Assembly: GCA_037446725.1 (NCBI GenBank)
Contig: JBBIIC010000010.1
Coordinates: forward strand, 1,114 to 65,113
DNA: 64,000 nucleotides
Origin: Actinomycetota bacterium
Lineage (GTDB): Bacteria > Actinomycetota > Coriobacteriia > Anaerosomatales > SLCP01
Reading direction: 5' to 3'
Part shown: one piece after another, positions 1 through 64,000 of the stretch
Layout of the letters: each line of letters starts with the position of its first letter
Position numbering within the stretch: position 1 is the stretch's first letter
The notes under the pieces: model-generated
Told to the model about the DNA's origin: nothing
Database searches by the model: none
What the model saw: the letters and a program-made list of their open reading frames with translations, nothing else
Made by a program: the position numbers and the translations under genes

Positions 1-1805
1 TCCTGCACATCGCCGAAGTTCTGGCCGATCTTGAACTTCCAGGTGACCCGCCGGTAGTTCTCCGTGCCAGACGAGCCCACACTCGAGGCCGCCAGGTCGG
101 GCACGATCCTGTCGGTGCCGAAGCCCGAGCCGGACAGGTAGGCGAGGTAGCTCGTGTCTGATAACTTGCGCGTGACCCACCCGCTTCCGGGGTCGTAGGT
201 GAACCACGCCAGGTAGCCGCGATAGCGCGAGCTGTCGCCGGAGGTGTAGTTGAGCAGCATGCGCATCTCGCGGACCTGGGCCCAGGACGGCGAGAGGACG
301 AGCATCTGTGCCGTCACCGTGTCGCCCAGCCGGTAGGTCGAGGTGTAGCCGGAGACAGAGTCCGTGGGCACGTTGTAGTCGACGATGAGCTGTGGGTCGT
401 AGGTCGTGCCCGCCTCGCGCGAGTAGAACTTCTTCCAATGCGTGGTGTTCTGGGTCCCGTCTTCTTTCTGATAGATCGAAAAGCCGTGGTTGGCCCAGGT
501 GCCGCGCAGCCAGTTCTGGACCGTCGCCGCGCACCCCTGGCTCACCCAGACCCCTCGCCCGGCGACAGACTGCGTCCCGAGGTTGGTGTGAGAGGGCCTC
601 GTGTTCCACGTCGTGGCGTTTGACCACGCGCTCGTGACCCTGCCGACGTAGACGTCGGTCGCGGCGCTCGCGTAGTACTGGTGGAACAGGTAGGCGCGGA
701 ACTGCGCGCTTGCCACGTAGGCGTTTGCCGGGATAGACGAGGTGTTGAACTTGACGAGCGCGCGGTTGTGGCCGGTGGTCGAGTCGTAGTAGCCGACCTT
801 GAGCTCGGTCGAGGAGCCGTAGGCCGTGGTCGGGTAGGCAGACGCGATGAACGTGTCCTCGCTCGCGTAGAAGGTCGGGTCGACGCGCACCGGGAAGACA
901 CGGGCCGGGTCTTCGAGCCACTGCCCTGAGAGCACGTACGTGAGGACGGCCTGTCCCCCGGCGACCTCGACGCTCATGGTGCTGTCGGTGCAATACGCCG
1001 GGTCACCTGCCGCGTTCACGCTCGAGTCGAACACGGTGAGCTCGCCCAGGTACAGGCGCGGCGAGGCCGCCCCCGGCTCGAACAGGGCTGTCGGACCTCC
1101 GGGGATGCGCCGCAGTTCCAGGCCGTCGAGCTCCAGCGCGAACGAGAAGGTCCTCGGCGCGTCTGCCGAGGAAAGGACGATGGTCTCCTTCAGCCCTCCG
1201 GGCAGCACCTCGTACTCGAGATCGGCGCTCCTGGCCACCCCGACATAGCGCGCCTTGTTGCCGACGACGACCGGGGCGCGCTCGGCGGTTCCGAGCATGT
1301 CGATGCCGACGGCCCATCCGTCGCGTTCGAGCCTGACCGGGCGCACTCCCGAAACCTGGGGCCCGAGCTCGATCCTGGCCGGCGTCGCCTTGGACTTGAA
1401 CGTGCCCGGTGCGCTCGCAGGGACGAGGTCGGTGAGGATGTCTTTCCACTGCGATCCGTCGCGGTAGTGGATCGGACCGTCGTGGATCTCAGCGCGCAGC
1501 GTGCCGTCGGACAGCTCGTAGTGCTTCGAGTCCTCGGTGCGCTTCTCGACGATCTCGCGCACGACGGTGGGGGGCTCGGTAGTGACCTGCCCCGCACGGT
1601 CTTCAGCGACATTGAGGGGCTCGCCCTCTGCGGCCGGCGTGTCGATCTCCGAGCCAGGGTAGCCCGGCTCGTTGCTCGCGAGTATATCGGCCGCCTGCGG
1701 GGCAGCGGCAGCCACGGATGCGTTGGTAAGGACCGGACCTGTCAGCAGAATGAACGTGAGCGTGAGCGAGACGAAACGATCGAACCCCCTGCGGACCCGC
1801 TTCAT
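1..1805 (-). CDS. Secreted protein with DNRLRE-like beta-sandwich/carbohydrate-binding domain (N-terminal about 601 aa only; C-terminus lies beyond the left edge)
   Basis: Absent from the ORF track because it has no stop in the window. Hand translation of the minus strand from ATG 1805..1803 stays open to position 1. It begins MKRVRRGFDRFVSLTLTFILLTGPVLTNASVAAAAPQAA (signal-peptide-like) and contains TELKVGYYDSTTGHNRALVKFNTSSIPANAYVASAQFRAYLF and WSNATTWNTRP, a pattern I associate with DNRLRE-type domains. Tracked ORFs 392..1923 are short Arg/Pro-rich alternative frames. Confidence 0.6.
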   Translation of the reverse strand, partial: MKRVRRGFDRFVSLTLTFILLTGPVLTNASVAAAAPQAADILASNEPGYPGSEIDTPAAEGEPLNVAEDRAGQVTTEPPTVVREIVEKRTEDSKHYELSDGTLRAEIHDGPIHYRDGSQWKDILTDLVPASAPGTFKSKATPARIELGPQVSGVRPVRLERDGWAVGIDMLGTAERAPVVVGNKARYVGVARSADLEYEVLPGGLKETIVLSSADAPRTFSFALELDGLELRRIPGGPTALFEPGAASPRLYLGELTVFDSSVNAAGDPAYCTDSTMSVEVAGGQAVLTYVLSGQWLEDPARVFPVRVDPTFYASEDTFIASAYPTTAYGSSTELKVGYYDSTTGHNRALVKFNTSSIPANAYVASAQFRAYLFHQYYASAATDVYVGRVTSAWSNATTWNTRPSHTNLGTQSVAGRGVWVSQGCAATVQNWLRGTWANHGFSIYQKEDGTQNTTHWKKFYSREAGTTYDPQLIVDYNVPTDSVSGYTSTYRLGDTVTAQMLVLSPSWAQVREMRMLLNYTSGDSSRYRGYLAWFTYDPGSGWVTRKLSDTSYLAYLSGSGFGTDRIVPDLAASSVGSSGTENYRRVTWKFKIGQNFGDVQ

Positions 1806-1939
1806 GAAGCCCCCCCCCGCTCCTTCTCAGGAGCGAGCCGGTGCTGGTCCGCGGCCCCCCTCGCAATCCCAGCCAGATGAAGTTGTCAGCCCTACCGTAG
1901 TCGAAGGTGTCGGCGGGGCGCAAGAGCCGTGCGGTGAAT

Positions 1940-1960
1940 CCCTGAGCGCAAGCCTCAGGG
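1940..1960 (-). terminator. Hairpin 15 nt downstream of the rho stop (CCCTGAG-N7-CTCAGGG)
   Basis: Perfect 7-bp GC-rich stem seen in the sequence. There is no U-tract, so it is only a weak intrinsic-terminator candidate. Confidence 0.3.
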
Positions 1961-1974
1961 ACTCCCGCTCGTCC

Positions 1975-3324
1975 CTACAGGTCGACGCCGTTGGACTTCT
2001 CGGCGGCCTTCTTGGCCATCCGGTGCAAGAACTCCTGGTTCGTCTCGACCTGCCGCAACCCCTTGATGAGCATCTCGATGGCTCGCTCGGAGTTGTCCAC
2101 CCCGTGCAGGATGCGGCGCAGGCCCCACACGAACGGCGCCTCCATCGGGTCGAGGAGCAGCTCCTCCTTGCGCGTGCCGCTCGTGACCACGTCGATGGCC
2201 GGGAAGATGCGCCGATCGGCGAGGCGCCGGTCGAGGCGGAGCTCCATGTTGCCGGTGCCCTTGAACTCCTCGAAGATCACCTCGTCCATCTTCGAGCCGG
2301 TCTCGACGAGCGCGGTCGCGAGGATGGTGAGCGAGCCGCCGTGCTCGATGTTGCGCGCGGCGCCGAAGAAGCGCTTGGGCGGGTAGAGCGCCGTCGAGTC
2401 GACACCGCCGGACAGGATGCGCCCGCTCGCCGGGGTGGCGAGGTTGTAGGCGCGGGCGAGGCGGGTGATGGAGTCGAGCAGGATGACGACGTCGCGCCCG
2501 CCCTCCACCAGGCGCTTCGCGCGCTCCATCAGCAGCTCGGCGACGGCGATGTGGTTCTCACTTGGCATGTCGAACGTCGAGGACACGACCTCGCCCTTGA
2601 TCGAGCGCTCCATGTCCGTGACTTCCTCGGGCCGCTCGTCGACGAGCAGACACAGGAGGTGGACGTCGGGGTCGTTCGCGGCGATCGACGCGGCGATGTC
2701 CTTGAGGATGGTAGTCTTGCCGGCCTTGGGCGGCGAGACGATGAGCCCGCGCTGGCCCTTGCCGATGGGTGCGACGAGGTCGATGATGCGCGCGGTCAGC
2801 TCCTCCTTGCCCGTCTCGAGACGGAAGCGCTCATCAGGGTAGACCGGCGTGAGGTCGCGGAAGTGCTTGCGCACCCTGGCTTCCTCGGGCGGCTGTCCGT
2901 TGACCGTGTCGATGCGCTGCAGCGCGGGGTACTTCTCGTTGTCCTTGGGCGGGCGGACCTGCCCGCGAATCAGGTCGCCCCGGCGCAGATCGCCCCGGCG
3001 GATCTGCGACATCGAGCAGTAGACGTCGGCATCTCCCGGCAGGTACCCGCTCGTGCGGATGAAGCCGTAGCCCTCGGGCAGCACGTCGAGGATGCCGCTG
3101 ATCTCGACGAAGCCCTCGGCCTTGACCTTGGCCTCGAGGACCGCGTCGATGAGCTCGTCCTTCTTCTTCAGCGCCTTGACGTCGAGCGAGAGCTCGGCCG
3201 CGATCTCGCGCAGTTCGGTGACCTTCTTGGCTTCGAGGTCGGCGCGGGTGATCGAGGGCTGAGGCGGTTGCTGCGGCTGTCCTCCGCCGCCGCGGCGGCC
3301 TCTCTTGCGGGGTCGTGCACTCAT
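1975..3324 (-). CDS. rho: Transcription termination factor Rho
   Basis: Track ORF 1975..3396. Rho_N-like LEAKKVTELREIAAELSLDVKALKKKDELIDAVL, an RNA-binding domain, and Walker A PPKAGKTT. I prefer the ATG at 3324 (MSARPRKRG...) because GGGAGAAGG lies upstream and it forms an ATGA overlap with the tal stop. Confidence 0.95.
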   Translation of the reverse strand: MSARPRKRGRRGGGGQPQQPPQPSITRADLEAKKVTELREIAAELSLDVKALKKKDELIDAVLEAKVKAEGFVEISGILDVLPEGYGFIRTSGYLPGDADVYCSMSQIRRGDLRRGDLIRGQVRPPKDNEKYPALQRIDTVNGQPPEEARVRKHFRDLTPVYPDERFRLETGKEELTARIIDLVAPIGKGQRGLIVSPPKAGKTTILKDIAASIAANDPDVHLLCLLVDERPEEVTDMERSIKGEVVSSTFDMPSENHIAVAELLMERAKRLVEGGRDVVILLDSITRLARAYNLATPASGRILSGGVDSTALYPPKRFFGAARNIEHGGSLTILATALVETGSKMDEVIFEEFKGTGNMELRLDRRLADRRIFPAIDVVTSGTRKEELLLDPMEAPFVWGLRRILHGVDNSERAIEMLIKGLRQVETNQEFLHRMAKKAAEKSNGVDL

Positions 3325-3983
3325 GAGTTCTTTACCTTCTCCCAGTCGGCGAGGAACGCGTCCAGGCCGCGATCGGTCAGCGGGTGCTTCACGCACTGCT
3401 GCAAGATCTTGAACGGTACGGTGGCGATGTCGGCGCCGAGGAGCGCTGCGCCCACGACGTGGCCGGGGTGGCGCACGCTCGCCGCGATGATCTCGACGTC
3501 GTGGCCGAAGTCGTAGTTGTTGATGGCCGCGACGGTGTTGCCGAGGTGCTCGAGGCCGTCCTCGGAGATGTCGTCGAACCGGCCGATGAACGGCGAGATG
3601 TAGGCGGCTCCCGCGCGCGCCGCGAGCAGCGCCTGCGGGACCGTGAAGCAGAGCGTCATGTTGACCTTGACTCCGCGCTCGTGCAGCTCTCGGGTCGCCG
3701 CGAGGCCCTCAGGCATCGTCGGCACCTTGACGACGACGTGCTCGTGGAGCTCGGCAAGCTCGAGGCCTTCGGCGACGATCTCGTCACGGATAAGGCTCAC
3801 GGTCTCGGCCGAGACCGGACCGTTGACGATCTCGCAAATCCGCACGATGTGGTCGTGGAACTCGGAGAGCTTGCCGCCTTCCCGCGCGTAGAGCGAGGGG
3901 TTGGTGGTCACGCCTGCGAGCGCGCCCCAGTTTGCCGCCTCCTCGATCTCGGCGATGTTCGCCGTGTCCAGAAAGAACTTCAC
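3321..3983 (-). CDS. tal: Transaldolase / fructose-6-phosphate aldolase family (short type 3B)
   Basis: 220 aa. MKFFLDTANIAEIEEA...GVTTNPSL and VVKVP (Schiff-base Lys context). GTG start overlaps the upstream stop (GTGA). Confidence 0.9.
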   Translation of the reverse strand: MKFFLDTANIAEIEEAANWGALAGVTTNPSLYAREGGKLSEFHDHIVRICEIVNGPVSAETVSLIRDEIVAEGLELAELHEHVVVKVPTMPEGLAATRELHERGVKVNMTLCFTVPQALLAARAGAAYISPFIGRFDDISEDGLEHLGNTVAAINNYDFGHDVEIIAASVRHPGHVVGAALLGADIATVPFKILQQCVKHPLTDRGLDAFLADWEKVKNS

Positions 3984-4936
3984 GGTCGGCCTTCCTCCTT
4001 CTCGGTGACACCCTCGGGGGGTGGTTCGTCCTTAGCCATGAGCACCTCGTTGACTACGTGCTCGAGTGTGTCTGCCACCGTCCGGTCGAGCTGGTGGCTA
4101 TGGATGACGCGGATGCTGTGCTCGCGCGCCTGCTCCTCGATGTAGTGCCCGAGCATGCGTATGTTGTCGAAGTTCGCCCGGTACCGCTCGAACGGCCGCA
4201 GTCCGTCGGTCTGCACCTCGCGGATGTAGAAGTGGCTGCGGTGGGCTTCCTCGTCCTCGACCCCGATGAGGATCTGCACGACCCGGGCACCGGGGAACTC
4301 GGACGGCTCGATATAGCCGGGGACAAGGTGCACGCCTTCGATGACGAGGCTGACGCCCTCTTTCATGCTCCGCTCGATGAGCGCCTTGATCCCTGAAGTG
4401 ACGACAGCCGCCTGCTCACGGAACCCGACGATGACCGGGTTGGCTCCATGGGGTACCGGGACTCGCAGGCTGCGCCACGCTTCGAACGCGCTCGAATGCA
4501 GCGCGGGCATGAGTTCCTCGGTAAAGATACCACGCATGACCTCTCGGATGGAATCCGTCGATACAAAGCGCGTGATACCGAGGCGGTGCGCCACCTCGGC
4601 GGCGATGGTCGACTTGCCGACACCGGTGGTCCCGCCGATGAGCACGATGACCGGCGCATCGATCTTGCTGAGCGCCGCGAGGTGCTGGTAGCGCTCGGCG
4701 TACCCGGCGCCCGCCATGCGGTCGAGGTACTCGATGGCGAGCTCCTTGAGGCGCTCCATCGAGATGGCGAGCTCGTCCCGCTCGCGCAGGTCGTCCTGGA
4801 TGGCCTGGGCGACCTCGTAGGCCTTGCTCGGCGGCAAGCCGGTGGCGGTGAAGGACTGCGCGAGAAGGCCCTTGGAGAACGGCAGGCCATGCCGCTTGTC
4901 CGAGAGCGTGATGACCCTGCTCTGCTGCTGTGCCAC
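3980..4936 (-). CDS. 2-phosphoglycerate kinase (cDPG pathway)
   Basis: Track ORF 3980..5038. HGLPFSKGLLAQS N-terminal motif, P-loop GGTTGVGKSTIAAEVAHRLGI, and STDSIREVMR. I prefer the GTG at 4936 (VAQQQSRVITL), preceded by AGGAGG and 1 nt after the cpgS stop. Confidence 0.75.
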   Translation of the reverse strand: MAQQQSRVITLSDKRHGLPFSKGLLAQSFTATGLPPSKAYEVAQAIQDDLRERDELAISMERLKELAIEYLDRMAGAGYAERYQHLAALSKIDAPVIVLIGGTTGVGKSTIAAEVAHRLGITRFVSTDSIREVMRGIFTEELMPALHSSAFEAWRSLRVPVPHGANPVIVGFREQAAVVTSGIKALIERSMKEGVSLVIEGVHLVPGYIEPSEFPGARVVQILIGVEDEEAHRSHFYIREVQTDGLRPFERYRANFDNIRMLGHYIEEQAREHSIRVIHSHQLDRTVADTLEHVVNEVLMAKDEPPPEGVTEKEEGRP

Positions 4937-4937
4937 C

Positions 4938-6281
4938 TCAGGACCTCCTGTCCGAACCGCGCTGAAACGCGAGGGACGCGGCCCCGAGCAGGAGCCCGTC
5001 CAGGTCGCCGCCGTCGACGGAGACCGGGACGTTGTCACAGAGCACCGTCGACACGCCGGCCTCTTCGCCCGCGGTCGCTACCACGTCGATGGCGGCCGCC
5101 TTGAGCTCGGTGAGCAGCAGGTCGTACTCACCCGCGCACGACTGCATGTCGCGCCGCAGCAGCGCGCGGTTCGACAGGTGCGGGCTCGCGCCGGCGACCG
5201 TGCAGCCGAACTCGCGCTCGAGATGTACGGTGAGCTTGGGGAGGACCGCCTCGGGCGCGGTGGTGGCGAAGAAGACGCGCGCGCCCTCGACCGGCTCGAT
5301 CGGCGCGGGCCGGAACGTGGTGGCGACGACCGGCAGGTCGGGACGGATCTCCGCGACCGCCCGCGCCAGCTCTTCGATCTCCTCCGTGCTCGCGTTAGGC
5401 TCCTCGGCGGTCGCGAGCACGACGGCGTCGGCGCGCCCGAGCCTAAACGGCCCGAAGTAGTCGCGCACGTACGCAAGCCCGCGCCCTGCGCCCACGACGA
5501 GCACCGTCGCGTCCGCGTGCACCGGCGGTATCGCCGCGCCAGAGCCCTCGAGCACGAGGAGTTCCTTGCCGAGCGAGTCGGCGAGCCGGGCGCCTGCCGG
5601 CACGTTGCTGAAGTAGGTCTCGCCGGCCATCCCGCCGCCGCAGCGGCGACATCCGACGGTGGTCACACGGCTCATCACAGCGTCCTCGTAGTTGTCCGAG
5701 GAGGCGTGTTTGCCCTGCTTGGCGAGTTCGAGCAGGTCGGGAGTTGTGAGCGCGACCTCATCGCCCCGGATGAGCTCGGGCTCGGCGGGGCCGCCCCGGC
5801 CCATGGCGAGCACCACGATGTCGCGGCCGCGCGCCTTGAGTAGTCGGGCCGCGTACGCCGATATCGCCGTCTTGCCTACCCGCTTGCCGGTGCCGATGAG
5901 CCCGAGCGTGGGGGTCTCTGTCTTGTGACTTGTGGTCGGCGGCGAGAAGTGGAAGTCGGCGCCACGGTACTCCGCGCCAAGCGCGAGGGCCACGCCGGCG
6001 AGCCGGAAGCGGTCCGCCGAGGTCACCACCGGCTCGTCGGACAGATCGACCACGAGGTCAGGGCCGTACTCGCCGATCGCCTTCTCGAGTGCGGCCTCCG
6101 CGGTGCCCGCGGTCACGAGCGGCACGCCGTAGGTGTCCAGGCCGCGCTCCAGGTCGACCTTCTCGGTGCCGCCGAGGAACGCAGCGGCGAGGACCTCGTG
6201 GTGCTCGGCCAGGCCGTCGAGGGCGAAACGTACGACGGGGGGGTAGTGCTCGCCGTCGATGAGCGCGACGATCCGGCTCAT
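4938..6281 (-). CDS. cpgS: Cyclic 2,3-diphosphoglycerate synthetase-like protein
   Basis: 447 aa. N-terminal ALIDGEHYPPVV motif and internal P-loop LIGTGKRVGKTAISAY, as I recall for methanogen cPGS. Directly coupled to the 2-phosphoglycerate kinase gene. Confidence 0.7.
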   Translation of the reverse strand: MSRIVALIDGEHYPPVVRFALDGLAEHHEVLAAAFLGGTEKVDLERGLDTYGVPLVTAGTAEAALEKAIGEYGPDLVVDLSDEPVVTSADRFRLAGVALALGAEYRGADFHFSPPTTSHKTETPTLGLIGTGKRVGKTAISAYAARLLKARGRDIVVLAMGRGGPAEPELIRGDEVALTTPDLLELAKQGKHASSDNYEDAVMSRVTTVGCRRCGGGMAGETYFSNVPAGARLADSLGKELLVLEGSGAAIPPVHADATVLVVGAGRGLAYVRDYFGPFRLGRADAVVLATAEEPNASTEEIEELARAVAEIRPDLPVVATTFRPAPIEPVEGARVFFATTAPEAVLPKLTVHLEREFGCTVAGASPHLSNRALLRRDMQSCAGEYDLLLTELKAAAIDVVATAGEEAGVSTVLCDNVPVSVDGGDLDGLLLGAASLAFQRGSDRRS

Positions 6282-7075
6282 ACGGTGACCTCCCCGGACT
6301 CGGCGGCGCGCCAGCGGCAGTACTTCTGGTGGACGTCACGGAAGTCCGCGACGCACTCAGCGCCGGCGAACGGCTCCTTGAGCAGCACGCGTACGCGCTC
6401 GCGGTCGTAGACCTCGATGACGTTGTAGCAGGGGCGCACGCGGCCGCGCAGGCGGTGCGAACACGCGGTGCCGGCGTTCACGATGAGAACGTCTTCGAGC
6501 CGCCAGACATTGGGCACGTGCTTGTGGCCGCAAAGCACAAGGTCTGTGCCGCAGTTCGATAGCACGCGCAGCAGGTCGCCGGCGTCGTAGACGATGTTAC
6601 GCTCGCGGCCCGTGCCCGGCACCGGCACGAGGTGGTGGTGCATGGCTATTACCTTGAACTCGTCGGGCTCGCCGAAGCGCTCCTCGATCCAGCGGTAACG
6701 CTCGCGGCCCACACGCCCGCTGTCGAGGTCTGGCTCGGACGAGTCAAGACCGAGCAGCCGGATACCCTCGGTGCGCACCTCGCGGCTGCGCGCCCCGAAC
6801 AGCTCGGTGAAGTGCTCGTCGCCGACGTTGCGCGAGTCGTGGTTGCCCATCAGCACGAGACGGTTCGGGCACTCGATGCGGTCGAGCAGCCGCTGGGCCT
6901 GCTTGAACTCCTGCCGAAACCCCATATCCGTCAGATCGCCGGTGACCACGACCACGTCCGGTCCCAGTTCGTTGAGCTCGTCAACCACGCGGGTGGCGAG
7001 GCTCGGTATGTGGTAACGCGAGCCGCAGTGCAGGTCCGAGATGTGCGCTATGACGAACGGCGTGCTCTCGCTCAC
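6278..7075 (-). CDS. Calcineurin-like metallophosphoesterase
   Basis: 265 aa. SDLHCG, VVVTGDLTD, GNHD, MHHH and GHKH metal-ligand motifs. GTG start with GGAGG 7 nt upstream. 4-nt overlap with cpgS. Confidence 0.85.
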   Translation of the reverse strand: MSESTPFVIAHISDLHCGSRYHIPSLATRVVDELNELGPDVVVVTGDLTDMGFRQEFKQAQRLLDRIECPNRLVLMGNHDSRNVGDEHFTELFGARSREVRTEGIRLLGLDSSEPDLDSGRVGRERYRWIEERFGEPDEFKVIAMHHHLVPVPGTGRERNIVYDAGDLLRVLSNCGTDLVLCGHKHVPNVWRLEDVLIVNAGTACSHRLRGRVRPCYNVIEVYDRERVRVLLKEPFAGAECVADFRDVHQKYCRWRAAESGEVTV

Positions 7076-7093
7076 GGTAGGGCCTCCCGGCTC

Positions 7094-8086
7094 CTAGTGC
7101 GGCAGGGTCTTGCGTACGGCGTCGGCGTCGGGCGCGAAGCTGCCGAGGCGCTCCAGGCGCGCTCCAAGGCCGATGAGGCTGCGGAGGAGCGCGCCGTAGT
7201 CCGACTCGGTGTAGGTCACCACGTGTGGCTCGCCCTCGATGCCACCGAGCTCGGCGGCACGGTCGAGCGCATCGTTGTAGGTCCCGATCGAGTCGATCAG
7301 CCCCATGTCGAGCGCGACAGTGCCCGGCCAGATCCAGCCGTTGGCCATCTCCTCGACCTTCGCCTCGGGCATCTGCCGCCCCTCGGCGACGATGCGGATG
7401 AACTCGCGGTAGGCTACGTCGATGTACTCCTCGAAGAGCGCGGTCTCGGTGGCCGTGAGGCTACGGTACGGGCTGCCGGCGTCCTTGTACTCTCCTGCTG
7501 TGAGCACCTGGAACTCGATCCCGAGGGTGTCGAGCAGCCCCTCGACGTTGGGTATCTGGGCGATGACGCCGATGCTGCCGACCGAGGAGGTCGGGGTCGC
7601 GATGATCTCGTCACACTGCGAGGAGACCATGTATGCGCCCGAGGCACACACGTCACCGATACTCACGACAACCGGCTTGGTCACGCGCGCGATCTCCATC
7701 GCGATCTCCTGCGAGGCCGCGACCGTGCCGCCGGGCGAGTCCACACGGATGAGGATCGCCCGGACCGTGGGGTCGGCCTCGGCCTGTTCGAGCTGGTCGA
7801 CGAAGTACTCCGGCGTGACGATGCCGTTGTAGATGCTACCCGTGCCGGCGATGACACCGTCCAGGTGGATGAGCGCGACGGCGTCCCCGCCCGTCCAACT
7901 CGGCGTGTCGGTGCGCATGAACGCCACGTAGGCCATAACCGAGCAGGCGCAGGCGGACAACAACAGGACCGCCACGGCGATGAAGAACCAACGCCAGCCG
8001 CTCCCGCGCGTGCGCCGGTCCTGCTCGACGGGGGGCGCCGGTGGTGAGGGTGCTCCGTAGGTGGGCGGGACGCCCTGGTCTTCCAT
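7094..8086 (-). CDS. sppA: Signal peptide peptidase SppA (36K type)
   Basis: 330 aa. N-terminal TM helix, IRVDSPGGTVAASQEI, and GDVCASGAY (ClpP/crotonase-fold serine peptidase). GGAGG lies 5 nt upstream of the ATG. Confidence 0.85.
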   Translation of the reverse strand: MEDQGVPPTYGAPSPPAPPVEQDRRTRGSGWRWFFIAVAVLLLSACACSVMAYVAFMRTDTPSWTGGDAVALIHLDGVIAGTGSIYNGIVTPEYFVDQLEQAEADPTVRAILIRVDSPGGTVAASQEIAMEIARVTKPVVVSIGDVCASGAYMVSSQCDEIIATPTSSVGSIGVIAQIPNVEGLLDTLGIEFQVLTAGEYKDAGSPYRSLTATETALFEEYIDVAYREFIRIVAEGRQMPEAKVEEMANGWIWPGTVALDMGLIDSIGTYNDALDRAAELGGIEGEPHVVTYTESDYGALLRSLIGLGARLERLGSFAPDADAVRKTLPH

Positions 8087-8188
8087 GGGAACCTCCGCAA
8101 GGGATACGGCACGTCACGGACGTGACGGCGGCAGGGGGTGCACCCTATATTCCCCGACCGGCGGCAGTCCGGTCAACACGGGCACAGC

Positions 8189-9109
8189 TCAGAGCAGCGT
8201 GGCGCCCGCACGCTCGATGCCGAGTGCGAGCGGGACGCGGCGTCCGGCGAGAGCGGCGACGCGCTCCCGCGCGCGCGATGCGACCTGCTCGGCCCGCGCT
8301 AACGCATCGGCGTCGTCGGCCCCGCTGACCAGACCGATGACCGTGGGCCCCGCCCCGGAGAGAACCGCGCCTGTCACCCCGGCGTCCACGAGCGCCTCGC
8401 GCACGTCGCCAAGGTCGACGACCGCCCGCGCGCGGTACGGTTCATGGATACGGTCGGAGAGCCCCGCCGCTATCGCTGCGGCGTCGCCGAGCGCGATCCC
8501 GGCGGCCAGCAACCCCGCCCGGCCGGCGCTGAACGCGGCATCCGCGTGCGGAACTGTGTCGGGAAGCAGGTTGCGCGAGGCCGTCGTCGCCAGAGGCGCG
8601 TCGGAGCCGACCACCACGGCCGCGAGCCCCGCGCCGGGCTCGACGCGCACGCACCGGGGCACGCCGTCAGACCAGCAGACCGTGAAGCCCCCGAAGAGCG
8701 CCGCGGCCGCATTGTCAGGATGTCCCTCGATCTCGCTGGCGAGTTCGAGCGCCGACTGCCGGTCCAGTCCCGCGCCCACGAGTGAGTCCGCAAGAAGTAT
8801 CCCGCCAACGGCAGCAGCCGCTGAGGAGCCGAGGCCCGCACCGGGCGGGATGCGGTTCTCGCAGCGCAGTCGGGCCGCCTGACCCGGCTGGCCTGCAGCG
8901 TCGAACACGCGCGCCATCGCCCGGGCGACACGGTTGGCGGGACCGGTGGACAACCGGCCCGCTCCCTCACCCGAGACCTCGACCGACCACTCGTCCGCCA
9001 GCTCGGCGGTGAAGCGGTTGTGCAGCGCGAGCGCAAGGCCGAAAGAGTCGAACCCCGATCCGAGGTTCGCGCTGGTCGCCGGTACCGAGACGCTGACCTG
9101 TGCGGGCAC
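8189..9109 (-). CDS. thrB: Homoserine kinase
   Basis: 306 aa. PATSANLGSGFDSFGLAL and GLGSSAAA GHMP-kinase motifs. GTG start 5 nt after the hom stop. Confidence 0.93.
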   Translation of the reverse strand: MPAQVSVSVPATSANLGSGFDSFGLALALHNRFTAELADEWSVEVSGEGAGRLSTGPANRVARAMARVFDAAGQPGQAARLRCENRIPPGAGLGSSAAAAVGGILLADSLVGAGLDRQSALELASEIEGHPDNAAAALFGGFTVCWSDGVPRCVRVEPGAGLAAVVVGSDAPLATTASRNLLPDTVPHADAAFSAGRAGLLAAGIALGDAAAIAAGLSDRIHEPYRARAVVDLGDVREALVDAGVTGAVLSGAGPTVIGLVSGADDADALARAEQVASRARERVAALAGRRVPLALGIERAGATLL

Positions 9110-9114
9110 GGCAG

Positions 9115-10401
9115 CTAGAGGTCCTCGACACGCAGGACGGTCTCGACGGACTCCAGGACGTCGAGCGCCTCGATCTCGGCGAGTGCGGACCGCACCGCCC
9201 GCTCAGTGGCGCGGTGGGTCACGTAGACGATCTCGGCTACCGGCTCGTCGGCCGACTTCTGGATGACGCTTGCGAGCGACACGCTGTGATCGCCGAAGAC
9301 CGAAGCGACCCGGCCGAGCACGCCCGGTTGGTCGGCGACGCGCAACCGCAGGTAGTACGGGGTCTCGAGGTCGCCGATGTCGCGAATGGGCAGCTGATCG
9401 TTGCACGTGCACCCCACGAGCCCGAGGCAGCCCCGGCTGATGTGGCGCGCCACCTCGATGACGTCGCCGACGACCGCGCTCGCCGCGGGAAGCGAACCAG
9501 CGCCCTCCCCGAAGAACATCGTCTCGCCGACAGCGTCGCCGATGACGTAGATCGCGTTGTAGACGCCGTTGACACTGGCGAGTGGATGCGACGCGCGGAT
9601 CATCGTCGGGTGCACGCGGATGTCGATGCCGCCCGGCGTCCGGCGCGCGATGGCGAGCAGTTTGACCGCATACCCCATCTCGGCCGCATACGCGATGTCG
9701 GAGGCGGACAGGGTGCGGATGCCCTCGGCGGGCACCTGGTCCATGACCACCCGGCTGTTGAACGCGATCGAGGCGAGGATGGCGATCTTGGCGGCCGCGT
9801 CGAGCCCGTCGACGTCGGCGGTCGGGTCGGCCTCCGCGAAGCCCTTTGCCTGCGCCTCGGCCAGCGCCTCGTCATAGCCCAGACCGTCCTCGGTCATGCG
9901 GGTGAGCATGTAGTTGGTCGTCCCGTTGACGATGCCCATCACGCTCGTGACCTCGTTGGAGACCAGGCAGTGCTTGAGCGGACTGATGATGGGGATGCCC
10001 CCACCGACGCTCGCCTCGAACGCGATGTCCACGCCGTGTGCCGCCGCAGTGTCCATGACCTCCTGGCCGTGCGCGGCCATGAGGGCCTTGTTCGCGGTGA
10101 CCACGCTCTTGCCGGCCTTCAGGGCCGAGAGCACTACGTCGCGGGCCACGCCGGTGCCGCCGATGAGCTCGATCACGACGTCGAGCGCGGGGTCGTTGAC
10201 GAGCTCGAACGCGTCGGTGGTGAACGATCCCTCGGGTAGGCCGAGTTCGGCGGCCCGTCCGGCGTCGCGGTCGGCGAACCGGGCGAGTGCGATGTCCACC
10301 CCGGCTCTCGTGCGGAAGTCCGCAGCATGCCGGCTGAAGATGTCTACGACGCCCGAGCCGACCGTTCCGAGGCCGACGAGGCCGACCTTCACGGTTTGCA
10401 T
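9115..10401 (-). CDS. hom: Homoserine dehydrogenase with C-terminal ACT domain
   Basis: Track ORF 9115..10443. VGLVGLGTVGSG Rossmann motif, and an ACT-like YYLRLRVADQPGVLGRVASVFG. I prefer the ATG at 10401 (MQTVKVG), preceded by GGAGGAATGTC. Confidence 0.93.
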   Translation of the reverse strand: MQTVKVGLVGLGTVGSGVVDIFSRHAADFRTRAGVDIALARFADRDAGRAAELGLPEGSFTTDAFELVNDPALDVVIELIGGTGVARDVVLSALKAGKSVVTANKALMAAHGQEVMDTAAAHGVDIAFEASVGGGIPIISPLKHCLVSNEVTSVMGIVNGTTNYMLTRMTEDGLGYDEALAEAQAKGFAEADPTADVDGLDAAAKIAILASIAFNSRVVMDQVPAEGIRTLSASDIAYAAEMGYAVKLLAIARRTPGGIDIRVHPTMIRASHPLASVNGVYNAIYVIGDAVGETMFFGEGAGSLPAASAVVGDVIEVARHISRGCLGLVGCTCNDQLPIRDIGDLETPYYLRLRVADQPGVLGRVASVFGDHSVSLASVIQKSADEPVAEIVYVTHRATERAVRSALAEIEALDVLESVETVLRVEDL

Positions 10402-10428
10402 GACATTCCTCCGCGCCTCTCGCAGGTC

Positions 10429-10513
10429 TGACCGGTCAGCCACCGGTCAGAGCGTATTGTACCCGAGTCCCGGCCCCCGACCGGCCCGCGCGGTGGTCAG
10501 AGAACGGTCAGAG
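10429..10513. repeat. Two pairs of 11-bp-phased direct repeats (ACCGGTCAG x2; GGTCAGAG x2) in the hom / island divergent intergenic region
   Basis: ACCGGTCAG at 10431-10439 and 10442-10450. GGTCAGAG at 10445-10452, 10495-10502 and 10506-10513. The palindrome TGACCGGTCA at 10429-10438 overlaps the first copy. Confidence 0.6.
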
Positions 10514-10572
10514 CCGGTTTGCGTCGCTGTGGATACTGGTGCACGAACGTTTGTTCGATGAGAGGGGTCGGG

Positions 10573-11220
10573 ATGGAACTGAAACGGAGCCTCGTGAGGA
10601 GCACGGCGGCAGTCGTGGCGATCGCGCTCGGCGCCACGCTGCCCGCTGCCGCCTTCGCCGCGTACAAGATGGTGCCGACGACGTGCACGAGCAGCTGCGC
10701 CAAACAGCAGACCACCTACTGGTGTGGCCCGGCGAGCACGCACTTCGTACTGCACTCGCAGGGAAGGAGCGTGACGCAGTCGACGCTCGCGAAGGAACTC
10801 GGGACCACGACCAGTGGTACGGCCATCGAGAGGATTCCCGCGATCCTCAACAAGTACAAGCGGGTCACCATCAAGTACGTGCACGTTCCTCGCACTTACA
10901 TAACCGGGATCGCACTCGTACGCAGCATCATCACTTACGCGGTCGACAGGAACTCGTGCGCCATCCCCTGCGTCAACCCGTACCCATACACCAACAGCGC
11001 GGGATACTACTCCCCCGGTTTGCCCACCTACAGTGGCAGCAAGGCGGGCGGACACTACGTCGTCATGCGCGGCTACGACATCTCGTCCACGAGCGACTAC
11101 GTGTACTACTTCGATCCGCACTACGATGCGACCCACTACGGCACCCACCGGGCGACCGTGAGCGCGATGGCCCGTTCGATCCTGGTGAAGAACTATGGCA
11201 GCCAGGGCGTCGTGTACTGA
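10573..11220 (+). CDS. Secreted papain-fold cysteine peptidase, C39-like (Peptidase_C39_2-type)
   Basis: Track ORF 10519..11220. I prefer the ATG at 10573 (MELKRSLVRSTAAVVAIALGATLPAAAFA signal peptide). YWCGPAS (Cys nucleophile context) and GGHYVVMRGYD...YYFDP (His context). Sampled lines are 55-60% GC, against about 80% in the next gene. Confidence 0.65.
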   Translation: MELKRSLVRSTAAVVAIALGATLPAAAFAAYKMVPTTCTSSCAKQQTTYWCGPASTHFVLHSQGRSVTQSTLAKELGTTTSGTAIERIPAILNKYKRVTIKYVHVPRTYITGIALVRSIITYAVDRNSCAIPCVNPYPYTNSAGYYSPGLPTYSGSKAGGHYVVMRGYDISSTSDYVYYFDPHYDATHYGTHRATVSAMARSILVKNYGSQGVVY

Positions 11221-12133
11221 GGGGAGCGCCGCGCGGCAAGCGCGGCCGCGGTCTGCCTGGCTGCTTTGCACGCTGGGCATGGCCTGGGGCCACGCGGCGC
11301 TCGGTGCGCTCGTCCTGGCCACGTCGGCGCTCGAGCCGGGGTGGGGCGGTTGGGCAGGAAGCCGTGCGATCGGTCTGCTGGCGTGGTCGGCGCTGTTGCC
11401 TGCAAGTATCGGCGTGGCGCTCGCCACCCTCACCGACGACCCGCTCGCGGCTGTACGCGGCTCCGGCCTGCCGTGGTACGCGCTTCCCGCGCCCGCCCTC
11501 GTCGGAGCGGCACTGCTGCTCGGATGGGCGACCCTCGCGCGGCGTGGGAGCCTGTGCCGCCGCGTGGCTCGAGCCGGCCTGGCGTGCGCAGTTCTGACCG
11601 CGATCCTCTCTGGCGTCGGCGTTCTGGGCGCCGCGGCACGGGAGCGTTCGGCCGAGCGACTGTTCCTCCGCATGACCTCGGGAGACGACCCGCCGTGGCA
11701 GGTGCCGGCTGCCCGGGCGACCGCCCGCGAGCTCGCCGGGCGTTACCCGGAGACCCGGTGGGCGTCGGAGGCATGGCGCGTCCTGGCACTCGACGCGGAG
11801 CTGCGCGGTGCCCCGGCTGACGCGGCTCGCGCGTGGCGCGGATTCGAGCGGTGTTTCGCCGACTATGAGCTGCCGGGCCGTGCACTGGCCGCGCTCGGTC
11901 TCGCCCGGGCACTCGACGGACGAGTGCCCGCTGACGAGCTGACCGCGCGCTACCTGGCCGCCCGCCACGGCATCGCCCGGGCGGGGCCGGACACCCAGTC
12001 CTGGATCGCACTTCGCGCAGCGGTCGACCTGGCCCGGCTCGCCCGACAGGGCTCCCTGTACGCGACCGCCTCCTACTGGGAGTCCAGAACGACCGCACCT
12101 GACGAGCACGCACCGACCCGAGATGGAGGATGA
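11195..12133 (+). CDS. Polytopic membrane protein with helical-repeat (TPR-like) C-terminal domain, unknown function
   Basis: 312 aa. About four hydrophobic segments in the N-terminal half, and an Ala/Arg/Leu-rich helical C-terminal half. The start is uncertain (11195 overlaps the upstream gene by 26 nt; the alternative ATG at 11279 lacks a clear SD). Confidence 0.5.
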   Translation: MAARASCTEGSAARQARPRSAWLLCTLGMAWGHAALGALVLATSALEPGWGGWAGSRAIGLLAWSALLPASIGVALATLTDDPLAAVRGSGLPWYALPAPALVGAALLLGWATLARRGSLCRRVARAGLACAVLTAILSGVGVLGAAARERSAERLFLRMTSGDDPPWQVPAARATARELAGRYPETRWASEAWRVLALDAELRGAPADAARAWRGFERCFADYELPGRALAALGLARALDGRVPADELTARYLAARHGIARAGPDTQSWIALRAAVDLARLARQGSLYATASYWESRTTAPDEHAPTRDGG

Positions 12134-12138
12134 GGACG

Positions 12139-13248
12139 ATGACCCGATCACAGGTGAGCACGCGGACACTGGCTGCGATGGTATGCACCGTCATGGTCGC
12201 CGGCATGCTGTTGGCGCTCCCCTCGTACCAGGACCGTTCCGCTCGAGCTCACGCCGATGAGGTCCGCAGTGACATCGCCCGCTCGTATCGCGACGCGCGG
12301 AGCTGGCGGGCGCACGTCGAGGAGCGGGAGCTCGTCAGCGAAGGGGTGTACCGCACGATCCGCTACCAGATCGTCGTCGCGGGTCCCGAACGATACCGTG
12401 TGGAGGCCGTCGAGCGGGACGAGCGCGGGCGGGAGGTGACGGCCGTGACCATCCGGGACGGTTCGACCGTCTACTCGTCCACACGGACCGAGGGGGAGGC
12501 CGCACGCGTGCTCGAGGTCCGCAACGTGCCCCCGACCCTCGCTGCGGTCACCGACAACGTCCTCGGCCAGCGCGTCCGCGACATCGCCCGCGCTACCTCG
12601 GCGCGCTATGTAGGCCGCGAGAACGTGCGGGGGCGCTCCGCGCTCAAACTCGCCATCGAACCGGGGCACGTCGTGTGGGTCGACGGTGAGTCCTCAATCC
12701 CGGTGCGCGAGCAGCTGCTCGCAGCCGACACCGTGACGCACGAACTCGAAGTGCTTTCGTTCGAACCGGACGCGGCCATCGAGCCGGCGGCGTTCGACAG
12801 GCCTTACCCCATGGGTGACCTCCACACCGTGGAGGATCTCGGCTTCAGGCCTGCAGCACCGTCCTCCGCGCCTTCCTCGCTCCTCGGCTTCGTGCCGCGT
12901 GCCATCGTACCGCCTGCCGGCTGGTCGCTCGTCGAATCGGGCTACACGGTACCCGGGGCCCACGGCGAGGCGGCCCCCGCCATGCCCGCGTGGATCGAGC
13001 GGTACGACACACCCGAAGGCCCGATGCTCGTGACGCAGTCGAAGGGACTCAAGAGCGACGAGCCGTTCGAGTCGGCCGGCGACGGCACCGACGGGCCGGA
13101 GTTCGCCAAGATCGACGGACGGACGGTCGCCTACTTCGCCGACGAATGGAGGACCCATGCAACGATTCAGGTCGAAGACGTGCTCGTGGTCATCGAGGGC
13201 CTTATGGGACCGGACACCCTGCTGCCCGCCGTCGGCCATGTGCGCTAG
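12139..13248 (+). CDS. Membrane-anchored LolA/RseB-fold-like protein with DUF4367-like C-terminal domain
   Basis: Track ORF 12130..13248. GGAGG at 12125-12129 fits the in-frame ATG at 12139 (MTRSQVSTRTLAAMVCTVMVAGMLLAL). The domain call rests on general resemblance only. Confidence 0.45.
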   Translation: MTRSQVSTRTLAAMVCTVMVAGMLLALPSYQDRSARAHADEVRSDIARSYRDARSWRAHVEERELVSEGVYRTIRYQIVVAGPERYRVEAVERDERGREVTAVTIRDGSTVYSSTRTEGEAARVLEVRNVPPTLAAVTDNVLGQRVRDIARATSARYVGRENVRGRSALKLAIEPGHVVWVDGESSIPVREQLLAADTVTHELEVLSFEPDAAIEPAAFDRPYPMGDLHTVEDLGFRPAAPSSAPSSLLGFVPRAIVPPAGWSLVESGYTVPGAHGEAAPAMPAWIERYDTPEGPMLVTQSKGLKSDEPFESAGDGTDGPEFAKIDGRTVAYFADEWRTHATIQVEDVLVVIEGLMGPDTLLPAVGHVR

Positions 13249-14164
13249 GCGCACGCACGGGCGCGGGAATCCGCCCCGCGCCATCATCGCGCTGCTCGCG
13301 CTCGCCCTCGCGGCGGTGGGCGTGGGGTGCGCGAACGGGGGGCCGCAGGGGCAGGACAGCGCGCCGGAGGCAACCAGGGCACCGGCCGCTCCGGATATCC
13401 TCGCCGACCTCGAGGGACTGAGCTTCGTGCGCGATGGCTCGATATGGACCATCGAGGACAGCGCAGAACGTCTGGTCGCCGACGGAGTGGACCCCTGGTC
13501 GCTCCGGTCCTCGCGAAGTGGTGACGCGGTGACCTGGGTCTCGCTCGACGGCCCGCACGCCCGGTTCGAGACGGCGGCCACCGGTGACTGGAGACCCGAG
13601 ACCCTTTGGGAGACCGATCTCGGCTCGCTCGTTGGGGAGGCGATGCATGACGATGTCGAAGACGTGCTCTGGCTCACAGTGAGCGGAGAGCAGACGAGCA
13701 CCGTCGGGTTCGCGGACCTCGCGCAGGATACCGAGGGCACCCTCGCACTGCCGGTGGATGCGGGGGGCTCCTTCTGCCTCGACCACCAGACGAACGCGCT
13801 GATCGTCGTGGGTGCCGCCCAACAGCCGGCCACACTCTGGCGGCTTACCGAGGGTGCACACGCCCTCTTCGAAGCGGCGACGCTCTTCACCCCGCGCTGT
13901 TCGCCTGACGGATCTCGTGTCGCCGTGACCGGAAGCGCACGCGCCGGTGACGAGCTCCGGCTGTGGGTCATCGACGTGACGAGCGGCTCGGCGACGCAGA
14001 TAGATACGGGAACCGCGACGCCCACCGACCCCGCGTGGTCGCCCGACGGCCTGCGACTCGCATTCCGCGACGCCCGGACCGGCACGGTGTGGACTACGCT
14101 CGCGCAGGGCGGGCGGGCATCCGACACGGGCCTGCAAGCGGATGAAGGGGGGCTTGCCTGGTAG
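13238..14164 (+). CDS. Lipoprotein with TolB-like (PD40/WD40-like) beta-propeller repeats
   Basis: Track ORF 13157..14164. The ATG at 13238 gives MCARRTHGRGNPPRAIIALLALALAAVGVGC (lipobox). Repeated motifs of the CSPDGSRVAV and AWSPDGLRLAF type. Confidence 0.6.
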   Translation: MCARRTHGRGNPPRAIIALLALALAAVGVGCANGGPQGQDSAPEATRAPAAPDILADLEGLSFVRDGSIWTIEDSAERLVADGVDPWSLRSSRSGDAVTWVSLDGPHARFETAATGDWRPETLWETDLGSLVGEAMHDDVEDVLWLTVSGEQTSTVGFADLAQDTEGTLALPVDAGGSFCLDHQTNALIVVGAAQQPATLWRLTEGAHALFEAATLFTPRCSPDGSRVAVTGSARAGDELRLWVIDVTSGSATQIDTGTATPTDPAWSPDGLRLAFRDARTGTVWTTLAQGGRASDTGLQADEGGLAW

Positions 14165-14169
14165 CGCCG

Positions 14170-14907
14170 ATGAGCGCCGCTGTGACACGATGCATCCACA
14201 CGCAGGGCCTCCGGCACCACAGAGAGGGGCAAGCCGCGACTGTGGCCACGCTCACCGGGATAGCGCCGTTTGTCATAGCCGGCTCGATACTGCCGACCTG
14301 GACGATCCTGGTGATCGCCCTGCTCGGGACAGCCCGTCCGGTCGCCAACGCCTTCTTCTTCATACTGGGCAACGCGACATTTCGTACCGTGCTCGGGCTG
14401 GCGGTGCTCTTCGTCCTGCCGCTGCCGGACAGTGAGAGCTTCAGACTGGACTCCGGTGCATGGGATGCCCGGTTGGTCATCGCGATCGGCCTTGGCCTCG
14501 TGCTCCTTGCCGCGTGGCTCTGGACGCGCCGTGCCACGCAAGAAGGCCCGAGCTGGGTCGAGCGTGCCGAGAACATCCGACCGCGCACCGCATTCCTCAC
14601 CGGGGCGGTCGTTACCGCGTCACCTGGAGTCCAGTACGCCTACCTGCTCGGGGGCCTTGCTGTGATACTCGAGACCACCTCGAGCCGCGTCGGCGAAGTG
14701 GTCGCGCTCGTCTTGTTCGCGCTCGCGCTCCAGTGGATGCTCGCGCTCCCGATCGTGATCTACCTGCTGTTCCCCGCCCAGTCCGCCCGCGTGCTCGAGC
14801 GCATGAAGGCCTGGCTCGGCGCGTACGGCCAACGCCTTGTTGCCGGAGTCCTCGGCGCGGCGGGTGCCTACGTCACGTACACGGGCATCGTGCAGCTGCT
14901 CGGCTGA
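14170..14907 (+). CDS. Polytopic membrane protein (GAP/LysE-like, about 6 TM by eye)
   Basis: 245 aa, very hydrophobic (IAPFVIAGSILPTWTILVIALLG, LVIAIGLGLVLLAAWLW and others). The family assignment is tentative. Confidence 0.45.
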   Translation: MSAAVTRCIHTQGLRHHREGQAATVATLTGIAPFVIAGSILPTWTILVIALLGTARPVANAFFFILGNATFRTVLGLAVLFVLPLPDSESFRLDSGAWDARLVIAIGLGLVLLAAWLWTRRATQEGPSWVERAENIRPRTAFLTGAVVTASPGVQYAYLLGGLAVILETTSSRVGEVVALVLFALALQWMLALPIVIYLLFPAQSARVLERMKAWLGAYGQRLVAGVLGAAGAYVTYTGIVQLLG

Positions 14908-14923
14908 GCGCAGCGGACACCGC

Positions 14924-15424
14924 TTAGAACATGTCCCCGATCCCCGCGTCGAGGCCGACGGTCGCCGACACCGAGGTGCTGCCGCCCGGCTCCGCCCGGA
15001 CCGTGATCACCGACTGCGCCCCGGCACCCTTCGAGAGGTAGAGCGCGACACCCCACCCGCTCCCGTCCTCGAGCGGCTCCTCGCGGTCGAGTACCCAGTT
15101 GGCCCCCGCGTACGCCCGGCGGTACCACTCCGCGACCGACTCGGCCGGCTCTGTGGACCGAAGGTCATAGCCCCACAGCGTTCCCGGCGTGACCTCCTGG
15201 GTCGAGAGCACCTTCGCATCGTAGACGGGGACCTGGAACGGGAAGCCCTCGGCGAGCTCGGCTGTCTTGCGCTCGGTCGACATGGCTTGTGCGGGCACGT
15301 CGACAGCCGGGCGCTCCCCGGCGGTACCGTCGCCCGGCACCGTGCGCCCGCACCCCGCGGACACGACGATGGCAACCGCCAGGACGGCTGGGAGGAACGC
15401 AGCAAAGGGCACGCGCCGAAGCAC
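14924..15424 (-). CDS. Small lipoprotein, unknown function
   Basis: In-frame 3' part of track ORF 14924..15907. GTG at 15424 gives MLRRVPFAAFLPAVLAVAIVVSAGC (lipobox), 5 nt after the lysA stop. The upstream 161 codons of the tracked ORF overlap lysA and are rejected. Confidence 0.55.
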   Translation of the reverse strand: MLRRVPFAAFLPAVLAVAIVVSAGCGRTVPGDGTAGERPAVDVPAQAMSTERKTAELAEGFPFQVPVYDAKVLSTQEVTPGTLWGYDLRSTEPAESVAEWYRRAYAGANWVLDREEPLEDGSGWGVALYLSKGAGAQSVITVRAEPGGSTSVSATVGLDAGIGDMF

Positions 15425-15429
15425 CTCCG

Positions 15430-16797
15430 CTATCCCTCCAGCACGTCGTTGCGCATGAGGTCGTCGTAGCTCTCCCGCCTGATGACCCAGCGCCACGTCC
15501 CGTCGCGCACGAAGACCACACCCGGGCGAACCTGCTTGTTGTAGTTGCTCGCCATCGACTGGCAGTAGGCGCCGGTCGCGCAGACGCAGAGTACGTCGCC
15601 GGGCTCGGGGCACTGCAGCGGCGCGTCGTTCACGACGATGTCGCCGCTCTCGCAGTGCTTGCCCGCGACCGTGGCCACCATCTCGCGCGGCTGGTCGGCC
15701 TTGTTGGCAAGCAGCGCCTCGTAGTGCGCGTCGTAGAGCGAGGTCCGGATGTTGTCGGACATACCACCGTCGACCGCCACGTAGGTGCGGATGTCCGGGA
15801 TCTCCTTGATAGACCCGACCGTGTACAACGTCACGCCCGCGTTCGCGACGATCGAACGGCCCGGCTCGACCGCCATCCTCGGCACCGCGAGGCCGTGCTT
15901 CTCGCACTCCTCCTTGATGCCGTCGACGACAACCTTGCCGAAGTCCTTCACGGTGGACGGCTCGTCGGGCGCGCCGTAGGCCACACCGAGCCCGCCTCCG
16001 ACGTCGAGCATACGCACTGCCTGTCCGGTCTCGCTCTCGATCTCGCGCATGAACGCGACGATCACCTCGATCGCCCGCGCGAAGCTGTGGAGCGCGAATA
16101 TCTGCGAACCGATGTGCATGTGCAGGCCCTCGAACTCGATCCCCTCAAGCTCGATGGCGCGCCTGACCGCCTCCATCGCGAGTCCCTGGTTCAGGCCGAA
16201 CCCGAACTTCGAGTCCTCGGCACCGGTCATGATGAAGTCGTGGGTGTCAGCCTCCACGCCGGGCGTCACACGGATGAGGACCTTCTGCGTCTGGCCGCGC
16301 GCAGAGGCCAGCGCCGACAGGCGCTCCATCTCCTCGAAATTGTCGACCACGATGCGGCCGACGCCTGCCTCGAGGCACTCGGCGAGCTCGGCCGGCGTCT
16401 TGTTGTTGCCGTGAACCTGGACGCGCTCCATCGGGAACCCGGCACGCACGGCGTAGGCGAGCTCGCCGCCCGAGGCGCAGAGCAGACAGCAGCCCTCCTC
16501 GGCGACGATGCGCACCATCTCGAGCGAGAGGAACGCCTTGCCGGCGTAGACGACGTCGACGTCGGGCCAGTGGTAGCGCGTCCAGCGCGCGTATTCGGAG
16601 AGTTGGTGCCGTATGGTCGCCTCGTCCATGACGTAGAGGGCCGTCCCCGCCTCACGCGCGAGCTCGACCGTGTCCACCCCGCCGATCCACAGGTGCCCGT
16701 CTCGCACTTCGGCCGTCATGGGAAGCACCGGCGCGAGGTCGGCGGCGGTCTTGCGGTCCGGCACCGCGGGCGGCCGCGGCGTGCTGGGCTTGCCCAT
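15430..16797 (-). CDS. lysA: Diaminopimelate decarboxylase
   Basis: 455 aa. PLP-dependent Orn/DAP decarboxylase motifs (YAGKAF, HIGSQI, CESGD). GGAGG lies 5 nt upstream of the ATG. Confidence 0.95.
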   Translation of the reverse strand: MGKPSTPRPPAVPDRKTAADLAPVLPMTAEVRDGHLWIGGVDTVELAREAGTALYVMDEATIRHQLSEYARWTRYHWPDVDVVYAGKAFLSLEMVRIVAEEGCCLLCASGGELAYAVRAGFPMERVQVHGNNKTPAELAECLEAGVGRIVVDNFEEMERLSALASARGQTQKVLIRVTPGVEADTHDFIMTGAEDSKFGFGLNQGLAMEAVRRAIELEGIEFEGLHMHIGSQIFALHSFARAIEVIVAFMREIESETGQAVRMLDVGGGLGVAYGAPDEPSTVKDFGKVVVDGIKEECEKHGLAVPRMAVEPGRSIVANAGVTLYTVGSIKEIPDIRTYVAVDGGMSDNIRTSLYDAHYEALLANKADQPREMVATVAGKHCESGDIVVNDAPLQCPEPGDVLCVCATGAYCQSMASNYNKQVRPGVVFVRDGTWRWVIRRESYDDLMRNDVLEG

Positions 16798-16806
16798 GGG
16801 TTCCTC

Positions 16807-18519
16807 CTACATCCGTTCCGGAGCGGTCACGCCGACGAGCCCGAGTACCGTCGCCAGAGCGATGCGCGTCGCATCGACCGCGTACAGGCGCGCGGCGGTC
16901 AGCTCCGGCTCGTCCGGGTCGACCACACGGCACTGCGTGTAGAACTGGTGGAACGACGCCGCGAGGTCCTCCGCGTAGCGCGTCAGCTTGTTGGGCGCGA
17001 GCTGGCGCGCGGCCACCTCCACCACGTCGGCGAGCTCCGCGAGCTTGCGCATGAGCGCGAGTTCGGTATCGCCGGACAGCAGGCCAAGCGGTGCGTCGTC
17101 GCGCACGAGGTCGGCGGCGGTTGCCGCGATGTCCACGCTCGTGTCGGCGGTGTGGGCGCCGGCCGCCTTGCGCAGGATCGCGCAGATGCGCGCATGCGCG
17201 TACTGCACGTAGTAGACAGGGTTGTCGCTCGACTGCTCCTTGGCGAGGGCGATGTCGAAGTCGAGCGCCTGGTCGGTCGAGCGGCGCAGGAAGAAGTAGC
17301 GCGCCGCGTCCGGGCCGACCTCGTCGAGCAGGTCTTCGAACGTCACCATCTCGCCCGTGCGCTTGCTCATCCGCACGACCTCGCCCCCGCGAAAGAGGTT
17401 CACGAGCTGGCCGATCACCACCGTGAGCTTGCCTTCGTGCCCGAGAGCGGCCACCGCGGCCTCCATCCGCTTCACGTAGCCGTGATGGTCCGCACCCCAG
17501 ATGTCGATGACCCGGTCGAAGCCGCGGTCGTACTTGTCGGCATGGTAGGCGATGTCGGCAGCGAAGTAGGTGTAGGACCCGTCGGCCTTACGCAGAACGC
17601 GGTCCTTGTCGTCACCGAACTCCGTCGAGCGGAACCACAGCGCACCCTCGTGCTCGTAGAGGTGGCCGGCTGCGGCGAGCCGGGCGAAGGCCCGCTCGAT
17701 GGCGCTCGGTGCGCCGTCGGGACCGGGCTCGTGCAGTGTGCGCTCGGAGAACCAGACATCGAAGTCCACGCCCATACCGTGCAGCACCTGATCGAGGTGT
17801 GCCAGCACCTGCACGTAGGCCTTCTCGCGGAAGTGGGCCTCACGCTTCGCGGGCTCGGCTTCGGCCCACACGTCACCCTCTGCCTCGTGGATCTCGCGCG
17901 CGATCTCGACGATGTACGCGCCCCGGTACCCCTCCTCGGGGAACTCGACCTCCCGGCCGCAGAGCTCCAGATAGCGCGCGGCGACCGAGCGGGCGAACAC
18001 GTCCATCTGCACACCCTGGTCGTTGATGTAGAACTCGCGCCGGACGTCCCAGCCCGCGTGGTCGAGCACGCGGGCCATGCTGTCGCCGAGTGCGGCCCAC
18101 CGGCCGTGACCCACGTGCATCGGGCCCACGGGGTTCGCCGAGACGAACTCGACCTGCACCTTGCGCCCGGCGCCCTCGTCGACGCAACCGAAGCCCGCGC
18201 CCGCCGTCCGCGCCTCGACGAGCACCCGCTGCAGAGCGTGGGCCGAGAGGCGCAGGTTGATGAAGCCCGGGCCGGCGACCTCGACCGCAGCCACGTCGTC
18301 GTGCCCGCTCATCCGCGCCGCGATCGCCTCGGCGAGCGCGCGCGGGTTCATCCCGGCCGCCTTGGCCGAGACCATAGCGACGTTGGTCGCCCAGTCGCCG
18401 TGCGCGGGGTCGCGCGGACGCTCGACCCGGACCTCCGGCGTCTCGGCGAGGCTCACCTCGCCAGCCTCGATGGCGGCGGCGAGCGCGTCACGTACGAGCG
18501 CGGCGGCGAGTTCTCTCAC
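16807..18519 (-). CDS. argS: Arginine--tRNA ligase
   Basis: 570 aa. Class I HVGH and MSKRTG (KMSKS-like) motifs. GTG start with GAGGAG 9 nt upstream. Confidence 0.95.
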   Translation of the reverse strand: MRELAAALVRDALAAAIEAGEVSLAETPEVRVERPRDPAHGDWATNVAMVSAKAAGMNPRALAEAIAARMSGHDDVAAVEVAGPGFINLRLSAHALQRVLVEARTAGAGFGCVDEGAGRKVQVEFVSANPVGPMHVGHGRWAALGDSMARVLDHAGWDVRREFYINDQGVQMDVFARSVAARYLELCGREVEFPEEGYRGAYIVEIAREIHEAEGDVWAEAEPAKREAHFREKAYVQVLAHLDQVLHGMGVDFDVWFSERTLHEPGPDGAPSAIERAFARLAAAGHLYEHEGALWFRSTEFGDDKDRVLRKADGSYTYFAADIAYHADKYDRGFDRVIDIWGADHHGYVKRMEAAVAALGHEGKLTVVIGQLVNLFRGGEVVRMSKRTGEMVTFEDLLDEVGPDAARYFFLRRSTDQALDFDIALAKEQSSDNPVYYVQYAHARICAILRKAAGAHTADTSVDIAATAADLVRDDAPLGLLSGDTELALMRKLAELADVVEVAARQLAPNKLTRYAEDLAASFHQFYTQCRVVDPDEPELTAARLYAVDATRIALATVLGLVGVTAPERM

Positions 18520-18556
18520 GGGTCAGGATCTCCTCGGCAGGTGAGCGAAACAGCAG

Positions 18557-18571
18557 GCTATCCAGGATAGC
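18557..18571. promoter_or_regulatory. AT-richer palindrome GCTATCC-A-GGATAGC upstream of argS
   Basis: Perfect 7-bp arms, 38-52 nt upstream of the argS GTG. Function unknown. Confidence 0.25.
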
Positions 18572-18642
18572 GCGCTGCCTCCCGAGCGGCAACGCACGCG
18601 GATGTGTCAGCTCGCCGCGGCGCGGGTGCGCCGAACGGTCCC

Positions 18643-19107
18643 CTACCGGTGGTACGGCTCCCCGCGCATGATGCGAAACGCCCGGTAGACCTGCTCGAGC
18701 AGCACCACCCGCGCGAGCTGGTGCGGCAGCGTCATCGGTCCGAGGCTCGTGCGGGCATCCGCGCGCGCCAGGACCTCCGGGGCGAGGCCGGCTGCTCCGC
18801 CGAGCACGAACGCCACGTGGCTGCGGCCTTCAAGCATGTGGCTCTGCAGCTCGGCCGAGAAGTCCTCGGAGGACAGCTGGCGCCCACCGATCTCAAGCGC
18901 GATCACGTGCGCACCGGCGGGCAGGGCGCCGAGCACGTCCGCGCCCTCCCCCGCGACCGCACGCGCTTCGTCACGCGTGACGTCACGGTCTGGGACCTCG
19001 ACGACCTCGACAATCGCGTACGGGCGCAGCCGCCTGAGGTACTCGGCCGCGGCGTCACGCCAGTGTGGCTCCTTCAGACGCCCCACCGCGATGAGCGTGA
19101 CCTTCAC
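18643..19107 (-). CDS. rlmH: 23S rRNA (pseudouridine1915-N3)-methyltransferase RlmH
   Basis: 154 aa. MKVTLIAVGRLKEPHWRDAAAEYLRRL and a SPOUT C-terminus (MTLPHQLARVVLLEQVYRA). GTGA overlap with the htrA stop. Confidence 0.9.
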   Translation of the reverse strand: MKVTLIAVGRLKEPHWRDAAAEYLRRLRPYAIVEVVEVPDRDVTRDEARAVAGEGADVLGALPAGAHVIALEIGGRQLSSEDFSAELQSHMLEGRSHVAFVLGGAAGLAPEVLARADARTSLGPMTLPHQLARVVLLEQVYRAFRIMRGEPYHR

Positions 19108-20477
19108 TGTCGATCGGCATCCGAGCCGAGGGTGACCTTAAGGTCGCGCTCGGTGTCGGCGCGCACCACTGTGATGTCGAGCACGTCGCCGACACTCGAG
19201 GAGCGCACGACGGCCACGAGGTCTTCGGCCCGGGTGATGTCCCGACCGCCGGCCGAAGTGACGATATCGCCGCGGCGGATGCCGGCGGCATCGGCGGGCG
19301 ACCCGGGCTCCACGAACTGCACGAGCGCTCCGGCCCTCACCGGCAGATCGAACTGGATCGCGAGGTTCTCATCGATGGTGATCGACTGCACGCCCATGTA
19401 CGGGTGGATGGCGCGGCCGGTCTCGATCAGCTGATCGGCGACGGTGGCCGCAAAGTCGACCGGAATGGCGAACCCGATGCCCGCCGACTGCGGCGTGCCG
19501 ACTGCGCCCGTCGGCGACTGGATGAGGGTGTTGATGCCGATGAGTCTGCCTTCGGCGTCGACGAGCGCGCCACCGGAGTTGCCCGGGTTGATGGCGGCAT
19601 CGGTCTGGATGAGGTTGGTGTACCGGGCGATGCCGAGCCCCTCGCCCTCGGGGGTGCGCTGCAGCGCCGAGATGATGCCGGCGGTCACCGTCTTCTCGAG
19701 TCCGAACGGGCTGCCGACCGCTACGACGAACTGGCCGACCTCGAGATCGGCTGAGGAACCGAATTTGATTGCGGGGTGGTCGGTACCCGGGACTCTGAGC
19801 ACGGCAAGGTCCGTGGAAGGATCGACGCCGGCCACCTCGGCTTCGACGTCCTGGACGCCGACGGTAACCACTATCCGGTCGGCATTCTCGATGACGTGGT
19901 AGTTCGTGAGAATGTAGCCGTCGTCGCGGATGATGACCCCGCTGCCGTTGCCCACCTCGCGCCACTCGACCGCACCGGTGAAGACGTTGCGGAACTGCTG
20001 TTCCACCGATACGTTGACGACCGAGGGCGTCACCTTCGAGGCCACGGCCACCGCAGCATTGACGTTCTCGTCCACGGTGATCCGCTGTTCACTCGGACGA
20101 GCGGATGACTCGGGCGACGAGGCGATCGGGCGCACGCCGGGAATGAGACCGAGAGCCCATACGATACCGGCCGCGACGAGCACGCCCCCGACGACGGAGC
20201 CCACGCCGGCCGCGGTCACGACCGCTGCACTCGACCAGCGCTTGACGAGCGCGGGCTCTTCGCACGGCTCCTCGCCGAGCGCGCCCGTGTACTCGCAGAC
20301 GGGCAGGGGGCCCTCCACGGTCACGTACGCGGCGTCAGGTTCCCGGGCATCGGAGGCGGTCGGCGAGGCGGGCGCCTCCGGCTGCACCGGCGGCCATGAG
20401 CCGGGGTCTGCGGGCTTGCCGACCGGCGTGCTGTCTGGCGTTACGTCGGGGGTGATGTCGGGGCGATCGGTGTCCAT
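19104..20477 (-). CDS. htrA: HtrA/DegP-family serine protease with PDZ domain
   Basis: Track ORF 19104..20537. TNYHV, DLAVL and GNSGGALVD catalytic motifs, and a C-terminal PDZ domain. I prefer the ATG at 20477 (MDTDRPD; GAGGAG upstream) because a TATACT -10-like box sits at 20513-20518, downstream of the tracked start. Confidence 0.88.
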   Translation of the reverse strand: MDTDRPDITPDVTPDSTPVGKPADPGSWPPVQPEAPASPTASDAREPDAAYVTVEGPLPVCEYTGALGEEPCEEPALVKRWSSAAVVTAAGVGSVVGGVLVAAGIVWALGLIPGVRPIASSPESSARPSEQRITVDENVNAAVAVASKVTPSVVNVSVEQQFRNVFTGAVEWREVGNGSGVIIRDDGYILTNYHVIENADRIVVTVGVQDVEAEVAGVDPSTDLAVLRVPGTDHPAIKFGSSADLEVGQFVVAVGSPFGLEKTVTAGIISALQRTPEGEGLGIARYTNLIQTDAAINPGNSGGALVDAEGRLIGINTLIQSPTGAVGTPQSAGIGFAIPVDFAATVADQLIETGRAIHPYMGVQSITIDENLAIQFDLPVRAGALVQFVEPGSPADAAGIRRGDIVTSAGGRDITRAEDLVAVVRSSSVGDVLDITVVRADTERDLKVTLGSDADRQ

Positions 20478-20512
20478 GTGCTCCTCGCTCGGCGGCAGGC
20501 TGGTCCGCCGAG

Positions 20513-20518
20513 AGTATA
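20513..20518 (-). promoter_or_regulatory. -10-like hexamer TATACT upstream of htrA
   Basis: AT-rich hexamer in GC-rich intergenic DNA, 35 nt upstream of the ATG at 20477. No convincing -35 element. Confidence 0.3.
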
Positions 20519-20596
20519 CCCCCGGCCCCTTCGCCACGGCCGCCCGGCACAGGCATCTCCATCACACCACCATCCGCAGGTCGTTGCGGCGAGTGG

Positions 20597-21985
20597 CTAC
20601 CCGAGAAGTGCCCCGATCCCGCGCAACAGCGGCGAGGCGCCGATGCCGATAGCGGCGACGGCAACCGCGAGCACCACGAGTGCGACCATCGCGGCAGGCT
20701 GCTCCGCGACCACCGGGCCCCCGCCTCGTGCGACCGGGCTCTCGCCGAAGAACATCTCGCGCACGATGCGGAAGTAGTAGCCCGCGGAGACCACGCTCGT
20801 CAGGATGCCGAGGACCACAAGGAGCCAGAGTGAACCGTCCACCGCTGCGCCGAAGAGGTAGAGCTTGCCGAAGAAGCCGGCGAGCGGCGGGATGCCTATG
20901 AGCGAGAGTAGCCACAGCACCATCGACCACGCGAGCCACGGCCGGCGGGTCGCGAGCTGGCCGAGGTCGGTGATCCCGGTCCCCTCCTCAGCGACCACAA
21001 GCATGACGGCCATCGACGGCACGGAGTAGGCCACCGCGTAGAAGACAGCGGCCGCGTACCCGATGTCGGTGCCGGGCGCGAGCGCCATGAGCAGGTAGCC
21101 CGTGTGCGCGACGCCGGAGTACGCCATTAGTCTGCGCAGCTCGCTCTGCGGCAGCGCCGCCAGGTTGCCGAGAACCATCGACGCCGCCGACGCGACCGCG
21201 AGCACGCCGACGAGCTCAGGCATCTCCGGTGCGATGGCCGCCATCAGCCGCGCGATCACGGTGATGCCGGCGATCTTGGGCACGGTCGAGACGAAGGCGA
21301 CCGACGACGGCAGCGCCCCGGCATAGGCGTCGGGCGCCCAGTAGTGAAACGGAGCGGCCGACATCTTCGCGAGCAGGCCCACGAGCGTGAGCAACACCGC
21401 CACCAGTCCGAGCGCACCTGAGCCCCCGAGTGTGATGTCGGCGAAGGCGGTGGAGCCCGAGATCCCGTAGAGGAACGACAGGCCGTAGAGCATCAGGATG
21501 CTCGTGAGCATCGCGAGCAGGAAGTACTTCAGCGCGCCCTCGAGGCCTTCGACATCACGGCGCCGGTAGCCCATGAGGACGTACGCGGGCATGGTCGAAA
21601 GCTCGAGCGCGATGTACATGACGATCAAGTCCTCGGCCATGCTCAACAGCATGCCGCCGGCCGCGGCGAACATCGCGAACGCCACCGCGTCGCGCCGGCG
21701 CTCGTCGGGCATGCCCCGGCCGGCGACCCAGAGCGCCCAGACCGCCGTCAGCCCGGCAACGCCGGCGCGCGCGAACCTCGCAATGCCGTCCGGCTCGACC
21801 AGGCCGAAGACCATCGGGGCGCCCGTGCCACCGAAGGCTACGAGCAGCGCGGCGAGCGCGGCGAGCGCGGCGGCGATGTAGGCGGCTCCCCGTCCGCGCC
21901 CCGGCATGAACTCGCCGAACAGCGCGACAAGCGCGCCGGCGACGACGAGTACCTCGGGGACGAAATGCCAGTAGCCGGAGAGCAT
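20597..21985 (-). CDS. nuoN: NADH-quinone oxidoreductase subunit N
   Basis: 462 aa polytopic antiporter-like subunit. Last gene of the nuo series. Confidence 0.9.
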   Translation of the reverse strand: MLSGYWHFVPEVLVVAGALVALFGEFMPGRGRGAAYIAAALAALAALLVAFGGTGAPMVFGLVEPDGIARFARAGVAGLTAVWALWVAGRGMPDERRRDAVAFAMFAAAGGMLLSMAEDLIVMYIALELSTMPAYVLMGYRRRDVEGLEGALKYFLLAMLTSILMLYGLSFLYGISGSTAFADITLGGSGALGLVAVLLTLVGLLAKMSAAPFHYWAPDAYAGALPSSVAFVSTVPKIAGITVIARLMAAIAPEMPELVGVLAVASAASMVLGNLAALPQSELRRLMAYSGVAHTGYLLMALAPGTDIGYAAAVFYAVAYSVPSMAVMLVVAEEGTGITDLGQLATRRPWLAWSMVLWLLSLIGIPPLAGFFGKLYLFGAAVDGSLWLLVVLGILTSVVSAGYYFRIVREMFFGESPVARGGGPVVAEQPAAMVALVVLAVAVAAIGIGASPLLRGIGALLG

Positions 21986-23455
21986 CTAGACGGCCCCCAT
22001 CGATGCAAGTAGCGCGTTGACCGCAGGATCGACGTAGCGAAGGATGCTCGACCAGTACACGCCCATGACGACGGTGATGACGACGAGCGGTATGAGGATG
22101 CCGATCTCCAGGCGTGTCAGGTCGGTGATGCCCTCGACCTCCTTGCTCTGGGTACCGAGCACCGTGCGCTGCACCATCCAGAGCATGTACGCCGCAGCGA
22201 GCAGCACTCCCACCGCCGCGGCGATCACCAAGCCGGACGGCACGAGCTCGGAGCGCCACGCCCCGACGAGGCTCAGGAACTCACCGACGAACCCGGCAAG
22301 ACCGGGCAGACCGAGTGAGGCGAACGACGCGAACGCGAGCATGCCCGCCGCGACAGGGGCCTGTTTGGAGAGCCCCGAGACGTCGGCGATCATGCGGGTG
22401 TGTGTGCGCTCGTAGACCATGCCGACCAGCAGGAAGAGCATGCCGGTGATCACGCCGTGCGCGAACATGATGGCAACAGCGCCGTTGAGTCCCTCGGGTG
22501 TAGCCGAGGCGATGCCGAGCATCACGAAGCCCATGTGGGAGACGGATGAGTAGGCGACGAGCTTCTTGAGGTCCGTCTGCGCGAACGCGACCGCCGCTCC
22601 GTAGACGATCGAGATCACGCCGAGGAGCGCGACGAACCATGCCCACGTGGCTGCGGCCTCCGGCAGCAGGGGCAGGCTCACGCGCACGAAGCCGTACGTC
22701 CCCATCTTGAGCAGGATGCCGGCGAGCAGGACCGAGCCGGCGGTCGGCGCCTCGACGTGTGCGTCAGGAAGCCAGGTGTGGAAGGGGAAGACCGGCACCT
22801 TGACCGCGAAGCCGAGGAAGAACGCGGCGAACGCCCACCACTGGAAGCCCGCGGGGAATCCCGAGCCGGCGAGCGCCATCATGTCGAACGTGCCCCCGGC
22901 CGGATGCAGGTAGAGCGCGAGGATGCCGACGAGCATGAACACCGAGCCGAACAGCGTGTAGAGGAAGAACTTGATCGCGGCGTACTCGCGCCGCGGGCCG
23001 CCCCACACGGCGATGAGGAAGTACATCGGGACGAGCACGAGCTCCCAGAACACGTAGAAGAGCACGAAGTCGAGCGCTACGAACACTCCGTTCATGCCGA
23101 CGGCGAGCAGCAGGATCATCGCGAAGTAGAAGGAGGGTCGCTCGGAGACCTTCCACGACGCGAGAATCGAGATGGGCAGCAGCAGCGCCGAGAGGAAGAG
23201 TAGCGGCAGGGAGATGCCGTCCACTCCCATGAAGTACTGGATACCGGCTTCGGGGATCCACCGGGCGCGCTCGACGAACTGCAGCCCGCCACCCGCGTCG
23301 AAGCTCGCGACGAGCCAGATCACGAGCGCGAGATCAATGAGCGAGACCACGAGCGCCACCATACGCGGCAACCCGGCACGGTCCTTCGGCAGGAAGGCCG
23401 TGATCGCCGCGCCGACGAGCGGCAGGAACACGATGGTCGTCAGGAGTGGCAACAT
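21986..23455 (-). CDS. nuoM: NADH-quinone oxidoreductase subunit M
   Basis: 489 aa antiporter-like subunit (WLPDAHVEAPTAGSVLLAG). Abuts nuoN. Confidence 0.92.
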   Translation of the reverse strand: MLPLLTTIVFLPLVGAAITAFLPKDRAGLPRMVALVVSLIDLALVIWLVASFDAGGGLQFVERARWIPEAGIQYFMGVDGISLPLLFLSALLLPISILASWKVSERPSFYFAMILLLAVGMNGVFVALDFVLFYVFWELVLVPMYFLIAVWGGPRREYAAIKFFLYTLFGSVFMLVGILALYLHPAGGTFDMMALAGSGFPAGFQWWAFAAFFLGFAVKVPVFPFHTWLPDAHVEAPTAGSVLLAGILLKMGTYGFVRVSLPLLPEAAATWAWFVALLGVISIVYGAAVAFAQTDLKKLVAYSSVSHMGFVMLGIASATPEGLNGAVAIMFAHGVITGMLFLLVGMVYERTHTRMIADVSGLSKQAPVAAGMLAFASFASLGLPGLAGFVGEFLSLVGAWRSELVPSGLVIAAAVGVLLAAAYMLWMVQRTVLGTQSKEVEGITDLTRLEIGILIPLVVITVVMGVYWSSILRYVDPAVNALLASMGAV

Positions 23456-23458
23456 CCC

Positions 23459-25366
23459 CTAGGCCCCTTTCACCACGATCCACAGCATGAAGAGCACGAG
23501 GGCTCCGAGCATGTAGCGCTGGTAGGTCTGGATTCGTCCCGCCTGGATGCGGCGCATGTTGGCGCCGGCGACGCGCGCGCCGCGCGCCGCTTCGTTGACG
23601 AGCCGGTCGATCACGCGCCCGTCGAAGGCCCACGAGACCTCGGTCACGCGCCGCCACAGCGCGGCAGCCCCGTTCACCACCCCGTCGACACGATCGCGGT
23701 CGAAGCGCGCGAGTGCCTCGGTAGCGAGCATGTAAGGGCGGATGACGAGGTAGTCGTAGGTGATGTCGAAGTAGAACCGCTGTTCGAGGACGGTGTATCC
23801 CTGGCCCGCCCGCTGCTTGAGCGAGCGCGTGTTGAGCACGAGGTGCCGGCGGCCGTACGCCCACCAGCCGAGCGTGAGACCGGCGAGCGCGACGACCGAC
23901 GAGCCGATGGCGATCGCCGGGTCCGGCCAGTGACCCTTGTGGCCGAGGAACTCGGAGAAGAACGGCGCACTGAACCCGATCACCGTCGTGATGGCGGCAA
24001 GCAGGGTCATCGGCGCGAGCATCTCGCCGTGGCCCTCCTCGAGATGGTCGTTCTGCTCGGGACCGGTGAAGACGCGGAACCAGAGTCGGGCAACGTAGAA
24101 GGCGGTGACGAACGCCGCGGCGAGCGCCACGAAGAACGTCACGTAGTGGCCGTGGCTCCATGCCGCGTAGAGGATCTCGTCTTTGGACCAGAAGCCCGAG
24201 AACGGGAAGATGCCGGCAAGCGCGAGCGCCCCGATGCCGAAGGTCACCGACGTCACCTTCATGTGCCGGGCGAGCCCGCCCATCTCCCGCATGTCCTGCG
24301 TATGTGCGGCGTGGATGATGACGCCCGCACCGAGGAACAGCAGCGACTTGAAGAACGCATGCGTCACGAGATGGAACATCCCAGCGATCGCCCCGCCCGC
24401 TCCGATCGCGAGGAACATGTAGCCGAGCTGGCTGATCGTCGAGTACGCGAGCACCTTCTTGACGTCGTGCTGCACGGCCGCCATGAGCCCGCCGAGCAGC
24501 GCGGTGAGCGCCCCGATGAACATCGTCACGGTGAGCGCCACGCCGCTCGCCTCGAAGATCGGTAGGGCCCGGCCCACGAGGTACACGCCGGCCGCAACCA
24601 TCGTGGCCGCGTGGATGAGCGCCGAGGCGGGCGTCGGGCCGGCCATCGCGTCGGGCAACCAGACATGCAGCGGCACCTGGGCCGACTTACCCATCGCGCC
24701 GAAGAGCAGCAGCAGCGCCACCGCTGTTGCAACGCCGGGCGCCCACGAGCCTGCCGAGCCGAGCACGGCGTCGAAGTCGAACGAGCCGACAGTCGCGTAC
24801 ATGACGGCAAGCCCGATCGCGAAGCCGACGTCACCGACCCGCGTGGTCAGGAACGCCTTCTGTGACGCCTTGCGGGGCGCCTCCTGCTCGTGCCAGAACC
24901 CGATGAGCAGGTACGAACACAGCCCCATGACCTCCCAGGCCATATACAGCATGAGGAAGTTGTCGGCGAGCACGAGCGCGAGCATCGCCGAGGTGAACAG
25001 CGTCAGCACGGCGAAGTACCAGCCCACCCGCTCGTCGCGATGCATGTAGCCGAGCGAGTAGACTTGGACGCACACGCCCACGATCGCCACGACGAGCAGC
25101 ATGATCGCCGCGACCGGGTCGAGCAACAGGCCGAGCGACAGATCGACCCCGCCCACCTGGGCGATCGGCCACGACGCGTGGTAGGCGGCCTCTCCCCCGT
25201 GGCCCCCGGGCCATACCGCGGCGAAAGCGGCGAGCGAGAGCAGCAGCGACGCGCCGACGCCGACGAGGCCGAGCCAGCGCACGCGGTTTCGGGCCGCGCG
25301 CGAGAGCGGGGCCATCAACGCGAAGACGAAGGCCGGGAGCAGCGGTATGAGTGCGACGTAAGCCAC
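23459..25366 (-). CDS. nuoL: NADH-quinone oxidoreductase subunit L
   Basis: 635 aa (WLPDAMAGPTPASALIHAATMVAAG) with the long C-terminal amphipathic extension typical of NuoL. Confidence 0.93.
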   Translation of the reverse strand: MAYVALIPLLPAFVFALMAPLSRAARNRVRWLGLVGVGASLLLSLAAFAAVWPGGHGGEAAYHASWPIAQVGGVDLSLGLLLDPVAAIMLLVVAIVGVCVQVYSLGYMHRDERVGWYFAVLTLFTSAMLALVLADNFLMLYMAWEVMGLCSYLLIGFWHEQEAPRKASQKAFLTTRVGDVGFAIGLAVMYATVGSFDFDAVLGSAGSWAPGVATAVALLLLFGAMGKSAQVPLHVWLPDAMAGPTPASALIHAATMVAAGVYLVGRALPIFEASGVALTVTMFIGALTALLGGLMAAVQHDVKKVLAYSTISQLGYMFLAIGAGGAIAGMFHLVTHAFFKSLLFLGAGVIIHAAHTQDMREMGGLARHMKVTSVTFGIGALALAGIFPFSGFWSKDEILYAAWSHGHYVTFFVALAAAFVTAFYVARLWFRVFTGPEQNDHLEEGHGEMLAPMTLLAAITTVIGFSAPFFSEFLGHKGHWPDPAIAIGSSVVALAGLTLGWWAYGRRHLVLNTRSLKQRAGQGYTVLEQRFYFDITYDYLVIRPYMLATEALARFDRDRVDGVVNGAAALWRRVTEVSWAFDGRVIDRLVNEAARGARVAGANMRRIQAGRIQTYQRYMLGALVLFMLWIVVKGA

Positions 25367-25367
25367 G

Positions 25368-25679
25368 CTACCCCTTCAGTGAATCGATCGAGGACAGTTC
25401 GACGGTGCGTGTGCGTCGGTAGATCGCGAGCACGAGCGCGAGTCCGAGCCCGATCTCGGCGGCCGACACCACCATCGTGAAGATCGCGAAGAACTGGCCG
25501 GTCATCTCGGTCGGGGTGACGAACCGGGATAGCGCGACCATGTTGAGGTTGACGGAGACCGCCATCAGCTCGAGCGACATCAGCACCATCACCGCGCTCT
25601 TGCGCGCAACGGCGCCGTAGAGCCCGAGGGTGAACAGCACCGCCGCCAGGCCGAGGAATGCCGAGGGCCCGACTTCCAT
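25368..25679 (-). CDS. nuoK: NADH-quinone oxidoreductase subunit K
   Basis: Track ORF 25368..25766 trimmed to the ATG at 25679 (MEVGPSAFLGLAAVLF...; 103 aa, 3 TM). TGATG overlap with the nuoJ stop. Confidence 0.9.
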   Translation of the reverse strand: MEVGPSAFLGLAAVLFTLGLYGAVARKSAVMVLMSLELMAVSVNLNMVALSRFVTPTEMTGQFFAIFTMVVSAAEIGLGLALVLAIYRRTRTVELSSIDSLKG

Positions 25680-26179
25680 CAGCGTCCCTCCTCCTTCGAC
25701 CACCATACCGCGCCGACGAGCGCGACCAGCAAGACGAGCGAGGCCACCTCGAACGGCAGCGCCCACTTCGTGAAGAGCAACTCGCCGAGAGCCGCGGTAT
25801 CCGGGACCGCAGCCGGCATCTCGACCACGCGGTCGCCGTACTGCGCGATCGCGACGTACATCACCACGCCGAACACGGCGGCCAGGATGCCACCGCCGAT
25901 CGAGACCTCGACGGGGCGTACCGAGTCCTCCCGGCGGCGCAGCGTCAACATGATGACAAAGAGCATGAGCACCGAGACGGCACCCGCGTACACGAGGATC
26001 TGCACGACGGCGAGGAACTCGGCGGACAGCAGCAGGTACAGCCCACCGACGGCTACCATCACCTCGAGCAGCCAGAACGCCGCGTGGATGATGTTGCGGG
26101 TCGTGAGCATACCGACCGCGCCTCCGATGGACGCGAACGCGAGGATGGTGAAGACGACGCCGTTGACGGTCTCGGTCAT
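25679..26179 (-). CDS. nuoJ: NADH-quinone oxidoreductase subunit J
   Basis: Track ORF 25679..26554 trimmed to the ATG at 26179 (MTETVNGVVFTILAFASIGGAVGML...; 166 aa). ATGA overlap with the nuoI stop. Confidence 0.88.
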   Translation of the reverse strand: MTETVNGVVFTILAFASIGGAVGMLTTRNIIHAAFWLLEVMVAVGGLYLLLSAEFLAVVQILVYAGAVSVLMLFVIMLTLRRREDSVRPVEVSIGGGILAAVFGVVMYVAIAQYGDRVVEMPAAVPDTAALGELLFTKWALPFEVASLVLLVALVGAVWWSKEEGR

Positions 26180-26709
26180 TCGGTCGCCTCCTCGGGCTCC
26201 TCGGCGGGCGCGGGCGCTTCGGGCGCGACGGAGTGCGCAGGCACCGTCGACTCCTCGGCGGGCTTCGCCTCGCGCGGCGGCGCGGCCGGGCGCTCGCGCT
26301 TGATCGGCGCCGCGTCGATGTCCGCGAGCAGGTCGATCGTCAGCTCGTCGGGCGAGAAGCGGGCAAGTTCGTAGTCGTGGTCCATCTCGATAGCCGCGAA
26401 CGGGCACGCCTCGACGCACAGGCCGCACATCATGCAGGCGCCGAGCTCGTAGGAGTAGCGCTCGATGTGCTTGGTCTTGTCCTCGCGTGTCGTCACCTCG
26501 AGCTCGAGGATGTGGTCGGGACACGCGCGGATGCATGCCATGCACGCGGTGCACTTCGGGGTACCGTCGTCGTGAAACGTCGGCACGACCGCCCAGCGCG
26601 CCCGCTCGGGAAGCTCGATCTTCTCGTACGGGTACTTCACGGTGATCGGCCCGCGCAGCATGTTGCGCATCGTGATGCGCATGCCGGTGAGGATGCCCTT
26701 ACCCCACAT
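26176..26709 (-). CDS. nuoI: NADH-quinone oxidoreductase subunit I (2x[4Fe-4S]) with acidic Pro/Ala/Glu-rich C-terminal tail
   Basis: Track ORF 26176..27339 trimmed to the ATG at 26709 (MWGKGILTGM...). CTACMACIRACP and CMMCGLCVEACP motifs. The tail reads PIKRERPAAPPREAKPAEESTVPAHSVAPEAPAPAEEPEEATE. Confidence 0.92.
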   Translation of the reverse strand: MWGKGILTGMRITMRNMLRGPITVKYPYEKIELPERARWAVVPTFHDDGTPKCTACMACIRACPDHILELEVTTREDKTKHIERYSYELGACMMCGLCVEACPFAAIEMDHDYELARFSPDELTIDLLADIDAAPIKRERPAAPPREAKPAEESTVPAHSVAPEAPAPAEEPEEATE

Positions 26710-27719
26710 CAGCTCACACCCCCCGGCGCCGCGAGCTTGACGACCACGCCGACGAGCATGATCCAGGCAAGCGAGATCGGGATGAGCCACTTCCAGCCGA
26801 GGTTCATGAGCTGGTCGATGCGCACGCGCGGCAGCGTGCCGCGGATCCACATGAGCACGAAGATCCCGATGTAGGTCTTGAGCACGAAGATGACCGGCGC
26901 TATGGGGGCGACGAGCAATTCGGGCACGAACGGGAGCGTCCAGCCGCCGAAGAACAGCGTCACCGCAAGCGCGCTGATGACGAACGAGTTGCTGAACTCC
27001 GAGAGGAAGATCAACCCGAACTTCATCGACGAGTACTCGGTCGCGAATCCCGCGACGAGCTCGGACTCGGCCTCGGACATGTCGAACGGCGTCTGGTTCA
27101 GCTCGCAGAGCGCCGCGATCAGGAAGATCACGAACGACGGCAGCAGCAAGATGATGAACCAGCGCGGAATGAACCCGAGCCACACACCCGTTTGGAAGGC
27201 GACGATCTCGGCGAGATCGAGCGAGCCGACGATCATGACGACCGGCAGCACCGAGAGCAGCAGCGGCACCTCGTAGGCGACCTGCTGGGCGGCGGCGCGC
27301 AGGCCACCGATGAGCGAGTACTTGTTGGCCGAGGCCCATCCCGCCATGATCACGCCGAGCGGTACGAGCGAGAGCACCGCGAAGGTGTAGAGCAGCCCCG
27401 TCTCCAGCCGCGTGATGCGCAACGTCTCCGAGAAGGGGATCGCCGCGTAGGCCATGAGCGACGGGATGAAGACGATGACCGGCGCGAGTACGTACATCCA
27501 GCGGTCCACGCCGTTCGGGGTCACGTCCTCCTTGGACAGCAGCTTGAGCACGTCGGCGGTGGTCTGCACGAGGCCCTTGGGCCCCACGTGGACCGGACCG
27601 AGGCGCAGGTGGAGGTGGCCGAGCACCTTGCGCAGCATGTAGATGAGAACCACGCCGTTGACCAGCATCAGCCCGAGCGCCGCGAGCACCGGGAGAAGGG
27701 CTGACAGCACGGCGCTCAC
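26709..27719 (-). CDS. nuoH: NADH-quinone oxidoreductase subunit H
   Basis: 336 aa polytopic protein (RKVLGHLHLRLGPVHVGPKGLVQ...). 4-nt overlap with the nuoD stop. Confidence 0.93.
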   Translation of the reverse strand: MSAVLSALLPVLAALGLMLVNGVVLIYMLRKVLGHLHLRLGPVHVGPKGLVQTTADVLKLLSKEDVTPNGVDRWMYVLAPVIVFIPSLMAYAAIPFSETLRITRLETGLLYTFAVLSLVPLGVIMAGWASANKYSLIGGLRAAAQQVAYEVPLLLSVLPVVMIVGSLDLAEIVAFQTGVWLGFIPRWFIILLLPSFVIFLIAALCELNQTPFDMSEAESELVAGFATEYSSMKFGLIFLSEFSNSFVISALAVTLFFGGWTLPFVPELLVAPIAPVIFVLKTYIGIFVLMWIRGTLPRVRIDQLMNLGWKWLIPISLAWIMLVGVVVKLAAPGGVS

Positions 27720-28921
27720 CGGTCGATCTCCCCGAGAACGATGTCCACGCTGCCGATCAGCATGATGGCGTCGGCGAGCAGGTGGCCCGGCAGGATCTCC
27801 TCGAGCACCTGCATCGCGAAGAGCGACGGGCCCCGGTAGCGGAAGCGGTACGGTGTGTCCGAGCCGCTCGAGACCAGGTGCACGCCTAGCTCACCCCGCG
27901 GGGACTCGACGCACGCGTACGACTCGCCGGCGGGCGGCCGGAGGACCTTGGGTACCTTGGCCATCACATCGCCCTCAGGGAGACCGTCGATGCACTGCCG
28001 CACCATGCGCACGGCCTGCCGCATCTCCTCCATGCGCACGAGATAGCGGTCCCAAGCGTCCCCGGTCGAGCCGAGGGGCACGTCGAACTCGAGTTCGCCG
28101 TAGGCCGCGTAGGGCTTGTCGCGCCGCACGTCGTAGGGCACGCCCGTGCATCTCAGGTTCGCGCCGGTCAGCCCGAACGAGAGCGCGGTCGTTCTGTCCA
28201 GCACGCCGACCCCGCGCACGCGCCTCTGGAAGATCTCGTTGCCGCCGAGCAGGGCGTGGTGCTCGTCCAGGTAGCCGTCGATGGTCCGAAGGAACATGCG
28301 GAGCTTCTGCTCGGCATCCGCGGGCAGGTCCGCCACGACACCGCCGGGCCGCACGTAGTTGAACATCATGCGCTGGCCCGAGACCGCTTCGAGGATGTCG
28401 AGGAGCGCCTCACGATCGCGCACCGCGTAGAGGAACTGCCCCATCGCGCCGCAGTCCAGGCCGAACGTCCCGAACCAGACGAGGTGGCTCGCGATGCGGT
28501 TGATCTCGCTCATCATGCTACGCAACCACTGGGCCTTCGGCGGCACCTCGACCTCGAGAAGCTGTTCGGTGGCGAGTGCGACGGCAAGCTCTCCGTGGAT
28601 GCCCGAGACGTAGTCGCCCCGGTCCATGAGCGTGCCGAGCTGGTGGTAGCGCCGGTGCTCGCCGAGCTTCTCGATGCCGCGGTGCAGGTAGCCGACGGCG
28701 ACCTCGGCGTTCACGATCTCCTCGCCGTCGAGTTCCGCGACGAGGCGCAGCACGCCGTGGGTCGAGGGGTGCTGCGGGCCGATGTTGACGACGAGATGCT
28801 CGGTGGCAAGCCCATCCACTCCGCGGGGAATGCGCCTGATGCCTGTCGGCGCCCTGCCCGTGTCGTAGGTCCCCTCGGCCTGCAGCCCGTGGGCAAGGAC
28901 GGTGTCGCGCGGATCGGTCAC
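27716..28921 (-). CDS. nuoD: NADH-quinone oxidoreductase subunit D
   Basis: 401 aa (NIGPQHPSTHGVLRL, YLHRGIEK; ends IVLGEIDR). Followed directly by nuoH with no nuoEFG between them. Confidence 0.95.
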   Translation of the reverse strand: MTDPRDTVLAHGLQAEGTYDTGRAPTGIRRIPRGVDGLATEHLVVNIGPQHPSTHGVLRLVAELDGEEIVNAEVAVGYLHRGIEKLGEHRRYHQLGTLMDRGDYVSGIHGELAVALATEQLLEVEVPPKAQWLRSMMSEINRIASHLVWFGTFGLDCGAMGQFLYAVRDREALLDILEAVSGQRMMFNYVRPGGVVADLPADAEQKLRMFLRTIDGYLDEHHALLGGNEIFQRRVRGVGVLDRTTALSFGLTGANLRCTGVPYDVRRDKPYAAYGELEFDVPLGSTGDAWDRYLVRMEEMRQAVRMVRQCIDGLPEGDVMAKVPKVLRPPAGESYACVESPRGELGVHLVSSGSDTPYRFRYRGPSLFAMQVLEEILPGHLLADAIMLIGSVDIVLGEIDR

Positions 28922-29373
28922 CGGTCGCGCACCTCCTCGAGCGTGCGGACCGGCACCGACTTGCGCAGGAACGGCTCGCTGTCCTCAGCGGTCAGTAGGC
29001 GAGCCGGGTTCGGGTGGCCGGCGAGCGTCAGTCCGAAGAGCTCGGCGGTCTCGCGCTCGGGCAACAGCGCTGACGCGTAGACGTTCCATACCGAGTGCAG
29101 CACGGAGTCGTAGGGCAGTGCGCACTTGACGTAGAGCTCCTCATCGCGGGAGAGCGAGCGGAGGTGGTAAGTGATCTCGATGTCCTCGCCGGTGTCGGTG
29201 CCGAGCAGGTCGACGAGCATCACGAAGTCAAGTGCGCTCGCCTTGAGCGCTGCGAGCGCCACGGGCGCGTCGCCCGCCGACACGCGCGCGACGACGCCAA
29301 GGGTCACGGTGGACACCTCGGCGTCGGTCACGCCTGAAAGCGCCGCTCTAACGACGGTCACGTCGGGCAGCAT
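28918..29373 (-). CDS. nuoC: NADH-quinone oxidoreductase subunit C (30-kDa subunit, short form)
   Basis: Track ORF 28918..29541 trimmed to the ATG at 29373 ([12 protein letters not shown]...; 151 aa). [22 protein letters not shown] motif. The exact start is uncertain (it overlaps the nuoB 3' end). Confidence 0.85.
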
Positions 29374-29851
29374 TGCGCTCCTCGGTCTGTCGCTTGATCT
29401 TCTCCTGCAGCTGGATGAAGCCGTACTGCACCGACTCGGGGCGCGGCGGGCATCCGGGGATGTAGACATCGACGGGTACGATCTTGTCAACGCCGAGCAC
29501 CACGTTGGGGTACTCGCGGAACGGTCCGCCGGTGCACGCACACGCCCCCATCGCCACGACCCACTTTGGCTCGGGCATCTGGTCGTAGAGGAGGCGTACC
29601 GTCTCTGCCATCTTGCGGTTGACGGTTCCGGCCACGATCATCACGTCGGCCTGGCGCGGGGAGGCGCGGAAGAACACGCCCATGCGGTCGAAGTCGAAGC
29701 GCGGACCACTCGCGTGCATCAGACCCTCGATCGCGCAGCACGCGATGCCGAACGCGAGGTACCACAGTGAGTTGCGCCGCGCCCAGTCGAAGAGCTGCTC
29801 GCTCCTGATGAACGCGACCGAATGTTCGCCCGTCAGCTTGTCTAGCGCCAA
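29348..29851 (-). CDS. nuoB: NADH-quinone oxidoreductase subunit B (N2 cluster)
   Basis: Track ORF 29348..30265 trimmed to the TTG at 29851 ((M)ALDKLTGEH..., AGGAGG upstream). [31 protein letters not shown] and IPGCPPRPE motifs. Confidence 0.92.
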
Positions 29852-30198
29852 GTGAGCGCCCCCTCCTTCCAGGCATAGAGCAGCCCGAGGAAGAGGATGC
29901 CGACGAACACCGCCATCTCCACCAGGATGAACGCCCCCATGCGGCCGAAGACGACTGCCCAGGGGTAGAGGAAGACCACTTCGATGTCGAAGACGACGAA
30001 GAGGAGCGCGTAGATGTAGTACCCGATTCGGAACTGGACCCATGGCGGCCCGACGGGCTCGACGCCACACTCGTAGATGCGGCCCTTCTCGAACGACGGC
30101 CGCTGGTGGCTGAGCAGGTTCGAGAGCGTCACGGTCACGGCCACGAACGCCACGCCGAACAGCACGAATGTGCCGAGTATGACGTAGTCGGAAGGCAT
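29842..30198 (-). CDS. nuoA: NADH-quinone oxidoreductase subunit A
   Basis: Track ORF 29842..30231. I prefer the ATG at 30198 ([19 protein letters not shown]...; 118 aa, 3 TM; YECG motif). Confidence 0.9.
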
Positions 30199-30313
30199 GA
30201 CCGATGCGACCGCCCCTCTGCCCCGACACATGCGTGCCCGAGGCGTCGAACCAAGGATACGACAACGCCCGTCAGTCGACGAATCGCGTCGGCTCGGGCG
30301 TCAGGTTCGCGAC

Positions 30314-30342
30314 AATGTAACACAGGTTACAAGCGCGCTCAA
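30314..30342 (-). promoter_or_regulatory. Candidate nuo promoter (-35 TTGAGC, 17-nt spacer, -10 TACATT) overlapped by the perfect palindrome TGTAAC-N4-GTTACA (30316-30331)
   Basis: Read on the minus strand as cTTGAGCgcgcTTGTAACctgtGTTACATTgtcg. The palindrome resembles the Rex operator TTGTGAA-N4-TTCACAA, matching 8 of 12 arm positions, with the mismatches placed symmetrically. It lies about 118 nt upstream of the nuoA ATG. Confidence 0.4.
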
Positions 30343-30352
30343 GAGGAAATGC

Positions 30353-30378
30353 GAGGGCGGCGCCGCAGCACCGCCCTC
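30353..30378 (-). terminator. Intrinsic terminator downstream of tRNA-Thr
   Basis: Minus strand: GAGGGCGGTG-ctgcgg-CGCCGCCCTC (10-bp stem with one G-U pair) followed by gcaTTTccTcTTg. It starts 12 nt after the tRNA 3' end. Confidence 0.6.
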
Positions 30379-30389
30379 GATGAGTCCCA

Positions 30390-30465
30390 TGGAGCCGACG
30401 AGGGGACTCGAACCCCTGACCTACGCATTACGAGTGCGTTGCTCTACCAGCTGAGCTACGTCGGC
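30390..30465 (-). tRNA. tRNA-Thr (anticodon CGT), CCA encoded
   Basis: Minus strand: GCCGACG TA GCTC AGCTGGTA GAGC A ACGCA CT-CGT-AA TGCGT AGGTC AGGGG TTCGAGT CCCCT CGTCGGC T CCA. This is a complete cloverleaf read by eye. Confidence 0.92.
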
Positions 30466-30480
30466 ATCTGTTCCGCGGCC

Positions 30481-31629
30481 TCAAGCCCCGGTGCTGTCAC
30501 TCTCCTTGGGCGAAGACCGCCGCCTGCGCCTGCGCCTGCCGGACGACCCTGTCCCGTCGCCTTGCGCCTGTGCGCCCTCGGCGCGGGGCGCCTCGGCCTT
30601 GGGAGCCCCCCGGCCCCCGGCTGTGGCCTGCGAGCCTCCTTGCTGCGCGGCGGGCTGCTTGCTCTTGCTCTTCCTGCGCGAGCGGCGCTTACCGGCGCCA
30701 CCGTCCTCGTCCTCCGGGCTCCGCGGCCCGGACTCACCGAGCTCGGGCACGGGGCTCGCCAGCACGCTCGGGGCCGCCTCGGTCTTGACCGATTCGAGCG
30801 CCTCGGCCGACACGCAGCACGGACGCCCGCCGCCCGGACACTCCATCGCCCCGAGCGGAACGGTGATCGACCCTCCCTCCGCAAGACGGATGTCGACCGT
30901 CTCGCGCGGGGTGTTCAGCCCGCTCACCTTGCCATCACCGAGCGGCGTCTCGACCTTTGCTCCGCGCTTAGGAGCCCGCGACTTGAAGTCTTTGTAGGCA
31001 TCGTATTCGTAGCGCAGACAGCACATGAGTCTTCCACACAGACCGCTGATTTTCAAGGGATTGAGTGGCAGGTCCTGCTCTTTCGCCATACGGATCGAAA
31101 CCGGCTGGAAATCGCCGGAGAACCTGACGCAGCATAGCTGCTGACCGCAGTGCCCGAGGCCCCCGACCATGCGCGCCTCGTCGCGTACACCCACCTGCCG
31201 CATGTCGATGCGGACCTTGAACCGCGAGGCGAGCTCCCGCACGAGTTCGCGGAAGTCCACGCGCTCCTCGGCGACGAAGTAAAAGACCATCTTGTCGCCG
31301 CCGAACAGGTACTCGACGTCGACCGGCTTCATGTCGAGCTTGTGCTCCTCGATGAGCTCGCGGTAGGCGCGCATCGCCACGCGCTCTTTCTTCGCGAGCT
31401 CGGCGGCGTGCTCGAGGTCCTCGTCGGTCGCGATGCGATCGACGGGCTTGGGTGGCGCGGGTAGTGCGGATTCCTCCACCTCAAACGGCACGTCAACCAC
31501 CTGTCCGAGCTCTGTCCCGCGTTCTGTCTGCACGACGACGGCCTGGCCGGGCACCGGTTCGGTGCCGGCCGGATCGAAGAAGAGCACCTTGGGTGCTGAT
31601 CGGAGCTTGACTCCCACTACCGTGGGCAC
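30481..31629 (-). CDS. PSP1 domain protein (YaaT/RicT-like) with long basic low-complexity C-terminal tail
   Basis: 382 aa. MPTVVGVKLRSAPKVLFFDP..., conserved PSP1 region (DMRQVGVRDEARMVGGLGHCGQQLCC). The tail is rich in R/K/G/A/Q. GTG start overlaps the holB 3' end by 13 nt. Confidence 0.85.
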   Translation of the reverse strand: MPTVVGVKLRSAPKVLFFDPAGTEPVPGQAVVVQTERGTELGQVVDVPFEVEESALPAPPKPVDRIATDEDLEHAAELAKKERVAMRAYRELIEEHKLDMKPVDVEYLFGGDKMVFYFVAEERVDFRELVRELASRFKVRIDMRQVGVRDEARMVGGLGHCGQQLCCVRFSGDFQPVSIRMAKEQDLPLNPLKISGLCGRLMCCLRYEYDAYKDFKSRAPKRGAKVETPLGDGKVSGLNTPRETVDIRLAEGGSITVPLGAMECPGGGRPCCVSAEALESVKTEAAPSVLASPVPELGESGPRSPEDEDGGAGKRRSRRKSKSKQPAAQQGGSQATAGGRGAPKAEAPRAEGAQAQGDGTGSSGRRRRRRRSSPKESDSTGA

Positions 31630-32744
31630 TGTAGGACCTCCCGGATATCGAAGAGCATGGCCTCGACGGCCAGCTGGGGGCTCACATTATACGAGATGCG
31701 GCGGCGCGCCTCTTTGACCGACGCGAGTGCGCGGGCAGCTGCCGCGGGCGTGATGACCGCGGCGACCTCCTCCATGGCATCGGCCTCGTCGCGGTTGGCG
31801 ATGAGGTCTGAGGCGCCCTGCGACATCACGAGACAGTCGCGAAGCCAGGACTCAGCGATGTTGAGAACCTCTGCCACGCCTTCTCGTTCCCTCGCCGTGA
31901 GCTGCCGCTTCTGCCGGTCCTCGAGCGCTTTCAGTCCCTTGCTGCCGAGGAACTCGGCGCGGGCCCGTGCCTCCTCGGCGTGCGCGGTCTTCAGCTCGTC
32001 GAGCGGCGCCTTCGCCGCCGCAAGCAGCCTCTTGGCCGACTGGAGCACGTCGTGCTCGTCATAGACCGCGAGGTCCTTCAGGGTCGAGAGCATGCGGTCG
32101 CGCGCGGCCCGGCGCTGCGGGGAGTCGAGGAACTCGCCGGCTCGCGCGAGGACGCCGCCGGTCGCAGCGAGTGCCGCGAGTGCTTCGGCCTCTCCCGCAC
32201 CGGTCCGCTCCATCAGCAGCGCGAGGGCGTCGTGAGGCGCCATGCGCCGGAAGCGCACGATCTGGCAGCGCGAGGCGATGGTGGGCGGGACCGCGTCGTA
32301 GGTGGTCGCGAGCAGCACGATGATGACGTCGTCCGGGGGCTCCTCGAGCGTCTTGAGGAAGGCGTTTGCCGAGCCGTCGTTGAACGAGTCGGCCGCGTCC
32401 ACTATGAAGATCTGGTGCGCGGCTTCGACCGGAGAGAGGTGCACGTCGTGGATGATCTCCCGAATCTGCTCGACCATGTACGTCGCCGCGCCCTCCGGCG
32501 CGATGGTGCGGACGTCCGGGTGGGCGCCGCGCTTGACGCGCTTGCAAGTCGGGCAGACGCCGCAGGCGTCGTCGTCGCAGAGCACGGCGCAGGCGAGCGC
32601 GCGGGCGGCCGTCTTCTTGCCGGCACCGGCCGGGCCGACGAACAGATAGGCGTGCGAAACGACGCCTCGGCGCACAGCCTCGGCGAGGTGATCGGTCACC
32701 TGGCGCTGACCGACGAGCTCGTCCCACACGCACGCCTTCGTCAT
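31617..32744 (-). CDS. holB: DNA polymerase III subunit delta'
   Basis: Track ORF 31617..32798 trimmed to the ATG at 32744 (MTKACVWDELVGQRQV...). AYLFVGPAGAGKKTAA P-loop, Zn module CDDDACGVCPTCKR, and SRCQ sensor motif. Confidence 0.9.
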   Translation of the reverse strand: MTKACVWDELVGQRQVTDHLAEAVRRGVVSHAYLFVGPAGAGKKTAARALACAVLCDDDACGVCPTCKRVKRGAHPDVRTIAPEGAATYMVEQIREIIHDVHLSPVEAAHQIFIVDAADSFNDGSANAFLKTLEEPPDDVIIVLLATTYDAVPPTIASRCQIVRFRRMAPHDALALLMERTGAGEAEALAALAATGGVLARAGEFLDSPQRRAARDRMLSTLKDLAVYDEHDVLQSAKRLLAAAKAPLDELKTAHAEEARARAEFLGSKGLKALEDRQKRQLTAREREGVAEVLNIAESWLRDCLVMSQGASDLIANRDEADAMEEVAAVITPAAAARALASVKEARRRISYNVSPQLAVEAMLFDIREVLQCPR

Positions 32745-32751
32745 AGCCGCG

Positions 32752-33390
32752 CTAGTGTAGCACGGTGCCGAGGACCGGTAGCTTGCGGGCCGCAGCAAGC
32801 ACGCGCGCGAACACCTCGTCGGGCGAGCCGTGTGCGGGGACGACCACTACGCGCGCCGGCTCGTCGGCCGCGATGCGCAAGAAGCCCTGCCTGACGCGCT
32901 CGTGGAAGCTGAGCGCCTCCGACTCGAGGCGGTCCGCGCCGGCGCCGGTCGCCCGCGACAGGCCCTCGGCCGGATCGAGATCCAGCACAATGGTGAGGTC
33001 GGGCGCGAGCCCGGACGCTGCGAAGTCGTTGAGCTTGACGACCTGGTCGAGCGGCAACTCGCGACCGTAGCCCTGGTAGGCGGTCGTCGAATCGTAGTAG
33101 CGGTCGCACACGACAGCGCCGCCCGACGCGAGCGCGGGCAGGATGACGCAGCTCGTGAGCTCGGCCCGGGCGGCCTCGTAGAGCAGCAGCTCTGCGCGCG
33201 GGTCAAGCCCGTCGTGCGCTCGGTCGAGCACGACCTCTCGCACCGCCTCGCCGAGCCGGGTGCCTCCCGGCTCGCGCACCTCGGTGACCGAGAGCCCCGC
33301 ATCGCGCAGCGCGGCCGCCAGCCGTGCGGACTGGGTGGACTTGCCTGTTCCCTCGCACCCCTCGACCGTTACGAACACACCCCGTACCAT
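32752..33390 (-). CDS. tmk: Thymidylate kinase
   Basis: 212 aa. FVTVEGCEGTGKSTQ P-loop and DRYYDST. TGATG overlap with the upstream stop. Confidence 0.93.
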   Translation of the reverse strand: MVRGVFVTVEGCEGTGKSTQSARLAAALRDAGLSVTEVREPGGTRLGEAVREVVLDRAHDGLDPRAELLLYEAARAELTSCVILPALASGGAVVCDRYYDSTTAYQGYGRELPLDQVVKLNDFAASGLAPDLTIVLDLDPAEGLSRATGAGADRLESEALSFHERVRQGFLRIAADEPARVVVVPAHGSPDEVFARVLAAARKLPVLGTVLH

Positions 33391-33998
33391 CAGGCCTCAC
33401 TCTCATCCGCACCCGCCGCGCCGCGCCACTCGAGCGCCGCGGTCAGGTACAGGTCGTCTCCGCGGGCGTCGATGGCGACGAACGCAGGGAACCGGTCGAG
33501 CTCGAGACGCGCGAGCGCCTCGGTGCCGAGCTCGGGATAGCCCACCGTCTCGGCGGCGCGCACATGCGTGGCGAGCAGCGCCGCCACACCGCCCACCGCG
33601 GCGAAGTACACCGCTCCGTACTCGGCGCATGCACGGCGGACCTCCTCGGAGCGGGGGCCCTTGCCGATCGTCGCCACGATACCGGCGGCCAGAAGCGTCG
33701 GCGTCGCGCCGTCCATGCGCTTGGCGGTCGTCGGGCCGACCGCACCCGCCGGCCGACCGGCGGCGGGCGGCGTCGGGCCGGCGTAGAAGAGCGTCTGGCC
33801 GGCGAGCCCGTGGGGCAGCTCGCCCGCCACGCGCAGCTCGGCAAGCAGTCGCACGTGGGTCGCGTCACGCGCGGTGTAGACCGGGCCGCTCAGCACGACC
33901 TCGTCGCCGGCTCGCAGTGCGCGAAGCGCGTCCCGGCCGACCGGCAGCGACACCTCGATCGGGGCACCGCCGCCGCGCCTCCACACCGCCTCAGCCAT
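33390..33998 (-). CDS. Class I (Fe-S) fumarate/tartrate hydro-lyase, beta subunit
   Basis: Track ORF 33390..34046 trimmed to the ATG at 33998 (MAEAVWRRGGGAPIEVSLPV...). GPVYTARDATHVRL and GPTTAKRMD motifs. 8-nt overlap with the MFS gene stop. Confidence 0.85.
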   Translation of the reverse strand: MAEAVWRRGGGAPIEVSLPVGRDALRALRAGDEVVLSGPVYTARDATHVRLLAELRVAGELPHGLAGQTLFYAGPTPPAAGRPAGAVGPTTAKRMDGATPTLLAAGIVATIGKGPRSEEVRRACAEYGAVYFAAVGGVAALLATHVRAAETVGYPELGTEALARLELDRFPAFVAIDARGDDLYLTAALEWRGAAGADESEA

Positions 33999-35457
33999 CC
34001 ACCGTCGCCTCCTCGCACGCGCGCCATTCCAGCGTCCTGAAAGCATACACCGCTGCTCCTAGGACGATGAACGACGCGGCAATGAGCGCCACCTGAAGCC
34101 CGCTGACGCCAAGCGCCCCGAGGGTCTCGGGGTAGGCCCGCTGCAGTCGCTCGACACCGCGGGCGATGACGTCACCTAAGGGCGCCATCAGCAGCATGGA
34201 GGCGAGCAGTGAGACCTTGATCACCGACTCGAGGGCGGTGAAGACCCGGCCTCGGATCTCATCTTCCACGGTCGCGACGACGTAGGTGTTGCCCGCCACC
34301 GTCACCGTGGCGATGCAGACCCCGGCGACGAGGGTAATGAGCGCCGCCACGGCATAGGAGCGCACGAGCGCGAACGCGAGCATCGCCAGGCCGAAGCCGC
34401 CCACCCCGCCGAGGAAGAGCAGTTGGAGCGTGACGCGTTCGGCGAGCCGGGGAACGACGAGTGCGCCGCCGACCATGCCGGTCGCAAGGAACACGAGCAT
34501 GAACGAGGTGGGCGCGGCGGCGAGTTGCTCGAGCCAGGGTACCTCGTCGGCGAAGGGCACGCGACCGACGAGCTGCTGCGGCACGATGACGAGCCCTATC
34601 GTGACGATCGCACCGCCCCCGAAGATCGCCATGCCTATCGTGACGAGCAGCCCGCGCAGCTCGCGGTGGTCGCGCAGGAAACGGAATGCGTCCCTGACGT
34701 CCTTGCCGATGAGCTGCGGGTCGAGCCGAACTTCCTGCCGGTGCGTGTCGGAGACGAGCCGGATGCGCGAGATGAGCGCGGCCGACACTATGAAGGTAAG
34801 CGAGTTGAGGAACACGCCCGCGCGGGGACCGAGCAGCGCCGGAGCGAGGGGGCCAACCAGCGCGTCGATGAGGGGCAGGCCGCTTTCGAGCACGATCCGG
34901 ACGATCCGCTCGAACAGCGCGAGGAGCGCGCCCGACGCGGTCAACCCCACGAGCATCGCCGCCTGCTGGGTGGTGTAGGACAGGCCGTTGGCCGCGGCGA
35001 CGTCCTCCTCGGCGACGAGGTGCGGTATGAGCGCGTTCTTGGCGGGATGGAAGAAGAGCGAGCCCACCTCCATGAGCAACACGATGAGGTAGATGAGTGC
35101 GAGCTGGTTGGTGAAAAGCAAGGTGAGCGTGAGCGCCGCTCTAGCCAGGTCGCACGCGATCATGAGCCTGCGCCGGTCGAAGCGGTCGACGAGGACCCCG
35201 GTGAGCGAGCTCAGCACAAGCGCGGGCAGGAGTTTCGCGATGAGGATGCCTGCCACGGCGAACGAAGAGCCGCCCGACAGCGACGTGACGAGCGGCATGA
35301 GCAGGCCGATGACGAGCCAGTCCCCGATGCCGCTGACGAACTGGCTCGTCCACAGGCGGCGGAAGCCGGGATTGCCGAGCAGTCGCCCGTACACCCCGCG
35401 ACGCGACTCGGGGGCGGCCGCACCGGCGGCCATACCGGGCTCGGGCGCCCGCTCCAC
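33991..35457 (-). CDS. MFS transporter
   Basis: 488 aa, about 12 TM. MFS loop motif VLVDRFDRRRLM. GTG start 1 nt after the fumarase-alpha stop (alternative ATG at 35433). Confidence 0.85.
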   Translation of the reverse strand: MERAPEPGMAAGAAAPESRRGVYGRLLGNPGFRRLWTSQFVSGIGDWLVIGLLMPLVTSLSGGSSFAVAGILIAKLLPALVLSSLTGVLVDRFDRRRLMIACDLARAALTLTLLFTNQLALIYLIVLLMEVGSLFFHPAKNALIPHLVAEEDVAAANGLSYTTQQAAMLVGLTASGALLALFERIVRIVLESGLPLIDALVGPLAPALLGPRAGVFLNSLTFIVSAALISRIRLVSDTHRQEVRLDPQLIGKDVRDAFRFLRDHRELRGLLVTIGMAIFGGGAIVTIGLVIVPQQLVGRVPFADEVPWLEQLAAAPTSFMLVFLATGMVGGALVVPRLAERVTLQLLFLGGVGGFGLAMLAFALVRSYAVAALITLVAGVCIATVTVAGNTYVVATVEDEIRGRVFTALESVIKVSLLASMLLMAPLGDVIARGVERLQRAYPETLGALGVSGLQVALIAASFIVLGAAVYAFRTLEWRACEEATVDG

Positions 35458-35458
35458 C

Positions 35459-36301
35459 TCAGCCGACCTCCACGCTCACCGAGCGCACGGCCGAGCACCC
35501 CACGTTCACGGCCACCGGCAGAGAGGCGATGTGACACGGGTCCGTCAGCACGTGGACGGCGAGCGCCGTCACGGTCCCGCCGAACCCTCCCGGGCCGATG
35601 CCGAGCGCATCGATCTCCGCGTGCAGCCTGCGCTCGAGTCCGGCTACGCGCGGATCCGGATGCGCGCTACCGATCTCGCGCAGGAGGGCCTTCTTGGCAA
35701 GCCCGCCCACCTTGTCGAACGTCCCACCGACGCCGACGCCTACGAGCAGGGGCGGGCATGCCGCCGCGCCCGTGCGGGCGACCGTCTCGGTGACGAATCG
35801 CACGACACCCTCCACGCCGTCCCCGGGTGCGAGCATCTGAAGTGCTGACGCGTTGTCCGAGCCGCCCCCCTTGAGCATGACGTGGACTGTCGCGCCGGTG
35901 CCGGGGCGCATCGCGACCTCGACGAAGGCCGGCGTGTTGTCGCCGGTGTTGGAGCGGTCGAACAGCGGGTCGCCTGTCATGCTCGTGCGCAGCCGCGCAT
36001 CCTCGTAGGCGGACGCGACGGCGGCATCGATGAACCGGGCAGTCTCACTGCTCACACACACCTCGGTCCCGACCTCGAGGAGCACCCACACCGAGCCGGT
36101 GTCCTGGCACAGAGGCACGCGGTCGGCCGAGGCGACCTCAGCGTTCTCGAGGAGCTGGCCGAGGACGGCGCGGCCGCGTGGCGAGCGCTCGCGCGCGAGC
36201 GCGGCGCGCATGGCCGCGAGAGCGTCCGGGCGCAGGGTGGTTGCGGCGCGGATGATGGCGTCGTAGACGGCGCGGCCGATGTCCTCGCCGGTCACCATCA
36301 C
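35459..36301 (-). CDS. Class I (Fe-S) fumarate/tartrate hydro-lyase, alpha subunit
   Basis: 280 aa. PLCQDTGSVWVLLEVG, GGGSDNAS, and GPGGFGG. The start overlaps the mdh stop. Confidence 0.88.
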   Translation of the reverse strand: MMVTGEDIGRAVYDAIIRAATTLRPDALAAMRAALARERSPRGRAVLGQLLENAEVASADRVPLCQDTGSVWVLLEVGTEVCVSSETARFIDAAVASAYEDARLRTSMTGDPLFDRSNTGDNTPAFVEVAMRPGTGATVHVMLKGGGSDNASALQMLAPGDGVEGVVRFVTETVARTGAAACPPLLVGVGVGGTFDKVGGLAKKALLREIGSAHPDPRVAGLERRLHAEIDALGIGPGGFGGTVTALAVHVLTDPCHIASLPVAVNVGCSAVRSVSVEVG

Positions 36302-37236
36302 GCGTCCGGCAGGTCGAGGTCCGAGACCGCCTCGGCGACGGTCGCCGCCGACGCCTGGAGCGCGGCGAGCTCCTCGTTATCGAGTTCGAGCTCGACGACT
36401 CCCCGGACACCCGTGCGCCCGAGCCCGGCGGGTACAGAAAGGTAGACGCCGGAGATGCCGTACTCGCCTTCGAGGTAGACGCAGCTCGGCAGGGTCTGCC
36501 CGCTATCGCCGAGCACCGCCTCCACCATCGCAGTCACCGACGCGGCCGGGGCGTAGAACGCGCTCCCCGTCTTGAGCAGCGCCACGACCTCGGCACCGCC
36601 GAACACCGTGCGCTGGACGAGCGCCTCGACGCGGTCCTTTGCAAGCAGTTCGGTGATCGGCGTGCCGTCGACAGTCGAGTGGCGAGGGAGCGGGACCATG
36701 GCATCGCCGTGCGCGCCGATCGCGAGCGCGCTGACCGAACCGATCGGCGCCCCGGTCTCCTCGGCGATGGCGTAGGCGAACCTCGCCGAGTCCAGCACGC
36801 CGCCCATGCCGAAGATGCGGCTCGACGGCAGACCGGAGACCTTCCAGCCGAGATAGGTCATCACGTCGAGGGGGTTCGTGACGCAGATGACCACCGCGTC
36901 GGGCGAGGCCTCGACCGCGGCGCCGACGACAGCGCGCATGATCGCTCCATTGGCCGCGAGCAGATCGTCACGGGTCATACCCGGTTTGCGCGGCAGGCCT
37001 GCGGTGATGACCACCACGTCCGAGCCCGCCGTGTCCGCGTAGTCGTTCGTGCCCGATACCGTCGGTGCGAACCGCTCCACGGACCGGCTGTGCATCATGT
37101 CGAGCGCCTTGCCCTGGGGCAGACCATCGGCCACGTCGACCATCACCACGTCGGCCATACCCTTGTTGAGCAGCAGGAACGCCGTGGTGGCGCCGACCTG
37201 CCCCGCACCGACGACGGTCACCTTCGGCCGAGTCAT
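36298..37236 (-). CDS. mdh: Malate dehydrogenase (LDH-like MDH family)
   Basis: Track ORF 36298..37251. ATG at 37236 (MTRPKVTVVGAGQVGATTAF) with GAGAGGGG upstream. GLPRKPGMTRDDL and IGAHGD motifs. Confidence 0.92.
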   Translation of the reverse strand: MTRPKVTVVGAGQVGATTAFLLLNKGMADVVMVDVADGLPQGKALDMMHSRSVERFAPTVSGTNDYADTAGSDVVVITAGLPRKPGMTRDDLLAANGAIMRAVVGAAVEASPDAVVICVTNPLDVMTYLGWKVSGLPSSRIFGMGGVLDSARFAYAIAEETGAPIGSVSALAIGAHGDAMVPLPRHSTVDGTPITELLAKDRVEALVQRTVFGGAEVVALLKTGSAFYAPAASVTAMVEAVLGDSGQTLPSCVYLEGEYGISGVYLSVPAGLGRTGVRGVVELELDNEELAALQASAATVAEAVSDLDLPDA

Positions 37237-37344
37237 CCGCACCCCTCTCAACGGGTCCCGGGCGCATCGGCACCCGGAGAGACGTCTGACACGCGGCGCG
37301 ACACGGCACCGCCTTCGAAGGTGGATTCTACCACCCGTCGTTCC

Positions 37345-38028
37345 TCAGGACAGGTCGGCGGGATAGTCCACGGACGGCTTGCGGCCCTCGTGAACCGCGA
37401 GCCGCTGCGCGAGTATCGGGGGAAGCTCGGGTAGGAGGAGCCCCGGTTCAGGCGCCGGGATCGGCACCTCGAGGTCCGCGAGAAGCAGCTCATCGTCGAC
37501 GCCGGTCGCCTCGGCCACCATCTGGCCGGCGTGGATAATCGCGCTCGTGCCGCGACAGCCGTCATGACCGGCACCTCCCGAGCACTCGGCGACGAGCAGG
37601 AGTCCGGCGAGCGCGGGCGAGCACCCGAGCGCGTACTCGAGCACGGCCTCGGCCTGCAGCTCGGACTCGGCACGCACGCGCCAGATCACGGTGTCGAGCC
37701 GCTCGGCGACGAGGTCCCTGACGACCGGCTCACGCAGACAGGCGTCTCCGGCCACGAGCGCGGTCCTGCCGAGTCTCGTCTCGACGATGCGGGGGGCGAC
37801 CTCGTCCGCCACGAACGACATGAACAGCGTCGCGCCGTCCAGGCACCCTTCGATGCGCGCGAGGAGTGCCTCCCGCTCGGCCGGCGGAAGACCGGCAAGC
37901 GAGGGGACATGCGGACAGGCCACCGCCTCCGCACCGGCGGCACAGGCCATGCGCCCAAGATCGACGAGCGCGTCGGCATCGACGTGGGCATCACCGCGCG
38001 CCCTGTGGTGGATCAGCGCGATCTTCAC
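37345..38028 (-). CDS. Carbon-nitrogen hydrolase (nitrilase-superfamily)-like protein, apparently degenerate active site
   Basis: 227 aa. MKIALIHH...GAEAVACPHVP (His where PE(L) Glu is expected), ALVAGDACLREP (Cys context), and GTSAIIHAGQMVAEA...LLLADLEV. GGAGG lies 5 nt upstream of the GTG. Confidence 0.4.
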   Translation of the reverse strand: MKIALIHHRARGDAHVDADALVDLGRMACAAGAEAVACPHVPSLAGLPPAEREALLARIEGCLDGATLFMSFVADEVAPRIVETRLGRTALVAGDACLREPVVRDLVAERLDTVIWRVRAESELQAEAVLEYALGCSPALAGLLLVAECSGGAGHDGCRGTSAIIHAGQMVAEATGVDDELLLADLEVPIPAPEPGLLLPELPPILAQRLAVHEGRKPSVDYPADLS

Positions 38029-38100
38029 GAGGGCCTCCCTTCCGTCGGTCGACAGAGGGCTACTCAGGAGATACCCCGAACGACGTCGCTTTCCCTGCTC

Positions 38101-40560
38101 CTAGGTGCCTTTCTTGGGCGTGCCACGCTTCGCCGAACGGCCCTTCGAGCCGCCCTTCACCGCGCCCTTCGCTCCCCGCCCGCGGGTCGCGCCACGGCCG
38201 CGCGCATCGGCCGCGCGCGCGGGACACTCGGGGTCGACGCAGATCTTCCACGGGCCCTTCTTCGTGTGCACGATGACCTTGGGCGCGCCGCACGGCTCGC
38301 ACGTCTCCTCGGTCGCCTCGATCTCGCCCGACTGCGGAAGCGGGTAGGAGACGGGGTGCTCCTTCGCGTCGTAGTTCACGCAACGGATGTAGCGGTTGCC
38401 CACCGGCGAGTAGCGCACGCGCAGCTCGGCACCGTCCACCGGGCAGCGCCCGACGAGGATCTCCGGGCCCTTCTTGGTCGGGCACTCGGTGCTCAAGCAC
38501 ATCACGCGCGCCGGCCGCTTGAACTGCATGACGCGGACCTGGTGGCTGCCGCACTCGGGACACGTCTCCTCGACCGCGGCGTAACGGGCGTTCTTCGGGA
38601 GCGGGTACGTGACCGAGCACTCAGGGTAGCCCTGGCAGCCGACGAAGTATGAGCGGCTCTTCGGTGAGTACTTGATGAGCAGGTCGTGGCCGGATTCAGG
38701 ACAGGTGCCCACCTTCGCGTCCTCATCAGCCGCTGCCTTGAGCAGTTCGCCGACCTCCGGCACGTGTTCGAGCAGCGCGCCCATGACATCGGCGAGCAGC
38801 GTGCGCGAGTGGCCAACAACCTGGGCGCGCTTCGCCTCGGCCCGCGCGATCTCGTCCATCTCACGGTCGAGCTCGGCGGTCATCTCGGGCGTGGTGATCC
38901 GCTCGGCGTGCGTGACGAGCGCGTTGACTACGCTGATCCCCTTGCACGTCGGCTGGATCGGATCGCCGCTCACGTACTTGCGGTCATAAAGGGTCTGGAT
39001 GATGTCGTGGCGCGTGGCCTTCGTGCCCAGGCCGAGCTTCTCCATTTCCTGGATCATCTTGCCCTGGCTGTAGCGCGCGGGGGGCAGGGTCTGCTTGGCG
39101 TCCATCTCGGCGCCGAGGAACTTCACGGTCTCGCCCTCGGCAAGCGCTGGCAGGTGCTCTTCCTTCTTCATGCCGTACGGATAGACCGCACGGAAACCCG
39201 GCGTGACCACCACGTCACCGCGTGCGACGAAGCGCTCACCGGTCACGTCGATGTCTACCTTCGTGCTTTCGATGAGCGCGGGGTCGGAGAGCGTTGCGAG
39301 GAAGCGGCGCGCCACGAGGTTGTAGAGCTTGTACTCCTCGGGCTTGAGCTTCTCGGGATCCGCAGCGCCGGTCGGGTGGATCGGCGGGTGGTCGGTCGTC
39401 TCCTTCGGACCGCGCGTGGCCGAGAGCGCGCCGCGCTTGAGCAGGGCAGCGACGTGTTGGTGGTACGCGGGGACCTTGTCGAGCTCGCGCAGGATCGTGT
39501 GCAGCTCGAGGCTCGGCGGATAGACGGTGTTGTCCACGCGCGGATAGGAGATCAGGCCGCTCATGTAGAGCGACTCGGCGATGCGCATCGTGCGCGAGGG
39601 CGAGAGCCCCTCCGCGGCCGCCGCGGCCTGCAGCGCGGTGGTGTTGAACGGGGTCGGCGGCTTGGCGGCGCGCCGGTTCTTCGAGACCTCGACGACCGTG
39701 CCCGTGCTCGCGCTGGCGACCGCCGCCATCACGCGCTCGGCCTCGGCCACATCGCCGAAGCGCTCGGTTGCGTGCGACGCGGAGAACGCGGTCTCCTCGG
39801 CGTCGGCGGCACCCCGTGGTGCGATCCGTGCCTTGACGGTCCAGTAGTCCTCGGGGACGAACGCGTCGCGCTCGCGTTCGCGGTCCACGATGAGCTTGAG
39901 CGTCGGCGTCTGCACGCGGCCCGCCGAGAGCATGTCGCCCCACGCCCGCTTGGACGCGGCGTTGGACGCGAGCGTGAGGTAGCGCGTGAGCACCGCGCCC
40001 CATACGAGATCGATGTCCTGACGGGTGGCGCCGGCGTCGGCCAGCTCCTCGGAGAGCTCGTCCTGCTCAGCGAAGGCCCGTTCGATCTCGTCCTTGGTGA
40101 TGGCCGAGAAGCGCACCCGGGCGACGGGCACGTCTGCGTTCACGCGGCGCACGACGTCGCGGGCGTCCGCGCCGATGAGCTCGCCCTCGCGGTCGTAGTC
40201 GGTCGCGATTATCACGTGCTCGGCCTTCTTGGCGAGGTTCTCGAGCGAGCGGATGATGCCCTTCTCGGCACCCTCCTTGAGCACCGGCGCCTGCACCAGG
40301 GTGGGAAGCGAGTCGAGCTTCCACTTCTTCAGGTCCACCCCGTCGACCTGCTCGGGGAAGTCGACCTTCATGATGTGGCCCTTGAGCCCGATGCTCACCC
40401 AGTCCTCGCCGTCGCGGCGAAACCGGTAGACCGGCGTGTTGTAGACCTTGTCGGTGGTGGGTTTGCCGACAGCGAGGATCTCAGCGATCCTGCGCGCGGC
40501 GATGTTCTTCTCAGAGACGACCAGGCGCATACGGTTCGGGTCCTGTTCTTCAGAGGGCAC
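38101..40560 (-). CDS. topA: Type IA DNA topoisomerase (TopA position; Topo III/archaeal-like signature) with four C-terminal Zn-ribbon modules and a basic tail
   Basis: 819 aa. Toprim motifs LVVSEKNIAARRIAEIL and IIATDYDREGE. Active-site region GLISYPRVDN. Zn-ribbon modules CPESGH...CQGYPEC, CPECG...CLSTECP, CPVDG...C (degenerate) and CEPCG...CVDPECP. Tail GRGATRGRGAKGAVKGGSKGRSAKRGTPKKGT. The start is GTG 40560 or ATG 40530. Confidence 0.9.
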   Translation of the reverse strand: MPSEEQDPNRMRLVVSEKNIAARRIAEILAVGKPTTDKVYNTPVYRFRRDGEDWVSIGLKGHIMKVDFPEQVDGVDLKKWKLDSLPTLVQAPVLKEGAEKGIIRSLENLAKKAEHVIIATDYDREGELIGADARDVVRRVNADVPVARVRFSAITKDEIERAFAEQDELSEELADAGATRQDIDLVWGAVLTRYLTLASNAASKRAWGDMLSAGRVQTPTLKLIVDRERERDAFVPEDYWTVKARIAPRGAADAEETAFSASHATERFGDVAEAERVMAAVASASTGTVVEVSKNRRAAKPPTPFNTTALQAAAAAEGLSPSRTMRIAESLYMSGLISYPRVDNTVYPPSLELHTILRELDKVPAYHQHVAALLKRGALSATRGPKETTDHPPIHPTGAADPEKLKPEEYKLYNLVARRFLATLSDPALIESTKVDIDVTGERFVARGDVVVTPGFRAVYPYGMKKEEHLPALAEGETVKFLGAEMDAKQTLPPARYSQGKMIQEMEKLGLGTKATRHDIIQTLYDRKYVSGDPIQPTCKGISVVNALVTHAERITTPEMTAELDREMDEIARAEAKRAQVVGHSRTLLADVMGALLEHVPEVGELLKAAADEDAKVGTCPESGHDLLIKYSPKSRSYFVGCQGYPECSVTYPLPKNARYAAVEETCPECGSHQVRVMQFKRPARVMCLSTECPTKKGPEILVGRCPVDGAELRVRYSPVGNRYIRCVNYDAKEHPVSYPLPQSGEIEATEETCEPCGAPKVIVHTKKGPWKICVDPECPARAADARGRGATRGRGAKGAVKGGSKGRSAKRGTPKKGT

Positions 40561-40570
40561 GTCGGTTGCG

Positions 40571-40580
40571 AGTATATACT
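40571..40580 (-). promoter_or_regulatory. -10-like AGTATATACT (self-complementary) just upstream of topA
   Basis: TATACT ends 10 nt before the GTG at 40560, and there is no SD in between. This fits a very short leader or leaderless transcript, or a 5' UTR for the ATG at 40530. Confidence 0.3.
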
Positions 40581-40608
40581 GCGCGTCAACCCGAACCCTA
40601 CCGGACCT

Positions 40609-41160
40609 TTACAGGCCGAGCTCCTCCGAACGCGCCTGCATGGCCTCGAGCGCGACCGACAGGAACTCCTCGCGCGTGATCCCGAGCGAGGTGCAGGTGC
40701 CCATCTGCTCGCGGTTCGCACCGCGCGCGAACGCCTTCTCCTTCCAGCGCTTCTTCAGCGAGCGGACTTCGACGCCCGCAAGCGACTTGTCGGGGCGTAC
40801 GAGCGCTGCGGCGACGATGAATCCGGTGAGCGGATCGGCGGCGTAGAGCGCTCGGTCCATGTCGGTCTCAAGCGGCACGTGACAGGCGTGCGCGAGGATC
40901 GCGTGCACGATCTCTTCATCGACCACGCCTGCGAGCTCCTCGGCGGCCCCGCGCGCGTGGCGTTCCGGGTCCTCAGACGTCTCGGCGTAGTCGAGGTCGT
41001 GCAGCAGCCCCGCGAGCCCCCAGCGCGCGACGTCGGTGTCCGGCCGGCCGAGGTGGCGCGCGAGCGCCTCCATAATGACCTCGGCCGCGATGCAGTGGTT
41101 CACGAGGTTGCGATTGGGAATCCGCTCGCGGACGAGCGCGAGCGCGGCGTCACGGTCCAT
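40609..41160 (-). CDS. HD-domain (HDIG-type) metal-dependent phosphohydrolase
   Basis: 183 aa. NHCIAAEVIMEALA...LAGLLHDLDY (H...HD motif). Confidence 0.8.
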   Translation of the reverse strand: MDRDAALALVRERIPNRNLVNHCIAAEVIMEALARHLGRPDTDVARWGLAGLLHDLDYAETSEDPERHARGAAEELAGVVDEEIVHAILAHACHVPLETDMDRALYAADPLTGFIVAAALVRPDKSLAGVEVRSLKKRWKEKAFARGANREQMGTCTSLGITREEFLSVALEAMQARSEELGL

Positions 41161-41178
41161 GAGGCTCCTCCCCGGCTA

Positions 41179-41865
41179 TCAGGTGGTGCCGGCGGCTCTC
41201 CGGCCCGCCGCGGCGCGCTGCCGCTCGATGCGCCCGGTGAGCCACTCGGCCCAGGCGTCCACGCCCTGCCCCTTTGTCGCGGACATCGGGAACACCGGGA
41301 CGTTTGCGTTCAGGCGGCGGACGACCTCGCGGAACTCGGACTCGTCGAAGTCGAAGACCGGCATGGTGTCGTACTTGTTGAGGATGACCGCCTCGGCCCG
41401 GGCGAAGATGTTCGGGTACTTGTAGGGCTTGTCGTGGCCCTCGGGCACCGAGAGGATCATCACCTTGGCGTGCTCGCCGAGGTCGAAGTCGGTCGGGCAG
41501 ACGAGGTTGCCGACGTTCTCGACAATGAGCAGGTCGATCTCGGCGATTTCGAGCGTGTCGACCGCACGGCGGATCATGTCGCTTTCTAGGTGGCACGCGC
41601 CGCCGGTGTTGATCTGTACCGCCGGCACGCCGTGCGCCTTGATCTTCCGCGCGTCGACATCGCTCGCTATGTCGCCCTCGATGACGGCGATGCGGTAGCG
41701 GTCGCGCAGCTCCGCGATCGTCGCGAGAATCGTCGAGGTCTTGCCGGCTCCGGGCGAGGCGAGCAGGTCGAGCACGAACACCCCGTGCTCGTCGAAGAGC
41801 GCACGGTTCTCGGTCGCGAAGCGCTCGTTGCGGTCGAATATCGGCTTGGAGACGTCTATCTTCAC
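41179..41865 (-). CDS. hypB: Hydrogenase/urease nickel-insertion GTPase HypB
   Basis: 228 aa. LASPGAGKTS P-loop, ENVGNLVCP, and NKYD. GTGA overlap with the hypA stop. No His-rich N-terminus. Confidence 0.9.
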   Translation of the reverse strand: MKIDVSKPIFDRNERFATENRALFDEHGVFVLDLLASPGAGKTSTILATIAELRDRYRIAVIEGDIASDVDARKIKAHGVPAVQINTGGACHLESDMIRRAVDTLEIAEIDLLIVENVGNLVCPTDFDLGEHAKVMILSVPEGHDKPYKYPNIFARAEAVILNKYDTMPVFDFDESEFREVVRRLNANVPVFPMSATKGQGVDAWAEWLTGRIERQRAAAGRRAAGTT

Positions 41866-42236
41866 GGCGTGTCCTCACCGCCTCCTTCGCCCGGCAGCTC
41901 CACGTCGACGGACTCGATCAAAAGCTCTCGGCCCTCGATCAGCTCGCAGAACGGGTTGCCGCACTGCGGGCACACGACGTCGAAGCGCCCGTGCGTGAAG
42001 ACCTCGCCGCACTGGTGGCACTTCGAGCGTGGCTCGACCCAGTTCACCGTGAGCGTCGCGCCCTCGGCAAGCGTGCCAGGCGCAAGCGCCTCGAACGCGA
42101 AGTCGAGCGCCTCTTGCATGATCTCGGTGAGCATGCCCACACGGATGACGATCTCGTTGATGCGAACGGCGTCCTCGCGCGCGGCCGTCTCGACCGAGGC
42201 GGTGACGATGCCGCTGACTACGCCCATCTCGTGCAC
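41862..42236 (-). CDS. hypA: Hydrogenase nickel-insertion protein HypA
   Basis: Track ORF 41862..42335 trimmed to the GTG at 42236 ((M)HEMGVVSGIV...). Zn site CHQCG...CPQCG. Confidence 0.88.
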   Translation of the reverse strand: MHEMGVVSGIVTASVETAAREDAVRINEIVIRVGMLTEIMQEALDFAFEALAPGTLAEGATLTVNWVEPRSKCHQCGEVFTHGRFDVVCPQCGNPFCELIEGRELLIESVDVELPGEGGGEDTP

Positions 42237-42246
42237 AGCTCTTCCC

Positions 42247-43002
42247 TCACTCCCAGCCTTCGGCCCTGCGCCTCGCGATGCGCTTGACGAGCACGACGCG
42301 GGCGAGCGCCATGCTGAGCTCGTACAAACCGACAAGGGCGCCGAACAGTGCGAGCATCGTCACCGGTGACCAGTCCGGCGTCGCGCCGGCAGCCACGACC
42401 ATGAGGACCGTGTAGACGACACGCCAGTTCTTGCGCAGCTTCTCGTACGGCACGATGTTGAAGACCATGAGGTAGAAGATGACGATGGGCAGCTGGAAGG
42501 CGAGCCCGAACCCGATGAGCAGCATGATGGCGCCCTGGAAGTAGGTACTCGCCTCAGGCATCTGCGTGACGCCCTCCCACGCCTGGCCGACGATCCACTC
42601 GAACGCCGTGCCGAGGATGACCTGGTGCGCGAAGACGACACCCGCGGCGAACAGCAGGACCATCATCAGGAACGTCGGCACGAGCCACTTGCGTTCGTTG
42701 GGCTTGAGCGCGGGCAGGAAGAACGCCATCACCTGCCAGATGATGATGGGGCTGCCGATTACGAGCGTCGCGTAGAGCGCAGCGCGGAATCGCAGCGTGA
42801 ACGTCTCGAAGGGGTTGAGCACGACGAGCGGCTGGTCCCCGAAGATGTGCTGGATCGGCTCCATCACGAGGTCGTAGAAGTACGGTGCGGGGACGTACAT
42901 CACGACCGAGCCGACGAAGACGACGATGCCGATGATGATGAGGCGATGCCTCAGTTCGCGCAGGTGCTCGGTGATGGGGAGTCGCTTGGGTCCGATGGGC
43001 AT
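42247..43002 (-). CDS. tatC: Twin-arginine translocase subunit TatC
   Basis: 251 aa, 6 TM. PITEHLRELRHRL N-terminus. Confidence 0.92.
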   Translation of the reverse strand: MPIGPKRLPITEHLRELRHRLIIIGIVVFVGSVVMYVPAPYFYDLVMEPIQHIFGDQPLVVLNPFETFTLRFRAALYATLVIGSPIIIWQVMAFFLPALKPNERKWLVPTFLMMVLLFAAGVVFAHQVILGTAFEWIVGQAWEGVTQMPEASTYFQGAIMLLIGFGLAFQLPIVIFYLMVFNIVPYEKLRKNWRVVYTVLMVVAAGATPDWSPVTMLALFGALVGLYELSMALARVVLVKRIARRRAEGWE

Positions 43003-43028
43003 CGTGTCGTCAGAGGGGCGGCCGCGGG

Positions 43029-43343
43029 CTACTCCTCTTCCTCCTCGTCCTCGTCATCGGGCACGACTTCGTCCGGGATCAGCGGAGTGCCGGGTTTGCG
43101 CGCCGGGGCCGCTGCGGCGGTTGCGGAGTCATCGTCCTCTTCGACGTCGGAGAGGTTGGCCGCCGGCCGCCGGTCCGCGTAGACCTCGGCGCGGATGACC
43201 GCCTCCATGCTCTCCTGGGCGCGCTTGAACTCGCGCATCATCTGTCCGATGGTCCGGCCGAACTTGGGCAGGTTGTCCGGCCCGAAGATGAGGAGCACGA
43301 AGACGACTACTATGAACAGCTCGGTCCCGCTGATACCGAACAC
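43029..43343 (-). CDS. tatA: Twin-arginine translocase subunit TatA with long acidic C-terminal tail
   Basis: Track ORF 43029..43439 trimmed to the GTG at 43343 ((M)FGISGTELFIVVVFVLLIFGPDNLPKFGRTIG). GGAAGGG lies 7 nt upstream. Confidence 0.88.
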   Translation of the reverse strand: MFGISGTELFIVVVFVLLIFGPDNLPKFGRTIGQMMREFKRAQESMEAVIRAEVYADRRPAANLSDVEEDDDSATAAAAPARKPGTPLIPDEVVPDDEDEEEEE

Positions 43344-43386
43344 AGAGACACCCTTCCGAAAGGACCCTGCCGGAGATCCTCGGCTG

Positions 43387-43722
43387 CTAGAACTCCCGCG
43401 CCTCGGCAGCGTCACCGAAGATCGCGAACACCTTGTCAAGCCCGGTGATCCGGAAGATCTTCAGGATGTTGTCGCGCGTGCACACGAGGCGGACGGTACC
43501 GTCCCTCTCCTTGGCGCGGCGCAGACCACCCACGAGCACGCCGAGCCCCGAGCTATCGATGAAGCCGACACCCTCGAGGTCGACGACGATGCGAGAGCAC
43601 CCCGACTCGACCTGCGTGACGAGCGACTCCTTCAGACGCGGGGCGGTGTAGACGTCCACTTCGCCCTGCAGCAGCATCGTGCAGACGCCGTCGGCCTGTT
43701 CGGTCGTGATCTCGAGTTCCAT
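43387..43722 (-). CDS. STAS-domain anti-sigma-factor antagonist (SpoIIAA/RsbV-like)
   Basis: Last 111 codons of track ORF 43387..44046, from the ATG at 43722 (MELEITTEQADGVCTMLLQGEVDVYTAP...). VVDLEGVGFIDSSGLGVL with the conserved phosphorylatable Ser context. GAGGGAG upstream. Confidence 0.85.
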   Translation of the reverse strand: MELEITTEQADGVCTMLLQGEVDVYTAPRLKESLVTQVESGCSRIVVDLEGVGFIDSSGLGVLVGGLRRAKERDGTVRLVCTRDNILKIFRITGLDKVFAIFGDAAEAREF

Positions 43723-43926
43723 CGCCTGTGTAGCTCCCTCGCGTCTGTCAGAACAGCATGCACGATTGTACCGTGCCCGTGCGTCCGGCACCACACACGC
43801 AGCCGTACTCACGGACCTGCCCGTCGGTCGCCCCGACCGGCCGTCGCCCAGGCGAAGGCCGGCCCCGGTATCCTGCGCAGGAATACGGGTACCATCCCAG
43901 TGAATCCGTCGGCAGAAAGGATCCCG

Positions 43927-44277
43927 ATGTCTCTCACGATCGACATTGCCCAGGAGCCGCACCACTGGGTCCTGAGACTCGCGGGGGACCTCGACTACGG
44001 CGAGTGCGCAGCGTTCCGCCTGAGTATCGACCGGATCCTCAAGCACTTGCCGCCAGCCACCATCGTGGACCTCTCCGAGCTCGAGTATCTCGACAGCTCG
44101 GGGCTCGGCCTGCTGCTGAGCCTTTCGAAGGAGTACGGTGCGCAGGGTGGCAGACTCGTCCTGGTCACCAACGAGACCGTCGACAACATCCTGTCGCTCA
44201 CCCGGCTGAACGGGATCTTCTCGACCGCTTCGTCATTGGAAGAAGCGGTCGCAACGGTCTCCGACAAGCCCCTGTAG
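43927..44277 (+). CDS. STAS-domain anti-sigma-factor antagonist (second, divergent copy)
   Basis: Last 116 codons of track ORF 43195..44277, from the ATG at 43927 (MSLTIDIAQEPHHWVLRLAGDLDY...). IVDLSELEYLDSSGLGLL. GAAAGGA upstream. Confidence 0.85.
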   Translation: MSLTIDIAQEPHHWVLRLAGDLDYGECAAFRLSIDRILKHLPPATIVDLSELEYLDSSGLGLLLSLSKEYGAQGGRLVLVTNETVDNILSLTRLNGIFSTASSLEEAVATVSDKPL

Positions 44278-44300
44278 CCCGGATCACCTGCGGAATCGAG

Positions 44301-44328
44301 AAGGGCGGCGCCATCCGGCGCCGCCCTT
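44301..44328. terminator. Bidirectional hairpin between convergent genes (AAGGGCGGCGCC-ATCC-GGCGCCGCCCTT)
   Basis: Perfect 12-bp GC-rich stem with a 4-nt loop, 24 nt after the STAS(+) stop and 21 nt after the TPR(-) stop. No clear U-tract. Confidence 0.6.
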
Positions 44329-44348
44329 CATGCTGTGCGTGTGACCCC

Positions 44349-45011
44349 CTAGGGAGTCGTTGTGGCCTCCCCGGAGGGCGGGGCTGCCTTGATCTCGGCA
44401 AGGAGGTTCTCCGCTGCCGACGCACTGTTGCCCTCAGGCTCCAGTTCAAGGTAGCGCTCGAGATTCGCGATGGCCTTGTCTGGCTGACCAGCGAAGCGGT
44501 AGATGACCCCGGCGTTGAAGTACGCAGGTGCGAAGTCGGGCGAATCGACCTGGACCGTCTCAATCACCTGGATCGCGGCCTGCGTCTGGCCGGAGTAGAA
44601 CAGCGCAACAGCGAAGTCCGTGGCGACGTTCGGGTCACCGGGTTCGATCTGTAGCGCGCGGTCGTACAGCGTCGCGGCGGAAAGCCACATCGGCAGGTCG
44701 TTGCCCGTAGTCGTCCCGACGGTCTGCTGGATCTGCAGCCCCCAGTCGAAATACGTGTTGCCGAGGCCCACCATCGCCGTGTAGCTCGTCGGCTCACTCG
44801 CAAGGGCAGCCGTGTAGGAGTTCACCGCCGGCAGGTGCTCGTTCGCGATCCGCTCGAGGGCCGCTCCCGTCTCAGTTGCACCGCTGGCATCCTGATTGCC
44901 GGCCTCGTTCCCGAGGAACAGCGCGGGGATGATGCTCACGACGAAGGCGAAGGCGACGAAGATGAGGACCGCCTTGACCCAGATCGACGACTGCTTCTTG
45001 TTGATGGCCAC
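44349..45011 (-). CDS. Membrane-anchored TPR-repeat protein
   Basis: 220 aa. N-terminal TM helix (IWVKAVLIFVAFAFVVSIIPALFLG), then TPR-like repeats (LGNTYFDWG, YDRALQIEPGDPNV, YFNAGVIYRFAGQPDKAIANLERYLELEP). Confidence 0.7.
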   Translation of the reverse strand: MAINKKQSSIWVKAVLIFVAFAFVVSIIPALFLGNEAGNQDASGATETGAALERIANEHLPAVNSYTAALASEPTSYTAMVGLGNTYFDWGLQIQQTVGTTTGNDLPMWLSAATLYDRALQIEPGDPNVATDFAVALFYSGQTQAAIQVIETVQVDSPDFAPAYFNAGVIYRFAGQPDKAIANLERYLELEPEGNSASAAENLLAEIKAAPPSGEATTTP

Positions 45012-45014
45012 GCG

Positions 45015-45392
45015 CTACTCGCTCCCGCCCTCAGGCGTCGCGGTCGCCTCGCCGCCGCCCATGCCACCGATGTCGGGATGGCCCTCAGGCATGCCGCCCT
45101 GCATCGCTTCATCGGACAACGGGGGCGCCGGCTGGATTGCGGAAGGCAGCCCACCCGCCGGTGAACCAGCCTCCTGCTGGCCCGTGGGGATGAGGATGCC
45201 GATGATGACGCCGACGAGCAGCGCCACAACGCCGATGAGCCCGGCAACTGTCACCGTCACGCTCTGAGCGCTCGCGGGGGCCACAGCCTTGGGGCGCGGG
45301 GCGGGCGCTGACTGGTGGCCGGAGGCCTGCTTGGCGGCCGGCTTCTCGGCAGCCTGCTCTTCGTCGTCGAAGAAGAAGTCCTGGTCACTCAC
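45015..45392 (-). CDS. Small single-pass membrane protein, unknown function
   Basis: 125 aa. Acidic N-terminus MSDQDFFFDDEEQ, TM helix VTVAGLIGVVALLVGVIIGILI, and an exported Gly/Pro-rich tail with MPEGHPDIGGMGGG. Confidence 0.5.
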   Translation of the reverse strand: MSDQDFFFDDEEQAAEKPAAKQASGHQSAPAPRPKAVAPASAQSVTVTVAGLIGVVALLVGVIIGILIPTGQQEAGSPAGGLPSAIQPAPPLSDEAMQGGMPEGHPDIGGMGGGEATATPEGGSE

Positions 45393-45426
45393 GGGTCGTT
45401 TCCCTTCTACTGTGGCAGGTCGCGCC

Positions 45427-45882
45427 TCAGCAGCCGTTCCGGAATCCGGAGTCGCCGCCGCGGCACCGCGCGATTATAGCACGCACCCTCGGCGCTTCAC
45501 CGGCAACCTCGAAACGCCGGTCGAAGCGTCTGAGAGAGACGAGCGCCAGCGCACCGGCGCCGATCCCGATCACCGCACCGAGCGCGTCGGGTGCGAACTT
45601 CGCCCAGGTCCCAAGCAAGAAGCCAGCCAGATACCCGCCGCCTATCGCCGTCACAGGAACTACATAGATGAGTCCCTGTGCGCGACGGCGCGCGCGCAGC
45701 GGCGTCTCGACCTCGACGGTATCCCCCACACCCGCCCCCTGGTCGTTGAGAGCCCCTTCGAGCAGGCGCTTTCCGCCCACTCCCTCGGCACAGCCGCCAC
45801 ACGCCTCGCACGCCGCGGACGGCTCGATGGCGACGTGAACCATGTCGCCGGTGACGCAGACGACGGTGCCGCGTTCGCGCAC
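45427..45882 (-). CDS. rseC: RseC/MucC-family (SoxR-reducing-system RseC-like) protein
   Basis: 151 aa. N-terminal GTVVCVTGDMVHVAIEPSAACEACGGC motif and two C-terminal TM helices. Confidence 0.75.
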   Translation of the reverse strand: MRERGTVVCVTGDMVHVAIEPSAACEACGGCAEGVGGKRLLEGALNDQGAGVGDTVEVETPLRARRRAQGLIYVVPVTAIGGGYLAGFLLGTWAKFAPDALGAVIGIGAGALALVSLRRFDRRFEVAGEAPRVRAIIARCRGGDSGFRNGC

Positions 45883-45883
45883 C

Positions 45884-47233
45884 CTAAGGCCTCAGCTTGT
45901 CGCGCATCTCTTCGGCGCGAGCCTGGATGCGGTCCATATCGAGAAGGCTCCACCGTCCAGTGTCGTAGAGCACCTGGCCGGCAACCATCGTGAACATCAC
46001 GTTCTCTTGGTTCGCGGTGTGCACGAGCGTGCTGTACGGGTAGAGCGTGGGGATCTGGTGGCTGTGCGAGATGTCCACCGCGATGATGTCGGCGTGCTTG
46101 CCCGGCTCGAGCGACCCGATCCGATCGTCCAGGCCGAGGGCGCGCGCCGCTTCCAGCGTGCCCATCTTGACGAACTGACGGGCGATGAGATGCGGCTCGT
46201 ACCCGGCGACCGAGCGCTGGATGAGCAGCCCTATCCGCATCTCGTCGAACATGTCGAGAGTGTTGCTCGCCGCCGGGGAGTCGGTACCGATGCCGACCCG
46301 AACGCCGCGCTGGAGCAGACTGCCGAGCGGGGCGACGCCCATACCGAGCTTGGCGTTGCACCTCGGACAGTACGCCACCGCGACGTCGTGCGCGGCAAGC
46401 GTCTCGATGTCGGCGTCGTCGACCTGCGTGCAATGCACCGCGAGGATCTGTGGAACGTCGAAAAGACCCCATTGGTCGATGTAGCGTACCGGGCTGACGC
46501 CCGTCGGCAGCCAGCCGAGGTCCGAACTCGAGTAGGTGTCGCGGTAGTCGACCGCCAGGCGCGAGCTTCCGTACTTGACGAAGTCGTACTCGTCCTTGGA
46601 GCCGGCGACGTGCATGGAGACCGGCAGATCATCGGCGATCGCCTTCTCGGCGACCTGGCGGTAGACCTCCGGATGGCAGCTGTACGTCGCGTGGGGGGCG
46701 ATGCCCACGGTCAGGCGGGAGGGGTCGCCGTACTCGCGCCATGCGGCGATGTCCTCGCTGGCTTTCGCCATCACGCCGCTGACCTCACGCTTGTCCATCG
46801 TCGAGACCTCGCGGTAGATCACCGCGCGCAGCCCCGATCCGGCAGCCGCCCGCGCCGAGGCGCCGGTCTCGGTGATGTCGGCGATGGTGGTGATGCCCGA
46901 CCGCAGCGCCTCGGCTGCCCCGAGGTGGGCCGACTCCTCCCAGTCATCGCCATTAAGACGATCCTCGCGGTCGAGAAGCTGCAGTTTCCACTGCGAGTAG
47001 GGCAGGTCGTCCACCAGCCCACGCATCACGGAGTACTCGAGGTGTGTGTGCAGGTCGACCAGCCCCGGCATCAAGACTGCCAGCCCGAAGTCGCGGACCT
47101 CCTCGTCAGGATGTGCAGCCTTGAGCTTCTCGAGCTCGCCGATCTCGACGATGCGGTCGCCCTGAACGAGCACAGCGCCGTCGACGATGTGCGGAGCGGC
47201 TATGGGCAGCACGTACCGGGCAGCGAGTAGCAT
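45884..47233 (-). CDS. Metal-dependent amidohydrolase (MtaD / aminofutalosine-deaminase / chlorohydrolase-like)
   Basis: Track ORF 45884..47266. ATG at 47233 (MLLAARYVLPIAAPHIVDGAVLV...) with GGGGGA upstream. PGLVDLHTHLEYS (HxH), AVHCTQ, and GTDSPASN. The subfamily is not resolvable by eye. Confidence 0.8.
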   Translation of the reverse strand: MLLAARYVLPIAAPHIVDGAVLVQGDRIVEIGELEKLKAAHPDEEVRDFGLAVLMPGLVDLHTHLEYSVMRGLVDDLPYSQWKLQLLDREDRLNGDDWEESAHLGAAEALRSGITTIADITETGASARAAAGSGLRAVIYREVSTMDKREVSGVMAKASEDIAAWREYGDPSRLTVGIAPHATYSCHPEVYRQVAEKAIADDLPVSMHVAGSKDEYDFVKYGSSRLAVDYRDTYSSSDLGWLPTGVSPVRYIDQWGLFDVPQILAVHCTQVDDADIETLAAHDVAVAYCPRCNAKLGMGVAPLGSLLQRGVRVGIGTDSPAASNTLDMFDEMRIGLLIQRSVAGYEPHLIARQFVKMGTLEAARALGLDDRIGSLEPGKHADIIAVDISHSHQIPTLYPYSTLVHTANQENVMFTMVAGQVLYDTGRWSLLDMDRIQARAEEMRDKLRP

Positions 47234-47294
47234 CGACGTCCCCCTGCAGACTAGGTGTGTCGCCATTCTAGCAGCAAGAAGTCAGTCTGAGGGC

Positions 47295-47398
47295 GGCGGG
47301 GAGGGCTGTACGGCGAGTTCTGCAGCACGGAGGGAAGGCGCGGAGCGCCGAGGGCCCCTCCGCGCGAAGCCTGCCTGAGCCGGGCAGCCCTCCCCGCC
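47295..47398. other. Nested inverted-repeat (structured) intergenic element
   Basis: Outer arms GGCGGGGAGGGCTG (47295-47308) / CAGCCCTCCCCGCC (47385-47398). Inner hairpin GCGCGGAG (47338-47345) / CTCCGCGC (47358-47365). It lies between the ubiE stop and the amidohydrolase start. Confidence 0.45.
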
Positions 47399-47411
47399 GA
47401 CCCCCCGCCCG

Positions 47412-48167
47412 CTACTTCACAGCGGTGTGGATGGCGACGATGCCGCCGGTGCGGTCCTCCCAGGAGATCGCGGTGAACCCGGCGGCGCGCAGCTCGGCGG
47501 CAAGCGCGCCCTGCGACGGGAACGAGCGGATCGAGTCGTTGAGGTAGACGAAGGACGCCCGGTCGCGGGTGAGCAGCCCGCCGATGGCGGGGATCACGAC
47601 GCGCAGATAGACGTGGTAGAGCCAGCGCCACGGCGCGAAGGGCGGGCGTGAGAACTCGAGGATCACGTAGCGGCCGCCCGGCCTGAGTACGCGCAGGACC
47701 TCGGCGAGGTTGGCCTCGCGGTCCGGGAGGTTCCGCACCCCGAACGCCACGGTCACAACGTCGAAGGATGAGTCAGGAAACGGCAGGTCCTGCGCATCGG
47801 CTACCGAGAAAGACACCTTGGTGCGCCCCTTGAATCCCCGCGCCTTCTGCTCCGCGACCGCAAGCATCTCGGGCACGAAGTCGGTCCCGACCACCTCGGC
47901 CGGCCGGCCCTGCCGGGCGAGCGCAAGCGAGAGGTCACCCGTGCCGGCACACAGATCGAGTACGCGGCTCGAGGTCTTGAGATTGGCGGCCTGCACGGCA
48001 GCGCGGCGCCACGAGCGGTCGATCCCGAAGCTCGAGAGGATGTTGAACAGGTCGTACTTGTCCGCGATGAGGGAGAAGATGCCCCGGACGCGGTCGGCGG
48101 TGGGCTCACCGGGCGCAGGCGCCGCGGTGCCGCTCACGCCGTCGCGCTCGTCGATCGTGACGGACAT
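47412..48167 (-). CDS. ubiE: Demethylmenaquinone / ubiquinone-type C-methyltransferase (UbiE/MenG family)
   Basis: Track ORF 47412..48257 trimmed to the ATG at 48167 (MSVTIDERDG...). YDLFNILSSFGIDRSWRR and VLDLCAGTGDL (SAM motif I). TGATG overlap with the radical SAM stop. Confidence 0.85.
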   Translation of the reverse strand: MSVTIDERDGVSGTAAPAPGEPTADRVRGIFSLIADKYDLFNILSSFGIDRSWRRAAVQAANLKTSSRVLDLCAGTGDLSLALARQGRPAEVVGTDFVPEMLAVAEQKARGFKGRTKVSFSVADAQDLPFPDSSFDVVTVAFGVRNLPDREANLAEVLRVLRPGGRYVILEFSRPPFAPWRWLYHVYLRVVIPAIGGLLTRDRASFVYLNDSIRSFPSQGALAAELRAAGFTAISWEDRTGGIVAIHTAVK

Positions 48168-49957
48168 CAGGCCTCCGGGGTCTCGCACGCAGGACGGGGC
48201 CCGGGCACGGGGGGCTTCCGGGACCCGAACAGGGTAGCGAGATTCTCCCTCACCCACAACACGACGACATGGTAGACGTGGCGCGCGTGGATGTAGCGCG
48301 GCCAGTTGAGCTCGCTCTTCTCGCAGACGGTCGACTCGCTCAGCCGGTCGACCTCCCCCTTGAGCGCGGCGAGCTTGCGCTCGCGCACCGCGGCATCGGA
48401 CTCGCCCATCACGGAGTCGATGCGCTCCATGGCCTCGCGCGCCTGTAGGATGCGGTCCTCGGTGCGCGAAGCGACCCCGGGCTCGATGAGACCGAGACGG
48501 CCCTTGAGACGGTTGAGGCGCAGGCCCACCTCATACATCGTGTCGACCATCTCGTCTTTGGACAACGCATCGCTCTCGTAGTTCATGATGTACTTCCACG
48601 AGGGCCGCACGAGCAGCTGCCGATGCTCCTCCAGCGTGTCCGCGAGTAGCGTGTAGCCGTACTTCTCCGGGTTGTCATAGACCATCGAGCCCGGATCGAG
48701 GAACGGCGCCATCGGCGAGGAGAAGCACAACAGCCGCTTGTCGTTGTCGACCTGTGCGTAGAGCGATTCGAGGTAGGCGGGTGTCTCGAGCACCGAGGCG
48801 GCCGTTTGGGTCGGGATGCCGGTCATCATGTAAAGGTCGAACCGCGAACAGCCGTTGCGCAGCGCCGCGGCGATCGACTGTTCGACCTGAGCCGTCGTGT
48901 AGTGCGTCTTGCCGAACGCGGCCCGCACGTCGTCGTCGTGCGTCTCGATGCTGATCTCGACCGAGTAGTCGTCGAGGTGCTCGTTCAAGAAGCGGTAGAA
49001 GTCCTCGGCCGGCGGCTTGAAGAACTCGAACCCGATGGGATTGCGCAGGTTGATCTTCGAGAGCCCGCGTATGAACGCGGCGGTGTAGTCCCGTCCGGCC
49101 TGCAGGAAGTCGTTGAGCACGAAGATCGGGCCCGGGATGTACTTCTGGAAGTGCTCGATGTCGCGGACGAGCAGTTCGGGATCTCGGAAGGCGACCCGGT
49201 CGCGCCCGTAATGCGTGCGGAATGAGTACGCCGAGCCCCCGCACGTCACGCAGTTGCGCGTGCATCCGCGGCACGTCAGCGAGGCGCAGACGGGGTACTG
49301 CAGCCAGTCCTTGAACGGCACGAAGCCCATCATGTCGCGGTAGCGGATGACGGCCTTCATGTTGAAGGAGTAGTCGAGCGAGATGTCGTTCATGTCGCCG
49401 GGGACCCACTCGAACGGCGTGCTGTGCACCGAGCCCTGCCGCGTGGTGTAGGTGAGGTTGGGGATGTCGTCAACGCGTCCCTTGGCCTTGAGCGCGTAGA
49501 GCAGCCGCGTCATCGGCTCCTCGGTCGAGTCGCCACGCACCACGTAGTCGACCCACGGGTAGCTCGCCAACTCCTCGTGGAAAAAGCTCGCCGACAGCCC
49601 GCCGAAGATGACCGGCGTGTCGGGGTGGTACTTCTTGCAGATCTTCGCGATCTCGACCGACCCGTGGGCGTGCGGCAGCCAGTGCAGGTCGATGCCGAAG
49701 GCCACCGGGTTCATCTCACGGATGGCCTTCTCGACGTCGAAGCCCGGCTTGTTGAGCATGAGCACCGCGAGGTTGACGATGCGGACCTTCAGTCCGTGGC
49801 GCTCCATGTACTCGGCCATGGTCGTGAAGCCGAGCGGATACATCTCGAAGACAGGGGTCGAGGGCACCATGTCGGACACGGGTCCGAACATGATGGAGCG
49901 CTCTCTAAAGTCATACACGCTCGGTGCATGGAGCAGTACGAGATCGACACGCGACAT
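48167..49957 (-). CDS. Cobalamin-binding-domain (class B) radical SAM protein, function unknown
   Basis: 596 aa. N-terminal B12-binding-like region (VDLVLLHAPSVYDFRERSIMFGPVSDMVPSTPVFEMYPLGFTTMAEYMERHG) and a CX3CX2C cluster CTRNCVTC. GGAGGA lies 10 nt upstream. Confidence 0.8.
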   Translation of the reverse strand: MSRVDLVLLHAPSVYDFRERSIMFGPVSDMVPSTPVFEMYPLGFTTMAEYMERHGLKVRIVNLAVLMLNKPGFDVEKAIREMNPVAFGIDLHWLPHAHGSVEIAKICKKYHPDTPVIFGGLSASFFHEELASYPWVDYVVRGDSTEEPMTRLLYALKAKGRVDDIPNLTYTTRQGSVHSTPFEWVPGDMNDISLDYSFNMKAVIRYRDMMGFVPFKDWLQYPVCASLTCRGCTRNCVTCGGSAYSFRTHYGRDRVAFRDPELLVRDIEHFQKYIPGPIFVLNDFLQAGRDYTAAFIRGLSKINLRNPIGFEFFKPPAEDFYRFLNEHLDDYSVEISIETHDDDVRAAFGKTHYTTAQVEQSIAAALRNGCSRFDLYMMTGIPTQTAASVLETPAYLESLYAQVDNDKRLLCFSSPMAPFLDPGSMVYDNPEKYGYTLLADTLEEHRQLLVRPSWKYIMNYESDALSKDEMVDTMYEVGLRLNRLKGRLGLIEPGVASRTEDRILQAREAMERIDSVMGESDAAVRERKLAALKGEVDRLSESTVCEKSELNWPRYIHARHVYHVVVLWVRENLATLFGSRKPPVPGPRPACETPEA

Positions 49958-50033
49958 GAAGCCAGGTTCCTCCTGTCGTGGTCAGCCGGTCGGGTACCCC
50001 CGGCAGGGTACCGGCCGCGGCCGAACGGCCGAG

Positions 50034-50042
50034 AGTATAGCA
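50034..50042 (-). promoter_or_regulatory. Extended -10-like TGCTATACT upstream of the radical SAM/ubiE pair
   Basis: Minus strand: ccccaTGcTATACTctcgg, about 77 nt upstream of the ATG at 49957. A GGTACCC-N6-GGGTACC hairpin (49994-50013) lies in the putative 5' UTR. Confidence 0.35.
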
Positions 50043-50085
50043 TGGGGCATGCCGGGCCCAGGGCGCACGCGTGGGCATCGGCCCA

Positions 50086-50106
50086 CCGGATGGCTTCGCC
50101 ATCCGG
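50086..50106 (-). terminator. Hairpin CCGGATGGC-N3-GCCATCCGG downstream of the cytochrome genes
   Basis: Perfect 9-bp stem. A second hairpin (TTGTCGG 50160-50166 / CCGACAA 50185-50191) lies nearer the stop at 50223. Neither has a U-tract. Confidence 0.3.
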
Positions 50107-50222
50107 GCCATCGCTCCTGCCCCGGCCGGCCGTGCCCCGGGGTACCGCCGGAACACGCCTTGTCGGCTAGGGCTGTTCCTCCACCCGACAACGCCAGGCA
50201 AGAGCGTGGACCGGTCTTGTGG

Positions 50223-51401
50223 CTACGGCGACACCGATCCGCGCACGTGGCACTCGGCGCAGTACGTCGGCGCATGGCAGTCGAAGCATGCCTGCGCTCC
50301 GGACTCGCGCACCGGATCCATGTGCTGCTGGATCCACGTCCGGGCAGGATCGATCTCACCGTGGTGACAGTCGTTGCAGAAGTCGGCGCCGGGCTGACTT
50401 GCGTGGCACCTCTCGCAGACCTCGGGACGCGTCTTGCCGTCTTCGCCGTGGTCCTCCCCGAAGCCCTCGGGATGCGGCATCTGCACGCCGTGGCAACCGT
50501 CGCAGAACTCGCGCTCGTTGTGGCAGGTCTGGCAGTACCCGACCGCCGCGACGGGCGGCAGGTGCAGGAGCTGCTCTTCCATCGGGGCGTCGGTGTGCGG
50601 CTCCTCGAGGCCCTCACGTGCGGCCGTGTAGGCCGCGTAGTCCTCGTTGGCGAGCGCCGCGTGGCCGCCGCTCTCACCAAACGCCTCGTAGAAGCCCGGC
50701 TCGTCGTGATTAGCAGGCATGAGATCGAAGTCCGCAGGGTGGCATGCCTCGCACTCGCCCGGCGCGACGATGCCGCTCACCGACTCACCGCTTGTCGTAT
50801 GACAGCGGTAGCACGCCGCCATGAGCATGAAGTCCTCGTGCGGCTGGTTGGGCTCCCCGGTGTTGGGGTCGGTCAAAGTGAGTTCGAAGTCCTCTACGTG
50901 TGCGGTCCGGTTGTGGCAGACCGTACAGTGGATCTCGGCCTCCTCGTGTACAGCGTGGTCGATGATGATGCCTTTGCTCGGCGTGACGTTGCGGTTCTCA
51001 AGCCAGTGGCACTGGTTGCACTGCTTCGAGCCCATATGCGCACCGTCGAGCGCGAGATGCGAGCCCTTGTTCAGGGGCAGCTCGAACTTGTTGGTCGCGG
51101 TGAGGTAGAGCTCGCCGAGTGCCTCGGCCTTGTGGAGCAGGAAAGTGACCGGGTCGGCGTTCACCGGCATATGGCACGCCATACACGAGATCTCCGAGTG
51201 CGGCGAGCGATTGTACGCGAGGATAGTGTCGTCCTGAACCTTGTGGCACCCCTCGGCGCAGAACCAGTACGTCGAGGTGACGCCGAGCGCGGCAATCACG
51301 AACGCGGCGAGCCCGATGACCCCCGCGGCGGTCCAGGCGATGTAGCGGGGACGCCTGACCGGATCCGTGTAGCCGGAGAAGAATCCCCTCACGTCTGGCA
51401 T
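50223..51401 (-). CDS. Membrane-anchored dodecahaem cytochrome c with NapC/NirT/NrfH-like N-terminal module
   Basis: 392 aa. One TM helix (YIAWTAAGVIGLAAFVIAALGVTSTYWF) is followed directly by C48AEGCH (CX3CH). There are 11 further CXXCH motifs, at C73, C128, C159, C197, C217, C290, C300, C329, C342, C372 and C381. Confidence 0.9.
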   Translation of the reverse strand: MPDVRGFFSGYTDPVRRPRYIAWTAAGVIGLAAFVIAALGVTSTYWFCAEGCHKVQDDTILAYNRSPHSEISCMACHMPVNADPVTFLLHKAEALGELYLTATNKFELPLNKGSHLALDGAHMGSKQCNQCHWLENRNVTPSKGIIIDHAVHEEAEIHCTVCHNRTAHVEDFELTLTDPNTGEPNQPHEDFMLMAACYRCHTTSGESVSGIVAPGECEACHPADFDLMPANHDEPGFYEAFGESGGHAALANEDYAAYTAAREGLEEPHTDAPMEEQLLHLPPVAAVGYCQTCHNEREFCDGCHGVQMPHPEGFGEDHGEDGKTRPEVCERCHASQPGADFCNDCHHGEIDPARTWIQQHMDPVRESGAQACFDCHAPTYCAECHVRGSVSP

Positions 51402-51504
51402 CCGTGCAATCCCTGTCTCCTCAGCGCGACCACGTACCCCGCTTCACAACCGTATCATGCCACAAGCCCGGGAACCCGGCGGCGAACCCGCGTCATGCGC
51501 CCGC

Positions 51505-54063
51505 CTAGTAGTACCAGTCCGTGACCCCGGGCGCGGTGACATACACGGAGCCGAATATCTCTCCGCCATCGTAGATGTCGTTCCAGTACACGTACACATT
51601 GTAGGGAGCCGCCTGCACCGGGACGTTGTTGATGGTCGAGATGCCGTTCCAAGAGGGCCCGCCGTCGTTGCCGGATGCAATCAGCCGCCCGTTCGTGCTG
51701 TTGCGTACCTCGTAGTACACACTCTCGTTGTTGCCACCCACGAATCCCGTCCACAGCAACCGGAGGGTCGCCGTCGGGCTCGACACGGTGAAGGTCGCCC
51801 TGTTGACGGGCTCGACGTTGCCGACCGAGTCGACCGACCAGAACTCGAGAGTGTGGTTTGCGCTGCCGCCGACTGGCGGCGCGGGCACGTTGACCGTCGT
51901 CCCCGTCTGCTGCGCGCCACCGTTGAGCCGATAGTGTGTGGCTGCGACAGTCGAGTGGGCATCGGTTGCCGTCAGCGTGATGGTGGCTGGTCCGATGTAA
52001 GAGGGCTGCGCGTTCGACGTCGTCACCGGCGGTGTCGTGTCGGCCGCAACCGTGAACAGGGCGGTCTTGCGAGCCTCGCTGTTGCCCAATTTGTCCAGCG
52101 ACCAAAACTGGATCGTGTGCACCCGCGTGCCGGAGAGGGGCGGCAGCACTCGTATGGTGGTGCCCACCTGGACCGGGCCTCCGTCGATCGTGTAGTAGGT
52201 GCGCCTGAGCCCGTGGACGAGCGAGTAGTACGGCACGTCTACGTCCGCAGCGGTCAGCTGGATGGTGGCACCACCGATGTAGGAGGCCACGGCGTTCGAG
52301 TTGGTCAACGGCGGGGTTGTATCTGTCACGTGACACCGTGCGCACAAGTTGAACGAAGCGTAGTCCCAGCCGCCACCCCAGGTCTTATTGTGGCAGCTCC
52401 AGCAGTTGTCGCCGACGTCGAACGGATGGTCGTACGCGATCCCTTCAGTCCGGTGGTTGAAGTCCGAGTGGACAGAGGAATGGCAGCCGCCCTGGCTACA
52501 GGTGGCGGACCACTCCGTGAACGTGTCTCGCGGGGTCGGATGGCACGAGGAGCAATCCGTGCCGTGAACGGTGGCCACGTTGGCGTTGCTGTGACACGGG
52601 TCGCAGGTGTAGGTGTCCCCTTCGATCTGGCTCGTCATCAGCGAGTAGTCGGCCGCGTGGCCGTGAGGCTCGAGTTGAGCGGAGTGGCAGGTGCCGCAGT
52701 CGAAGGTCGGCGACACTCCCGAATGGCACGCATCGCAGCCCGGGAGAGGCTCACCGGTGACCACCGAGCTCCCGAAGTGGATGTCGATCGCGTCTCCGGC
52801 TTCATGGCATGCGGTGCACTCCGTATACTCTTCGGGCACCTCGTGCAGCAACGAATGGCAGTTGAGACAGAGGCCATAACGGGGAGTCGACGCGTCCTCC
52901 ACGGCGGGTTCGATTGGTCTCACCAGGAAGTACTCGACGTCGCTCTCGTGCGGGAACACCTGGAACCGCGGGTTGTCGGTCGACTCCACACTCGGCGAGG
53001 TCGTCACGTTCTCGGAAGCATATGACGTGACCGAGAACTCCTGTCCTGCCAGCAGCGTCGGGTTCGTCCCTCGCTCGGACGGACCGACATCTCGCGCATC
53101 CTCGTGGCACTGCTGACAGATCGGTCCTCTGCCTTGCTGCAACTCGGTGCGCGCGGTCGTCTCCATCGATTCGCGGGGCATGATGTATCCGGCGTTGTCC
53201 TGGCCGAGGCTCCCGATCATGGTCTGCGTGGAGTCGACACCGTCAACGACCGGCAGGCGGTCGTAGTAGTACGCATCGCCCTCCGGCGCGACCAGGTCGT
53301 TCTCGACCGTATGGTCGCGCATGAGACCCGAGTCCTCGCGGTGCTGTCCGACACGTCCCTGGTGGCACGAAGCGCACCAGGCCGTGCCATACACGCCTAC
53401 GGTGGTCTCCGAGCTGCCGGGGGACTGTTTGAGCAGCCGATTGGTCCTGACGGCGTAGGCGGCATCACTTGCGACTGAAGAGCGCAGCCGATCGCCGAGG
53501 AAGGGCTCGATGGTCTCGGTATCGTGCGGTGAATGGCAGTCGCTGCACGTGAGTGTGCCGCCGGGACCCGAAAAGACCCCGGCGCTGCTCGTGGTGCCCA
53601 CCGAGCCGCCGGGGATGACACTCGTCGCCTCAATGCTGTGAGTCGCGGCCGGTTCCAGCCCGGTCCTGGCCTTGATCACACCGTAGACACCGGTCCCACC
53701 CGTCCCGTCGTGGCATGATTCGCAGGTCGCCTTGATCGTGGCCCCCGGCAGGAGCTTCACACCGGCGACCGGCGCCGCGTGAACCGAGTGGCAGGCCTGG
53801 CACTTGTTGGTGCCGGTCGTGAACGCGCCGTGCGGGCCCTTGCGGGTGTCGGCGGTCGGCGTGGTCTCGCTGCTCGACTCGAGGACCGCCTGCTCGGTGA
53901 GCCCGTGACAGTCGATGCACTGACTGCGGGCGACGCCTTCGGGGTAGGTAGCACTCTCGCTGGGATAGGCGAACGCGGCAGCGGCGGTCAGGAAGACCGC
54001 GCACGCCGCAATGGCGGCAACAGCTGCTGCTCTCGACAACCTCATCCGCGCCGATCTCCGCAT
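51505..54063 (-). CDS. Exported pentadecahaem cytochrome c with two tandem Ig-like surface domains and a C-terminal beta-sandwich-like domain
   Basis: 852 aa. Signal peptide (MRLSRAAAVAAIAACAVFLTAAAAFA; start 54063 or 54045). There are 14 CXXCH motifs, at C49, C88, C114, C173, C230, C316, C399, C416, C443, C456, C487, C504, C554 and C574, plus one CX4CH (C522SQGGCH). Repeats at aa 581-674 and 675-762. No LPXTG or SLH motif seen. Confidence 0.9.
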   Translation of the reverse strand: MRRSARMRLSRAAAVAAIAACAVFLTAAAAFAYPSESATYPEGVARSQCIDCHGLTEQAVLESSSETTPTADTRKGPHGAFTTGTNKCQACHSVHAAPVAGVKLLPGATIKATCESCHDGTGGTGVYGVIKARTGLEPAATHSIEATSVIPGGSVGTTSSAGVFSGPGGTLTCSDCHSPHDTETIEPFLGDRLRSSVASDAAYAVRTNRLLKQSPGSSETTVGVYGTAWCASCHQGRVGQHREDSGLMRDHTVENDLVAPEGDAYYYDRLPVVDGVDSTQTMIGSLGQDNAGYIMPRESMETTARTELQQGRGPICQQCHEDARDVGPSERGTNPTLLAGQEFSVTSYASENVTTSPSVESTDNPRFQVFPHESDVEYFLVRPIEPAVEDASTPRYGLCLNCHSLLHEVPEEYTECTACHEAGDAIDIHFGSSVVTGEPLPGCDACHSGVSPTFDCGTCHSAQLEPHGHAADYSLMTSQIEGDTYTCDPCHSNANVATVHGTDCSSCHPTPRDTFTEWSATCSQGGCHSSVHSDFNHRTEGIAYDHPFDVGDNCWSCHNKTWGGGWDYASFNLCARCHVTDTTPPLTNSNAVASYIGGATIQLTAADVDVPYYSLVHGLRRTYYTIDGGPVQVGTTIRVLPPLSGTRVHTIQFWSLDKLGNSEARKTALFTVAADTTPPVTTSNAQPSYIGPATITLTATDAHSTVAATHYRLNGGAQQTGTTVNVPAPPVGGSANHTLEFWSVDSVGNVEPVNRATFTVSSPTATLRLLWTGFVGGNNESVYYEVRNSTNGRLIASGNDGGPSWNGISTINNVPVQAAPYNVYVYWNDIYDGGEIFGSVYVTAPGVTDWYY
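51778..52323 (-). repeat. Tandem duplication encoding two ~90-aa Ig-like domains inside the cytochrome gene
   Basis: DTTPPLTNSNAVASYIGGATIQLTAAD...YYTIDGGPVQVGTTIRV...HTIQFWSLDKLGNSE...FTVAA is followed by DTTPPVTTSNAQPSYIGPATITLTATD...HYRLNGGAQQTGTTVNV...HTLEFWSVDSVGNVE...FTVSS. Confidence 0.8.
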
Positions 54064-54134
54064 CCGCTCACAGACGGAGATCCCACTGAGTACACCATAT
54101 CTGTGATTATGGAATCATCCCTATTCTGGCACCG

Positions 54135-54150
54135 TGTGAGCTACGTCACA
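54135..54150. promoter_or_regulatory. Perfect palindrome TGTGA-GCTACG-TCACA (Rex- or CRP/FNR-type operator candidate) upstream of the cytochrome genes
   Basis: The 18-mer GTGTGAGCTACGTCACAA (54134-54151) matches the Rex consensus TTGTGAA-N4-TTCACAA at 11 of 14 specified positions. It is also identical to the CRP core TGTGA-N6-TCACA. It lies 72-87 nt upstream of the ATG at 54063. A left half-site, TGTGATTATGGAATCA, is at 54102-54117. Confidence 0.5.
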
Positions 54151-54289
54151 ATCATACCCTGGTACGAGGGGTCGTCCGTCGCCGGTCGCACCCGCCTTCA
54201 CACCCATTATGGGCACCTGCCGGAACGCGATGCCCGCGACGGGGGCTCAGACCAGAGAACCTCCACATTCCACGCGGAGTCGCCCCTCG

Positions 54290-55396
54290 CTACCGGGCGA
54301 GCCGCAACACCTGGATCCGGTCGTTCTCCTTGTCCGCGATGAGCAGAAGCTCGCCGTCTTCGGACACGTCGATCCCGTTCGGGAAGTTGAGCTGTGCGGG
54401 CAGGACGCCACGCGTACCTACCGAGGTCTGCGGCGTGCCCTTCCCGTCGAGCAGGACCACCGAGAACGTGAACGCATCTACCACGGCGAAGGTGTCCTCA
54501 TCGACGACCGCGATTCCTCTCGGCAACCCGAACTCGTAGGGTGTCCCCCCCTGCGCGCCCGTCTCCCACATGAATACCCCGTCAAGTGTGAAAGCCTGCA
54601 CCCGGCCGTTGTTCGAGTCGGCGACGAGTACGGTCGAATCCGGCATGATCGCGATCCCGTTCGGCCGCGCGAACTCCCCGGCGCCGCTGCCGGGCCGGCC
54701 GAACTGGCGCACGAACTCGCCGTCCTTGGTGAAGACGACCACCTGGTAGCTGTCGAGCGCATACACGAGATCGCCCCACAGCGCGACGTCGGTGACCGCG
54801 ATCCCGGTGCCGTCCTGTCCTGAGGCGCCGCGCCCCACCACGGTGTTCGGATCGGGGAAGCGTCTCAGGAAACGGCCCTGCTCGTCGAACACCTGGATCT
54901 GGTCGTTGCGGAAGTCGGCGACGTAGACATCACCGTCTTCGTCCACTTCTATACCCAGCGGCGAGTTCATGAGACCCGCCTCCCAGGTGGCCTCGTAGCC
55001 CGGAAGCGGCTTCGTGAGCCCGAACCCACCGAAAACGAAGAGGAAGCGTCCGCTCGGTCCGAACGCTGCCACCCTGTTGTTCTCGGTGTCGACTACGTAG
55101 ATCTTGCCGTCGGGCGCGAACGCCGCGTCCATCGGGCGGTCGAACCCCGGCGCGTCTCCCCTGCCGGGACCCGATATGGTCATCACGGGAGTCAGGCCGG
55201 CAATCGTCTCTCCCCCGCGAGTCACGAACCCGTCGGGCGTGGAGGGGTAGGAGATCATGTAGACGACGAGGCCGATGAGGACGATGGCAAGGAGGACAGC
55301 GGTCAGGATAAGGAGTCGTCTCGCGGACAAGAGACGGACGGCCAGGCCGCCATCATCCGTCGGCGTGACCTCGACCGGCGGCTGCCGTTCGCTCAC
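54290..55396 (-). CDS. Membrane-anchored NHL-repeat six-blade beta-propeller protein
   Basis: 368 aa. TM helix LLILTAVLLAIVLIGLVVYMI, then six NHL-like repeats (FDRPMDAAFAPDGKIYVVDTENNRVAAF, LNSPLGIEVDEDGDVYVADFRNDQIQVF, FARPNGIAIMPDSTVLVADSNNGRVQAF, LNFPNGIDVSEDGELLLIADKENDRIQVL and others). Confidence 0.88.
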   Translation of the reverse strand: MSERQPPVEVTPTDDGGLAVRLLSARRLLILTAVLLAIVLIGLVVYMISYPSTPDGFVTRGGETIAGLTPVMTISGPGRGDAPGFDRPMDAAFAPDGKIYVVDTENNRVAAFGPSGRFLFVFGGFGLTKPLPGYEATWEAGLMNSPLGIEVDEDGDVYVADFRNDQIQVFDEQGRFLRRFPDPNTVVGRGASGQDGTGIAVTDVALWGDLVYALDSYQVVVFTKDGEFVRQFGRPGSGAGEFARPNGIAIMPDSTVLVADSNNGRVQAFTLDGVFMWETGAQGGTPYEFGLPRGIAVVDEDTFAVVDAFTFSVVLLDGKGTPQTSVGTRGVLPAQLNFPNGIDVSEDGELLLIADKENDRIQVLRLAR

Positions 55397-56094
55397 GGTG
55401 TCACCCCCAGACGATTGAGACCCGCGAGCGCCTCCTCGAGACCCGGATCGTAGCTCAGGGCGATCCGGTAGCGCTCCTCGGCCAAGCCTGGCTGTCCGAC
55501 CTGCTCGTAGGCCTCCCCAAGTAATGCCTGCAGGTCAGCGCTATGGGGATCCTCCGAGAGGGCGGGAGGCAGGATCTCCGTGACACGCGCCCACTCCCCC
55601 CGCTCGGCGAGACGCCGGGCGAGAAGTGCCGCTGCCAGCGTGTGGGTTGGCCAGGCTTCCAGGGTCGCCTCAAGGAGCTCTTCTGCCTCGGCCCCACGGC
55701 CGAGTTCGATCAGGCACACGGCACCGTTGTAGAGAGCGGCCGGCTCGTCCTTCCGCACGGACAGCACTGCCTCATACTCCTTGACAGCGTCGGCATACCT
55801 GCCGGATTCCTGGTACGCATAGCCGAGGACAAGCCGCGCGTCTAGATCGTCGGGGTTCGCCTCCAGCGTTGCTGAGAGCTCAGCGATGCGCTCCTCCTGC
55901 GGACCGGCATGCCGTCGTTCCCCGCCGCCAACGGTGAGCACGACGAGCACCCCAGCTCCCACGACCGCAACGGCGAGTACGACGACGAGGGTCACGAGCC
56001 GGCGAGGAGCCTCGGCGGCCGTGTCGCGAACGTCGTTCGGGTCGGTCGGGGCGTCGGGTCCGCTGATCTCGGGTGTGCCGACTTCTAGGGTCAC
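55393..56094 (-). CDS. Membrane-anchored TPR-repeat protein
   Basis: 233 aa. TM helix LVTLVVVLAVAVVGAGVLVVLTV, then TPR repeats (LVLGYAYQESGRYADAVKEYEAVL and others). 4-nt overlaps on both sides. Confidence 0.8.
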   Translation of the reverse strand: MTLEVGTPEISGPDAPTDPNDVRDTAAEAPRRLVTLVVVLAVAVVGAGVLVVLTVGGGERRHAGPQEERIAELSATLEANPDDLDARLVLGYAYQESGRYADAVKEYEAVLSVRKDEPAALYNGAVCLIELGRGAEAEELLEATLEAWPTHTLAAALLARRLAERGEWARVTEILPPALSEDPHSADLQALLGEAYEQVGQPGLAEERYRIALSYDPGLEEALAGLNRLGVTP

Positions 56095-56729
56095 GCAGAC
56101 GCACTCCGTGGGCTGAGGTGGAACGATAGTATCTGCAACTCGCCTGCCACGTCTGCCTGACGAACTTCGACCCCTTCGGGTACCTGAAGCTGAACGGGAG
56201 CGAAGTTCATGATGGCCCGCACACCTGAGGCGACAAGGCGGTCTGCCACCCCCTGCGCGTTAGCCGCCGGCACGGTGATGATGGCAATCTCGACGCCCTC
56301 GCGGTCAACGACCGCCTCGAGGTTGTCCGCGTCTTCGACCGTATGGCCGTCGACGGCCGTCCCGATCTTCGCGGGATCGGCGTCGAGCACCGCGACGACC
56401 TTCATGCCGCGCTCTTCGAACCCCGGGTAGCTCTGCAGCGCGCTGCCGAGGCGCCCATATCCGACGATGGCGACGCGCCGGTGCTCGGTCAGCCCGAGGT
56501 GCTTAGAGAGATGGCTGATGAGCAAGTCGACGTCATAGCCGATGCCCCTCACCCCGAACTCCCCGAGATACGAGAGGTCCTTGCGCACCTGCGCGGCGTT
56601 GGTGCCCGCCATCTCGGCGATCTGCACCGAGTTGACCACGGGCATATGCAACGCGCTCGCCTGAACGAGACAGCGCAGGTAAACCGGCAGGCGTTGTACG
56701 GTCGTGGGAGGGATCTGGGGTGCCTTCAT
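56091..56729 (-). CDS. rex: Redox-sensing transcriptional repressor Rex
   Basis: 212 aa. VQRLPVYLRCL, VRKDLSYLGEFGVRGIGYDV, and Rossmann motif VAIVGYGRLGSAL. Confidence 0.93.
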   Translation of the reverse strand: MKAPQIPPTTVQRLPVYLRCLVQASALHMPVVNSVQIAEMAGTNAAQVRKDLSYLGEFGVRGIGYDVDLLISHLSKHLGLTEHRRVAIVGYGRLGSALQSYPGFEERGMKVVAVLDADPAKIGTAVDGHTVEDADNLEAVVDREGVEIAIITVPAANAQGVADRLVASGVRAIMNFAPVQLQVPEGVEVRQADVAGELQILSFHLSPRSASA

Positions 56730-56776
56730 CCTAAGTCCTCCGGCCGGGTGACTGCAGTATCATTCGCTCTCCGGGT

Positions 56777-58954
56777 CTATGTCCCTGCCGCTCCTGCCGC
56801 CTGGATCATCTCGTCTATGCCCGGGAAGGATGGTTCGAGACGCTTGATGCGTTCGAACTGCTCGAGAGCCTTCTGCGGTTGGCCGTCCCGAAGGTAGATC
56901 TCACCGAGTATCTTGCTCGGGTCGACGTACGCAGGGTCGAGCTCGATCGCGAAGAGCAGCTCTTCGATGGCCGCATCCGTCTGACCCGTGGCGTCGAGCG
57001 CGACCGCGTACTGGAATCGTATACCCGGTCCGAACTCGCTCACCTCGATGCCCTTGCGCGCCCAGCGGAGCGCCTCCTGGAAGTAGCTGGGAGAGAGGGC
57101 CTGGCCCGCGATGTTGTAGACGTTCGCGATGAACATGTAGTTGTCGTACTCGTAGGGCACGAACTCGATCGTCTCGATGAGTGCCGCCTCGGCCGAACGC
57201 AGCGCGGACTCGGCCCGCGCCAGTGTCTCCGAGGTGTCCATACCAGCCTCGGCCTCGGTCCGCTCGCGCTGCAGGTACCCGAGGAACGTCTCGACGCGAA
57301 CGAGGGCGACCTGCGAAAGGTACATGTCGTTGTAGGGATTGAGCCTCACGGCCGCCTCGGCCCGCGCCAGCTTGAGCGAAGAGGTCTCGGCCAGGCGCGC
57401 GTCGAGGTAGTACCGGTCCGCGAGCAGGTAGACGAAATTGCCTACCGAGAGGACGACGACCGCGACGCACACGAGTGCGGCCGCGATGCGGCCCCATCCG
57501 GGTGGCTTGACCTCCACGGCTCGGGCGTCGGGCGACATCAGGGCGGCGAACGCGATCCAGGCCAGGAACGTCGAGCCCGTCACCGAGATGCCGAAGGTCA
57601 GGTGGACCAGGTATCCGATCACCGCCGCCCACATGCCGGAGAGGACGAGGCTTCCGTCGGCGCTGCCGGACAACCCCTGCCGCGCGAAAGCGGTCCTGAA
57701 GGACAGCACGAGCACGGCGATGAACAGGCCGTAGAGCAGCATCATCCCCGGGATCCCGACTCCCGAGGAGAGCTGAAGGACGTAGTTGTGGGCGTTGTCA
57801 GCAACCGACTGGTGACCGGCGGCCGCCGCATACTCCATCGGCTTGAACCCCGGGAAGATCAGGCGGAAGGTGTCCGGCCCGAACCCGAAGAGCGGCCGCT
57901 CCAGGGTCGCACGCCACGCAGCGTCCCAGATCTGGAAGCGTGTCACGGCGCTACCCTGATCGAACTCGGCTATGGACACGAGCCGCTTCCACGCGTTCAT
58001 GACGGGGTCGTCCGCCATCAGGCTGCGTCCAACCACGATGGCGGACAGCACTGCGATCGCACCCGCGAATGACCAGTCTACCGAGGTGAGTGCCGACCTT
58101 CTGCGCCACGCCGCGATTCCGAGCGCGACGATCGCGACAGCCCCCCCTATCCACGCTCCTCGCGTGAACGCCACGACCCAGCAGATCACCGCAAGCACTG
58201 ACCCGGCCCAGTAGACGATCCGCAACCGTTGCTCGCGCTCGGAAAGCGCGAGCGAAAGCGAGATAGGCAGCAGGATCACGAGGAAGCCGCCGAGCAGGTT
58301 CGGGTTCCCGTAGAAGGAGAACGCCCGGTTCGCCTCGAAGGGAAGCTCGGCCCACGACAGCGGATCGAGACCGAGATACTGAAGGACGCCGTAGCCGCTC
58401 ACGAGGACGCCCGAGTAGAAGAGCGTGCGGGCCAGCGCGCGGAGCCGGGAGAGGCGGTCGAGGTATTGGACCGCAAGGAAGTAGACCACCGCGTAGTTGA
58501 TGAGCGACAGCATACCCTCGAAGCGCCGGTACTTGCCAAACACCGCAGTCGCGGGATGTACGGACAGCAACGTCGACACGGCGAACCAGCCGAGCACTGC
58601 CAGAATGAGGTAGTCGATCTTCGTCCGCCTGACCGTGCCCCCGTGAACGAGGATGTGGAGCAACCACCCCGCGAAGGCCACCAGCGTGATGCCGCGCAGG
58701 AAGACGACCTTGATGATGTCGAACTGATCGTACGAGAACGGCCACTCGACGCCGGGCAGCCACGTCCAGTTGGAGATGATCACCGGCACCAGGAAGACCA
58801 TGGCATGCAGTCCGTACCACCCGATGCGCTGCGCGGTGGACATCTCGTCGTTCGACCCGGGCGTCGCGGGGCTCGCAACCTGTGCCGCAGATGACGTCGC
58901 GCGACCCTTCCCGGGTGTACCTTTCCCGCGGGACGCCCCGCCTGACTTGGCCAC
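56777..58954 (-). CDS. O-antigen ligase/polymerase-family (Wzy_C) membrane protein fused to C-terminal TPR domain
   Basis: 725 aa. About 12 TM with the Wzy_C signature region (FTRGAWIGG, RFQIWDAAWRATLERPLFGFGPDTF, NAHNYVLQLSSGVGIPG). The C-terminal ~230 aa carry TPR repeats. Confidence 0.82.
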   Translation of the reverse strand: MAKSGGASRGKGTPGKGRATSSAAQVASPATPGSNDEMSTAQRIGWYGLHAMVFLVPVIISNWTWLPGVEWPFSYDQFDIIKVVFLRGITLVAFAGWLLHILVHGGTVRRTKIDYLILAVLGWFAVSTLLSVHPATAVFGKYRRFEGMLSLINYAVVYFLAVQYLDRLSRLRALARTLFYSGVLVSGYGVLQYLGLDPLSWAELPFEANRAFSFYGNPNLLGGFLVILLPISLSLALSEREQRLRIVYWAGSVLAVICWVVAFTRGAWIGGAVAIVALGIAAWRRRSALTSVDWSFAGAIAVLSAIVVGRSLMADDPVMNAWKRLVSIAEFDQGSAVTRFQIWDAAWRATLERPLFGFGPDTFRLIFPGFKPMEYAAAAGHQSVADNAHNYVLQLSSGVGIPGMMLLYGLFIAVLVLSFRTAFARQGLSGSADGSLVLSGMWAAVIGYLVHLTFGISVTGSTFLAWIAFAALMSPDARAVEVKPPGWGRIAAALVCVAVVVLSVGNFVYLLADRYYLDARLAETSSLKLARAEAAVRLNPYNDMYLSQVALVRVETFLGYLQRERTEAEAGMDTSETLARAESALRSAEAALIETIEFVPYEYDNYMFIANVYNIAGQALSPSYFQEALRWARKGIEVSEFGPGIRFQYAVALDATGQTDAAIEELLFAIELDPAYVDPSKILGEIYLRDGQPQKALEQFERIKRLEPSFPGIDEMIQAAGAAGT

Positions 58955-58962
58955 ACTCGCTC

Positions 58963-60342
58963 CTACCTAGAGCCCCTACCGGTCAATACGACGCGAATGG
59001 TGTCCACGACGATCTGCAGGTCCATGGACAACGTCTGATGATACAGGTAGATGAGATCGTACTTGAGCTTGCGCTCGGCGGTCGTCGCATAATCTCCAGA
59101 GACCTGCGCGAGGCCGGTGACGCCGGGCTTGATGCGGAAGCGCTCGCGATAGCCGGGGATCTCGGCACAGAAACGCTCGGTGAAGTGGGGGCGCTCAGGC
59201 CGCGGGCCGACGAAACTCATCTGGCCGAGCAGGATGTTGACGAGCTGCGGCAGCTCGTCGAGCCGATAGCGCCGCATGAACCGGCCGAAGGGTGTGATGC
59301 GCGGGTCGTCCTCGCTCGCGAGCACCGGCCCGGACTCGCGCTCGGCATCCCGCACCATCGTGCGAAACTTCAGCAGCGTGAAGGGGTGGAGGTTCTTGCC
59401 GGAACGTTCCTGCACGTAGAGGACGGGCAGCCCCATCGTCAGCACGATGCCCATCACGCACAACAGGAGGACGGGCGAGAGCACCACCAGAAGCACCAGC
59501 GCCCCCACTACGTCCACGCCGCGCTTGACCGCACGGTACCAGGCGGGCGTGGCGGCCCGCGTGATCTCCATCAGCGGGATGTCGGCGATGACGCTGTCGA
59601 AGGTCCCGATGAACACCTCGTAGAGCTCAGGCACGACGTCGATGCGCACGTCGAGCTCGTCGGCGACGGTGAGCCGCTCGATGAAGTCCCGCAACTCCAC
59701 GGGAGAGACGACGATCACGCGATCTATGCCACGCTCGGCTACGAGACGCGTCGTATCGTCGATCGTTCCGAGCACCGGCAGCACGCGCCCCTCGTGATCG
59801 AGCGCCTCGACATCGGACTGCGGTTCGTCGAGGGCCACGAGCCCTTCGACCCGGTAGCCCCACCGCGCTCGGCCGCTCAGCTCGCGGGCGAGCTCGCGCG
59901 CGAGCGAACCGGTACCGACCACCAGAATGCGCTGCTCGGGCCAGCGGATGGAGGTCACCCGCATGAAGGCGAGGCGCCAGCCCATCACGAGTCCGACGTT
60001 GATTCCCCAGCTCAGCAGGATGGCAAGACGGGAGAAGGCGAAGAACCGCGGGCCGCCGAAGAACGAGATCGCTGCCGTGAGCACCGTGCCGAACGTCACC
60101 GCCGCGAACGCGGCGCGCAGCAGTGTCCAGGCGTTCTCCGTGCGCTCGGGCTCGTAGAGCCCGTAAATGTAGCCGGCGGCGAGGTAGACCACCGTAAGGA
60201 CCGGAGCGAGCGCGACGTAGGCGTCGAAGTTGAACGCCGGCAGCTCGCCGCCGAAGCGGATGTAGAACGCCGCGATGATGCCGAGGTTGATGAGCACCGC
60301 GTCGAGTACGACGGCCAGCGCGATGAACCGTCCGCGCCTCAC
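58963..60342 (-). CDS. Polyprenyl-phosphate sugar-1-phosphate transferase (WbaP/EpsB-type initiating glycosyltransferase)
   Basis: 459 aa. N-terminal TM bundle. C-terminal bacterial sugar transferase domain (DELPQLVNILLGQMSFVGPRPERP, KPGVTGLAQVSG). Confidence 0.9.
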   Translation of the reverse strand: MRRGRFIALAVVLDAVLINLGIIAAFYIRFGGELPAFNFDAYVALAPVLTVVYLAAGYIYGLYEPERTENAWTLLRAAFAAVTFGTVLTAAISFFGGPRFFAFSRLAILLSWGINVGLVMGWRLAFMRVTSIRWPEQRILVVGTGSLARELARELSGRARWGYRVEGLVALDEPQSDVEALDHEGRVLPVLGTIDDTTRLVAERGIDRVIVVSPVELRDFIERLTVADELDVRIDVVPELYEVFIGTFDSVIADIPLMEITRAATPAWYRAVKRGVDVVGALVLLVVLSPVLLLCVMGIVLTMGLPVLYVQERSGKNLHPFTLLKFRTMVRDAERESGPVLASEDDPRITPFGRFMRRYRLDELPQLVNILLGQMSFVGPRPERPHFTERFCAEIPGYRERFRIKPGVTGLAQVSGDYATTAERKLKYDLIYLYHQTLSMDLQIVVDTIRVVLTGRGSR

Positions 60343-61502
60343 GGTGCGCTCACCCCAGTCTCGCCGAGCGCCTCGCGGTACACGGAGACGGTGTCCTCCA
60401 CCATGCGCTCGATGGTGAACGCCGCCCGCGCCCGCTCGAGCGCTCGCGCCCCGAGCCGCTCCCTGAGCGCCTCGTCCTCCACGAGCGTGCGTAGCGCTTC
60501 GCCGAGCGCCCGCGGGTCATCCGGCGGCACAACAAGCCCGGTCTCCTCGTTCTGGTTGACGAAGGGTACGCCGGTGGTGAGGTCGGTCGACACGACGGGC
60601 GTGCCGGCAGCGTGCGCCTCGAGCTGCACGAGCCCGAAGGCCTCGGAGCGCGCTATGCTCGGCAGGCAGAAGACGTCGGCGGCGTGGTACCAGGCCACGA
60701 GCTCGTCGAGCGGCTGGCCGCCGAGGAACGTGATGCGGTCGGCGACCTTCATCTCCGCGGCGAGCTCCTGGAGTGCACGCTCGAGCGGGCCCGAGCCGAT
60801 CATCACGAGGTCGGCGTCGACACCGGCCATCGCGCGCACGAGCACCTCGGCGCCCTTGTAGTAGATCAGGCGGCCGACGAAGAGCACGATCGGCCGGTCG
60901 TGACCGTGGCGAAGCTCCGCTGCGCGTCGCTCGACCGCCGGCGTGGAGGCGAACTTCTCGACATCGATGCCGAACGGCACGACCCGGCACTTGTGGGAGA
61001 CCTCGGCGAGGAACGGCGAGTGCTCGACCATGTTGGGCGAGGACGCGAGAATGAGGTCGACCTCGTGCAGCATGCGCCGCAGGTAAGGCTTGTAGAACTC
61101 CAGCGCGACCTTCTGGCGCACGATGTCCGAGTGGTACGTCACGACGGTGGGCACGCCCGTTCGGGCGCGCAGCCACGAGTACTCGCCCCAGGGATACGGG
61201 AAGTGCAGGTGGAAGAGGTCGGGTTTGCCGCCGTCGGGCGCGAGCTCGCCGCGCGCCTCCGCGCGCAGCCGGGCTGACATCCCCCGGATGATCGGCGTGG
61301 AGCTGTACTCGCGCCAGCGGGGCAGCCGCACGACCTGGACCCCGTTGACGGTCTCCTCGAGCCGCTCGTCGAGGGAGTTGGCGACGATCGCGCGCACGTG
61401 CGTGTCCTCGCGCGCGGCGAGCGCCTCGGCAAGATCGCGCAGGTGGTACTCGATCCCGCCGAGGTGCGGCGGGTAGTACTTGTTGACCATCGTCACGCGC
61501 AC
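60339..61502 (-). CDS. Glycosyltransferase family 4 (GT-B, group 1)
   Basis: 387 aa. MVNKYYPPHLGGIEYH N-terminus and EAFGLVQLEAHAAGTPVV (E-X7-E region). 4-nt overlap with the downstream gene. Confidence 0.88.
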   Translation of the reverse strand: MRVTMVNKYYPPHLGGIEYHLRDLAEALAAREDTHVRAIVANSLDERLEETVNGVQVVRLPRWREYSSTPIIRGMSARLRAEARGELAPDGGKPDLFHLHFPYPWGEYSWLRARTGVPTVVTYHSDIVRQKVALEFYKPYLRRMLHEVDLILASSPNMVEHSPFLAEVSHKCRVVPFGIDVEKFASTPAVERRAAELRHGHDRPIVLFVGRLIYYKGAEVLVRAMAGVDADLVMIGSGPLERALQELAAEMKVADRITFLGGQPLDELVAWYHAADVFCLPSIARSEAFGLVQLEAHAAGTPVVSTDLTTGVPFVNQNEETGLVVPPDDPRALGEALRTLVEDEALRERLGARALERARAAFTIERMVEDTVSVYREALGETGVSAP

Positions 61503-61508
61503 GCGGCG

Positions 61509-62909
61509 TCAGGCCTCCCCGAGCACTATCGCCTTGCCGGCCGCCAGCAGGTCGTCGACCACGCCTGCCGAGGAGGCCTCGGCGTAGACGCGCACGAGCG
61601 GCTCGGTGCCGGAGGGACGCAGGAGCAGCCACGCGTCGTCGGGCAGGAGGAACTTGAGGCCGTCGTCGCGGACGATCTCGCGGACCTCGAGGCCGGCGAT
61701 CTGCTTGGGCTCGAGGGTTGCGGCGCACGTGAGGAACGACGTCTTGGTGTCGGCGTCGACGGCCATGTCGAAGCGCAGGTACTCCATCGGGCCGGTGAGC
61801 TCGAACAGACTCTCGACGAGCTGGCCGAGCGTCTGGCCGCGCTGCGCCATCATCTCGAGCAGGAAGAGCGCCATGAGCAGCCCGTCGCGCTCGCGCACGT
61901 GCGGCGGGAAACCGATGCCGCCCGACTCCTCGCCGCCGACGAGCACGTCGCCTGCGAGCATCTCCTCGTAGATCCACTTGAAGCCGACCGGGGTCGTGGT
62001 GACCGGCATGCCGAGCGCCATACCGAGGCGGTCGACGAGCACCGAGGTGGAGAGCGTCTTGACGATGCGGCCGGCAAGCCCCTTGTCTTCGGCGAGATGG
62101 CGGGCCACGAGGCAGATGATGCGGTGCGGGTTGACGAAAGCGCCGTGTCCGTCGACGGCGCCTATGCGGTCGGCGTCGCCGTCGGTGACGAAGCCGGCAT
62201 CGCGCTCGGCGCAGGTGACGCTGTCGCGCAGCGAGTCGGTGTGGGGCGGGATGGGCTCGGGGTGAAGCCCGCCGAAACAAGGGTTACGCTGGGCGTGGAT
62301 CTCGTGGACGTCCACGCCGAGATCGCGCATGACGTCGGCGAGGTAGCTCTGGCCCGCACCGTAGAGAGAGTCAACGACGACCCGCAGCCCCGCCGAGCGA
62401 ATCGCCTCGGCGTCGACCATCGCGGTGAGGCTCGCGAGGTAGGGCGTCATGAGGTCGGCGGTTTCATATGGGCCGCGACCGGCAGGCGGCTCGTCGAGGA
62501 GCGCCGCCTCGACCTCGTCGGTGAAGGCGACCGGGGAGGCGCCGCCGTCGGCCATGCGGATCTTGAAACCGCTGTAGCGGGCGGGGTTGTGGCTCGCCGT
62601 GATCATGACGCCGCCGACGGCTTGTTCGTCGCGTGCGACCGACCAGCATAGCGCCGGAGTGGGCATGTAGCGGTCCGAGAGGACGGCCTCGAGCCCGTGC
62701 GAGGCGATCACCTCGGCGGCAGCGGCTGCGAACGCACCGGCCTCGAACCGGGTGTCGTAGCCCACGAGGATGCGTCCGCCGGGGTGCTTGGAGGCGAAGA
62801 CGCGGCCGGTCGCGTCAGCGACGCGCCGCAGGGATTCGTACGTGAAGTCCTCGGCGATGACCGCCCTCCACCCGTCGGTGCCGAACTTGATGCGTACGGG
62901 CGCGCTCAT
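61509..62909 (-). CDS. Phosphomannomutase/phosphoglucomutase (alpha-D-phosphohexomutase)
   Basis: 466 aa. FGTDGWRA, TASHNPARYSGFK (active-site Ser), DGDADR, and GGEESGG. GGAGG lies 9 nt upstream. Confidence 0.92.
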   Translation of the reverse strand: MSAPVRIKFGTDGWRAVIAEDFTYESLRRVADATGRVFASKHPGGRILVGYDTRFEAGAFAAAAAEVIASHGLEAVLSDRYMPTPALCWSVARDEQAVGGVMITASHNPARYSGFKIRMADGGASPVAFTDEVEAALLDEPPAGRGPYETADLMTPYLASLTAMVDAEAIRSAGLRVVVDSLYGAGQSYLADVMRDLGVDVHEIHAQRNPCFGGLHPEPIPPHTDSLRDSVTCAERDAGFVTDGDADRIGAVDGHGAFVNPHRIICLVARHLAEDKGLAGRIVKTLSTSVLVDRLGMALGMPVTTTPVGFKWIYEEMLAGDVLVGGEESGGIGFPPHVRERDGLLMALFLLEMMAQRGQTLGQLVESLFELTGPMEYLRFDMAVDADTKTSFLTCAATLEPKQIAGLEVREIVRDDGLKFLLPDDAWLLLRPSGTEPLVRVYAEASSAGVVDDLLAAGKAIVLGEA

Positions 62910-63287
62910 GCCAGATCGCCTCCACTGGTGCCGGGGTGCTGCGGGCGCGGGCGCCGCAGGCTTCAGGTTCCTAGGCGTATTGTGCCCTATACCGCGGGAA
63001 CCGGACTACGCAGTGCCGGCGAGCGCGCAAGAACTCGGGGGTCTACTCTCAGTTCAGGGGATCCGAACGTCGCGATGGGCTGCTGACGCGTCGAAGACGC
63101 CATCTGGTGCCCGCCGACAGCCAGATTCTTCCTGATGGCCGATGAGTATTCGCCTGACGGGCGATACCAGTTCAGCCACCCGGCTGGTATCGTTCGGGAC
63201 ACCTGTAGGGGGGTCCTGCGAACCGGCCGGTCCTGCATTGAGGGCGGCGTCGGACCGGCTGCGGGACACAACACATCGGAGGTCGCC

Positions 63288-64000
63288 ATGCGCGCTTCGA
63301 CCTGGTCGCGTCTACCACAGACGCGGCTGTGCCGTGTACTGTCCGTCATGCTGGCGCTGCTGATCTCGGGCGCCCCGGGCGCGATCGCCGCCGAGCTCGT
63401 CTCGCAGACGGGCGAGATACCCGAGCTCGTCGCAGGCCCGGTACACGGCGCCGTCTACCTCGCACCAGGCGGCTCGGCGACGATCCCGGTCCTCGTCAGC
63501 GCCACCGGGAACATCAACAACGTGCCGTCGTCGAACCCCACGCTCGTCAGAATCCCGACCGCGTACGCCGTGGGCGCCGGCGGATCGGTGTCCTCCACCA
63601 GCCCCAGCGGGCAGCTCGCCTTCTGGCGCGGCTCCCCCGGTAACGCCGTCACGTGGACGGGAGCGCCCACCCCCTACCGCGTACCCGTCTCCGTCCAAGT
63701 CCTCCCTGGAGCCCCGATGGGTACGTACAAGATCCCGATTCCGCCCACGATCGGCGGCAACCTCGGCTCGGGCAGCAATACACTCGTAGACGAGGCCGGT
63801 GACGCGATCACCGTCGTCGTCGGTGACGGAATTGCTCCGACCACGGTCGCGACCCCGAGCGGCACGATCGGCAACAGCGGATGGTACCGGAGCGACGTCA
63901 CCGTGGACCTCGCGGCGACGGACAACCCCGGCGGCACGGGCGTCGACCGCACCGAGTTCAGCCTCGATGCCGGCGGGACCTGGACCACCGGGACCTCGCT
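63288..64000 (+). CDS. Secreted surface protein with Ig-like (OmpL47/chitobiase-C-like) domain (N-terminal 237 aa; continues beyond the right edge)
   Basis: Absent from the ORF track because it has no stop in the window. ATG at 63288 with GGAGG 5 nt upstream. MRASTWSRLPQTRLCRVLSVMLALLISGAPGAIAA signal peptide. Later DGIAPTTVATPSGTIGNSGWYRSDVTVDLAATDNPGGTGVDRTEFSLDAGGTW. Confidence 0.7.
   Translation, partial: MRASTWSRLPQTRLCRVLSVMLALLISGAPGAIAAELVSQTGEIPELVAGPVHGAVYLAPGGSATIPVLVSATGNINNVPSSNPTLVRIPTAYAVGAGGSVSSTSPSGQLAFWRGSPGNAVTWTGAPTPYRVPVSVQVLPGAPMGTYKIPIPPTIGGNLGSGSNTLVDEAGDAITVVVGDGIAPTTVATPSGTIGNSGWYRSDVTVDLAATDNPGGTGVDRTEFSLDAGGTWTTGTS

Follow-up and report, generated by a model that had tools for sequence, protein, structure and literature searches.

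A Rex-linked gene cluster with a 15-haem and a 12-haem cytochrome as a probable extracellular electron-transfer conduit in a Coriobacteriia-type genome

Introduction

What do five neighbouring genes, encoding a Rex repressor, a TPR protein, an NHL propeller and two multihaem cytochromes, accomplish together in the genome of an Actinomycetota bacterium? An earlier note on this DNA had read them as a candidate module for extracellular electron transfer (EET). This reading is supported by the present analysis, and the in-silico refutation tests named in that note all came out in its favour: a profile search of all PDB chains revealed neither a solved reductase nor any other solved cytochrome closely related in sequence to the large cytochrome, a signal peptide and transmembrane (TM) anchors are present by hydropathy and family alignment, and about 30 related loci have kept the neighbourhood, with the rex/TPR/NHL trio in it. 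Regarding novelty, the note went too far in calling such conduits essentially uncharacterised in Actinomycetota, as a multihaem cluster that is linked to Rex and includes a quinol-oxidising cytochrome has been published for the Anaerosomatales isolate Parvivirga hydrogeniphila (Khomyakova et al., 2022; PMC9686372). A cluster that fits this description is thus already on record for a cultured iron-reducing relative, and the novelty of the EET reading is moderate. We consider it probable, at roughly 0.6, that the cluster is a redox-regulated, quinol-fed EET conduit which would carry menaquinol electrons outward through 27 haems.

Organization of the cluster and its host

The window, i.e., the whole stretch of 64,000 nucleotides that was analysed, contains the five minus-strand genes listed in Table 1; their coordinates, the 4-nt overlaps and the AT-richer gap of 226 nt reported earlier were all reproduced. 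The overlaps of the rex and TPR genes and of the TPR and NHL genes make rex the first gene of a rex-TPR-NHL unit which, judging by these ORF coordinates, is translationally coupled. The gap between the NHL gene and the cytochrome genes (GC 60.6% vs about 66% in the flanking sequence) holds no sigma-70 consensus promoter in its 226 nt and is taken to be the putative promoter region of both cytochrome genes. By hydropathy, all four envelope proteins possess a single N-terminal hydrophobic segment.

Table 1. Features of the cluster and its surroundings (positions in the window; indented by name under the parent protein)
Feature	Position	Strand	Extent	Basis or remark
rex, NADH/NAD+-sensing transcriptional repressor	56091-56729	minus	212 aa	
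TPR protein, single-pass membrane	55393-56094	minus	233 aa	
NHL propeller protein	54290-55396	minus	368 aa	
Intergenic region	54064-54289	minus	226 nt	GC 60.6%
Candidate palindromic operator TGTGACGTAGCTCACA	54135-54150	none	TGTGA-N6-TCACA	72 nt upstream of the 852-aa ATG
15-haem cytochrome	51505-54063	minus	852 aa	
15-haem cytochrome: signal peptide, ending AAAFA before YP	53968-54063	minus	aa 1-32	hydrophobic segment aa 9-35
15-haem cytochrome: heptahaem module, haems 1-7	52834-53967	minus	aa 33-410	family alignment
15-haem cytochrome: further eight haem sites, including CX4CH at aa 522	52324-52833	minus	aa 411-580	motif positions
15-haem cytochrome: three tandem Ig/FnIII-like beta-sandwich domains	51505-52323	minus	aa 581-852	OmpL47-type and AlphaFold
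12-haem cytochrome	50223-51401	minus	392 aa	
12-haem cytochrome: TM anchor and NapC/NirT/NrfH-like tetrahaem module	50892-51401	minus	aa 1-170	PF03264
12-haem cytochrome: eight-haem extension, hexahaem unit at end	50223-50891	minus	aa 171-392	alignment
B12-binding radical SAM (TIGR04190 family) and MenG/UbiE methyltransferase	47412-49957	minus		kept directly downstream

Family searches of the neighbourhood identified no molybdopterin or Fe-S partner gene near the cluster, as the earlier note had stated, and no gene for a NrfA, NapAB or TorA-like catalytic partner within 45-60 kb of the window; cytochrome c maturation genes are likewise absent from the 64-kb window. The MAGs that yielded named homologues are assigned to Coriobacteriia, Anaerosomatales and Actinomycetota, in agreement with the Actinomycetota origin suspected before, and the host is most likely a Gram-positive, monoderm Coriobacteriia bacterium of the Anaerosomatales type. 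In a tblastn survey of 84 loci, the order Wzy-rex-TPR-NHL-heptahaem ... 12-haem-B12 radical SAM-MenG proved to be shared by about 30 Coriobacteriia/Anaerosomatales MAG loci, and the gene calls of two of them (L001 and L002) are consistent with it. Two other loci (L020 and L024) include ResB/CcsA haem-attachment (system II) genes and a second Rex-like regulator, all of which are missing from the window. The radical SAM and methyltransferase genes downstream are well above their NCBIfam cut-offs (TIGR04190, 621 bits vs 500; MenG_MenH_UbiE, 240 bits vs 158), and more than 10 loci have them beside the 12-haem gene; their products may contribute to quinone supply or modification, their membership of the module being unproven.

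The NHL propeller and the TPR protein

The identities proposed earlier for the three upstream genes hold. Besides the Rex equivalogs discussed below, the NHL protein matches Pfam NHL (1.8e-30), the six-bladed propeller family DUF5128 and, over its full length, six-bladed TRIM-NHL structures, while several Pfam TPR families match the TPR protein. In the NHL protein, the N-terminal flank of the TM segment (aa 18-54) is the more positive one in 35 of 40 orthologues, which therefore predicts an N-in topology with the propeller outside. For the TPR protein (one hydrophobic segment by hydropathy, aa 26-59) it is the C-terminal flank that is richer in K/R (19 of 27 orthologues), which suggests by the positive-inside rule that the TPR domain is on the cytoplasmic side. 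A specific similarity to apocytochrome chaperones of the CcmI/CycH/NrfG type was looked for and not found (PF23914, CcmH/CycH, 23.4 bits vs 42), the best hits among PDB structures being TPR proteins of a generic kind.

Do these genes belong with the cytochromes? It is conceivable, if unlikely, that only the two cytochromes form an electron module and that rex, TPR and NHL are a separate housekeeping or envelope operon beside a cytochrome-gene hotspot, the NHL and TPR proteins serving wall or polysaccharide functions tied to the upstream Wzy-like gene. Such a separation would account for the very stable Wzy-rex-TPR-NHL order next to a variable downstream cytochrome content, for the 226-nt gap, for a TPR protein that is perhaps cytoplasmic and whose gene the closest long relative (L001) lacks, and for a propeller devoid of redox ligands (no conserved Cys or His in 36 NHL orthologues). 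Against it, the NHL gene is found directly upstream of the heptahaem-module gene in 35 cases, TPR-NHL-cytochrome cassettes have been duplicated as units in L002 and L006, and EET systems unrelated to this one also have NHL genes next to their multihaem cytochromes. Moreover, in seven fusion clusters forming a sister family (P0038-P0044) a homologous NHL propeller is nested within the heptahaem module itself, and because of this arrangement the separate NHL protein is likely to be a physical partner of the cytochrome; we propose that it is the docking partner of the heptahaem module.

That NHL and TPR genes recur next to multihaem cytochromes is an already known and unexplained motif, as the earlier note rightly pointed out for the NHL propellers. 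It has been described in Dethiobacter alkaliphilus clusters, in Desulfovibrio ferrophilus (DFE_0451/0463) and in the UetH/I genes of Tenderiales, with a TPR 'NrfG' and CcsAB, and the role of NHL proteins in these clusters has been guessed to be complex assembly or stabilisation. These sets share with the window the multihaem cytochromes, NHL and TPR genes (as well as system II genes in the window's relatives); what sets the window apart is a monoderm host, an NHL protein with its anchor in the cytoplasmic membrane, and a sister family in which the propeller is nested in the cytochrome module. The literature consulted on NHL/multihaem clusters of these three groups makes no mention of an NHL-in-cytochrome fusion.

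The 12-haem membrane cytochrome

The 392-aa protein contains, as counted before, 12 haem sites (11 CXXCH and one CX3CH), the earlier note having left unsaid that the first, CAEGCH at aa 48, is non-canonical. The NapC/NirT-like nature and the single TM helix followed at once by haem, both claimed there, were found by family search and hydropathy: PF03264 matches aa 25-168 with 44.6 bits (Pfam cut-off 24.1), the TM helix covers aa 19-49 and the tetrahaem sites are at aa 48, 73, 128 and 159. The tetrahaem module is hence predicted to be a menaquinol dehydrogenase. The sole PDB sequence match of the protein is NrfH (2j7a_C), and a weak pairwise alignment (E=0.008) places the invariant K91 and the near-invariant E97 on a Lys and an Asp of NrfH, which we take to be the quinol-site residues Lys82 and Asp89. 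With scores far below the cut-offs for NrfH (TIGR03153, 36.3 bits vs 134.2) and for NapC/NirT (TIGR02161, 19.7 bits vs 310.6), the protein is, by these family profiles, a distant relative within the NapC/NirT/NrfH/CymA superfamily and neither NrfH nor NapC. Like these proteins it has one N-terminal TM helix with a tetrahaem module directly after it; unlike them it has 12 haems instead of four, the first one bound by CX3CH, and its gene adjoins a multihaem cytochrome gene, with no gene for a catalytic partner.

In 70 sequences of this family, all 12 motifs are invariant together with 11 non-motif His. Eleven free His for 12 haems suggest that one haem has no distal His, as in NrfH and CymA. One family member (P0059, 668 aa, 24 sites) has two additional copies of aa 287-392, and the alignment indicates that the family is extended by tandem hexahaem units up to 24-haem forms. 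The AlphaFold model of the 392-aa protein has a pLDDT of 77.8.

The 15-haem exported cytochrome

A motif scan of the 852-aa protein returned the 14 CXXCH and the single CX4CH (CSQGGCH, aa 522) that had been reported, and no CXXCK, a motif that is also absent from 49 relatives. The unusual CX4CH here and CX3CH in the 392-aa protein are invariant in their respective families. The junction A-x-A-Y-P at the end of the signal peptide is kept in all 27 members of the family; it reads AFA-YP in the window, with no lipobox Cys.

Within the heptahaem module, the seven invariant CXXCH are accompanied by eight invariant non-motif His, and all seven haems can hence be bis-His. In most related loci this module occurs alone, as secreted proteins of about 370 aa beside NHL genes. 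Its family is small: a HMMER search of 1.84 billion representatives retrieved 354 sequences at E<=1e-3 and 66 at E<=1e-30. The MtrC/MtrF domain II/IV family of Pfam (PF22113) matches 15 of 27 family members (best 6.2e-11, 42.6 bits vs 30), the 852-aa protein itself giving no match at E<=0.01. Further along, the haems at aa 416, 443 and 456 form a three-haem insertion which the alignment confines to the closest relatives, members of the family having 12 or 15 haem sites. The last five core haems share only two invariant free His and may thus include a non-bis-His, perhaps reactive haem. Full-length relatives are often solitary, with neither an NHL nor a 12-haem gene.

The C-terminal part bears out the Ig-like domains noticed earlier: an OmpL47-type barrel domain is found twice (NCBIfam, 5.2e-23), and AlphaFold folds the last 270 aa or so into three sandwiches (pLDDT about 90) for which Foldseek ranks highest the GhpA fibre, the SiiE adhesin, an S-layer protein and FnIII arrays. 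From these models, we take the Ig-like domains to be a putative cell-envelope or surface-binding part. The protein has no recognisable wall anchor of the LPXTG, SLH or CW_binding_2 type. The model of the haem part (pLDDT <50) is unusable.

Could the 852-aa protein be an enzyme? According to a NrfHA-like logic, a catalytic haem in it would receive its electrons from the 392-aa protein, and the pair would be a wall-space respiratory reductase for nitrite, sulfur oxyanions, Fe(III)-citrate or humics. The NrfH-like character of the membrane partner and the two invariant distal His for five distal core haems lend this idea some substance; in addition, OcwA, the surface cytochrome of Thermincola, also reduces nitrite and hydroxylamine in vitro. 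It is nevertheless distinctly improbable, since CXXCK is found in no family member, bis-His ligation is possible for each of the seven haems in the conserved module, and three Ig-like domains fit surface proteins and not enzymes of that class. Furthermore, a search of the family profile against all PDB chains (E<=1) produced no multihaem reductase and no known EET cytochrome, its matches being small c3/c7-type cytochromes including Geobacter GSU1996, flavocytochrome c3, CcoP and an adhesin; those to GSU1996 (PDB 3ov0) are weak c7-repeat matches and concern the eight further haem sites. Our description of the protein as a wire and not a reductase has two grounds and no others: the missing CXXCK and the histidine bookkeeping.

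Rex and a candidate operator

By family cut-offs, the rex product is a bona fide Rex (NCBIfam equivalogs NF003992, 277 bits vs 226, and NF003995, 256 bits vs 126), composed of the Pfam domains Put_DNA-bind_N and CoA_binding, a Rossmann domain; the gene occupies the same position in about 25 related loci. The palindrome at 54135-54150 is the only intergenic site of its kind in the 64-kb window. Extended by one nucleotide on each side (54134-54151), it agrees with 11 of 14 positions of the Rex consensus TTGTGAA-N4-TTCACAA, the best match in the window; its TGTGA-N6-TCACA core is perfect, with one mismatch to the Rex consensus per half-site. Sites with at most one mismatch are enriched in the corresponding gaps of relatives: seven occur in 35 NHL-to-cytochrome gaps, compared with 0.15 expected from the remainder of the same loci. 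The site in the L002 gap, GTGAACGAGTTCAC, is consensus-like for Rex, and three loci (L063, L064 and L066) have exact or near-exact sites 70-105 nt upstream of paralogous heptahaem genes. As TGTGA-N6-TCACA is also the CRP/FNR core, the palindrome could be an operator of either the Rex or the CRP/FNR type.

Proposed electron route

Starting from the anatomy, conservation, fusions and operator enrichment observed here, we infer which way the electrons flow, what accepts them, which proteins touch and what regulates the genes, as follows. The 392-aa cytochrome, held by one helix in the cytoplasmic membrane, would oxidise menaquinol on the outer face at its NrfH/CymA-like first haem, an activity deduced from family membership and conserved residues. 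Its eight further haems, presumably bis-His, would conduct the electrons off the membrane, along a wire that hexahaem units lengthen in relatives. From there, electrons would reach the Sec-exported 852-aa cytochrome, retained in the wall or at the surface by its three Ig-like domains, which would reduce an acceptor that is extracellular or does not pass the wall; Fe(III) minerals or complexes are the likeliest candidates. The outward-facing NHL propeller may bind the heptahaem module of this cytochrome at the haem 5-6 loop, positioning or stabilising it with no redox centre of its own. Finally, the TGTGA-N6-TCACA palindrome would serve as the switch of the cytochrome genes, with the cluster's own Rex as its probable regulator, so that the conduit is made as NADH accumulates.

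Comparison with known systems

The closest parallel is P. hydrogeniphila; this obligate Fe(III) reducer has a Gram-positive wall and uses H2 or formate for Fe(III) respiration (PMC9686372). Its cluster (MCL4079323-32) was compared with the window by published description; in these terms both combine Rex, secreted multihaem cytochromes and a 'quinol-oxidising' multihaem cytochrome, and belong to Gram-positive Coriobacteriia of the same order with a GC content of about 67%. MAG loci with the arrangement rex-TPR-NHL-heptahaem-ResB-CcsA-15-haem-12-haem-rex2 fit the 10-gene description and are syntenic with the window. Compared with this type, the window has neither ResB/CcsA, nor the membrane-anchored 15-haem protein, nor the second Rex-like regulator, and the cytochrome encoded next to its NHL gene is long, with 15 haems and Ig-like domains. 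The functions of the published cluster were assigned by BLAST similarity only, and respiratory quinones were detected in neither isolate of that study; the second one, Anaerosoma tenue, is non-iron-reducing and has 18 multihaem cytochromes (PMC9686372), and such genes alone are hence no predictor of phenotype.

That the same hardware works inward or both ways, feeding the quinone pool with electrons taken from Fe(II), reduced minerals, cathodes or a syntrophic partner, is quite unlikely. In its favour, multihaem wires are reversible in principle, the Uet cluster of the electron-uptake Tenderiales is the closest analogue of a gene set with NHL, TPR and CcsBA, both Fe(III) reduction and Fe(II) oxidation are under discussion for such clusters in Dethiobacter, and OPB41/Anaerosomatales inhabit subsurface, mineral-rich settings (PMC9686372). 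Against it, P. hydrogeniphila, whose cluster fits by description, uses Fe(III) as acceptor for H2 or formate, a Rex-type repressor suits an NADH-relieving electron sink better than a source, and NrfH/CymA-type modules normally are quinol dehydrogenases.

The MtrC/MtrF/OmcA outer-surface decahaem cytochromes share with the 852-aa protein its proposed role as surface-exposed terminal cytochrome; they differ in haem number and non-haem domains, and the window encodes no porin, no MtrAB partner and no lipoprotein signal. In Thermincola potens, the EET chain reportedly consists of ImdcA, PdcA, CwcA and OcwA. For Carboxydothermus ferrireducens, OmhA, SmhA-C and putative quinol oxidases have been described (PMC7829351). 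Both Bacillota resemble the window in combining a membrane multihaem quinol oxidase with exported multihaem cytochromes that lead across a thick wall to a surface reductase, whereas the window, from an Actinomycetota bacterium, is distinguished by its heptahaem module and Ig-like domains.

A candidate outward electron conduit

The cluster is most plausibly a conduit that leads electrons from quinol to the outside of the cell, a reading to which we assign a probability of about 0.6; the earlier note had proposed extracellular electron transfer (EET) as its function, an interpretation that finds support in silico. In the proposed mechanism, the 392-aa cytochrome would oxidise menaquinol at the outer membrane face and the electrons would then travel along its 12 haems, while the exported 15-haem protein, which its Ig-like domains and the membrane-anchored NHL propeller may keep in the envelope, would hand them to an acceptor outside the cell, with Fe(III) the most plausible one. 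Expression may be gated by the cellular redox state via a candidate operator. Regarding direction, the main alternative is that electron flow through the same proteins is reversed or bidirectional. To our knowledge, Gram-positive EET is known in molecular detail for a few Bacillota only, and we know of no case tested in Actinomycetota. If true, an outward conduit would make Actinomycetota a second Gram-positive phylum with cytochrome-based mineral respiration and would help to account for the NHL propellers that accompany multihaem cytochromes.

Layout of the cluster

The five minus-strand open reading frames lie exactly where the earlier note had placed them, and both 4-nt overlaps that it described, between rex and the TPR gene and between the TPR and NHL genes, were found. 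The 226-nt spacer before the cytochrome genes is indeed AT-richer, with 60.6% GC against ~66% in the flanking sequence. Direct motif counts returned the claimed 14 CXXCH sites plus one CX4CH site (CSQGGCH) in the 852-aa protein and, again as claimed, no CXXCK in either cytochrome; for the 392-aa protein the total of 12 sites holds, with the refinement that they are 11 CXXCH and one CX3CH (CAEGCH), the first site. Family searches agree with the labels given to Rex, the NHL and TPR proteins and the NapC/NirT-like cytochrome, and hydropathy indicates a single N-terminal hydrophobic segment in each envelope protein. Neither a sigma-70 consensus promoter nor a convincing terminator was found within the cluster.

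Genes of the cluster, with strand and supporting evidence
Feature	Position	Strand	Evidence
rex	56091-56729	-	ORF call; above NCBIfam equivalog cut-offs
TPR protein gene	55393-56094	-	ORF call; several TPR families matched
NHL protein gene	54290-55396	-	ORF call; canonical six-bladed propeller
852-aa cytochrome gene	51505-54063	-	ORF call; two OmpL47-type barrel domains
392-aa cytochrome gene	50223-51401	-	ORF call; NapC/NirT N-terminal family above Pfam threshold, aa 25-168

The 12-haem membrane cytochrome

The transmembrane helix of the 392-aa protein (aa 19-49) continues directly into the first haem site (aa 48). Its family is large (>500 clusters, mostly 50-70% identical), and all 12 haem motifs, CX3CH (CAEGCH) included, are invariant across 70 sequences, in which 11 non-motif histidines are also invariant, leaving one haem with no conserved distal His. 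A haem lacking a distal His is a hallmark of the quinol-site haem in NrfH and CymA. The sole sequence relative in the PDB is NrfH (2j7a_C, E=0.008), and the invariant K91 and near-invariant E97 align with the NrfH Lys and Asp that we take to be menaquinol-site residues. The protein is not an NrfH/NapC orthologue, since its NCBIfam scores for these families fall far under the cut-offs, and no catalytic partner gene is adjacent to it. AlphaFold models the protein with reasonable confidence (pLDDT 77.8), and Foldseek returned no PDB match for the model.

The family comes in 12-haem (~390 aa) and 24-haem (~670 aa) forms, the latter, which include proteins P0059 and P0064, being longer by two further C-terminal hexahaem units (aa 287-392) in tandem. 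Hexahaem addition looks like a modular adjustment of wire length, and the locus provides a candidate quinol dehydrogenase with a wire length apparently tuned through such additions.

The exported 15-haem cytochrome

The signal peptide of the 852-aa protein ends at AFA|YP, a junction kept in 27 of the 27 aligned relatives. The family is small (49 clusters in the first search); a HMMER search with the N-terminal 410 aa against 1.84 billion representatives gave 354 matches at E<=1e-3, 66 of them at E<=1e-30, and the best full-length match in the genome scan is 48% identical. The alignment divides the protein into four parts. After the signal peptide comes a strongly conserved heptahaem module (aa 33-410), a lineage-specific unit with seven invariant CXXCH, eight invariant free His and motifs such as RKGPHG, CESCHDGTGG, PxCQQCHEDAR and NPRFQVFPHES. 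The second haem region has five family-wide sites, one of them CX4CH, and three that occur in the closest relatives only. The CX4CH motif here and the CX3CH motif of the 392-aa protein are very likely true haem sites, because they are invariant across the two families. The C-terminal ~270 aa are confidently modelled by AlphaFold as three Ig/FnIII-like sandwiches, for which bacterial fibres and adhesins and an S-layer protein are the top structural matches; over the entire haem region, AlphaFold2 with a 27-sequence alignment gave pLDDT <50 and an uninterpretable fold.

A further main alternative to the conduit is that the module acts as a reductase for a soluble substrate. It draws support from the last five core haems, which have just two invariant distal His among them. 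Compared with every PDB chain, the family profile gave only weak c7-repeat matches to Geobacter GSU1996; at E<=1, neither a solved multihaem reductase nor a known EET cytochrome was among the matches. An identity with OmcS/OmcE/OmcZ-type filaments finds no sequence support either, no such chain being among these matches. The Pfam MtrC/MtrF domain II/IV is matched by 15 of 27 family members and not by the window protein. We also considered a derivation of the middle region from the 15-haem membrane cytochrome of related loci (30% identity over 196 aa, E=7e-7) and do not rely on it, because a match of this strength between haem-rich sequences carries too little weight.

The NHL propeller and the TPR protein

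The association of NHL propellers with multihaem cytochromes recurs in EET systems of Geobacter, Desulfovibrio, Tenderiales, Dethiobacter and others. NHL and TPR genes adjoin multihaem cytochromes in Dethiobacter alkaliphilus (PMC10376724) and Desulfovibrio ferrophilus (PMC5815863), and the Tenderiales Uet cluster combines them with CcsAB and a TPR 'NrfG' (bioRxiv 10.1101/2022.05.06.490989); in all three reports, a role in complex assembly or stabilisation was proposed without evidence.

Seven protein clusters (P0038-P0044; 613-688 aa, 6-7 haem motifs) carry an NHL propeller nested within the heptahaem module, between haem 5 and haem 6. In P0038, aa 63-239 are 48% identical to aa 74-255 of the 852-aa protein and aa 596-681 are 36% identical to its aa 304-404, with aa 263-536 between them matching nearly the entire propeller of the window (27% identity, E=2e-17). 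In the unfused proteins, the stretch where the insertion falls is a conserved loop (YxYDxLPVVxGVxSxxTxxGxLGQSNxGYxMP; aa ~262-297 in the 852-aa protein). A Rosetta-stone argument suggests this haem 5-6 loop as the site at which the heptahaem module is bound by the separate NHL protein; the natural fusion thus points to a working partner for an enigmatic propeller. These fusions, together with the duplicated cassettes of related loci, oppose the last of the main alternatives, namely that rex, TPR and NHL merely adjoin a hotspot of cytochrome gene turnover.

Across the NHL orthologues no Cys or His is conserved, and 35 of 40 are predicted N-in with the propeller outside, so that the protein would be a partner or scaffold and not a redox centre. 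A bolder proposal, which we regard as less likely than not, is that NHL and heptahaem module form an obligate two-part 'propeller-cytochrome', split here and fused in the sister proteins, whose propeller would not just be a passive scaffold: by binding the acceptor, a wall polymer or a partner cytochrome, it would determine where the wire stops. If true, this would for the first time give a mechanistic way into the NHL-multihaem association. The best use of the locus is as a test case for NHL propeller function in cytochrome conduits.

The TPR domain is probably cytoplasmic, judging from a C-flank that is more positive in 19 of 27 orthologues. A CcmI/NrfG-like periplasmic chaperone was rejected on account of this probable location and of a CcmH/CycH match below threshold. 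In L001 (8000-9704), the closest long relative, with 78-82% identical proteins, no TPR gene lies between rex and NHL, and in at least one lineage the gene order thus holds without the TPR protein.

Conservation and variation of the locus

All named homologues come from Coriobacteriia, Anaerosomatales or unclassified Actinomycetota MAGs; an exact-sequence search with five window proteins in a collection of 15 billion proteins returned none of them. Synteny was assessed by tblastn of the window proteins against 84 fetched loci, plus gene calls for L001 and L002. About 30 loci have the order Wzy-like/TPR, rex, TPR, NHL, heptahaem-module cytochrome, a variable stretch, 12-haem cytochrome, B12 radical SAM (TIGR04190), MenG/UbiE and amidohydrolase. 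The gene system is real and conserved.

Gene content between the NHL-adjacent cytochrome and the 12-haem gene differs among loci. Most relatives have a short (~370 aa) secreted heptahaem protein, a membrane-anchored 15-haem protein of ~500 aa and, after the 12-haem gene, another Rex-like gene, which is diverged; ResB and CcsA, which attach haem in system II, are often present and a giant Ig-domain cytochrome sometimes. In the window, NHL is followed by the long protein uniting heptahaem module, eight haems and Ig domains, with no ResB/CcsA, 15-haem membrane protein or second rex, an arrangement common to five other loci (L001, L002, L006, L009 and L011). L002 and L006 contain two successive TPR-NHL-cytochrome cassettes. 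The 852-aa protein also has full-length relatives that stand by themselves in contexts unrelated to this one.

The second Rex-like protein (L002 13888-14535; L020 20188-20838; L024 18189-18848) has ~215 aa and is 27% identical to Rex, Pfam recognising its N-terminal DNA-binding domain only; at its position the window has a 265-nt gap. L020 also encodes (10308-14492) a 1394-aa, 15-haem protein with Big_5 Ig-like domains and an above-threshold match to MtrC/MtrF domain II/IV (61.9 bits); with it, this cytochrome hotspot has a giant surface cytochrome of a second type.

The cluster is a variant architecture of a recognised kind, Gram-positive multihaem EET clusters with NHL/TPR genes, and a cluster of matching description from the same order has already been published. 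Khomyakova et al. (2022; PMC9686372) isolated the first Anaerosomatales. One of them, Parvivirga hydrogeniphila (67.65% GC), has a Gram-positive wall and is an obligate Fe(III) reducer that uses H2 or formate for growth; the ten-gene cluster described for it fits the L020/L024 architecture. The isolate Anaerosoma tenue is not an Fe(III) reducer, yet has 18 multihaem cytochromes; according to the authors the 'genes are absent' from it, a wording that could refer to the Rex gene or to the whole cluster (PMC9686372). The GC content of the window (~67%) agrees with that of the two cultured species (PMC9686372). Conservation across the widespread subsurface OPB41/Anaerosomatales, with a cultured obligate Fe(III)-reducing member, makes the locus a practical entry point. 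Of note, the published method detected no respiratory quinones in either isolate (PMC9686372), which conflicts with a quinol-dehydrogenase-type cytochrome encoded beside MenG.

Surrounding genes

Directly upstream of rex, 47 nt away, lies a gene (56777-58954, minus strand) for a 725-aa Wzy_C/O-antigen-ligase-like membrane protein with C-terminal TPRs, found at the same place in ~25 loci. Positions 45884-49957 (minus strand) encode the B12-binding radical SAM protein of the uncharacterised TIGR04190 family, MenG/UbiE and the amidohydrolase, which scores under the cut-off for aminofutalosine deaminase; they follow the cytochromes directly in many loci. After the amidohydrolase (44349-45882, minus strand) come an RseC/MucC-family protein, a small single-TM protein and a further membrane-anchored TPR protein, a trio that L001 and L002 retain, ahead of two STAS-domain genes, TatA, TatC and HypA. 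The remainder of the window is ordinary chromosome (Rho, homoserine dehydrogenase, ArgRS, topoisomerase I, Tat, HypAB and envelope polysaccharide genes). It includes a complex-I-type operon (20597-30231, minus strand) with nuoA, C, D, H, J, K, L, M and N by Pfam, in which nuoB and nuoI were not located; nuoD (27716-28921) abuts nuoH (26709-27719), so that the operon has no NADH-oxidising NuoEFG module.

A candidate operator

The start codon of the 852-aa gene is preceded, at a distance of 72 nt, by a perfect palindrome, TGTGACGTAGCTCACA (54135-54150). The window has no second intergenic site of this type, and no site in it comes closer to the extended Rex consensus. In 35 NHL-to-cytochrome gaps of related loci, seven sites with <=1 mismatch were found against 0.15 expected (p ~2e-10, a figure that ignores the relatedness of the loci and intergenic composition). 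Similar sites stand 70-105 nt upstream of paralogous heptahaem genes in other loci, and that of L002, GTGAACGAGTTCAC, resembles the Rex consensus site. The TGTGA-N6-TCACA core is the CRP/FNR core as well, so that Rex is a likely but still putative regulator here. The defined candidate operator offers a test of redox (Rex) control over a respiratory electron sink. Operator-like matches inside cytochrome genes (TGCGACnnnTGTCACA) were rejected as merely C-D-x-C-H codons; likewise, TGCGACCCGTGTCACA, at 52605-52620 within the 852-aa gene and in several loci, spells the codons of a C-D-x-C-H haem motif, and such mimicry is a trap for motif scans of cytochrome-rich genomes.

What the first reader, a model, noticed from the sequence alone, without database searches (positions are those of the whole stretch)
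51505..54063. Modular architecture of the 15-haem protein: haem-poor inserts, one CX4CH site, duplicated Ig-like domains shared with another surface protein, and no known wall anchor
Haem motifs are unevenly spaced. They are dense at aa 399-579 (nine sites), but gaps of about 80 aa without any haem site separate C230, C316 and C399. This suggests inserted non-haem domains or substrate/partner-binding lobes. One site is CX4CH (C522SQGGCH). The C-terminal third (aa 581-852) has no haem site. It contains two tandem ~90-aa domains (DTTPP..T.SNA..SYIG.ATI.LTA.D...Y...GG..Q.GTT..V...HT..FWS.D..GN.E...FTV) and an Asn/Tyr/Gly-rich terminal domain ending DWYY. The same kind of domain (D.IAPTT...GWY...VTVDL.A.D..G.GV...F.LD.GG.W) appears in the partial secreted protein at 63288-64000. 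This suggests a shared cell-surface display scaffold. I saw no LPXTG, SLH or lipobox anchor, so the retention mechanism is unknown.
Basis: seen in the sequence. Interest (0 to 1): 0.7.

Follow-up and report, generated by a model that had tools for sequence, protein, structure and literature searches.

The report
Modular surface multihaem cytochrome, Coriobacteriia
This gene encodes a secreted 15-haem electron-transfer protein made of four reusable modules, from an uncultured Gram-positive-type (Coriobacteriia) bacterium; it belongs to a large uncharacterised family probably used to respire on extracellular acceptors such as iron minerals, and how it is held at the cell surface is still unknown.

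Summary
The sequence facts are correct. There is an intact 852-aa ORF (public gene calls start at Met7, giving 846 aa). It has 14 CXXCH and one CX4CH site, two tandem Ig-like domains, a terminal β-domain, and no LPXTG, SLH or conserved lipobox.

The interpretation needs revising. The two "haem-poor inserts" are not insertions. They are conserved, confidently modelled parts of a 7-haem core (aa 34-405), and they carry three of its seven candidate distal ligands (H251, M295, H372). This core is a large family (855 clusters). It usually stands alone in a cassette Rex–TPR–NHL–heptahaem–NapC-like cytochrome. In some relatives an NHL propeller is inserted inside "gap 1".

Residues 471-852 form a rare cassette: 5 haems including the CX4CH site, OmpL47-type Ig domains, and a C-terminal domain (CTD) found in only 93 clusters. 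The cassette occurs on unrelated multihaem N-termini. The Ig duplication is ancient. The neighbouring secreted proteins do share the Ig domain.

Most likely function: a Rex-controlled extracellular electron conduit fed by the membrane NapC-like cytochrome. The NHL partner and/or the CTD are the candidate retention devices. This is a new variant of a known kind. Function and localisation are inferred, not shown.

The parts
51505..54063 (-). Whole CDS of the 15-haem c-type cytochrome. It is 852 aa from ATG 54063; public gene calls use ATG 54045 (Met7), giving 846 aa.
53968..54063 (-). Sec-type signal peptide (aa 1-32) ending in the family-conserved AxA|YP cleavage site. It contains a non-conserved lipobox-like IAAC at aa 18-21.
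52849..53964 (-). Module A: heptahaem core (aa 34-405; haems 1-7). It is homologous to a stand-alone 340-420-aa protein family of 855 clusters. The AF2 model has pLDDT 77.5 and pTM 0.82, with no solved structural relative.
53119..53361 (-). 'Gap 1' (aa 235-315). It is a conserved part of the core and carries invariant H251, the LGxxNxGY(V/I)MP motif and M295 (97% conserved). Mean pLDDT is about 87.
53152..53295 (-). Loop/hairpin (aa ~257-304) that is replaced by a ~355-aa NHL beta-propeller in fused relatives (P0038-P0044).
52870..53103 (-). 'Gap 2' (aa 321-398). It is a conserved part of the core with the invariant DNPRFQ.FPHE motif (H372). Only aa ~344-363 form a variable loop.
52654..52848 (-). 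Three-haem c7-like block (aa 406-470; haems 8-10 at C416, C443, C456). It is present only in the 15-haem subclass and absent from the 12-haem subclass.
52324..52653 (-). Five-haem cassette head (aa 471-580; haems 11-15). It is c3/c7-type and always precedes the Ig-Ig-CTD block in relatives.
52480..52500 (-). CX4CH haem site C522-S-Q-G-G-C-H528. The consensus across the family and the wider cassette is CQQGGCH.
52042..52323 (-). Ig-like domain 1 (aa 581-674), OmpL47-type.
51784..52041 (-). Ig-like domain 2 (aa 675-760), OmpL47-type.
51508..51783 (-). C-terminal domain (CTD; aa 761-852). It is a seven-strand beta-sandwich ending in an aromatic residue. It has no Pfam or NCBIfam match, occurs in only 93 clusters among 1.84 billion representatives, and is almost always at the extreme C-terminus.
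54135..54150 (.). Rex-operator-like perfect palindrome TGTGAGCTACGTCACA, 72-87 nt upstream of the ATG at 54063. It is the only exact match in the window.
54290..55396 (-). NHL-repeat beta-propeller protein with an N-terminal TM anchor. It is a conserved upstream partner and is homologous to the propeller inserted in fused relatives.
55393..56094 (-). TPR protein with an N-terminal TM anchor; a conserved member of the cassette.
56091..56729 (-). Redox-sensing repressor Rex; a conserved head of the cassette.
50223..51401 (-). Membrane-anchored NapC/NirT-type multihaem cytochrome (11 CXXCH + 1 CX3CH). It is the putative menaquinol dehydrogenase and a conserved downstream partner.
63288..64000 (+). 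5' part of a secreted 281-aa protein (P0263) with one OmpL47-type Ig-like domain. The next gene (outside the window) has at least 4 more copies.

Best explanation
The gene encodes a Sec-exported c-type cytochrome assembled from four evolutionary modules. (1) A compact heptahaem core (aa 34-405). (2) A three-haem c7-like block (aa 406-470). (3) A five-haem c3/c7-like head that contains the conserved CX4CH site (aa 471-580). (4) A haem-free arm of two OmpL47-type Ig-like domains plus a rare dedicated C-terminal beta-sandwich (CTD). It is the long form of a widespread Coriobacteriia respiratory cassette: Rex - TPR - NHL - heptahaem cytochrome - NapC/NirT-type cytochrome. Proposed mechanism (inferred): the membrane-anchored NapC-type cytochrome oxidises menaquinol and passes electrons to the heptahaem core. 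The core is held at the membrane face by the TM-anchored NHL propeller, which docks at the gap-1 hairpin. Electrons then run along roughly 15 closely packed, mostly bis-His haems to an extracellular acceptor such as Fe(III) minerals, humics or a partner. The Ig-Ig-CTD arm acts as a spacer and attachment device to an envelope component rather than as a conductor. Rex switches expression on when the NADH/NAD+ ratio rises. What is shown: the motifs, the modules, their conservation, the synteny, the fusion variants and the operator sites. What is inferred: localisation, electron path, acceptor, and the roles of NHL and the CTD.
For: Motifs and ligands. There are 15 haem sites. The protein has exactly 15 candidate distal ligands: 6 invariant His plus M295 in the core, and 8 non-motif His in aa 407-546. 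Export. A signal peptide with the family-conserved AxA|YP site is present. Module A as an independent unit. In 80 genome loci, 79 ORFs consist of the core module alone. The core family has 855 clusters at E<=1e-10. The model has pTM 0.82. Conserved cassette. The order Rex-TPR-NHL-core(-NapC-like) recurs in more than 25 loci, and the window's order is reproduced in L001, L002 and L005. NHL link. Besides adjacency, P0038-P0044 carry an NHL propeller inserted at aa ~257-304 of the core, and it is homologous to the window's NHL protein (E 2e-17). Membrane anchors. NHL, TPR and the NapC-like protein each have one N-terminal TM helix; the cytochrome has none beyond its signal peptide. The NapC/NirT Pfam hit on the downstream protein is above threshold. 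C-terminal cassette. The block of 5 haems with CQQGGCH, 2-5 Ig domains and the CTD follows N-terminal modules holding 0-25 other haems in about 35 full-length representatives. The arm is confidently all-beta and resembles three-domain stalks of surface proteins. Rex. A perfect operator-like palindrome lies 72 nt upstream. Such sites are 13-fold enriched upstream of core genes (p about 1e-7). Physiological plausibility. Cultured Anaerosomatales reduce Fe(III), and a Rex-linked multihaem cluster was noted in the obligate Fe(III) reducer Parvivirga hydrogeniphila (PMC9686372).
Against: There is no experimental datum on localisation, haem loading, redox properties or phenotype for any family member. 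The haem region could not be modelled with haems, so ligand assignments are counts, not geometry. The CTD cassette also occurs in a MAG labelled Deltaproteobacteria (P0182), so the CTD is not a monoderm-specific wall anchor. Cultured Anaerosoma tenue has a similar cytochrome repertoire but does not reduce Fe(III), so the acceptor may be something else. The last haem motif (C574) lies 3 residues before Ig1, so the geometry of the arm relative to the haem chain is unknown. The monoderm envelope of the source organism is inferred from taxonomy only.
Confidence: 0.6

Rival explanations
1. It is a periplasm-like (membrane-wall interspace) electron carrier or a multihaem reductase acting on a soluble substrate such as nitrite, sulfur compounds or metal chelates, not a cell-surface conduit. 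On this view the Ig-CTD arm only mediates complex formation.
For: OcwA, the one characterised Gram-positive surface cytochrome, also reduces soluble nitrite and hydroxylamine (PMC6703420). The best, though non-significant, fold hit of the core is hydroxylamine oxidoreductase. The partners NHL, TPR and NapC-like are all membrane-anchored. A. tenue has similar cytochromes but no Fe(III) reduction.
Against: There are enough conserved His/Met residues for all 15 haems to be six-coordinate, so nothing points to an open catalytic site. There is no CXXCK or other catalytic motif. No enzyme domain was found by Pfam, NCBIfam or fold search. OmpL47-type Ig strings are typical of surface proteins, and the same domain builds neighbouring secreted multi-Ig proteins.
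Confidence: 0.2
2. The CTD and/or the core mediate self-assembly, so the protein forms an oligomer or filament (a cytochrome 'nanowire') rather than a monomer anchored to the wall.
For: Marginal profile hits of the core to filament-forming OmcE (7tfs, E 0.003) and to a 16-chain multihaem entry (9yuq, E 0.003). Module B resembles the 'nanowire-like' c7 array GSU1996 (3ov0, E 9e-7). The CTD is always terminal and ends in a conserved hydrophobic-x-hydrophobic-x-aromatic strand, which could take part in strand exchange. Core genes are often tandemly multiplied.
Against: The E-values are driven by CXXCH-containing stretches and are far from family level. Foldseek finds no similarity to OmcS, OmcE or OmcZ. 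The seven candidate distal ligands of the core are all supplied in cis, so an inter-subunit ligand is not required. No assembly machinery is evident in the window.
Confidence: 0.1
3. The two haem-poor segments are inserted non-haem domains or substrate/partner-binding lobes.
For: The ~80-aa spacing is real. In fused relatives a whole NHL propeller sits inside gap 1, so this region tolerates insertion and probably faces a partner.
Against: Both segments are present in all 119 core homologues. They contain invariant H251 and H372 and 97%-conserved M295. They have no Pfam match of their own. They are modelled at pLDDT 80-87 as part of a single domain with pTM 0.82.
Confidence: 0.1

Closest known systems
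OcwA (TherJR_2595) of Thermincola potens, the nonahaem cell-surface terminal reductase of a Gram-positive bacterium (PDB 6I5B; PMC6703420)
   Same: It is a secreted multihaem c-type cytochrome of a monoderm bacterium proposed to deliver respiratory electrons outside the wall. It has mixed His/His and His/Met ligation. No canonical anchor has been described for it.
   Different: There is no detectable sequence or fold similarity. OcwA belongs to the NrfA/c554/MccA structural family and has two open-coordination haems. The window protein has 15 sites with a full set of candidate distal ligands, Ig-like domains and a CTD.
MtrA/DmsE-type decahaem cytochromes of Shewanella (PDB 6R2Q chain A)
   Same: It is the only solved protein that the core profile touches (E 6.5e-5, 25 bits). 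A segment similar to 'LGxxNxG...P...CxxCHxD' is shared. The Anaerosomatales paper also calls such genes 'MtrA homologs'.
   Different: The match is a sum of short stretches around haem motifs. The core has 7 haems, not 10. There is no MtrB-type porin partner. The organism is (by taxonomy) monoderm. Foldseek finds no match.
GSU1996 / cytochrome c7 arrays of Geobacter (PDB 3OV0) and tetrahaem cytochrome c3
   Same: Module B (aa 406-580) matches Pfam Cytochrome_C7 and Cytochrom_c3_2 and the GSU1996 c7-type domains. Its packing is dense, at about 22 aa per haem. From established knowledge, CX4CH sites are a normal variant in Desulfovibrio c3 cytochromes.
   Different: Here the c7/c3-like haems are a segment of a much larger protein and are fused to Ig-like domains. 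GSU1996 is a soluble periplasmic protein of a diderm.
OmpL47 (Leptospira) and other proteins with OmpL47-type beta-barrel/Ig-like domains (NCBIfam NF047446)
   Same: The two repeats score above the curated cut-off (81.3 against 40 bits). OmpL47 is a surface-exposed protein (PMC2698987, listed).
   Different: Only the domain is shared. The full-length OmpL47 equivalog model is far below threshold (23 against 250 bits). Leptospira is a diderm and OmpL47 has no haems.
NHL-repeat proteins encoded next to multihaem cytochromes in diderm electroactive bacteria (Tenderia UetH/UetI, Geobacter Gmet_0556, Desulfovibrio ferrophilus)
   Same: An NHL beta-propeller gene is adjacent to EET cytochrome genes and is proposed to stabilise cytochrome complexes (bioRxiv 10.1101/2022.05.06.490989).
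   Different: Here the link is much tighter: a conserved TPR-NHL-heptahaem triad in dozens of loci, plus true fusion variants with the propeller inserted inside the cytochrome. The organisms are Actinomycetota.

Membership tests
c-type multihaem cytochrome | Multiple CXXCH (or variant) covalent haem-binding motifs, far above chance | tested here: met
   14 CXXCH + 1 CX4CH, against 0.05 expected in shuffles. Pfam Cytochrome_C7, Cytochrom_c3_2 and Paired_CXXCH_1 all score above their cut-offs.
c-type multihaem cytochrome | Export signal (haem attachment occurs outside the cytoplasm) | tested here: met
   The N-terminus has a positively charged region, a hydrophobic core and a family-conserved AxA|YP site.
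c-type multihaem cytochrome | A distal axial ligand available for each haem | tested here: met
   Core: invariant H78, H95, H142, H180, H251, H372 plus M295 (97% conserved), for 7 haems. Module B: 8 non-motif His for 8 haems. These are counts only; the geometry was not tested.
c-type multihaem cytochrome | Haems actually bound and redox-active | not testable with these tools
   This needs haem staining, mass spectrometry and spectroscopy of the protein.
OmpL47-type beta-barrel (Ig-like) domain, NCBIfam NF047446 | Score above the curated cut-off (40 bits) | tested here: met
   81.3 bits from two stretches. The neighbouring protein P0263 scores 58.3 bits and the gene after it 164 bits.
OmpL47-type beta-barrel (Ig-like) domain, NCBIfam NF047446 | All-beta sandwich/barrel fold of ~70-90 residues | tested here: met
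   The AF2 model has pLDDT 80-95 with 7-8 strands per repeat. Foldseek matches Ig/FN3-like strings.
MtrA/DmsE decahaem family | About 10 haems in about 300-350 aa with family-level sequence similarity | tested here: not met
   The profile E-value is 6.5e-5 (25 bits), assembled from short stretches. The core has 7 haems. There is no Foldseek match.
MtrA/DmsE decahaem family | Partner MtrB-type outer-membrane porin gene | tested here: not met
   The neighbours are NHL, TPR, NapC-like, Rex and a radical-SAM protein. No porin appears in the window operon or in syntenic loci.
OcwA / NrfA-c554-MccA structural family | Sequence or fold similarity to NrfA-family haem cores; open-coordination catalytic haem(s) | tested here: not met
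Sortase-anchored (LPXTG) wall proteins | C-terminal LPXTG-like motif followed by a hydrophobic segment and a positively charged tail | tested here: not met
   No LPXT[GAS], LAXTG or NPQTN motif is present. The only hydrophobic segment is the signal peptide. The protein ends ...GVTDWYY.
SLH- or other known wall-binding-domain proteins (SLH, LysM, GW, CWB) | Pfam/NCBIfam match to a wall-binding domain | tested here: not met
   No such hit was found on the whole protein at E<=0.1 or on the CTD alone at E<=10.
Bacterial lipoproteins | A conserved lipobox [LVI][ASTVI][GAS]C at the end of the signal peptide | tested here: inconclusive
   IAAC at aa 18-21 fits the loose pattern. However, the Cys is absent or out of context in many homologues, and the hydrophobic core continues to a conserved AxA|YP site. 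Signal-peptidase-I cleavage is more likely.
T9SS C-terminal sorting domains (Por_Secre_tail) | Match to the CTD models; Bacteroidota host | tested here: not met
   There is no NCBIfam or Pfam hit. The carriers are Actinomycetota and one Deltaproteobacteria-labelled MAG.
NapC/NirT quinol dehydrogenases (downstream gene 50223-51401) | N-terminal TM helix plus a Cytochrom_NNT domain above threshold | tested here: met
   PF03264 scores 44.6 bits (cut-off 24.1). The TM helix is at aa ~19-49. The NrfH and NapC equivalog models score below their cut-offs, so this is a family-level assignment only.

The most novel reading that the evidence does not exclude
The block '5-haem head with CQQGGCH site + OmpL47-type Ig domains + CTD' is a previously unrecognised, evolutionarily mobile display/attachment cassette for extracellular cytochromes. 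Its rare terminal beta-sandwich (93 clusters in 1.84 billion) would be a new kind of sorting or envelope-attachment domain. In the same system, the TM-anchored NHL propeller (with TPR) would be the dedicated membrane dock of a heptahaem cytochrome family whose fold is unlike any solved multihaem protein. Together these would define a distinct Actinomycetota route for electrons across a Gram-positive envelope.
Probability: 0.3. Interest if true: 0.75.

Novelty: new variant of a known kind. Interest (0 to 1): 0.5.

Why it matters
How Gram-positive bacteria pass respiratory electrons through a thick wall is known from only a few Firmicutes proteins, and none has a defined anchoring mechanism. This locus belongs to a large family (855 clusters) that is entirely uncharacterised and is found in subsurface Coriobacteriia (OPB41/Anaerosomatales), which include obligate Fe(III) reducers. 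The analysis turns a descriptive oddity into testable hypotheses. These are a defined heptahaem core with predicted ligands, an NHL docking site supported by fusion variants, a Rex operator, and a rare C-terminal domain that is the prime candidate for retention. It also supplies module boundaries for expression constructs and structure determination.

Tried and rejected
(1) Full-length AF2 model with 27 sequences: the haem region came out at pLDDT about 35 and was unusable; only aa 580-851 were kept.
(2) Foldseek of the good core model against the PDB: no significant hit.
(4) phmmer and profile searches against PDB sequences: only motif-driven weak hits to MtrA, OmcE, 9yuq and c7. I rejected these as evidence of family membership.
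(5) Pfam on the isolated gaps and the CTD at E<=10: nothing. The sub-threshold CBM_56 hit on Ig2 (18.7 against 27 bits) was disregarded.
(6) BLAST self-comparison did not report the internal repeat, so I aligned the units directly.
(7) The family-specific Ig HMM did not pick up the partial ORF in the window at E<=1e-3. This was resolved only by recovering the full-length protein.
(8) The exact look-up of the 852-aa product failed because public gene calls use Met7.
(9) The frameshift explanation for the gaps was rejected because homologues align colinearly.
(10) A recent duplication of the Ig domains was rejected: nucleotide identity is 62% and both copies occur in all relatives.
(11) Literature searches for this cassette found only the genome-level mention in PMC9686372.
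(12) No sortase or S-layer gene was found among the window ORFs I scanned, but not every ORF was scanned.


Full report
**Observation**

The minus-strand ORF 51505..54063 is intact and 852 aa long. It has high third-position GC, like the surrounding genes. It contains CXXCH at C49, 88, 114, 173, 230, 316, 399, 416, 443, 456, 487, 504, 554 and 574, plus one CX4CH (C522SQGGCH). Composition-matched shuffles give 0.05 CXXCH on average. All Cys except C21 lie in motifs. Public gene calls start at Met7, giving 846 aa. That exact product is on record on three contigs, flanked by the same NHL and NapC-like genes. Note that alignment A1 is offset by -1, because I clipped the start codon when building it.

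**Source organism and family**

Full-length homologues at 42-92% identity come from metagenomes and from MAGs labelled Coriobacteriia, Anaerosomatales or Actinomycetota. They are named only 'cytochrome c3 family protein' or 'hypothetical'. Part of the window is identical to NCBI assembly GCA_964392675.1. No species-representative genome has a full-length copy above 48% identity; over the core module alone the best is 56%.

The family has two subclasses. The 15-haem form includes the window protein. The 12-haem form lacks the block holding C416, C443 and C456. The CX4CH site (consensus CQQGGCH) is conserved in essentially all members.

**The 'haem-poor inserts'**

A scan of species-representative genomes showed that residues 1-404 usually match on their own. 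Re-analysis of 80 loci found 79 ORFs consisting of this module alone. They are about 350-420 aa long and nearly all have 7 or 8 haem motifs, often in tandem copies. A dedicated search returned 855 clusters at E<=1e-10.

In a 119-sequence alignment, the non-motif residues H78, H95, H142, H180, H251 and H372 are invariant and M295 is 97% conserved. That gives seven candidate distal ligands for seven haems. Three of them lie in the two gaps. Gap 1 also carries the LGxxNxGY(V/I)MP motif, and gap 2 the DNPRFQxFPHE motif.

With this alignment AlphaFold2 gives pLDDT 77.5 and pTM 0.82. The gaps are modelled at about 87 and 80; only aa ~344-363 form a variable loop. Neither gap has a Pfam match of its own.

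So the gaps are integral parts of a compact heptahaem domain. They are not inserted lobes and they are not mistranslations. At 53 aa per haem, the core is in the normal range for large multihaem cytochromes (my own knowledge of MtrC, OmcS and OcwA). Module B has 22 aa per haem, like c3/c7 cytochromes.

**NHL link**

In proteins P0038-P0044 the same seven-haem core is split by an NHL beta-propeller of about 355 aa. BLASTP maps window residues 75-256 and 305-405 to either side of the propeller. The propeller is homologous to the window's separately encoded NHL protein, 54290..55396 (E 2e-17).

That NHL gene sits directly upstream of the core gene in more than 25 loci, together with a TPR protein and Rex. 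The NHL, TPR and downstream NapC/NirT-type proteins each have a single N-terminal TM helix. Gene fusion plus conserved adjacency argue for a physical NHL-core interaction at the gap-1 hairpin. This is an inference.

**Module B and the C-terminal cassette**

Residues 406-580 match Cytochrome_C7 and c3 models and the c7 arrays of GSU1996 (3ov0, E 9e-7). They contain eight non-motif His for eight haems.

Residues 581-760 are two OmpL47-type domains (NF047446, 81.3 bits against a cut-off of 40).

The last 92 residues have no family match. In the full-length model, aa 580-851 are confident (pLDDT 80-95) and all-beta: two sandwiches plus a seven-strand terminal domain. Foldseek matches them to three-domain Ig/FN3 strings of surface proteins: the GhpA grappling hook, the SiiE adhesin, fibronectin, and an archaeal S-layer protein. 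No enzyme fold appears.

A profile of the terminal domain, searched against 1.84 billion representatives, found only 93 clusters. In almost all of them the match ends at the last residue. In about 35 full-length carriers it follows the same block: a 5-haem head with a CQQGGCH-type site, then 2-5 Ig domains. The N-terminal parts differ and hold 0-25 other haems. Two small lipoprotein-like carriers have no haems. Named carriers include a Thermoleophilia MAG and a MAG labelled Deltaproteobacteria.

P0200 has the window protein's C-terminal half on a different N-terminal module. The real modularity is therefore: core, then a c7 block, then a mobile '5-haem-Ig-Ig-CTD' cassette.

**Age of the duplication**

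Ig1 and Ig2 are 55% identical at protein level and 62% at nucleotide level. Only 25 of 47 identical residues use the same codon. Both copies exist in every relative, so the duplication is ancient.

The window lineage has the highest within-protein identity (55% against 30-52% elsewhere). Its Ig1 resembles other members' Ig2 at least as well as their Ig1. This is a weak hint of an old secondary homogenisation.

**Shared domain with the neighbouring protein**

Inside the window the partial ORF matches only the first half of the OmpL47 model (23.9 bits). Its pairwise similarity to the cytochrome's repeats is weak (z 1.7-3.1).

The full-length protein (P0263, 281 aa, identical over the window part) scores 58.3 bits, and 36 bits against my family Ig HMM. 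The overlapping next gene has at least 4 further copies (164 bits). Related genomes encode giant NHL + Ig proteins: L041 has 10 copies and L073 has one detected copy.

**Anchoring**

There is no LPXTG-type motif, no C-terminal TM segment, and no hit to SLH, LysM, GW or T9SS-CTD models. The lipobox-like IAAC inside the signal peptide is not conserved, and it precedes a conserved AxA|YP site.

Retention is unexplained by known mechanisms. The candidates are the CTD and the TM-anchored NHL/TPR partners.

**Regulation and context**

A perfect Rex-operator-like palindrome (TGTGAGCTACGTCACA) lies at 54135-54150, 72 nt upstream of the ATG. It is the only exact match in the window.

Across the 80 loci, sites with at most one mismatch are 13-fold enriched in the 200 nt upstream of core genes (9 sites, p about 1e-7). 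This includes the syntenic relatives L001 and L002.

The wider window encodes MenG, complex I subunits, Tat components and HypA/B. That fits a respiratory setting.

The Anaerosomatales description notes 17-18 multihaem cytochromes per genome. It also notes a Rex-linked cluster in the obligate Fe(III) reducer Parvivirga hydrogeniphila (PMC9686372).

**Comparison with known systems**

Functionally the nearest analogue is OcwA of Thermincola, but that belongs to the NrfA family and has open-coordination haems. NHL proteins next to EET cytochromes are known in diderms. Here, however, the NHL-cytochrome association extends to true gene fusions.

**Verdict**

The protein is best read as the long form of a Rex-controlled extracellular electron-transfer cassette of Coriobacteriia. 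It is a new variant of a known kind. It has an unrecognised heptahaem core family and a rare C-terminal cassette, and the role of that cassette's terminal domain in retention is the most interesting open point. All functional statements are inferences from sequence, conservation, synteny and predicted structure.

Noticed in passing
window 54135-54150: A perfect Rex-operator-like palindrome, TGTGAGCTACGTCACA, lies in the NHL-cytochrome intergenic region, 72-87 nt upstream of the cytochrome's ATG. Similar sites are 13-fold enriched upstream of heptahaem-core genes in related loci (p about 1e-7).
   Followed up: yes
window 54045 vs 54063: The start codon is ambiguous. Public gene calls and all homologues start at the equivalent of Met7 (846 aa), and a GGAG lies 10 nt upstream of that ATG.
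   Followed up: yes
window 50223-51401 (-): The downstream NapC/NirT-like cytochrome has 11 CXXCH plus one CX3CH (CAEGCH) immediately after its TM helix. That makes 12 sites, matching the 12 counted in most homologues.
   Followed up: partly
window 63288-64000 (+) and L081:3843-5033: The partial ORF is a complete 281-aa secreted protein in the source assembly (GCA_964392675.1). Its stop overlaps by 4 nt the start of a gene encoding at least 4 OmpL47-type domains. This may be one split or frameshifted large surface protein, or a two-gene operon.
   Followed up: partly
window 56777-62909 (-): A block of envelope-polysaccharide genes lies directly upstream of rex: phosphomannomutase, a GT4 glycosyltransferase, a polyprenyl glycosylphosphotransferase, and a 725-aa Wzy_C/O-antigen-ligase-like protein with C-terminal TPR. 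The same order occurs in relative L001. It may be linked to wall polymer synthesis or to glycosylation of the Thr/Ser-rich surface proteins.
   Followed up: no
window 48167-49957 (-) and 47412-48257 (-): A TIGR04190-family B12-binding radical-SAM protein (622 bits) and a MenG/UbiE methyltransferase follow the cytochrome genes. The radical-SAM gene is syntenic in L001, L002, L005, L012 and L027. It may be involved in quinone or cofactor modification tied to the cassette.
   Followed up: no
L041:1-4370 (-), L073:84-3545 (+): Giant haem-free proteins combining NHL propellers with OmpL47-type Ig domains lie near heptahaem-core genes in other Actinomycetota MAGs. L041 has 10 detected Ig copies and L073 has one.
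   Followed up: partly
P0200 (metagenome protein, 933 aa): This protein has nearly the same C-terminal half as the window protein (haem head, two Ig domains, CTD ending VDWWY) but a different N-terminal multihaem module. It is a direct example of module shuffling within this lineage.
   Followed up: partly
window 55393-56094 (-): The cassette's TPR protein gives a weak hit to the CcmH/CycH (NrfG-like) TPR domain (PF23914, E 6e-5, below the cut-off). This raises the possibility of a role in cytochrome maturation rather than scaffolding.
   Followed up: no

Follow-up and report, generated by a model that had tools for sequence, protein, structure and literature searches.

Repression of respiratory genes by Rex is a textbook mechanism, and nuoA is a classical target of this repressor. 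In Streptomyces avermitilis, the footprinted Rex operators of rex, nuoA1 and atpI lie within the -35/-10 region and cover the -35 element (PMC5355995). Sites bound by Rex in this organism include TTGTGACCTGCTTCACAT at nuoA1 and, in EMSA, TCGTGACGACAGTCACAA, a GTGAC...GTCAC site with three mismatches; the 3-mismatch sites are bound more weakly (PMC5355995). A Rex-DNA structure provides both a list of the contact residues in the protein and the contacted bases, T3, T4, G5, G7 and A8 of each half-site (PMC8836258). According to the paper that describes the first Anaerosomatales isolates, a Rex gene lies within a multiheme cluster of the Fe(III) reducer Parvivirga hydrogeniphila, and there is none in Anaerosoma tenue (PMC9686372). 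Our literature search turned up no description of a Rex operator for genes of multiheme cytochromes. Here, we describe a palindrome that lies over the predicted promoter of such a gene in a 64,000-nucleotide stretch of DNA (the window) from an Actinomycetota bacterium of the Anaerosomatales. The comparisons that follow lead us to propose that it is, in all likelihood, a Rex operator of the usual sort serving a new type of target in uncultured Coriobacteriia, where it would couple the redox state of the cell to extracellular electron transfer.

All genes at the locus are on the minus strand, and the gap that carries the palindrome is therefore the upstream region of the cytochrome gene. The gene order is sugar transferase, Wzy-like/TPR membrane protein, rex, TPR, NHL-repeat, gap, multiheme cytochrome, NapC/NirT-like protein and B12-radical SAM enzyme. 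The genes that bear on the argument are as follows.

56091-56729, minus strand: rex, the redox-sensing repressor (Pfam PF06971 and PF02629).
55393-56094, minus strand: TPR gene, between rex and the gap.
54290-55396, minus strand: NHL-repeat gene, between rex and the gap.
51505-54045, minus strand: secreted c-type multiheme cytochrome of 846 aa, counted from the second ATG; it has 14 CxxCH motifs and one CxxxxCH (15-heme).
50223-51401, minus strand: NapC/NirT-like multiheme cytochrome of 392 aa with a membrane anchor; it has 11 CxxCH motifs and one CxxxCH (12 heme motifs).

A first-pass annotation, made from the letters of the window, had placed rex immediately upstream of the gap; in fact the TPR and NHL-repeat genes separate the two. 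The synteny rex-(TPR)-NHL-cytochrome-NapC-like is seen repeatedly in related contigs, and homologs of the cytochrome come solely from MAGs of uncultured Coriobacteriia, Anaerosomatales and 'Actinomycetota'. The cytochrome gene heads the predicted regulated operon. Its first listed ORF start is at 54063, and the orthologous locus L001 has ATA at that first ATG. The orthologs all conserve CGGAGATCGGCGCGGATGAGG, in addition to which a GGAGAT Shine-Dalgarno sequence precedes the second ATG. Because of this conserved GGAGAT and the ATA in L001, the true start is probably the second ATG (54045-54043), and with the start taken as 54045 the gap becomes 54046-54289.

Two hairpins lie in the gap in addition to the palindrome.

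54053-54082, minus strand: 5'-UTR hairpin GATCTCCG-N14-CGGAGATC, which pairs the Shine-Dalgarno GGAGAT (54059-54054) with an invariant anti-SD stretch.
54252-54279, minus strand: hairpin CTCCGCGT/ATGTGGAG followed by GUUCUCUGG, directly 3' of the NHL stop codon.

The stem of the 5'-UTR hairpin is kept in eight of eight orthologs, with G-U changes and one compensatory change; its single-sequence fold is not significant (z = -1.07). The box TGTGGAGGTTCTCTGG of the hairpin that follows the NHL gene is conserved in seven orthologs, and this hairpin may be the terminator of the rex-TPR-NHL transcript, separating two transcription units. An Rfam scan of the gap returned no credible family. A short reading frame beginning MWRFSG, on the 3' side of the NHL gene, is conserved at the DNA level but accumulates nonsynonymous changes, and was rejected as a coding sequence.

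The gap is AT-richer than the window, as had been noted at first reading: GC content is 48.3% in 54061-54120 and 60.6% over the entire gap, against 67.9% for the window. The perfect inverted repeat reported there, TGTGAGCTACGTCACA, is present at 54135-54150, with sequence and coordinates as originally given, and it forms the core of the element on which our argument centers.

54134-54151, minus strand: 18-bp putative operator, TTGTGAC-GTAG-CTCACAC on the gene strand, with the perfect core TGTGA-N6-TCACA at 54135-54150.

This 18-mer agrees with the Rex consensus TTGTGAA-N4-TTCACAA at 11 of 14 positions, the figure that the first-pass annotation had arrived at, and its core agrees at 10 of 10. 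The annotation was equally right that the core is an exact match to the CRP-type core, a point to which the choice of regulator returns. The three mismatches to the canonical Rex consensus include positions 7 and 12, which are C/G here and usually A/T in Rex sites, and they spare the bases contacted in the Rex-DNA structure, bar one outer T: the left half, TTGTGA, keeps five of the five contacted bases and the right half, GTGTGA, four of five. Across the 64-kb window, TGTGAGCTACGTCACA is the sole exact occurrence of TGTGA-N6-TCACA (~0.02 expected per 64 kb by our own composition estimate), the one match to the core with a single mismatch falls within the cytochrome gene, at 52590, and 54134-54151 alone comes within three mismatches of TTGTGAA-N4-TTCACAA (~0.23 expected per window). 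The significance of the palindrome rests on its position and on comparative evidence.

A consensus promoter/terminator scan of 53900-54450 found nothing. It missed the promoter because only 8 of 12 consensus positions match, and the promoter was therefore derived from cross-species conservation, using an alignment of the upstream regions of ten orthologs, with cytochromes that share 45-92% identity with that of the window. Two sets of columns 17 nt apart, TTG.GA and TG..AGAAT, are invariant in all ten regions; the -35 takes the form TTG(T/A)GA and is followed after 17 nt by TGnNAGAAT. From these columns we predict the following elements.

54146-54151, minus strand: predicted -35 TTGTGA, which doubles as the left half-site of the operator and contains the TTG.GA invariant in ten orthologs.
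54123-54131, minus strand: predicted extended -10 TGcCAGAAT, 17 nt 3' of the -35, with TG..AGAAT invariant in 10/10.
54114-54118, minus strand: predicted transcription start, at about 54116, placed from the position of the -10.

With this start, the cytochrome 5' UTR is predicted to be ~70 nt long. Two further hexamers were tried as the -10 and rejected. CATAAT at 54111-54106 would set the palindrome at about -43.5, an activator geometry, and was discarded because it is unconserved past the closest relatives; TATGAT at 54156-54151 lacks a -35 to pair with and forms part of the conserved sequence that precedes the -35.

On the predicted promoter, the palindrome overlies both the -35 and the spacer, extending from about -34 to -19 with its center at about -26.5. 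If the start is placed correctly, this is the geometry of a repressor that occludes RNA polymerase and not the position of an activator. CRP/FNR activator sites are centered at -41.5 (class II) or at -61.5 and beyond (class I), and a center near -26.5 excludes activation of either class at the cytochrome promoter.

Both half-sites are kept in four orthologs, and the 4-6 central bases vary among them. The palindrome reads TTGTGACGTAGCTCACAC in the window, TTGTGACGAAGCTCACAC in L002-L004 (92% protein identity), TTGTGGCGAAGGTCACAA in L001 (78%) and TTGTGACAAAGGTCACAG in L085 (60%), and this pattern of kept arms around a drifting center suggests operator-like conservation. In L005, L006, L011, L087 and L088 the promoter is kept, with TTGAGA or TTGTGA as its -35, and there is no right arm. 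Three of these lineages have another palindrome ~45 nt further upstream (TCGTGAACGAGTTCACGG in L005, TTGTGAGATGCTTCACCA in L006, and GTGTGAAGCGGTTCACTC in L087, L086 and L090) that resembles Streptomyces Rex operators, and at that position the window has only a decayed remnant, TGTGAA (54202-54197). This pattern looks like binding-site turnover for one regulator on one promoter region. The first-pass annotation had proposed a second element as well.

54102-54117, no strand assigned: TGTGATTATGGAATCA, which spans about -1 to +15, within what is predicted to be the initially transcribed region.

The element is present as described, but we rejected it as a second operator: its TCACA half-site is TCGCA in L002 (92%) and TTGCA in L001 (78%), and the segment is absent from more distant orthologs.

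The same alignment bears on a reading in which there is no dedicated operator, the left arm being simply the -35 hexamer and the right arm a chance complementary pentamer in the spacer that was inherited among close relatives. A lone exact site per 64 kb is improbable only to a mild degree, the four orthologs with the palindrome form a single clade in which the flanking promoter sequence is conserved too, and the distant orthologs L005, L006, L011 and L088 have a working-looking TTGAGA promoter and no palindrome. However, L085 retains both arms intact at 60% protein identity while the spacer center and the flanks have changed. Moreover, the TTGTGA of the palindrome clade fits TTGACA worse than does the TTGAGA of the others, and it co-occurs with TCACA. 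Independent cytochrome promoters (L062/L167, L073, L064, L154 and L020) have the same palindrome over their core promoters. Together with the enrichment and the sister site described below, these observations make a chance origin very unlikely in our judgment.

The enrichment comes from a clade sample of 168 loci (1.52 Mb) that encode relatives of the cytochrome, in which a site was counted when it departed from the 14-position Rex consensus at no more than three positions, or from the 10-base core at no more than one. Among 157 non-redundant stretches of 300 nt that precede paralogous cytochrome genes, 21 contain a site, corresponding to about 15 independent cases once relatedness is allowed for. 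Dinucleotide shuffles of the 157 regions gave 1.8 +/- 1.4 sites with a maximum of 6, an enrichment of ~12-fold that argues against chance. In L062/L167 and L073 the site fills a 17-nt spacer that has TTGTCA or TTGCAC on one side and TAGAGT or TAAAGT on the other; that of L064 overlaps the -35, and that of L020 comes after a TATGAT -10 element. Intergenic sites of the same family are also present before NuoC/D-like, MenA-like and NapC-like genes, and the predicted set would form a respiratory-chain regulon of the kind that Rex controls. Many intragenic matches are heme-codon artefacts, as TGYGAnnnnTGTCACA encodes CxxCH, and were set aside; because CxxCH codons mimic the motif, matrix scans should stay in non-coding DNA. 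In about half of the rex-linked loci no site could be detected, and no Rex site was found upstream of rex itself in the 20 loci searched. In L062 and L073, which lack rex, the neighboring regulators are CheY-like receivers and a histidine kinase, none of which is a candidate for binding DNA.

The window itself provides a second site, at the promoter of the nuo operon, which runs from 30231 down to 20597.

30342-30337 and 30319-30314, minus strand: nuoA promoter, with -35 TTGAGC and -10 TACATT, respectively, and a 17-nt spacer.
30315-30332, minus strand: sister palindrome TTGTAACCTGTGTTACAT, a putative second regulon member, covering the spacer and -10 of the nuoA promoter.

The nuoA palindrome is conserved in the relatives L169, L175 and L178, which have TTGTGACTTGTGTTACCT, TTGTAACGTATGTTACAT and TTGTAACCTGTGTTACAT at the same place. 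By our count the window site and the Rex operator of Streptomyces nuoA1 have the same base at 14 of 18 positions, and the site of L169 has the half-site TTGTGAC in common with the cytochrome operator. Allowing at most one mismatch, TTGTRA-N6-TYACAA has two matches in the window, at the cytochrome and nuoA promoters, and none of 150 shuffles reaches two; 0.047 matches are expected, a value that is indicative only because the pattern was defined after both sites had been seen. A sister site on the promoter of a second respiratory operon also argues against a right arm that arose by accident.

In the Rex protein encoded in the window, the residues that contact DNA and bind NAD(H) are all intact. 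It matches PF06971, the N-terminal winged helix (1.5e-15), and PF02629 (1.1e-20), has a Rossmann domain with GxGxxG, and aligns end to end with Thermotoga maritima Rex (5zz5/7wb3; E = 2e-45). Conserved residues include R13, S34, Q47, R49, K50, G59, R61, G62 and Y65, and the base-contacting residues R49, K50, R61 and G62 are thus all kept, as are the NAD(H)-site residues GYGRLG (90-95), Y101 and D116. At least 20 loci have a rex ortholog (57-97% identical) at a distance of 2-2.5 kb on the 5' side of the cytochrome gene. We infer that Rex is the binder and NADH the signal, and consider it on balance probable that the palindrome is a Rex operator on the promoter of the cytochrome/NapC-like operon, with repression relieved by NADH. 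The Rex-operator model of the first-pass annotation therefore stands as the best-supported reading, with promoter overlap, the Rex residues, synteny in at least 20 loci and the nuoA motif in its favor, although the inner C/G positions are off consensus. We envision a scenario in which, at a low NADH/NAD+ ratio, a dimer of NAD+-bound Rex would sit on the site and block RNA polymerase. As NADH builds up, Rex would change conformation and come off the DNA, allowing the putative extracellular electron-transfer cytochromes to be expressed. The nuo complex I operon would, through its sister site, probably be co-expressed, and NADH would be reoxidised.

A real operator could instead serve a different dimeric regulator, either a CRP/FNR-family protein encoded elsewhere and acting as a repressor, or a Rex-like paralog, RexL. 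The palindrome shares its TGTGA-N6-TCACA core with the CRP family, and its central TA fits the GlxR-type pattern, TGTGANNTANNTCACA. However, tblastn searches with CRP and FNR of E. coli and with Crp of M. tuberculosis gave no match at E <= 0.05 in the window and the 168 loci (1.52 Mb), whereas rex is found in at least 20 of these loci. A CRP/FNR-type activator, which the first-pass annotation had named as the alternative to Rex, is disfavored by this result (no homolog in 1.5 Mb of related loci) and by a center at about -26.5 rather than -41.5. The sites themselves fall into two classes across the clade, class 1, GTGAA-N4-TTCAC, and class 2, TGTGAC-N4-GTCACA, to which the window palindrome belongs; this split could reflect two binding proteins. 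Five rex-linked loci have a class-2 site followed, at a distance of exactly 21 nt, by an invariant CGATAWCG box, and if this box were a -10 the site would be centered at -41.5, which would suit an activator. Two of the five, L029 and L034, additionally have a class-1-like site downstream, near the Shine-Dalgarno sequence, an arrangement that again suits two proteins. In the other direction, mixed half-sites in L034, in L009 and in L169 at nuoA suggest one protein that tolerates both variants, and a site nearly identical to class 2 is a footprinted Streptomyces Rex operator (PMC5355995).

RexL is a second, previously undescribed Rex-family protein without GxGxxG, with conserved cysteines and with RRD instead of RKD in its recognition helix, which is unlike that of Rex. 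Its gene is encoded in the same operon region, directly after the NapC-like gene, in L002, L005, L087, L019, L030 and L101. In the window it has been deleted, leaving a 36-nt remnant, and in L001 it is absent at that place, but both retain a good site. Nor did RexL presence correlate cleanly with site class: L002 with RexL and the window and L001 without it all three retain the site. With these points on either side, we regard control of the cytochrome promoter by a dimeric protein other than Rex, the main rival reading, as unlikely. A further scheme would combine the two paralogs, with canonical Rex acting on GTGAA-N4-TTCAC and RexL, whose cysteines could hold a metal or an Fe-S cluster, acting on TGTGAC-N4-GTCACA, the window palindrome included. 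We find such dual control distinctly improbable; were it true, the window would represent a natural RexL deletion strain with an orphan operator.

If the palindrome is indeed a Rex operator, it would constitute the first concrete regulatory link from the NADH/NAD+ ratio to extracellular electron-transfer cytochromes in Gram-positive Actinomycetota (Anaerosomatales/OPB41). These bacteria are widespread subsurface Fe(III) reducers that have barely been cultivated. The predicted regulon is small, comprising complex I, a NapC-like quinol dehydrogenase, a terminal multiheme cytochrome and possibly menaquinone synthesis, and the analysis yields a testable promoter-operator pair. Since the mechanism of Rex is already established, the advance is incremental.

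Four known systems place the locus in context. CRP/GlxR-type sites are identical to the window palindrome in their 10-base core and spacing, but their activator centers (-41.5/-61.5) differ from the one predicted here (~ -26.5), and TGTAA half-sites such as those of the nuoA sister are atypical for CRP. The Rex-NAD+-DNA complexes of T. maritima (7WB3) and Thermus (3IKT) offer a structural counterpart: window Rex aligns with both proteins over its full length (E = 2e-45 and 2.4e-43) at an identity of roughly 45-50% at most, and Arg48, Lys49, Arg60, Gly61, GxGxxG, Tyr100 and Asp115 of the solved complexes are kept, while the operator center differs. P. hydrogeniphila is likewise a member of the Anaerosomatales, the order-level lineage of the window, and has an equivalent association of a Rex-type repressor with multiheme cytochromes, in its case ones implicated in Fe(III) reduction; its description reports the gene neighborhood and no operator, promoter or regulon (PMC9686372). 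The Streptomyces ROP sites (S. coelicolor and S. avermitilis: cydA, nuoA, atpI and rex-hemACD) come closest to the element itself. They differ from the putative window operator in having A and T at positions 7 and 12, where the window has C and C/G, and in an outer T that is G here. Their targets include cytochrome bd or ATP synthase rather than the multiheme c-type cytochrome/NapC-like operon of anaerobic Coriobacteriia, and they include a site upstream of rex, unlike the loci examined here. In both systems, however, the site is an 18-bp repeat in the TTGTGA...TCACAA frame that lies over the -35/spacer of respiratory-chain promoters, nuo is among the targets, and the repressor gene resides in the same regulon neighborhood.

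Translation of the multiheme cytochrome gene may be controlled by its own leader, which contains a conserved hairpin placing the Shine-Dalgarno sequence in a stem. The same region holds two candidate start codons, and a second hairpin follows the upstream NHL-repeat gene:

54053-54082, minus strand: conserved 5'-UTR hairpin, Shine-Dalgarno GGAGAT paired with anti-Shine-Dalgarno TCTCC
54043-54063: two candidate cytochrome start ATGs
54252-54279, minus strand: hairpin then GUUCUCUGG, immediately 3' of the NHL stop codon

The pairing of the two leader elements is present in all eight orthologs examined, with TCTCC invariant. The mechanical ORF call begins with the ATG at 54063, probably in error: both the orthologs and the conserved Shine-Dalgarno sequence point to the ATG at 54045, where we place the start, giving a protein of 846 aa. 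The hairpin after the NHL gene may be a terminator, and its box TGTGGAGGTTCTCTGG is kept in seven orthologs.

In distant cytochrome orthologs, a Rex-like palindrome (GTGAA-N4-TTCAC) occupies a distal position, ~45 nt 5' of the -35 element and shortly after a CATGAT/CATAAT motif. All that the window retains of this palindrome is a decayed remnant:

L005 6852-6869, L006 5834-5851 and L087 5450-5467 (related cytochrome loci): distal palindrome
Window 54185-54211: decayed remnant, GGGTGTGAAGGCGGGTGCGAC

A second site architecture was found upstream of a large downstream cytochrome gene in five loci (L020 7171; L021 4831; L029 6935; L034 ~7195; L100 3876). It consists of a TGTGAC-N4-GTCACA site and, downstream of it, an invariant CGATAWCG box, separated by exactly 21 non-conserved nt. 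L029 and L034 have an additional Rex-like site next to the Shine-Dalgarno sequence. Within cytochrome genes, CxxCH heme-binding codons (TGYGAnnnnTGTCACA) yield near-matches to TGTGA-N6-TCACA, at window 52590-52605 and in many loci (for example L020 7171, L043 7372 and L061 6193), and are a systematic source of false positives for Rex/CRP motif scans of cytochrome-rich genomes.

Several relatives encode a Rex-like paralog of 215-217 aa, RexL, 3' of the NapC-like gene. By sequence it lacks the GxGxxG motif, its recognition helix has RRD where Rex has RKD, and its conserved cysteines lie in ACSPGW and a C-terminal CxxxxxxxCxC. The window has lost RexL through a clean deletion of ~640 bp:

L002 9279-9932, L005 10888-11535 and L087 9405-10052: RexL gene
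Window 50167-50202, minus strand: RexL remnant, the final 36 nt of the ORF and all that remains

A further palindrome lies at the promoter of the nuo (complex I) operon:

30390-30465, minus strand: gene for tRNA-Thr(CGT), accompanied by a terminator-like hairpin, directly upstream of the nuoA promoter
30342-30337 and 30319-30314: nuoA promoter -35 and -10
30315-30332: palindrome TTGTAACCTGTGTTACAT, over the spacer and -10
30253-30301, minus strand: nuoA 5'-region block ACGCCCG...CGGGCGTTGTCGTATCCTG, including a long inverted repeat

The block is kept in all relatives examined, among them L172, in which the upstream promoter is missing. The palindrome is likewise conserved among relatives, and it is almost identical to the footprinted Rex operator of S. 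avermitilis nuoA1.
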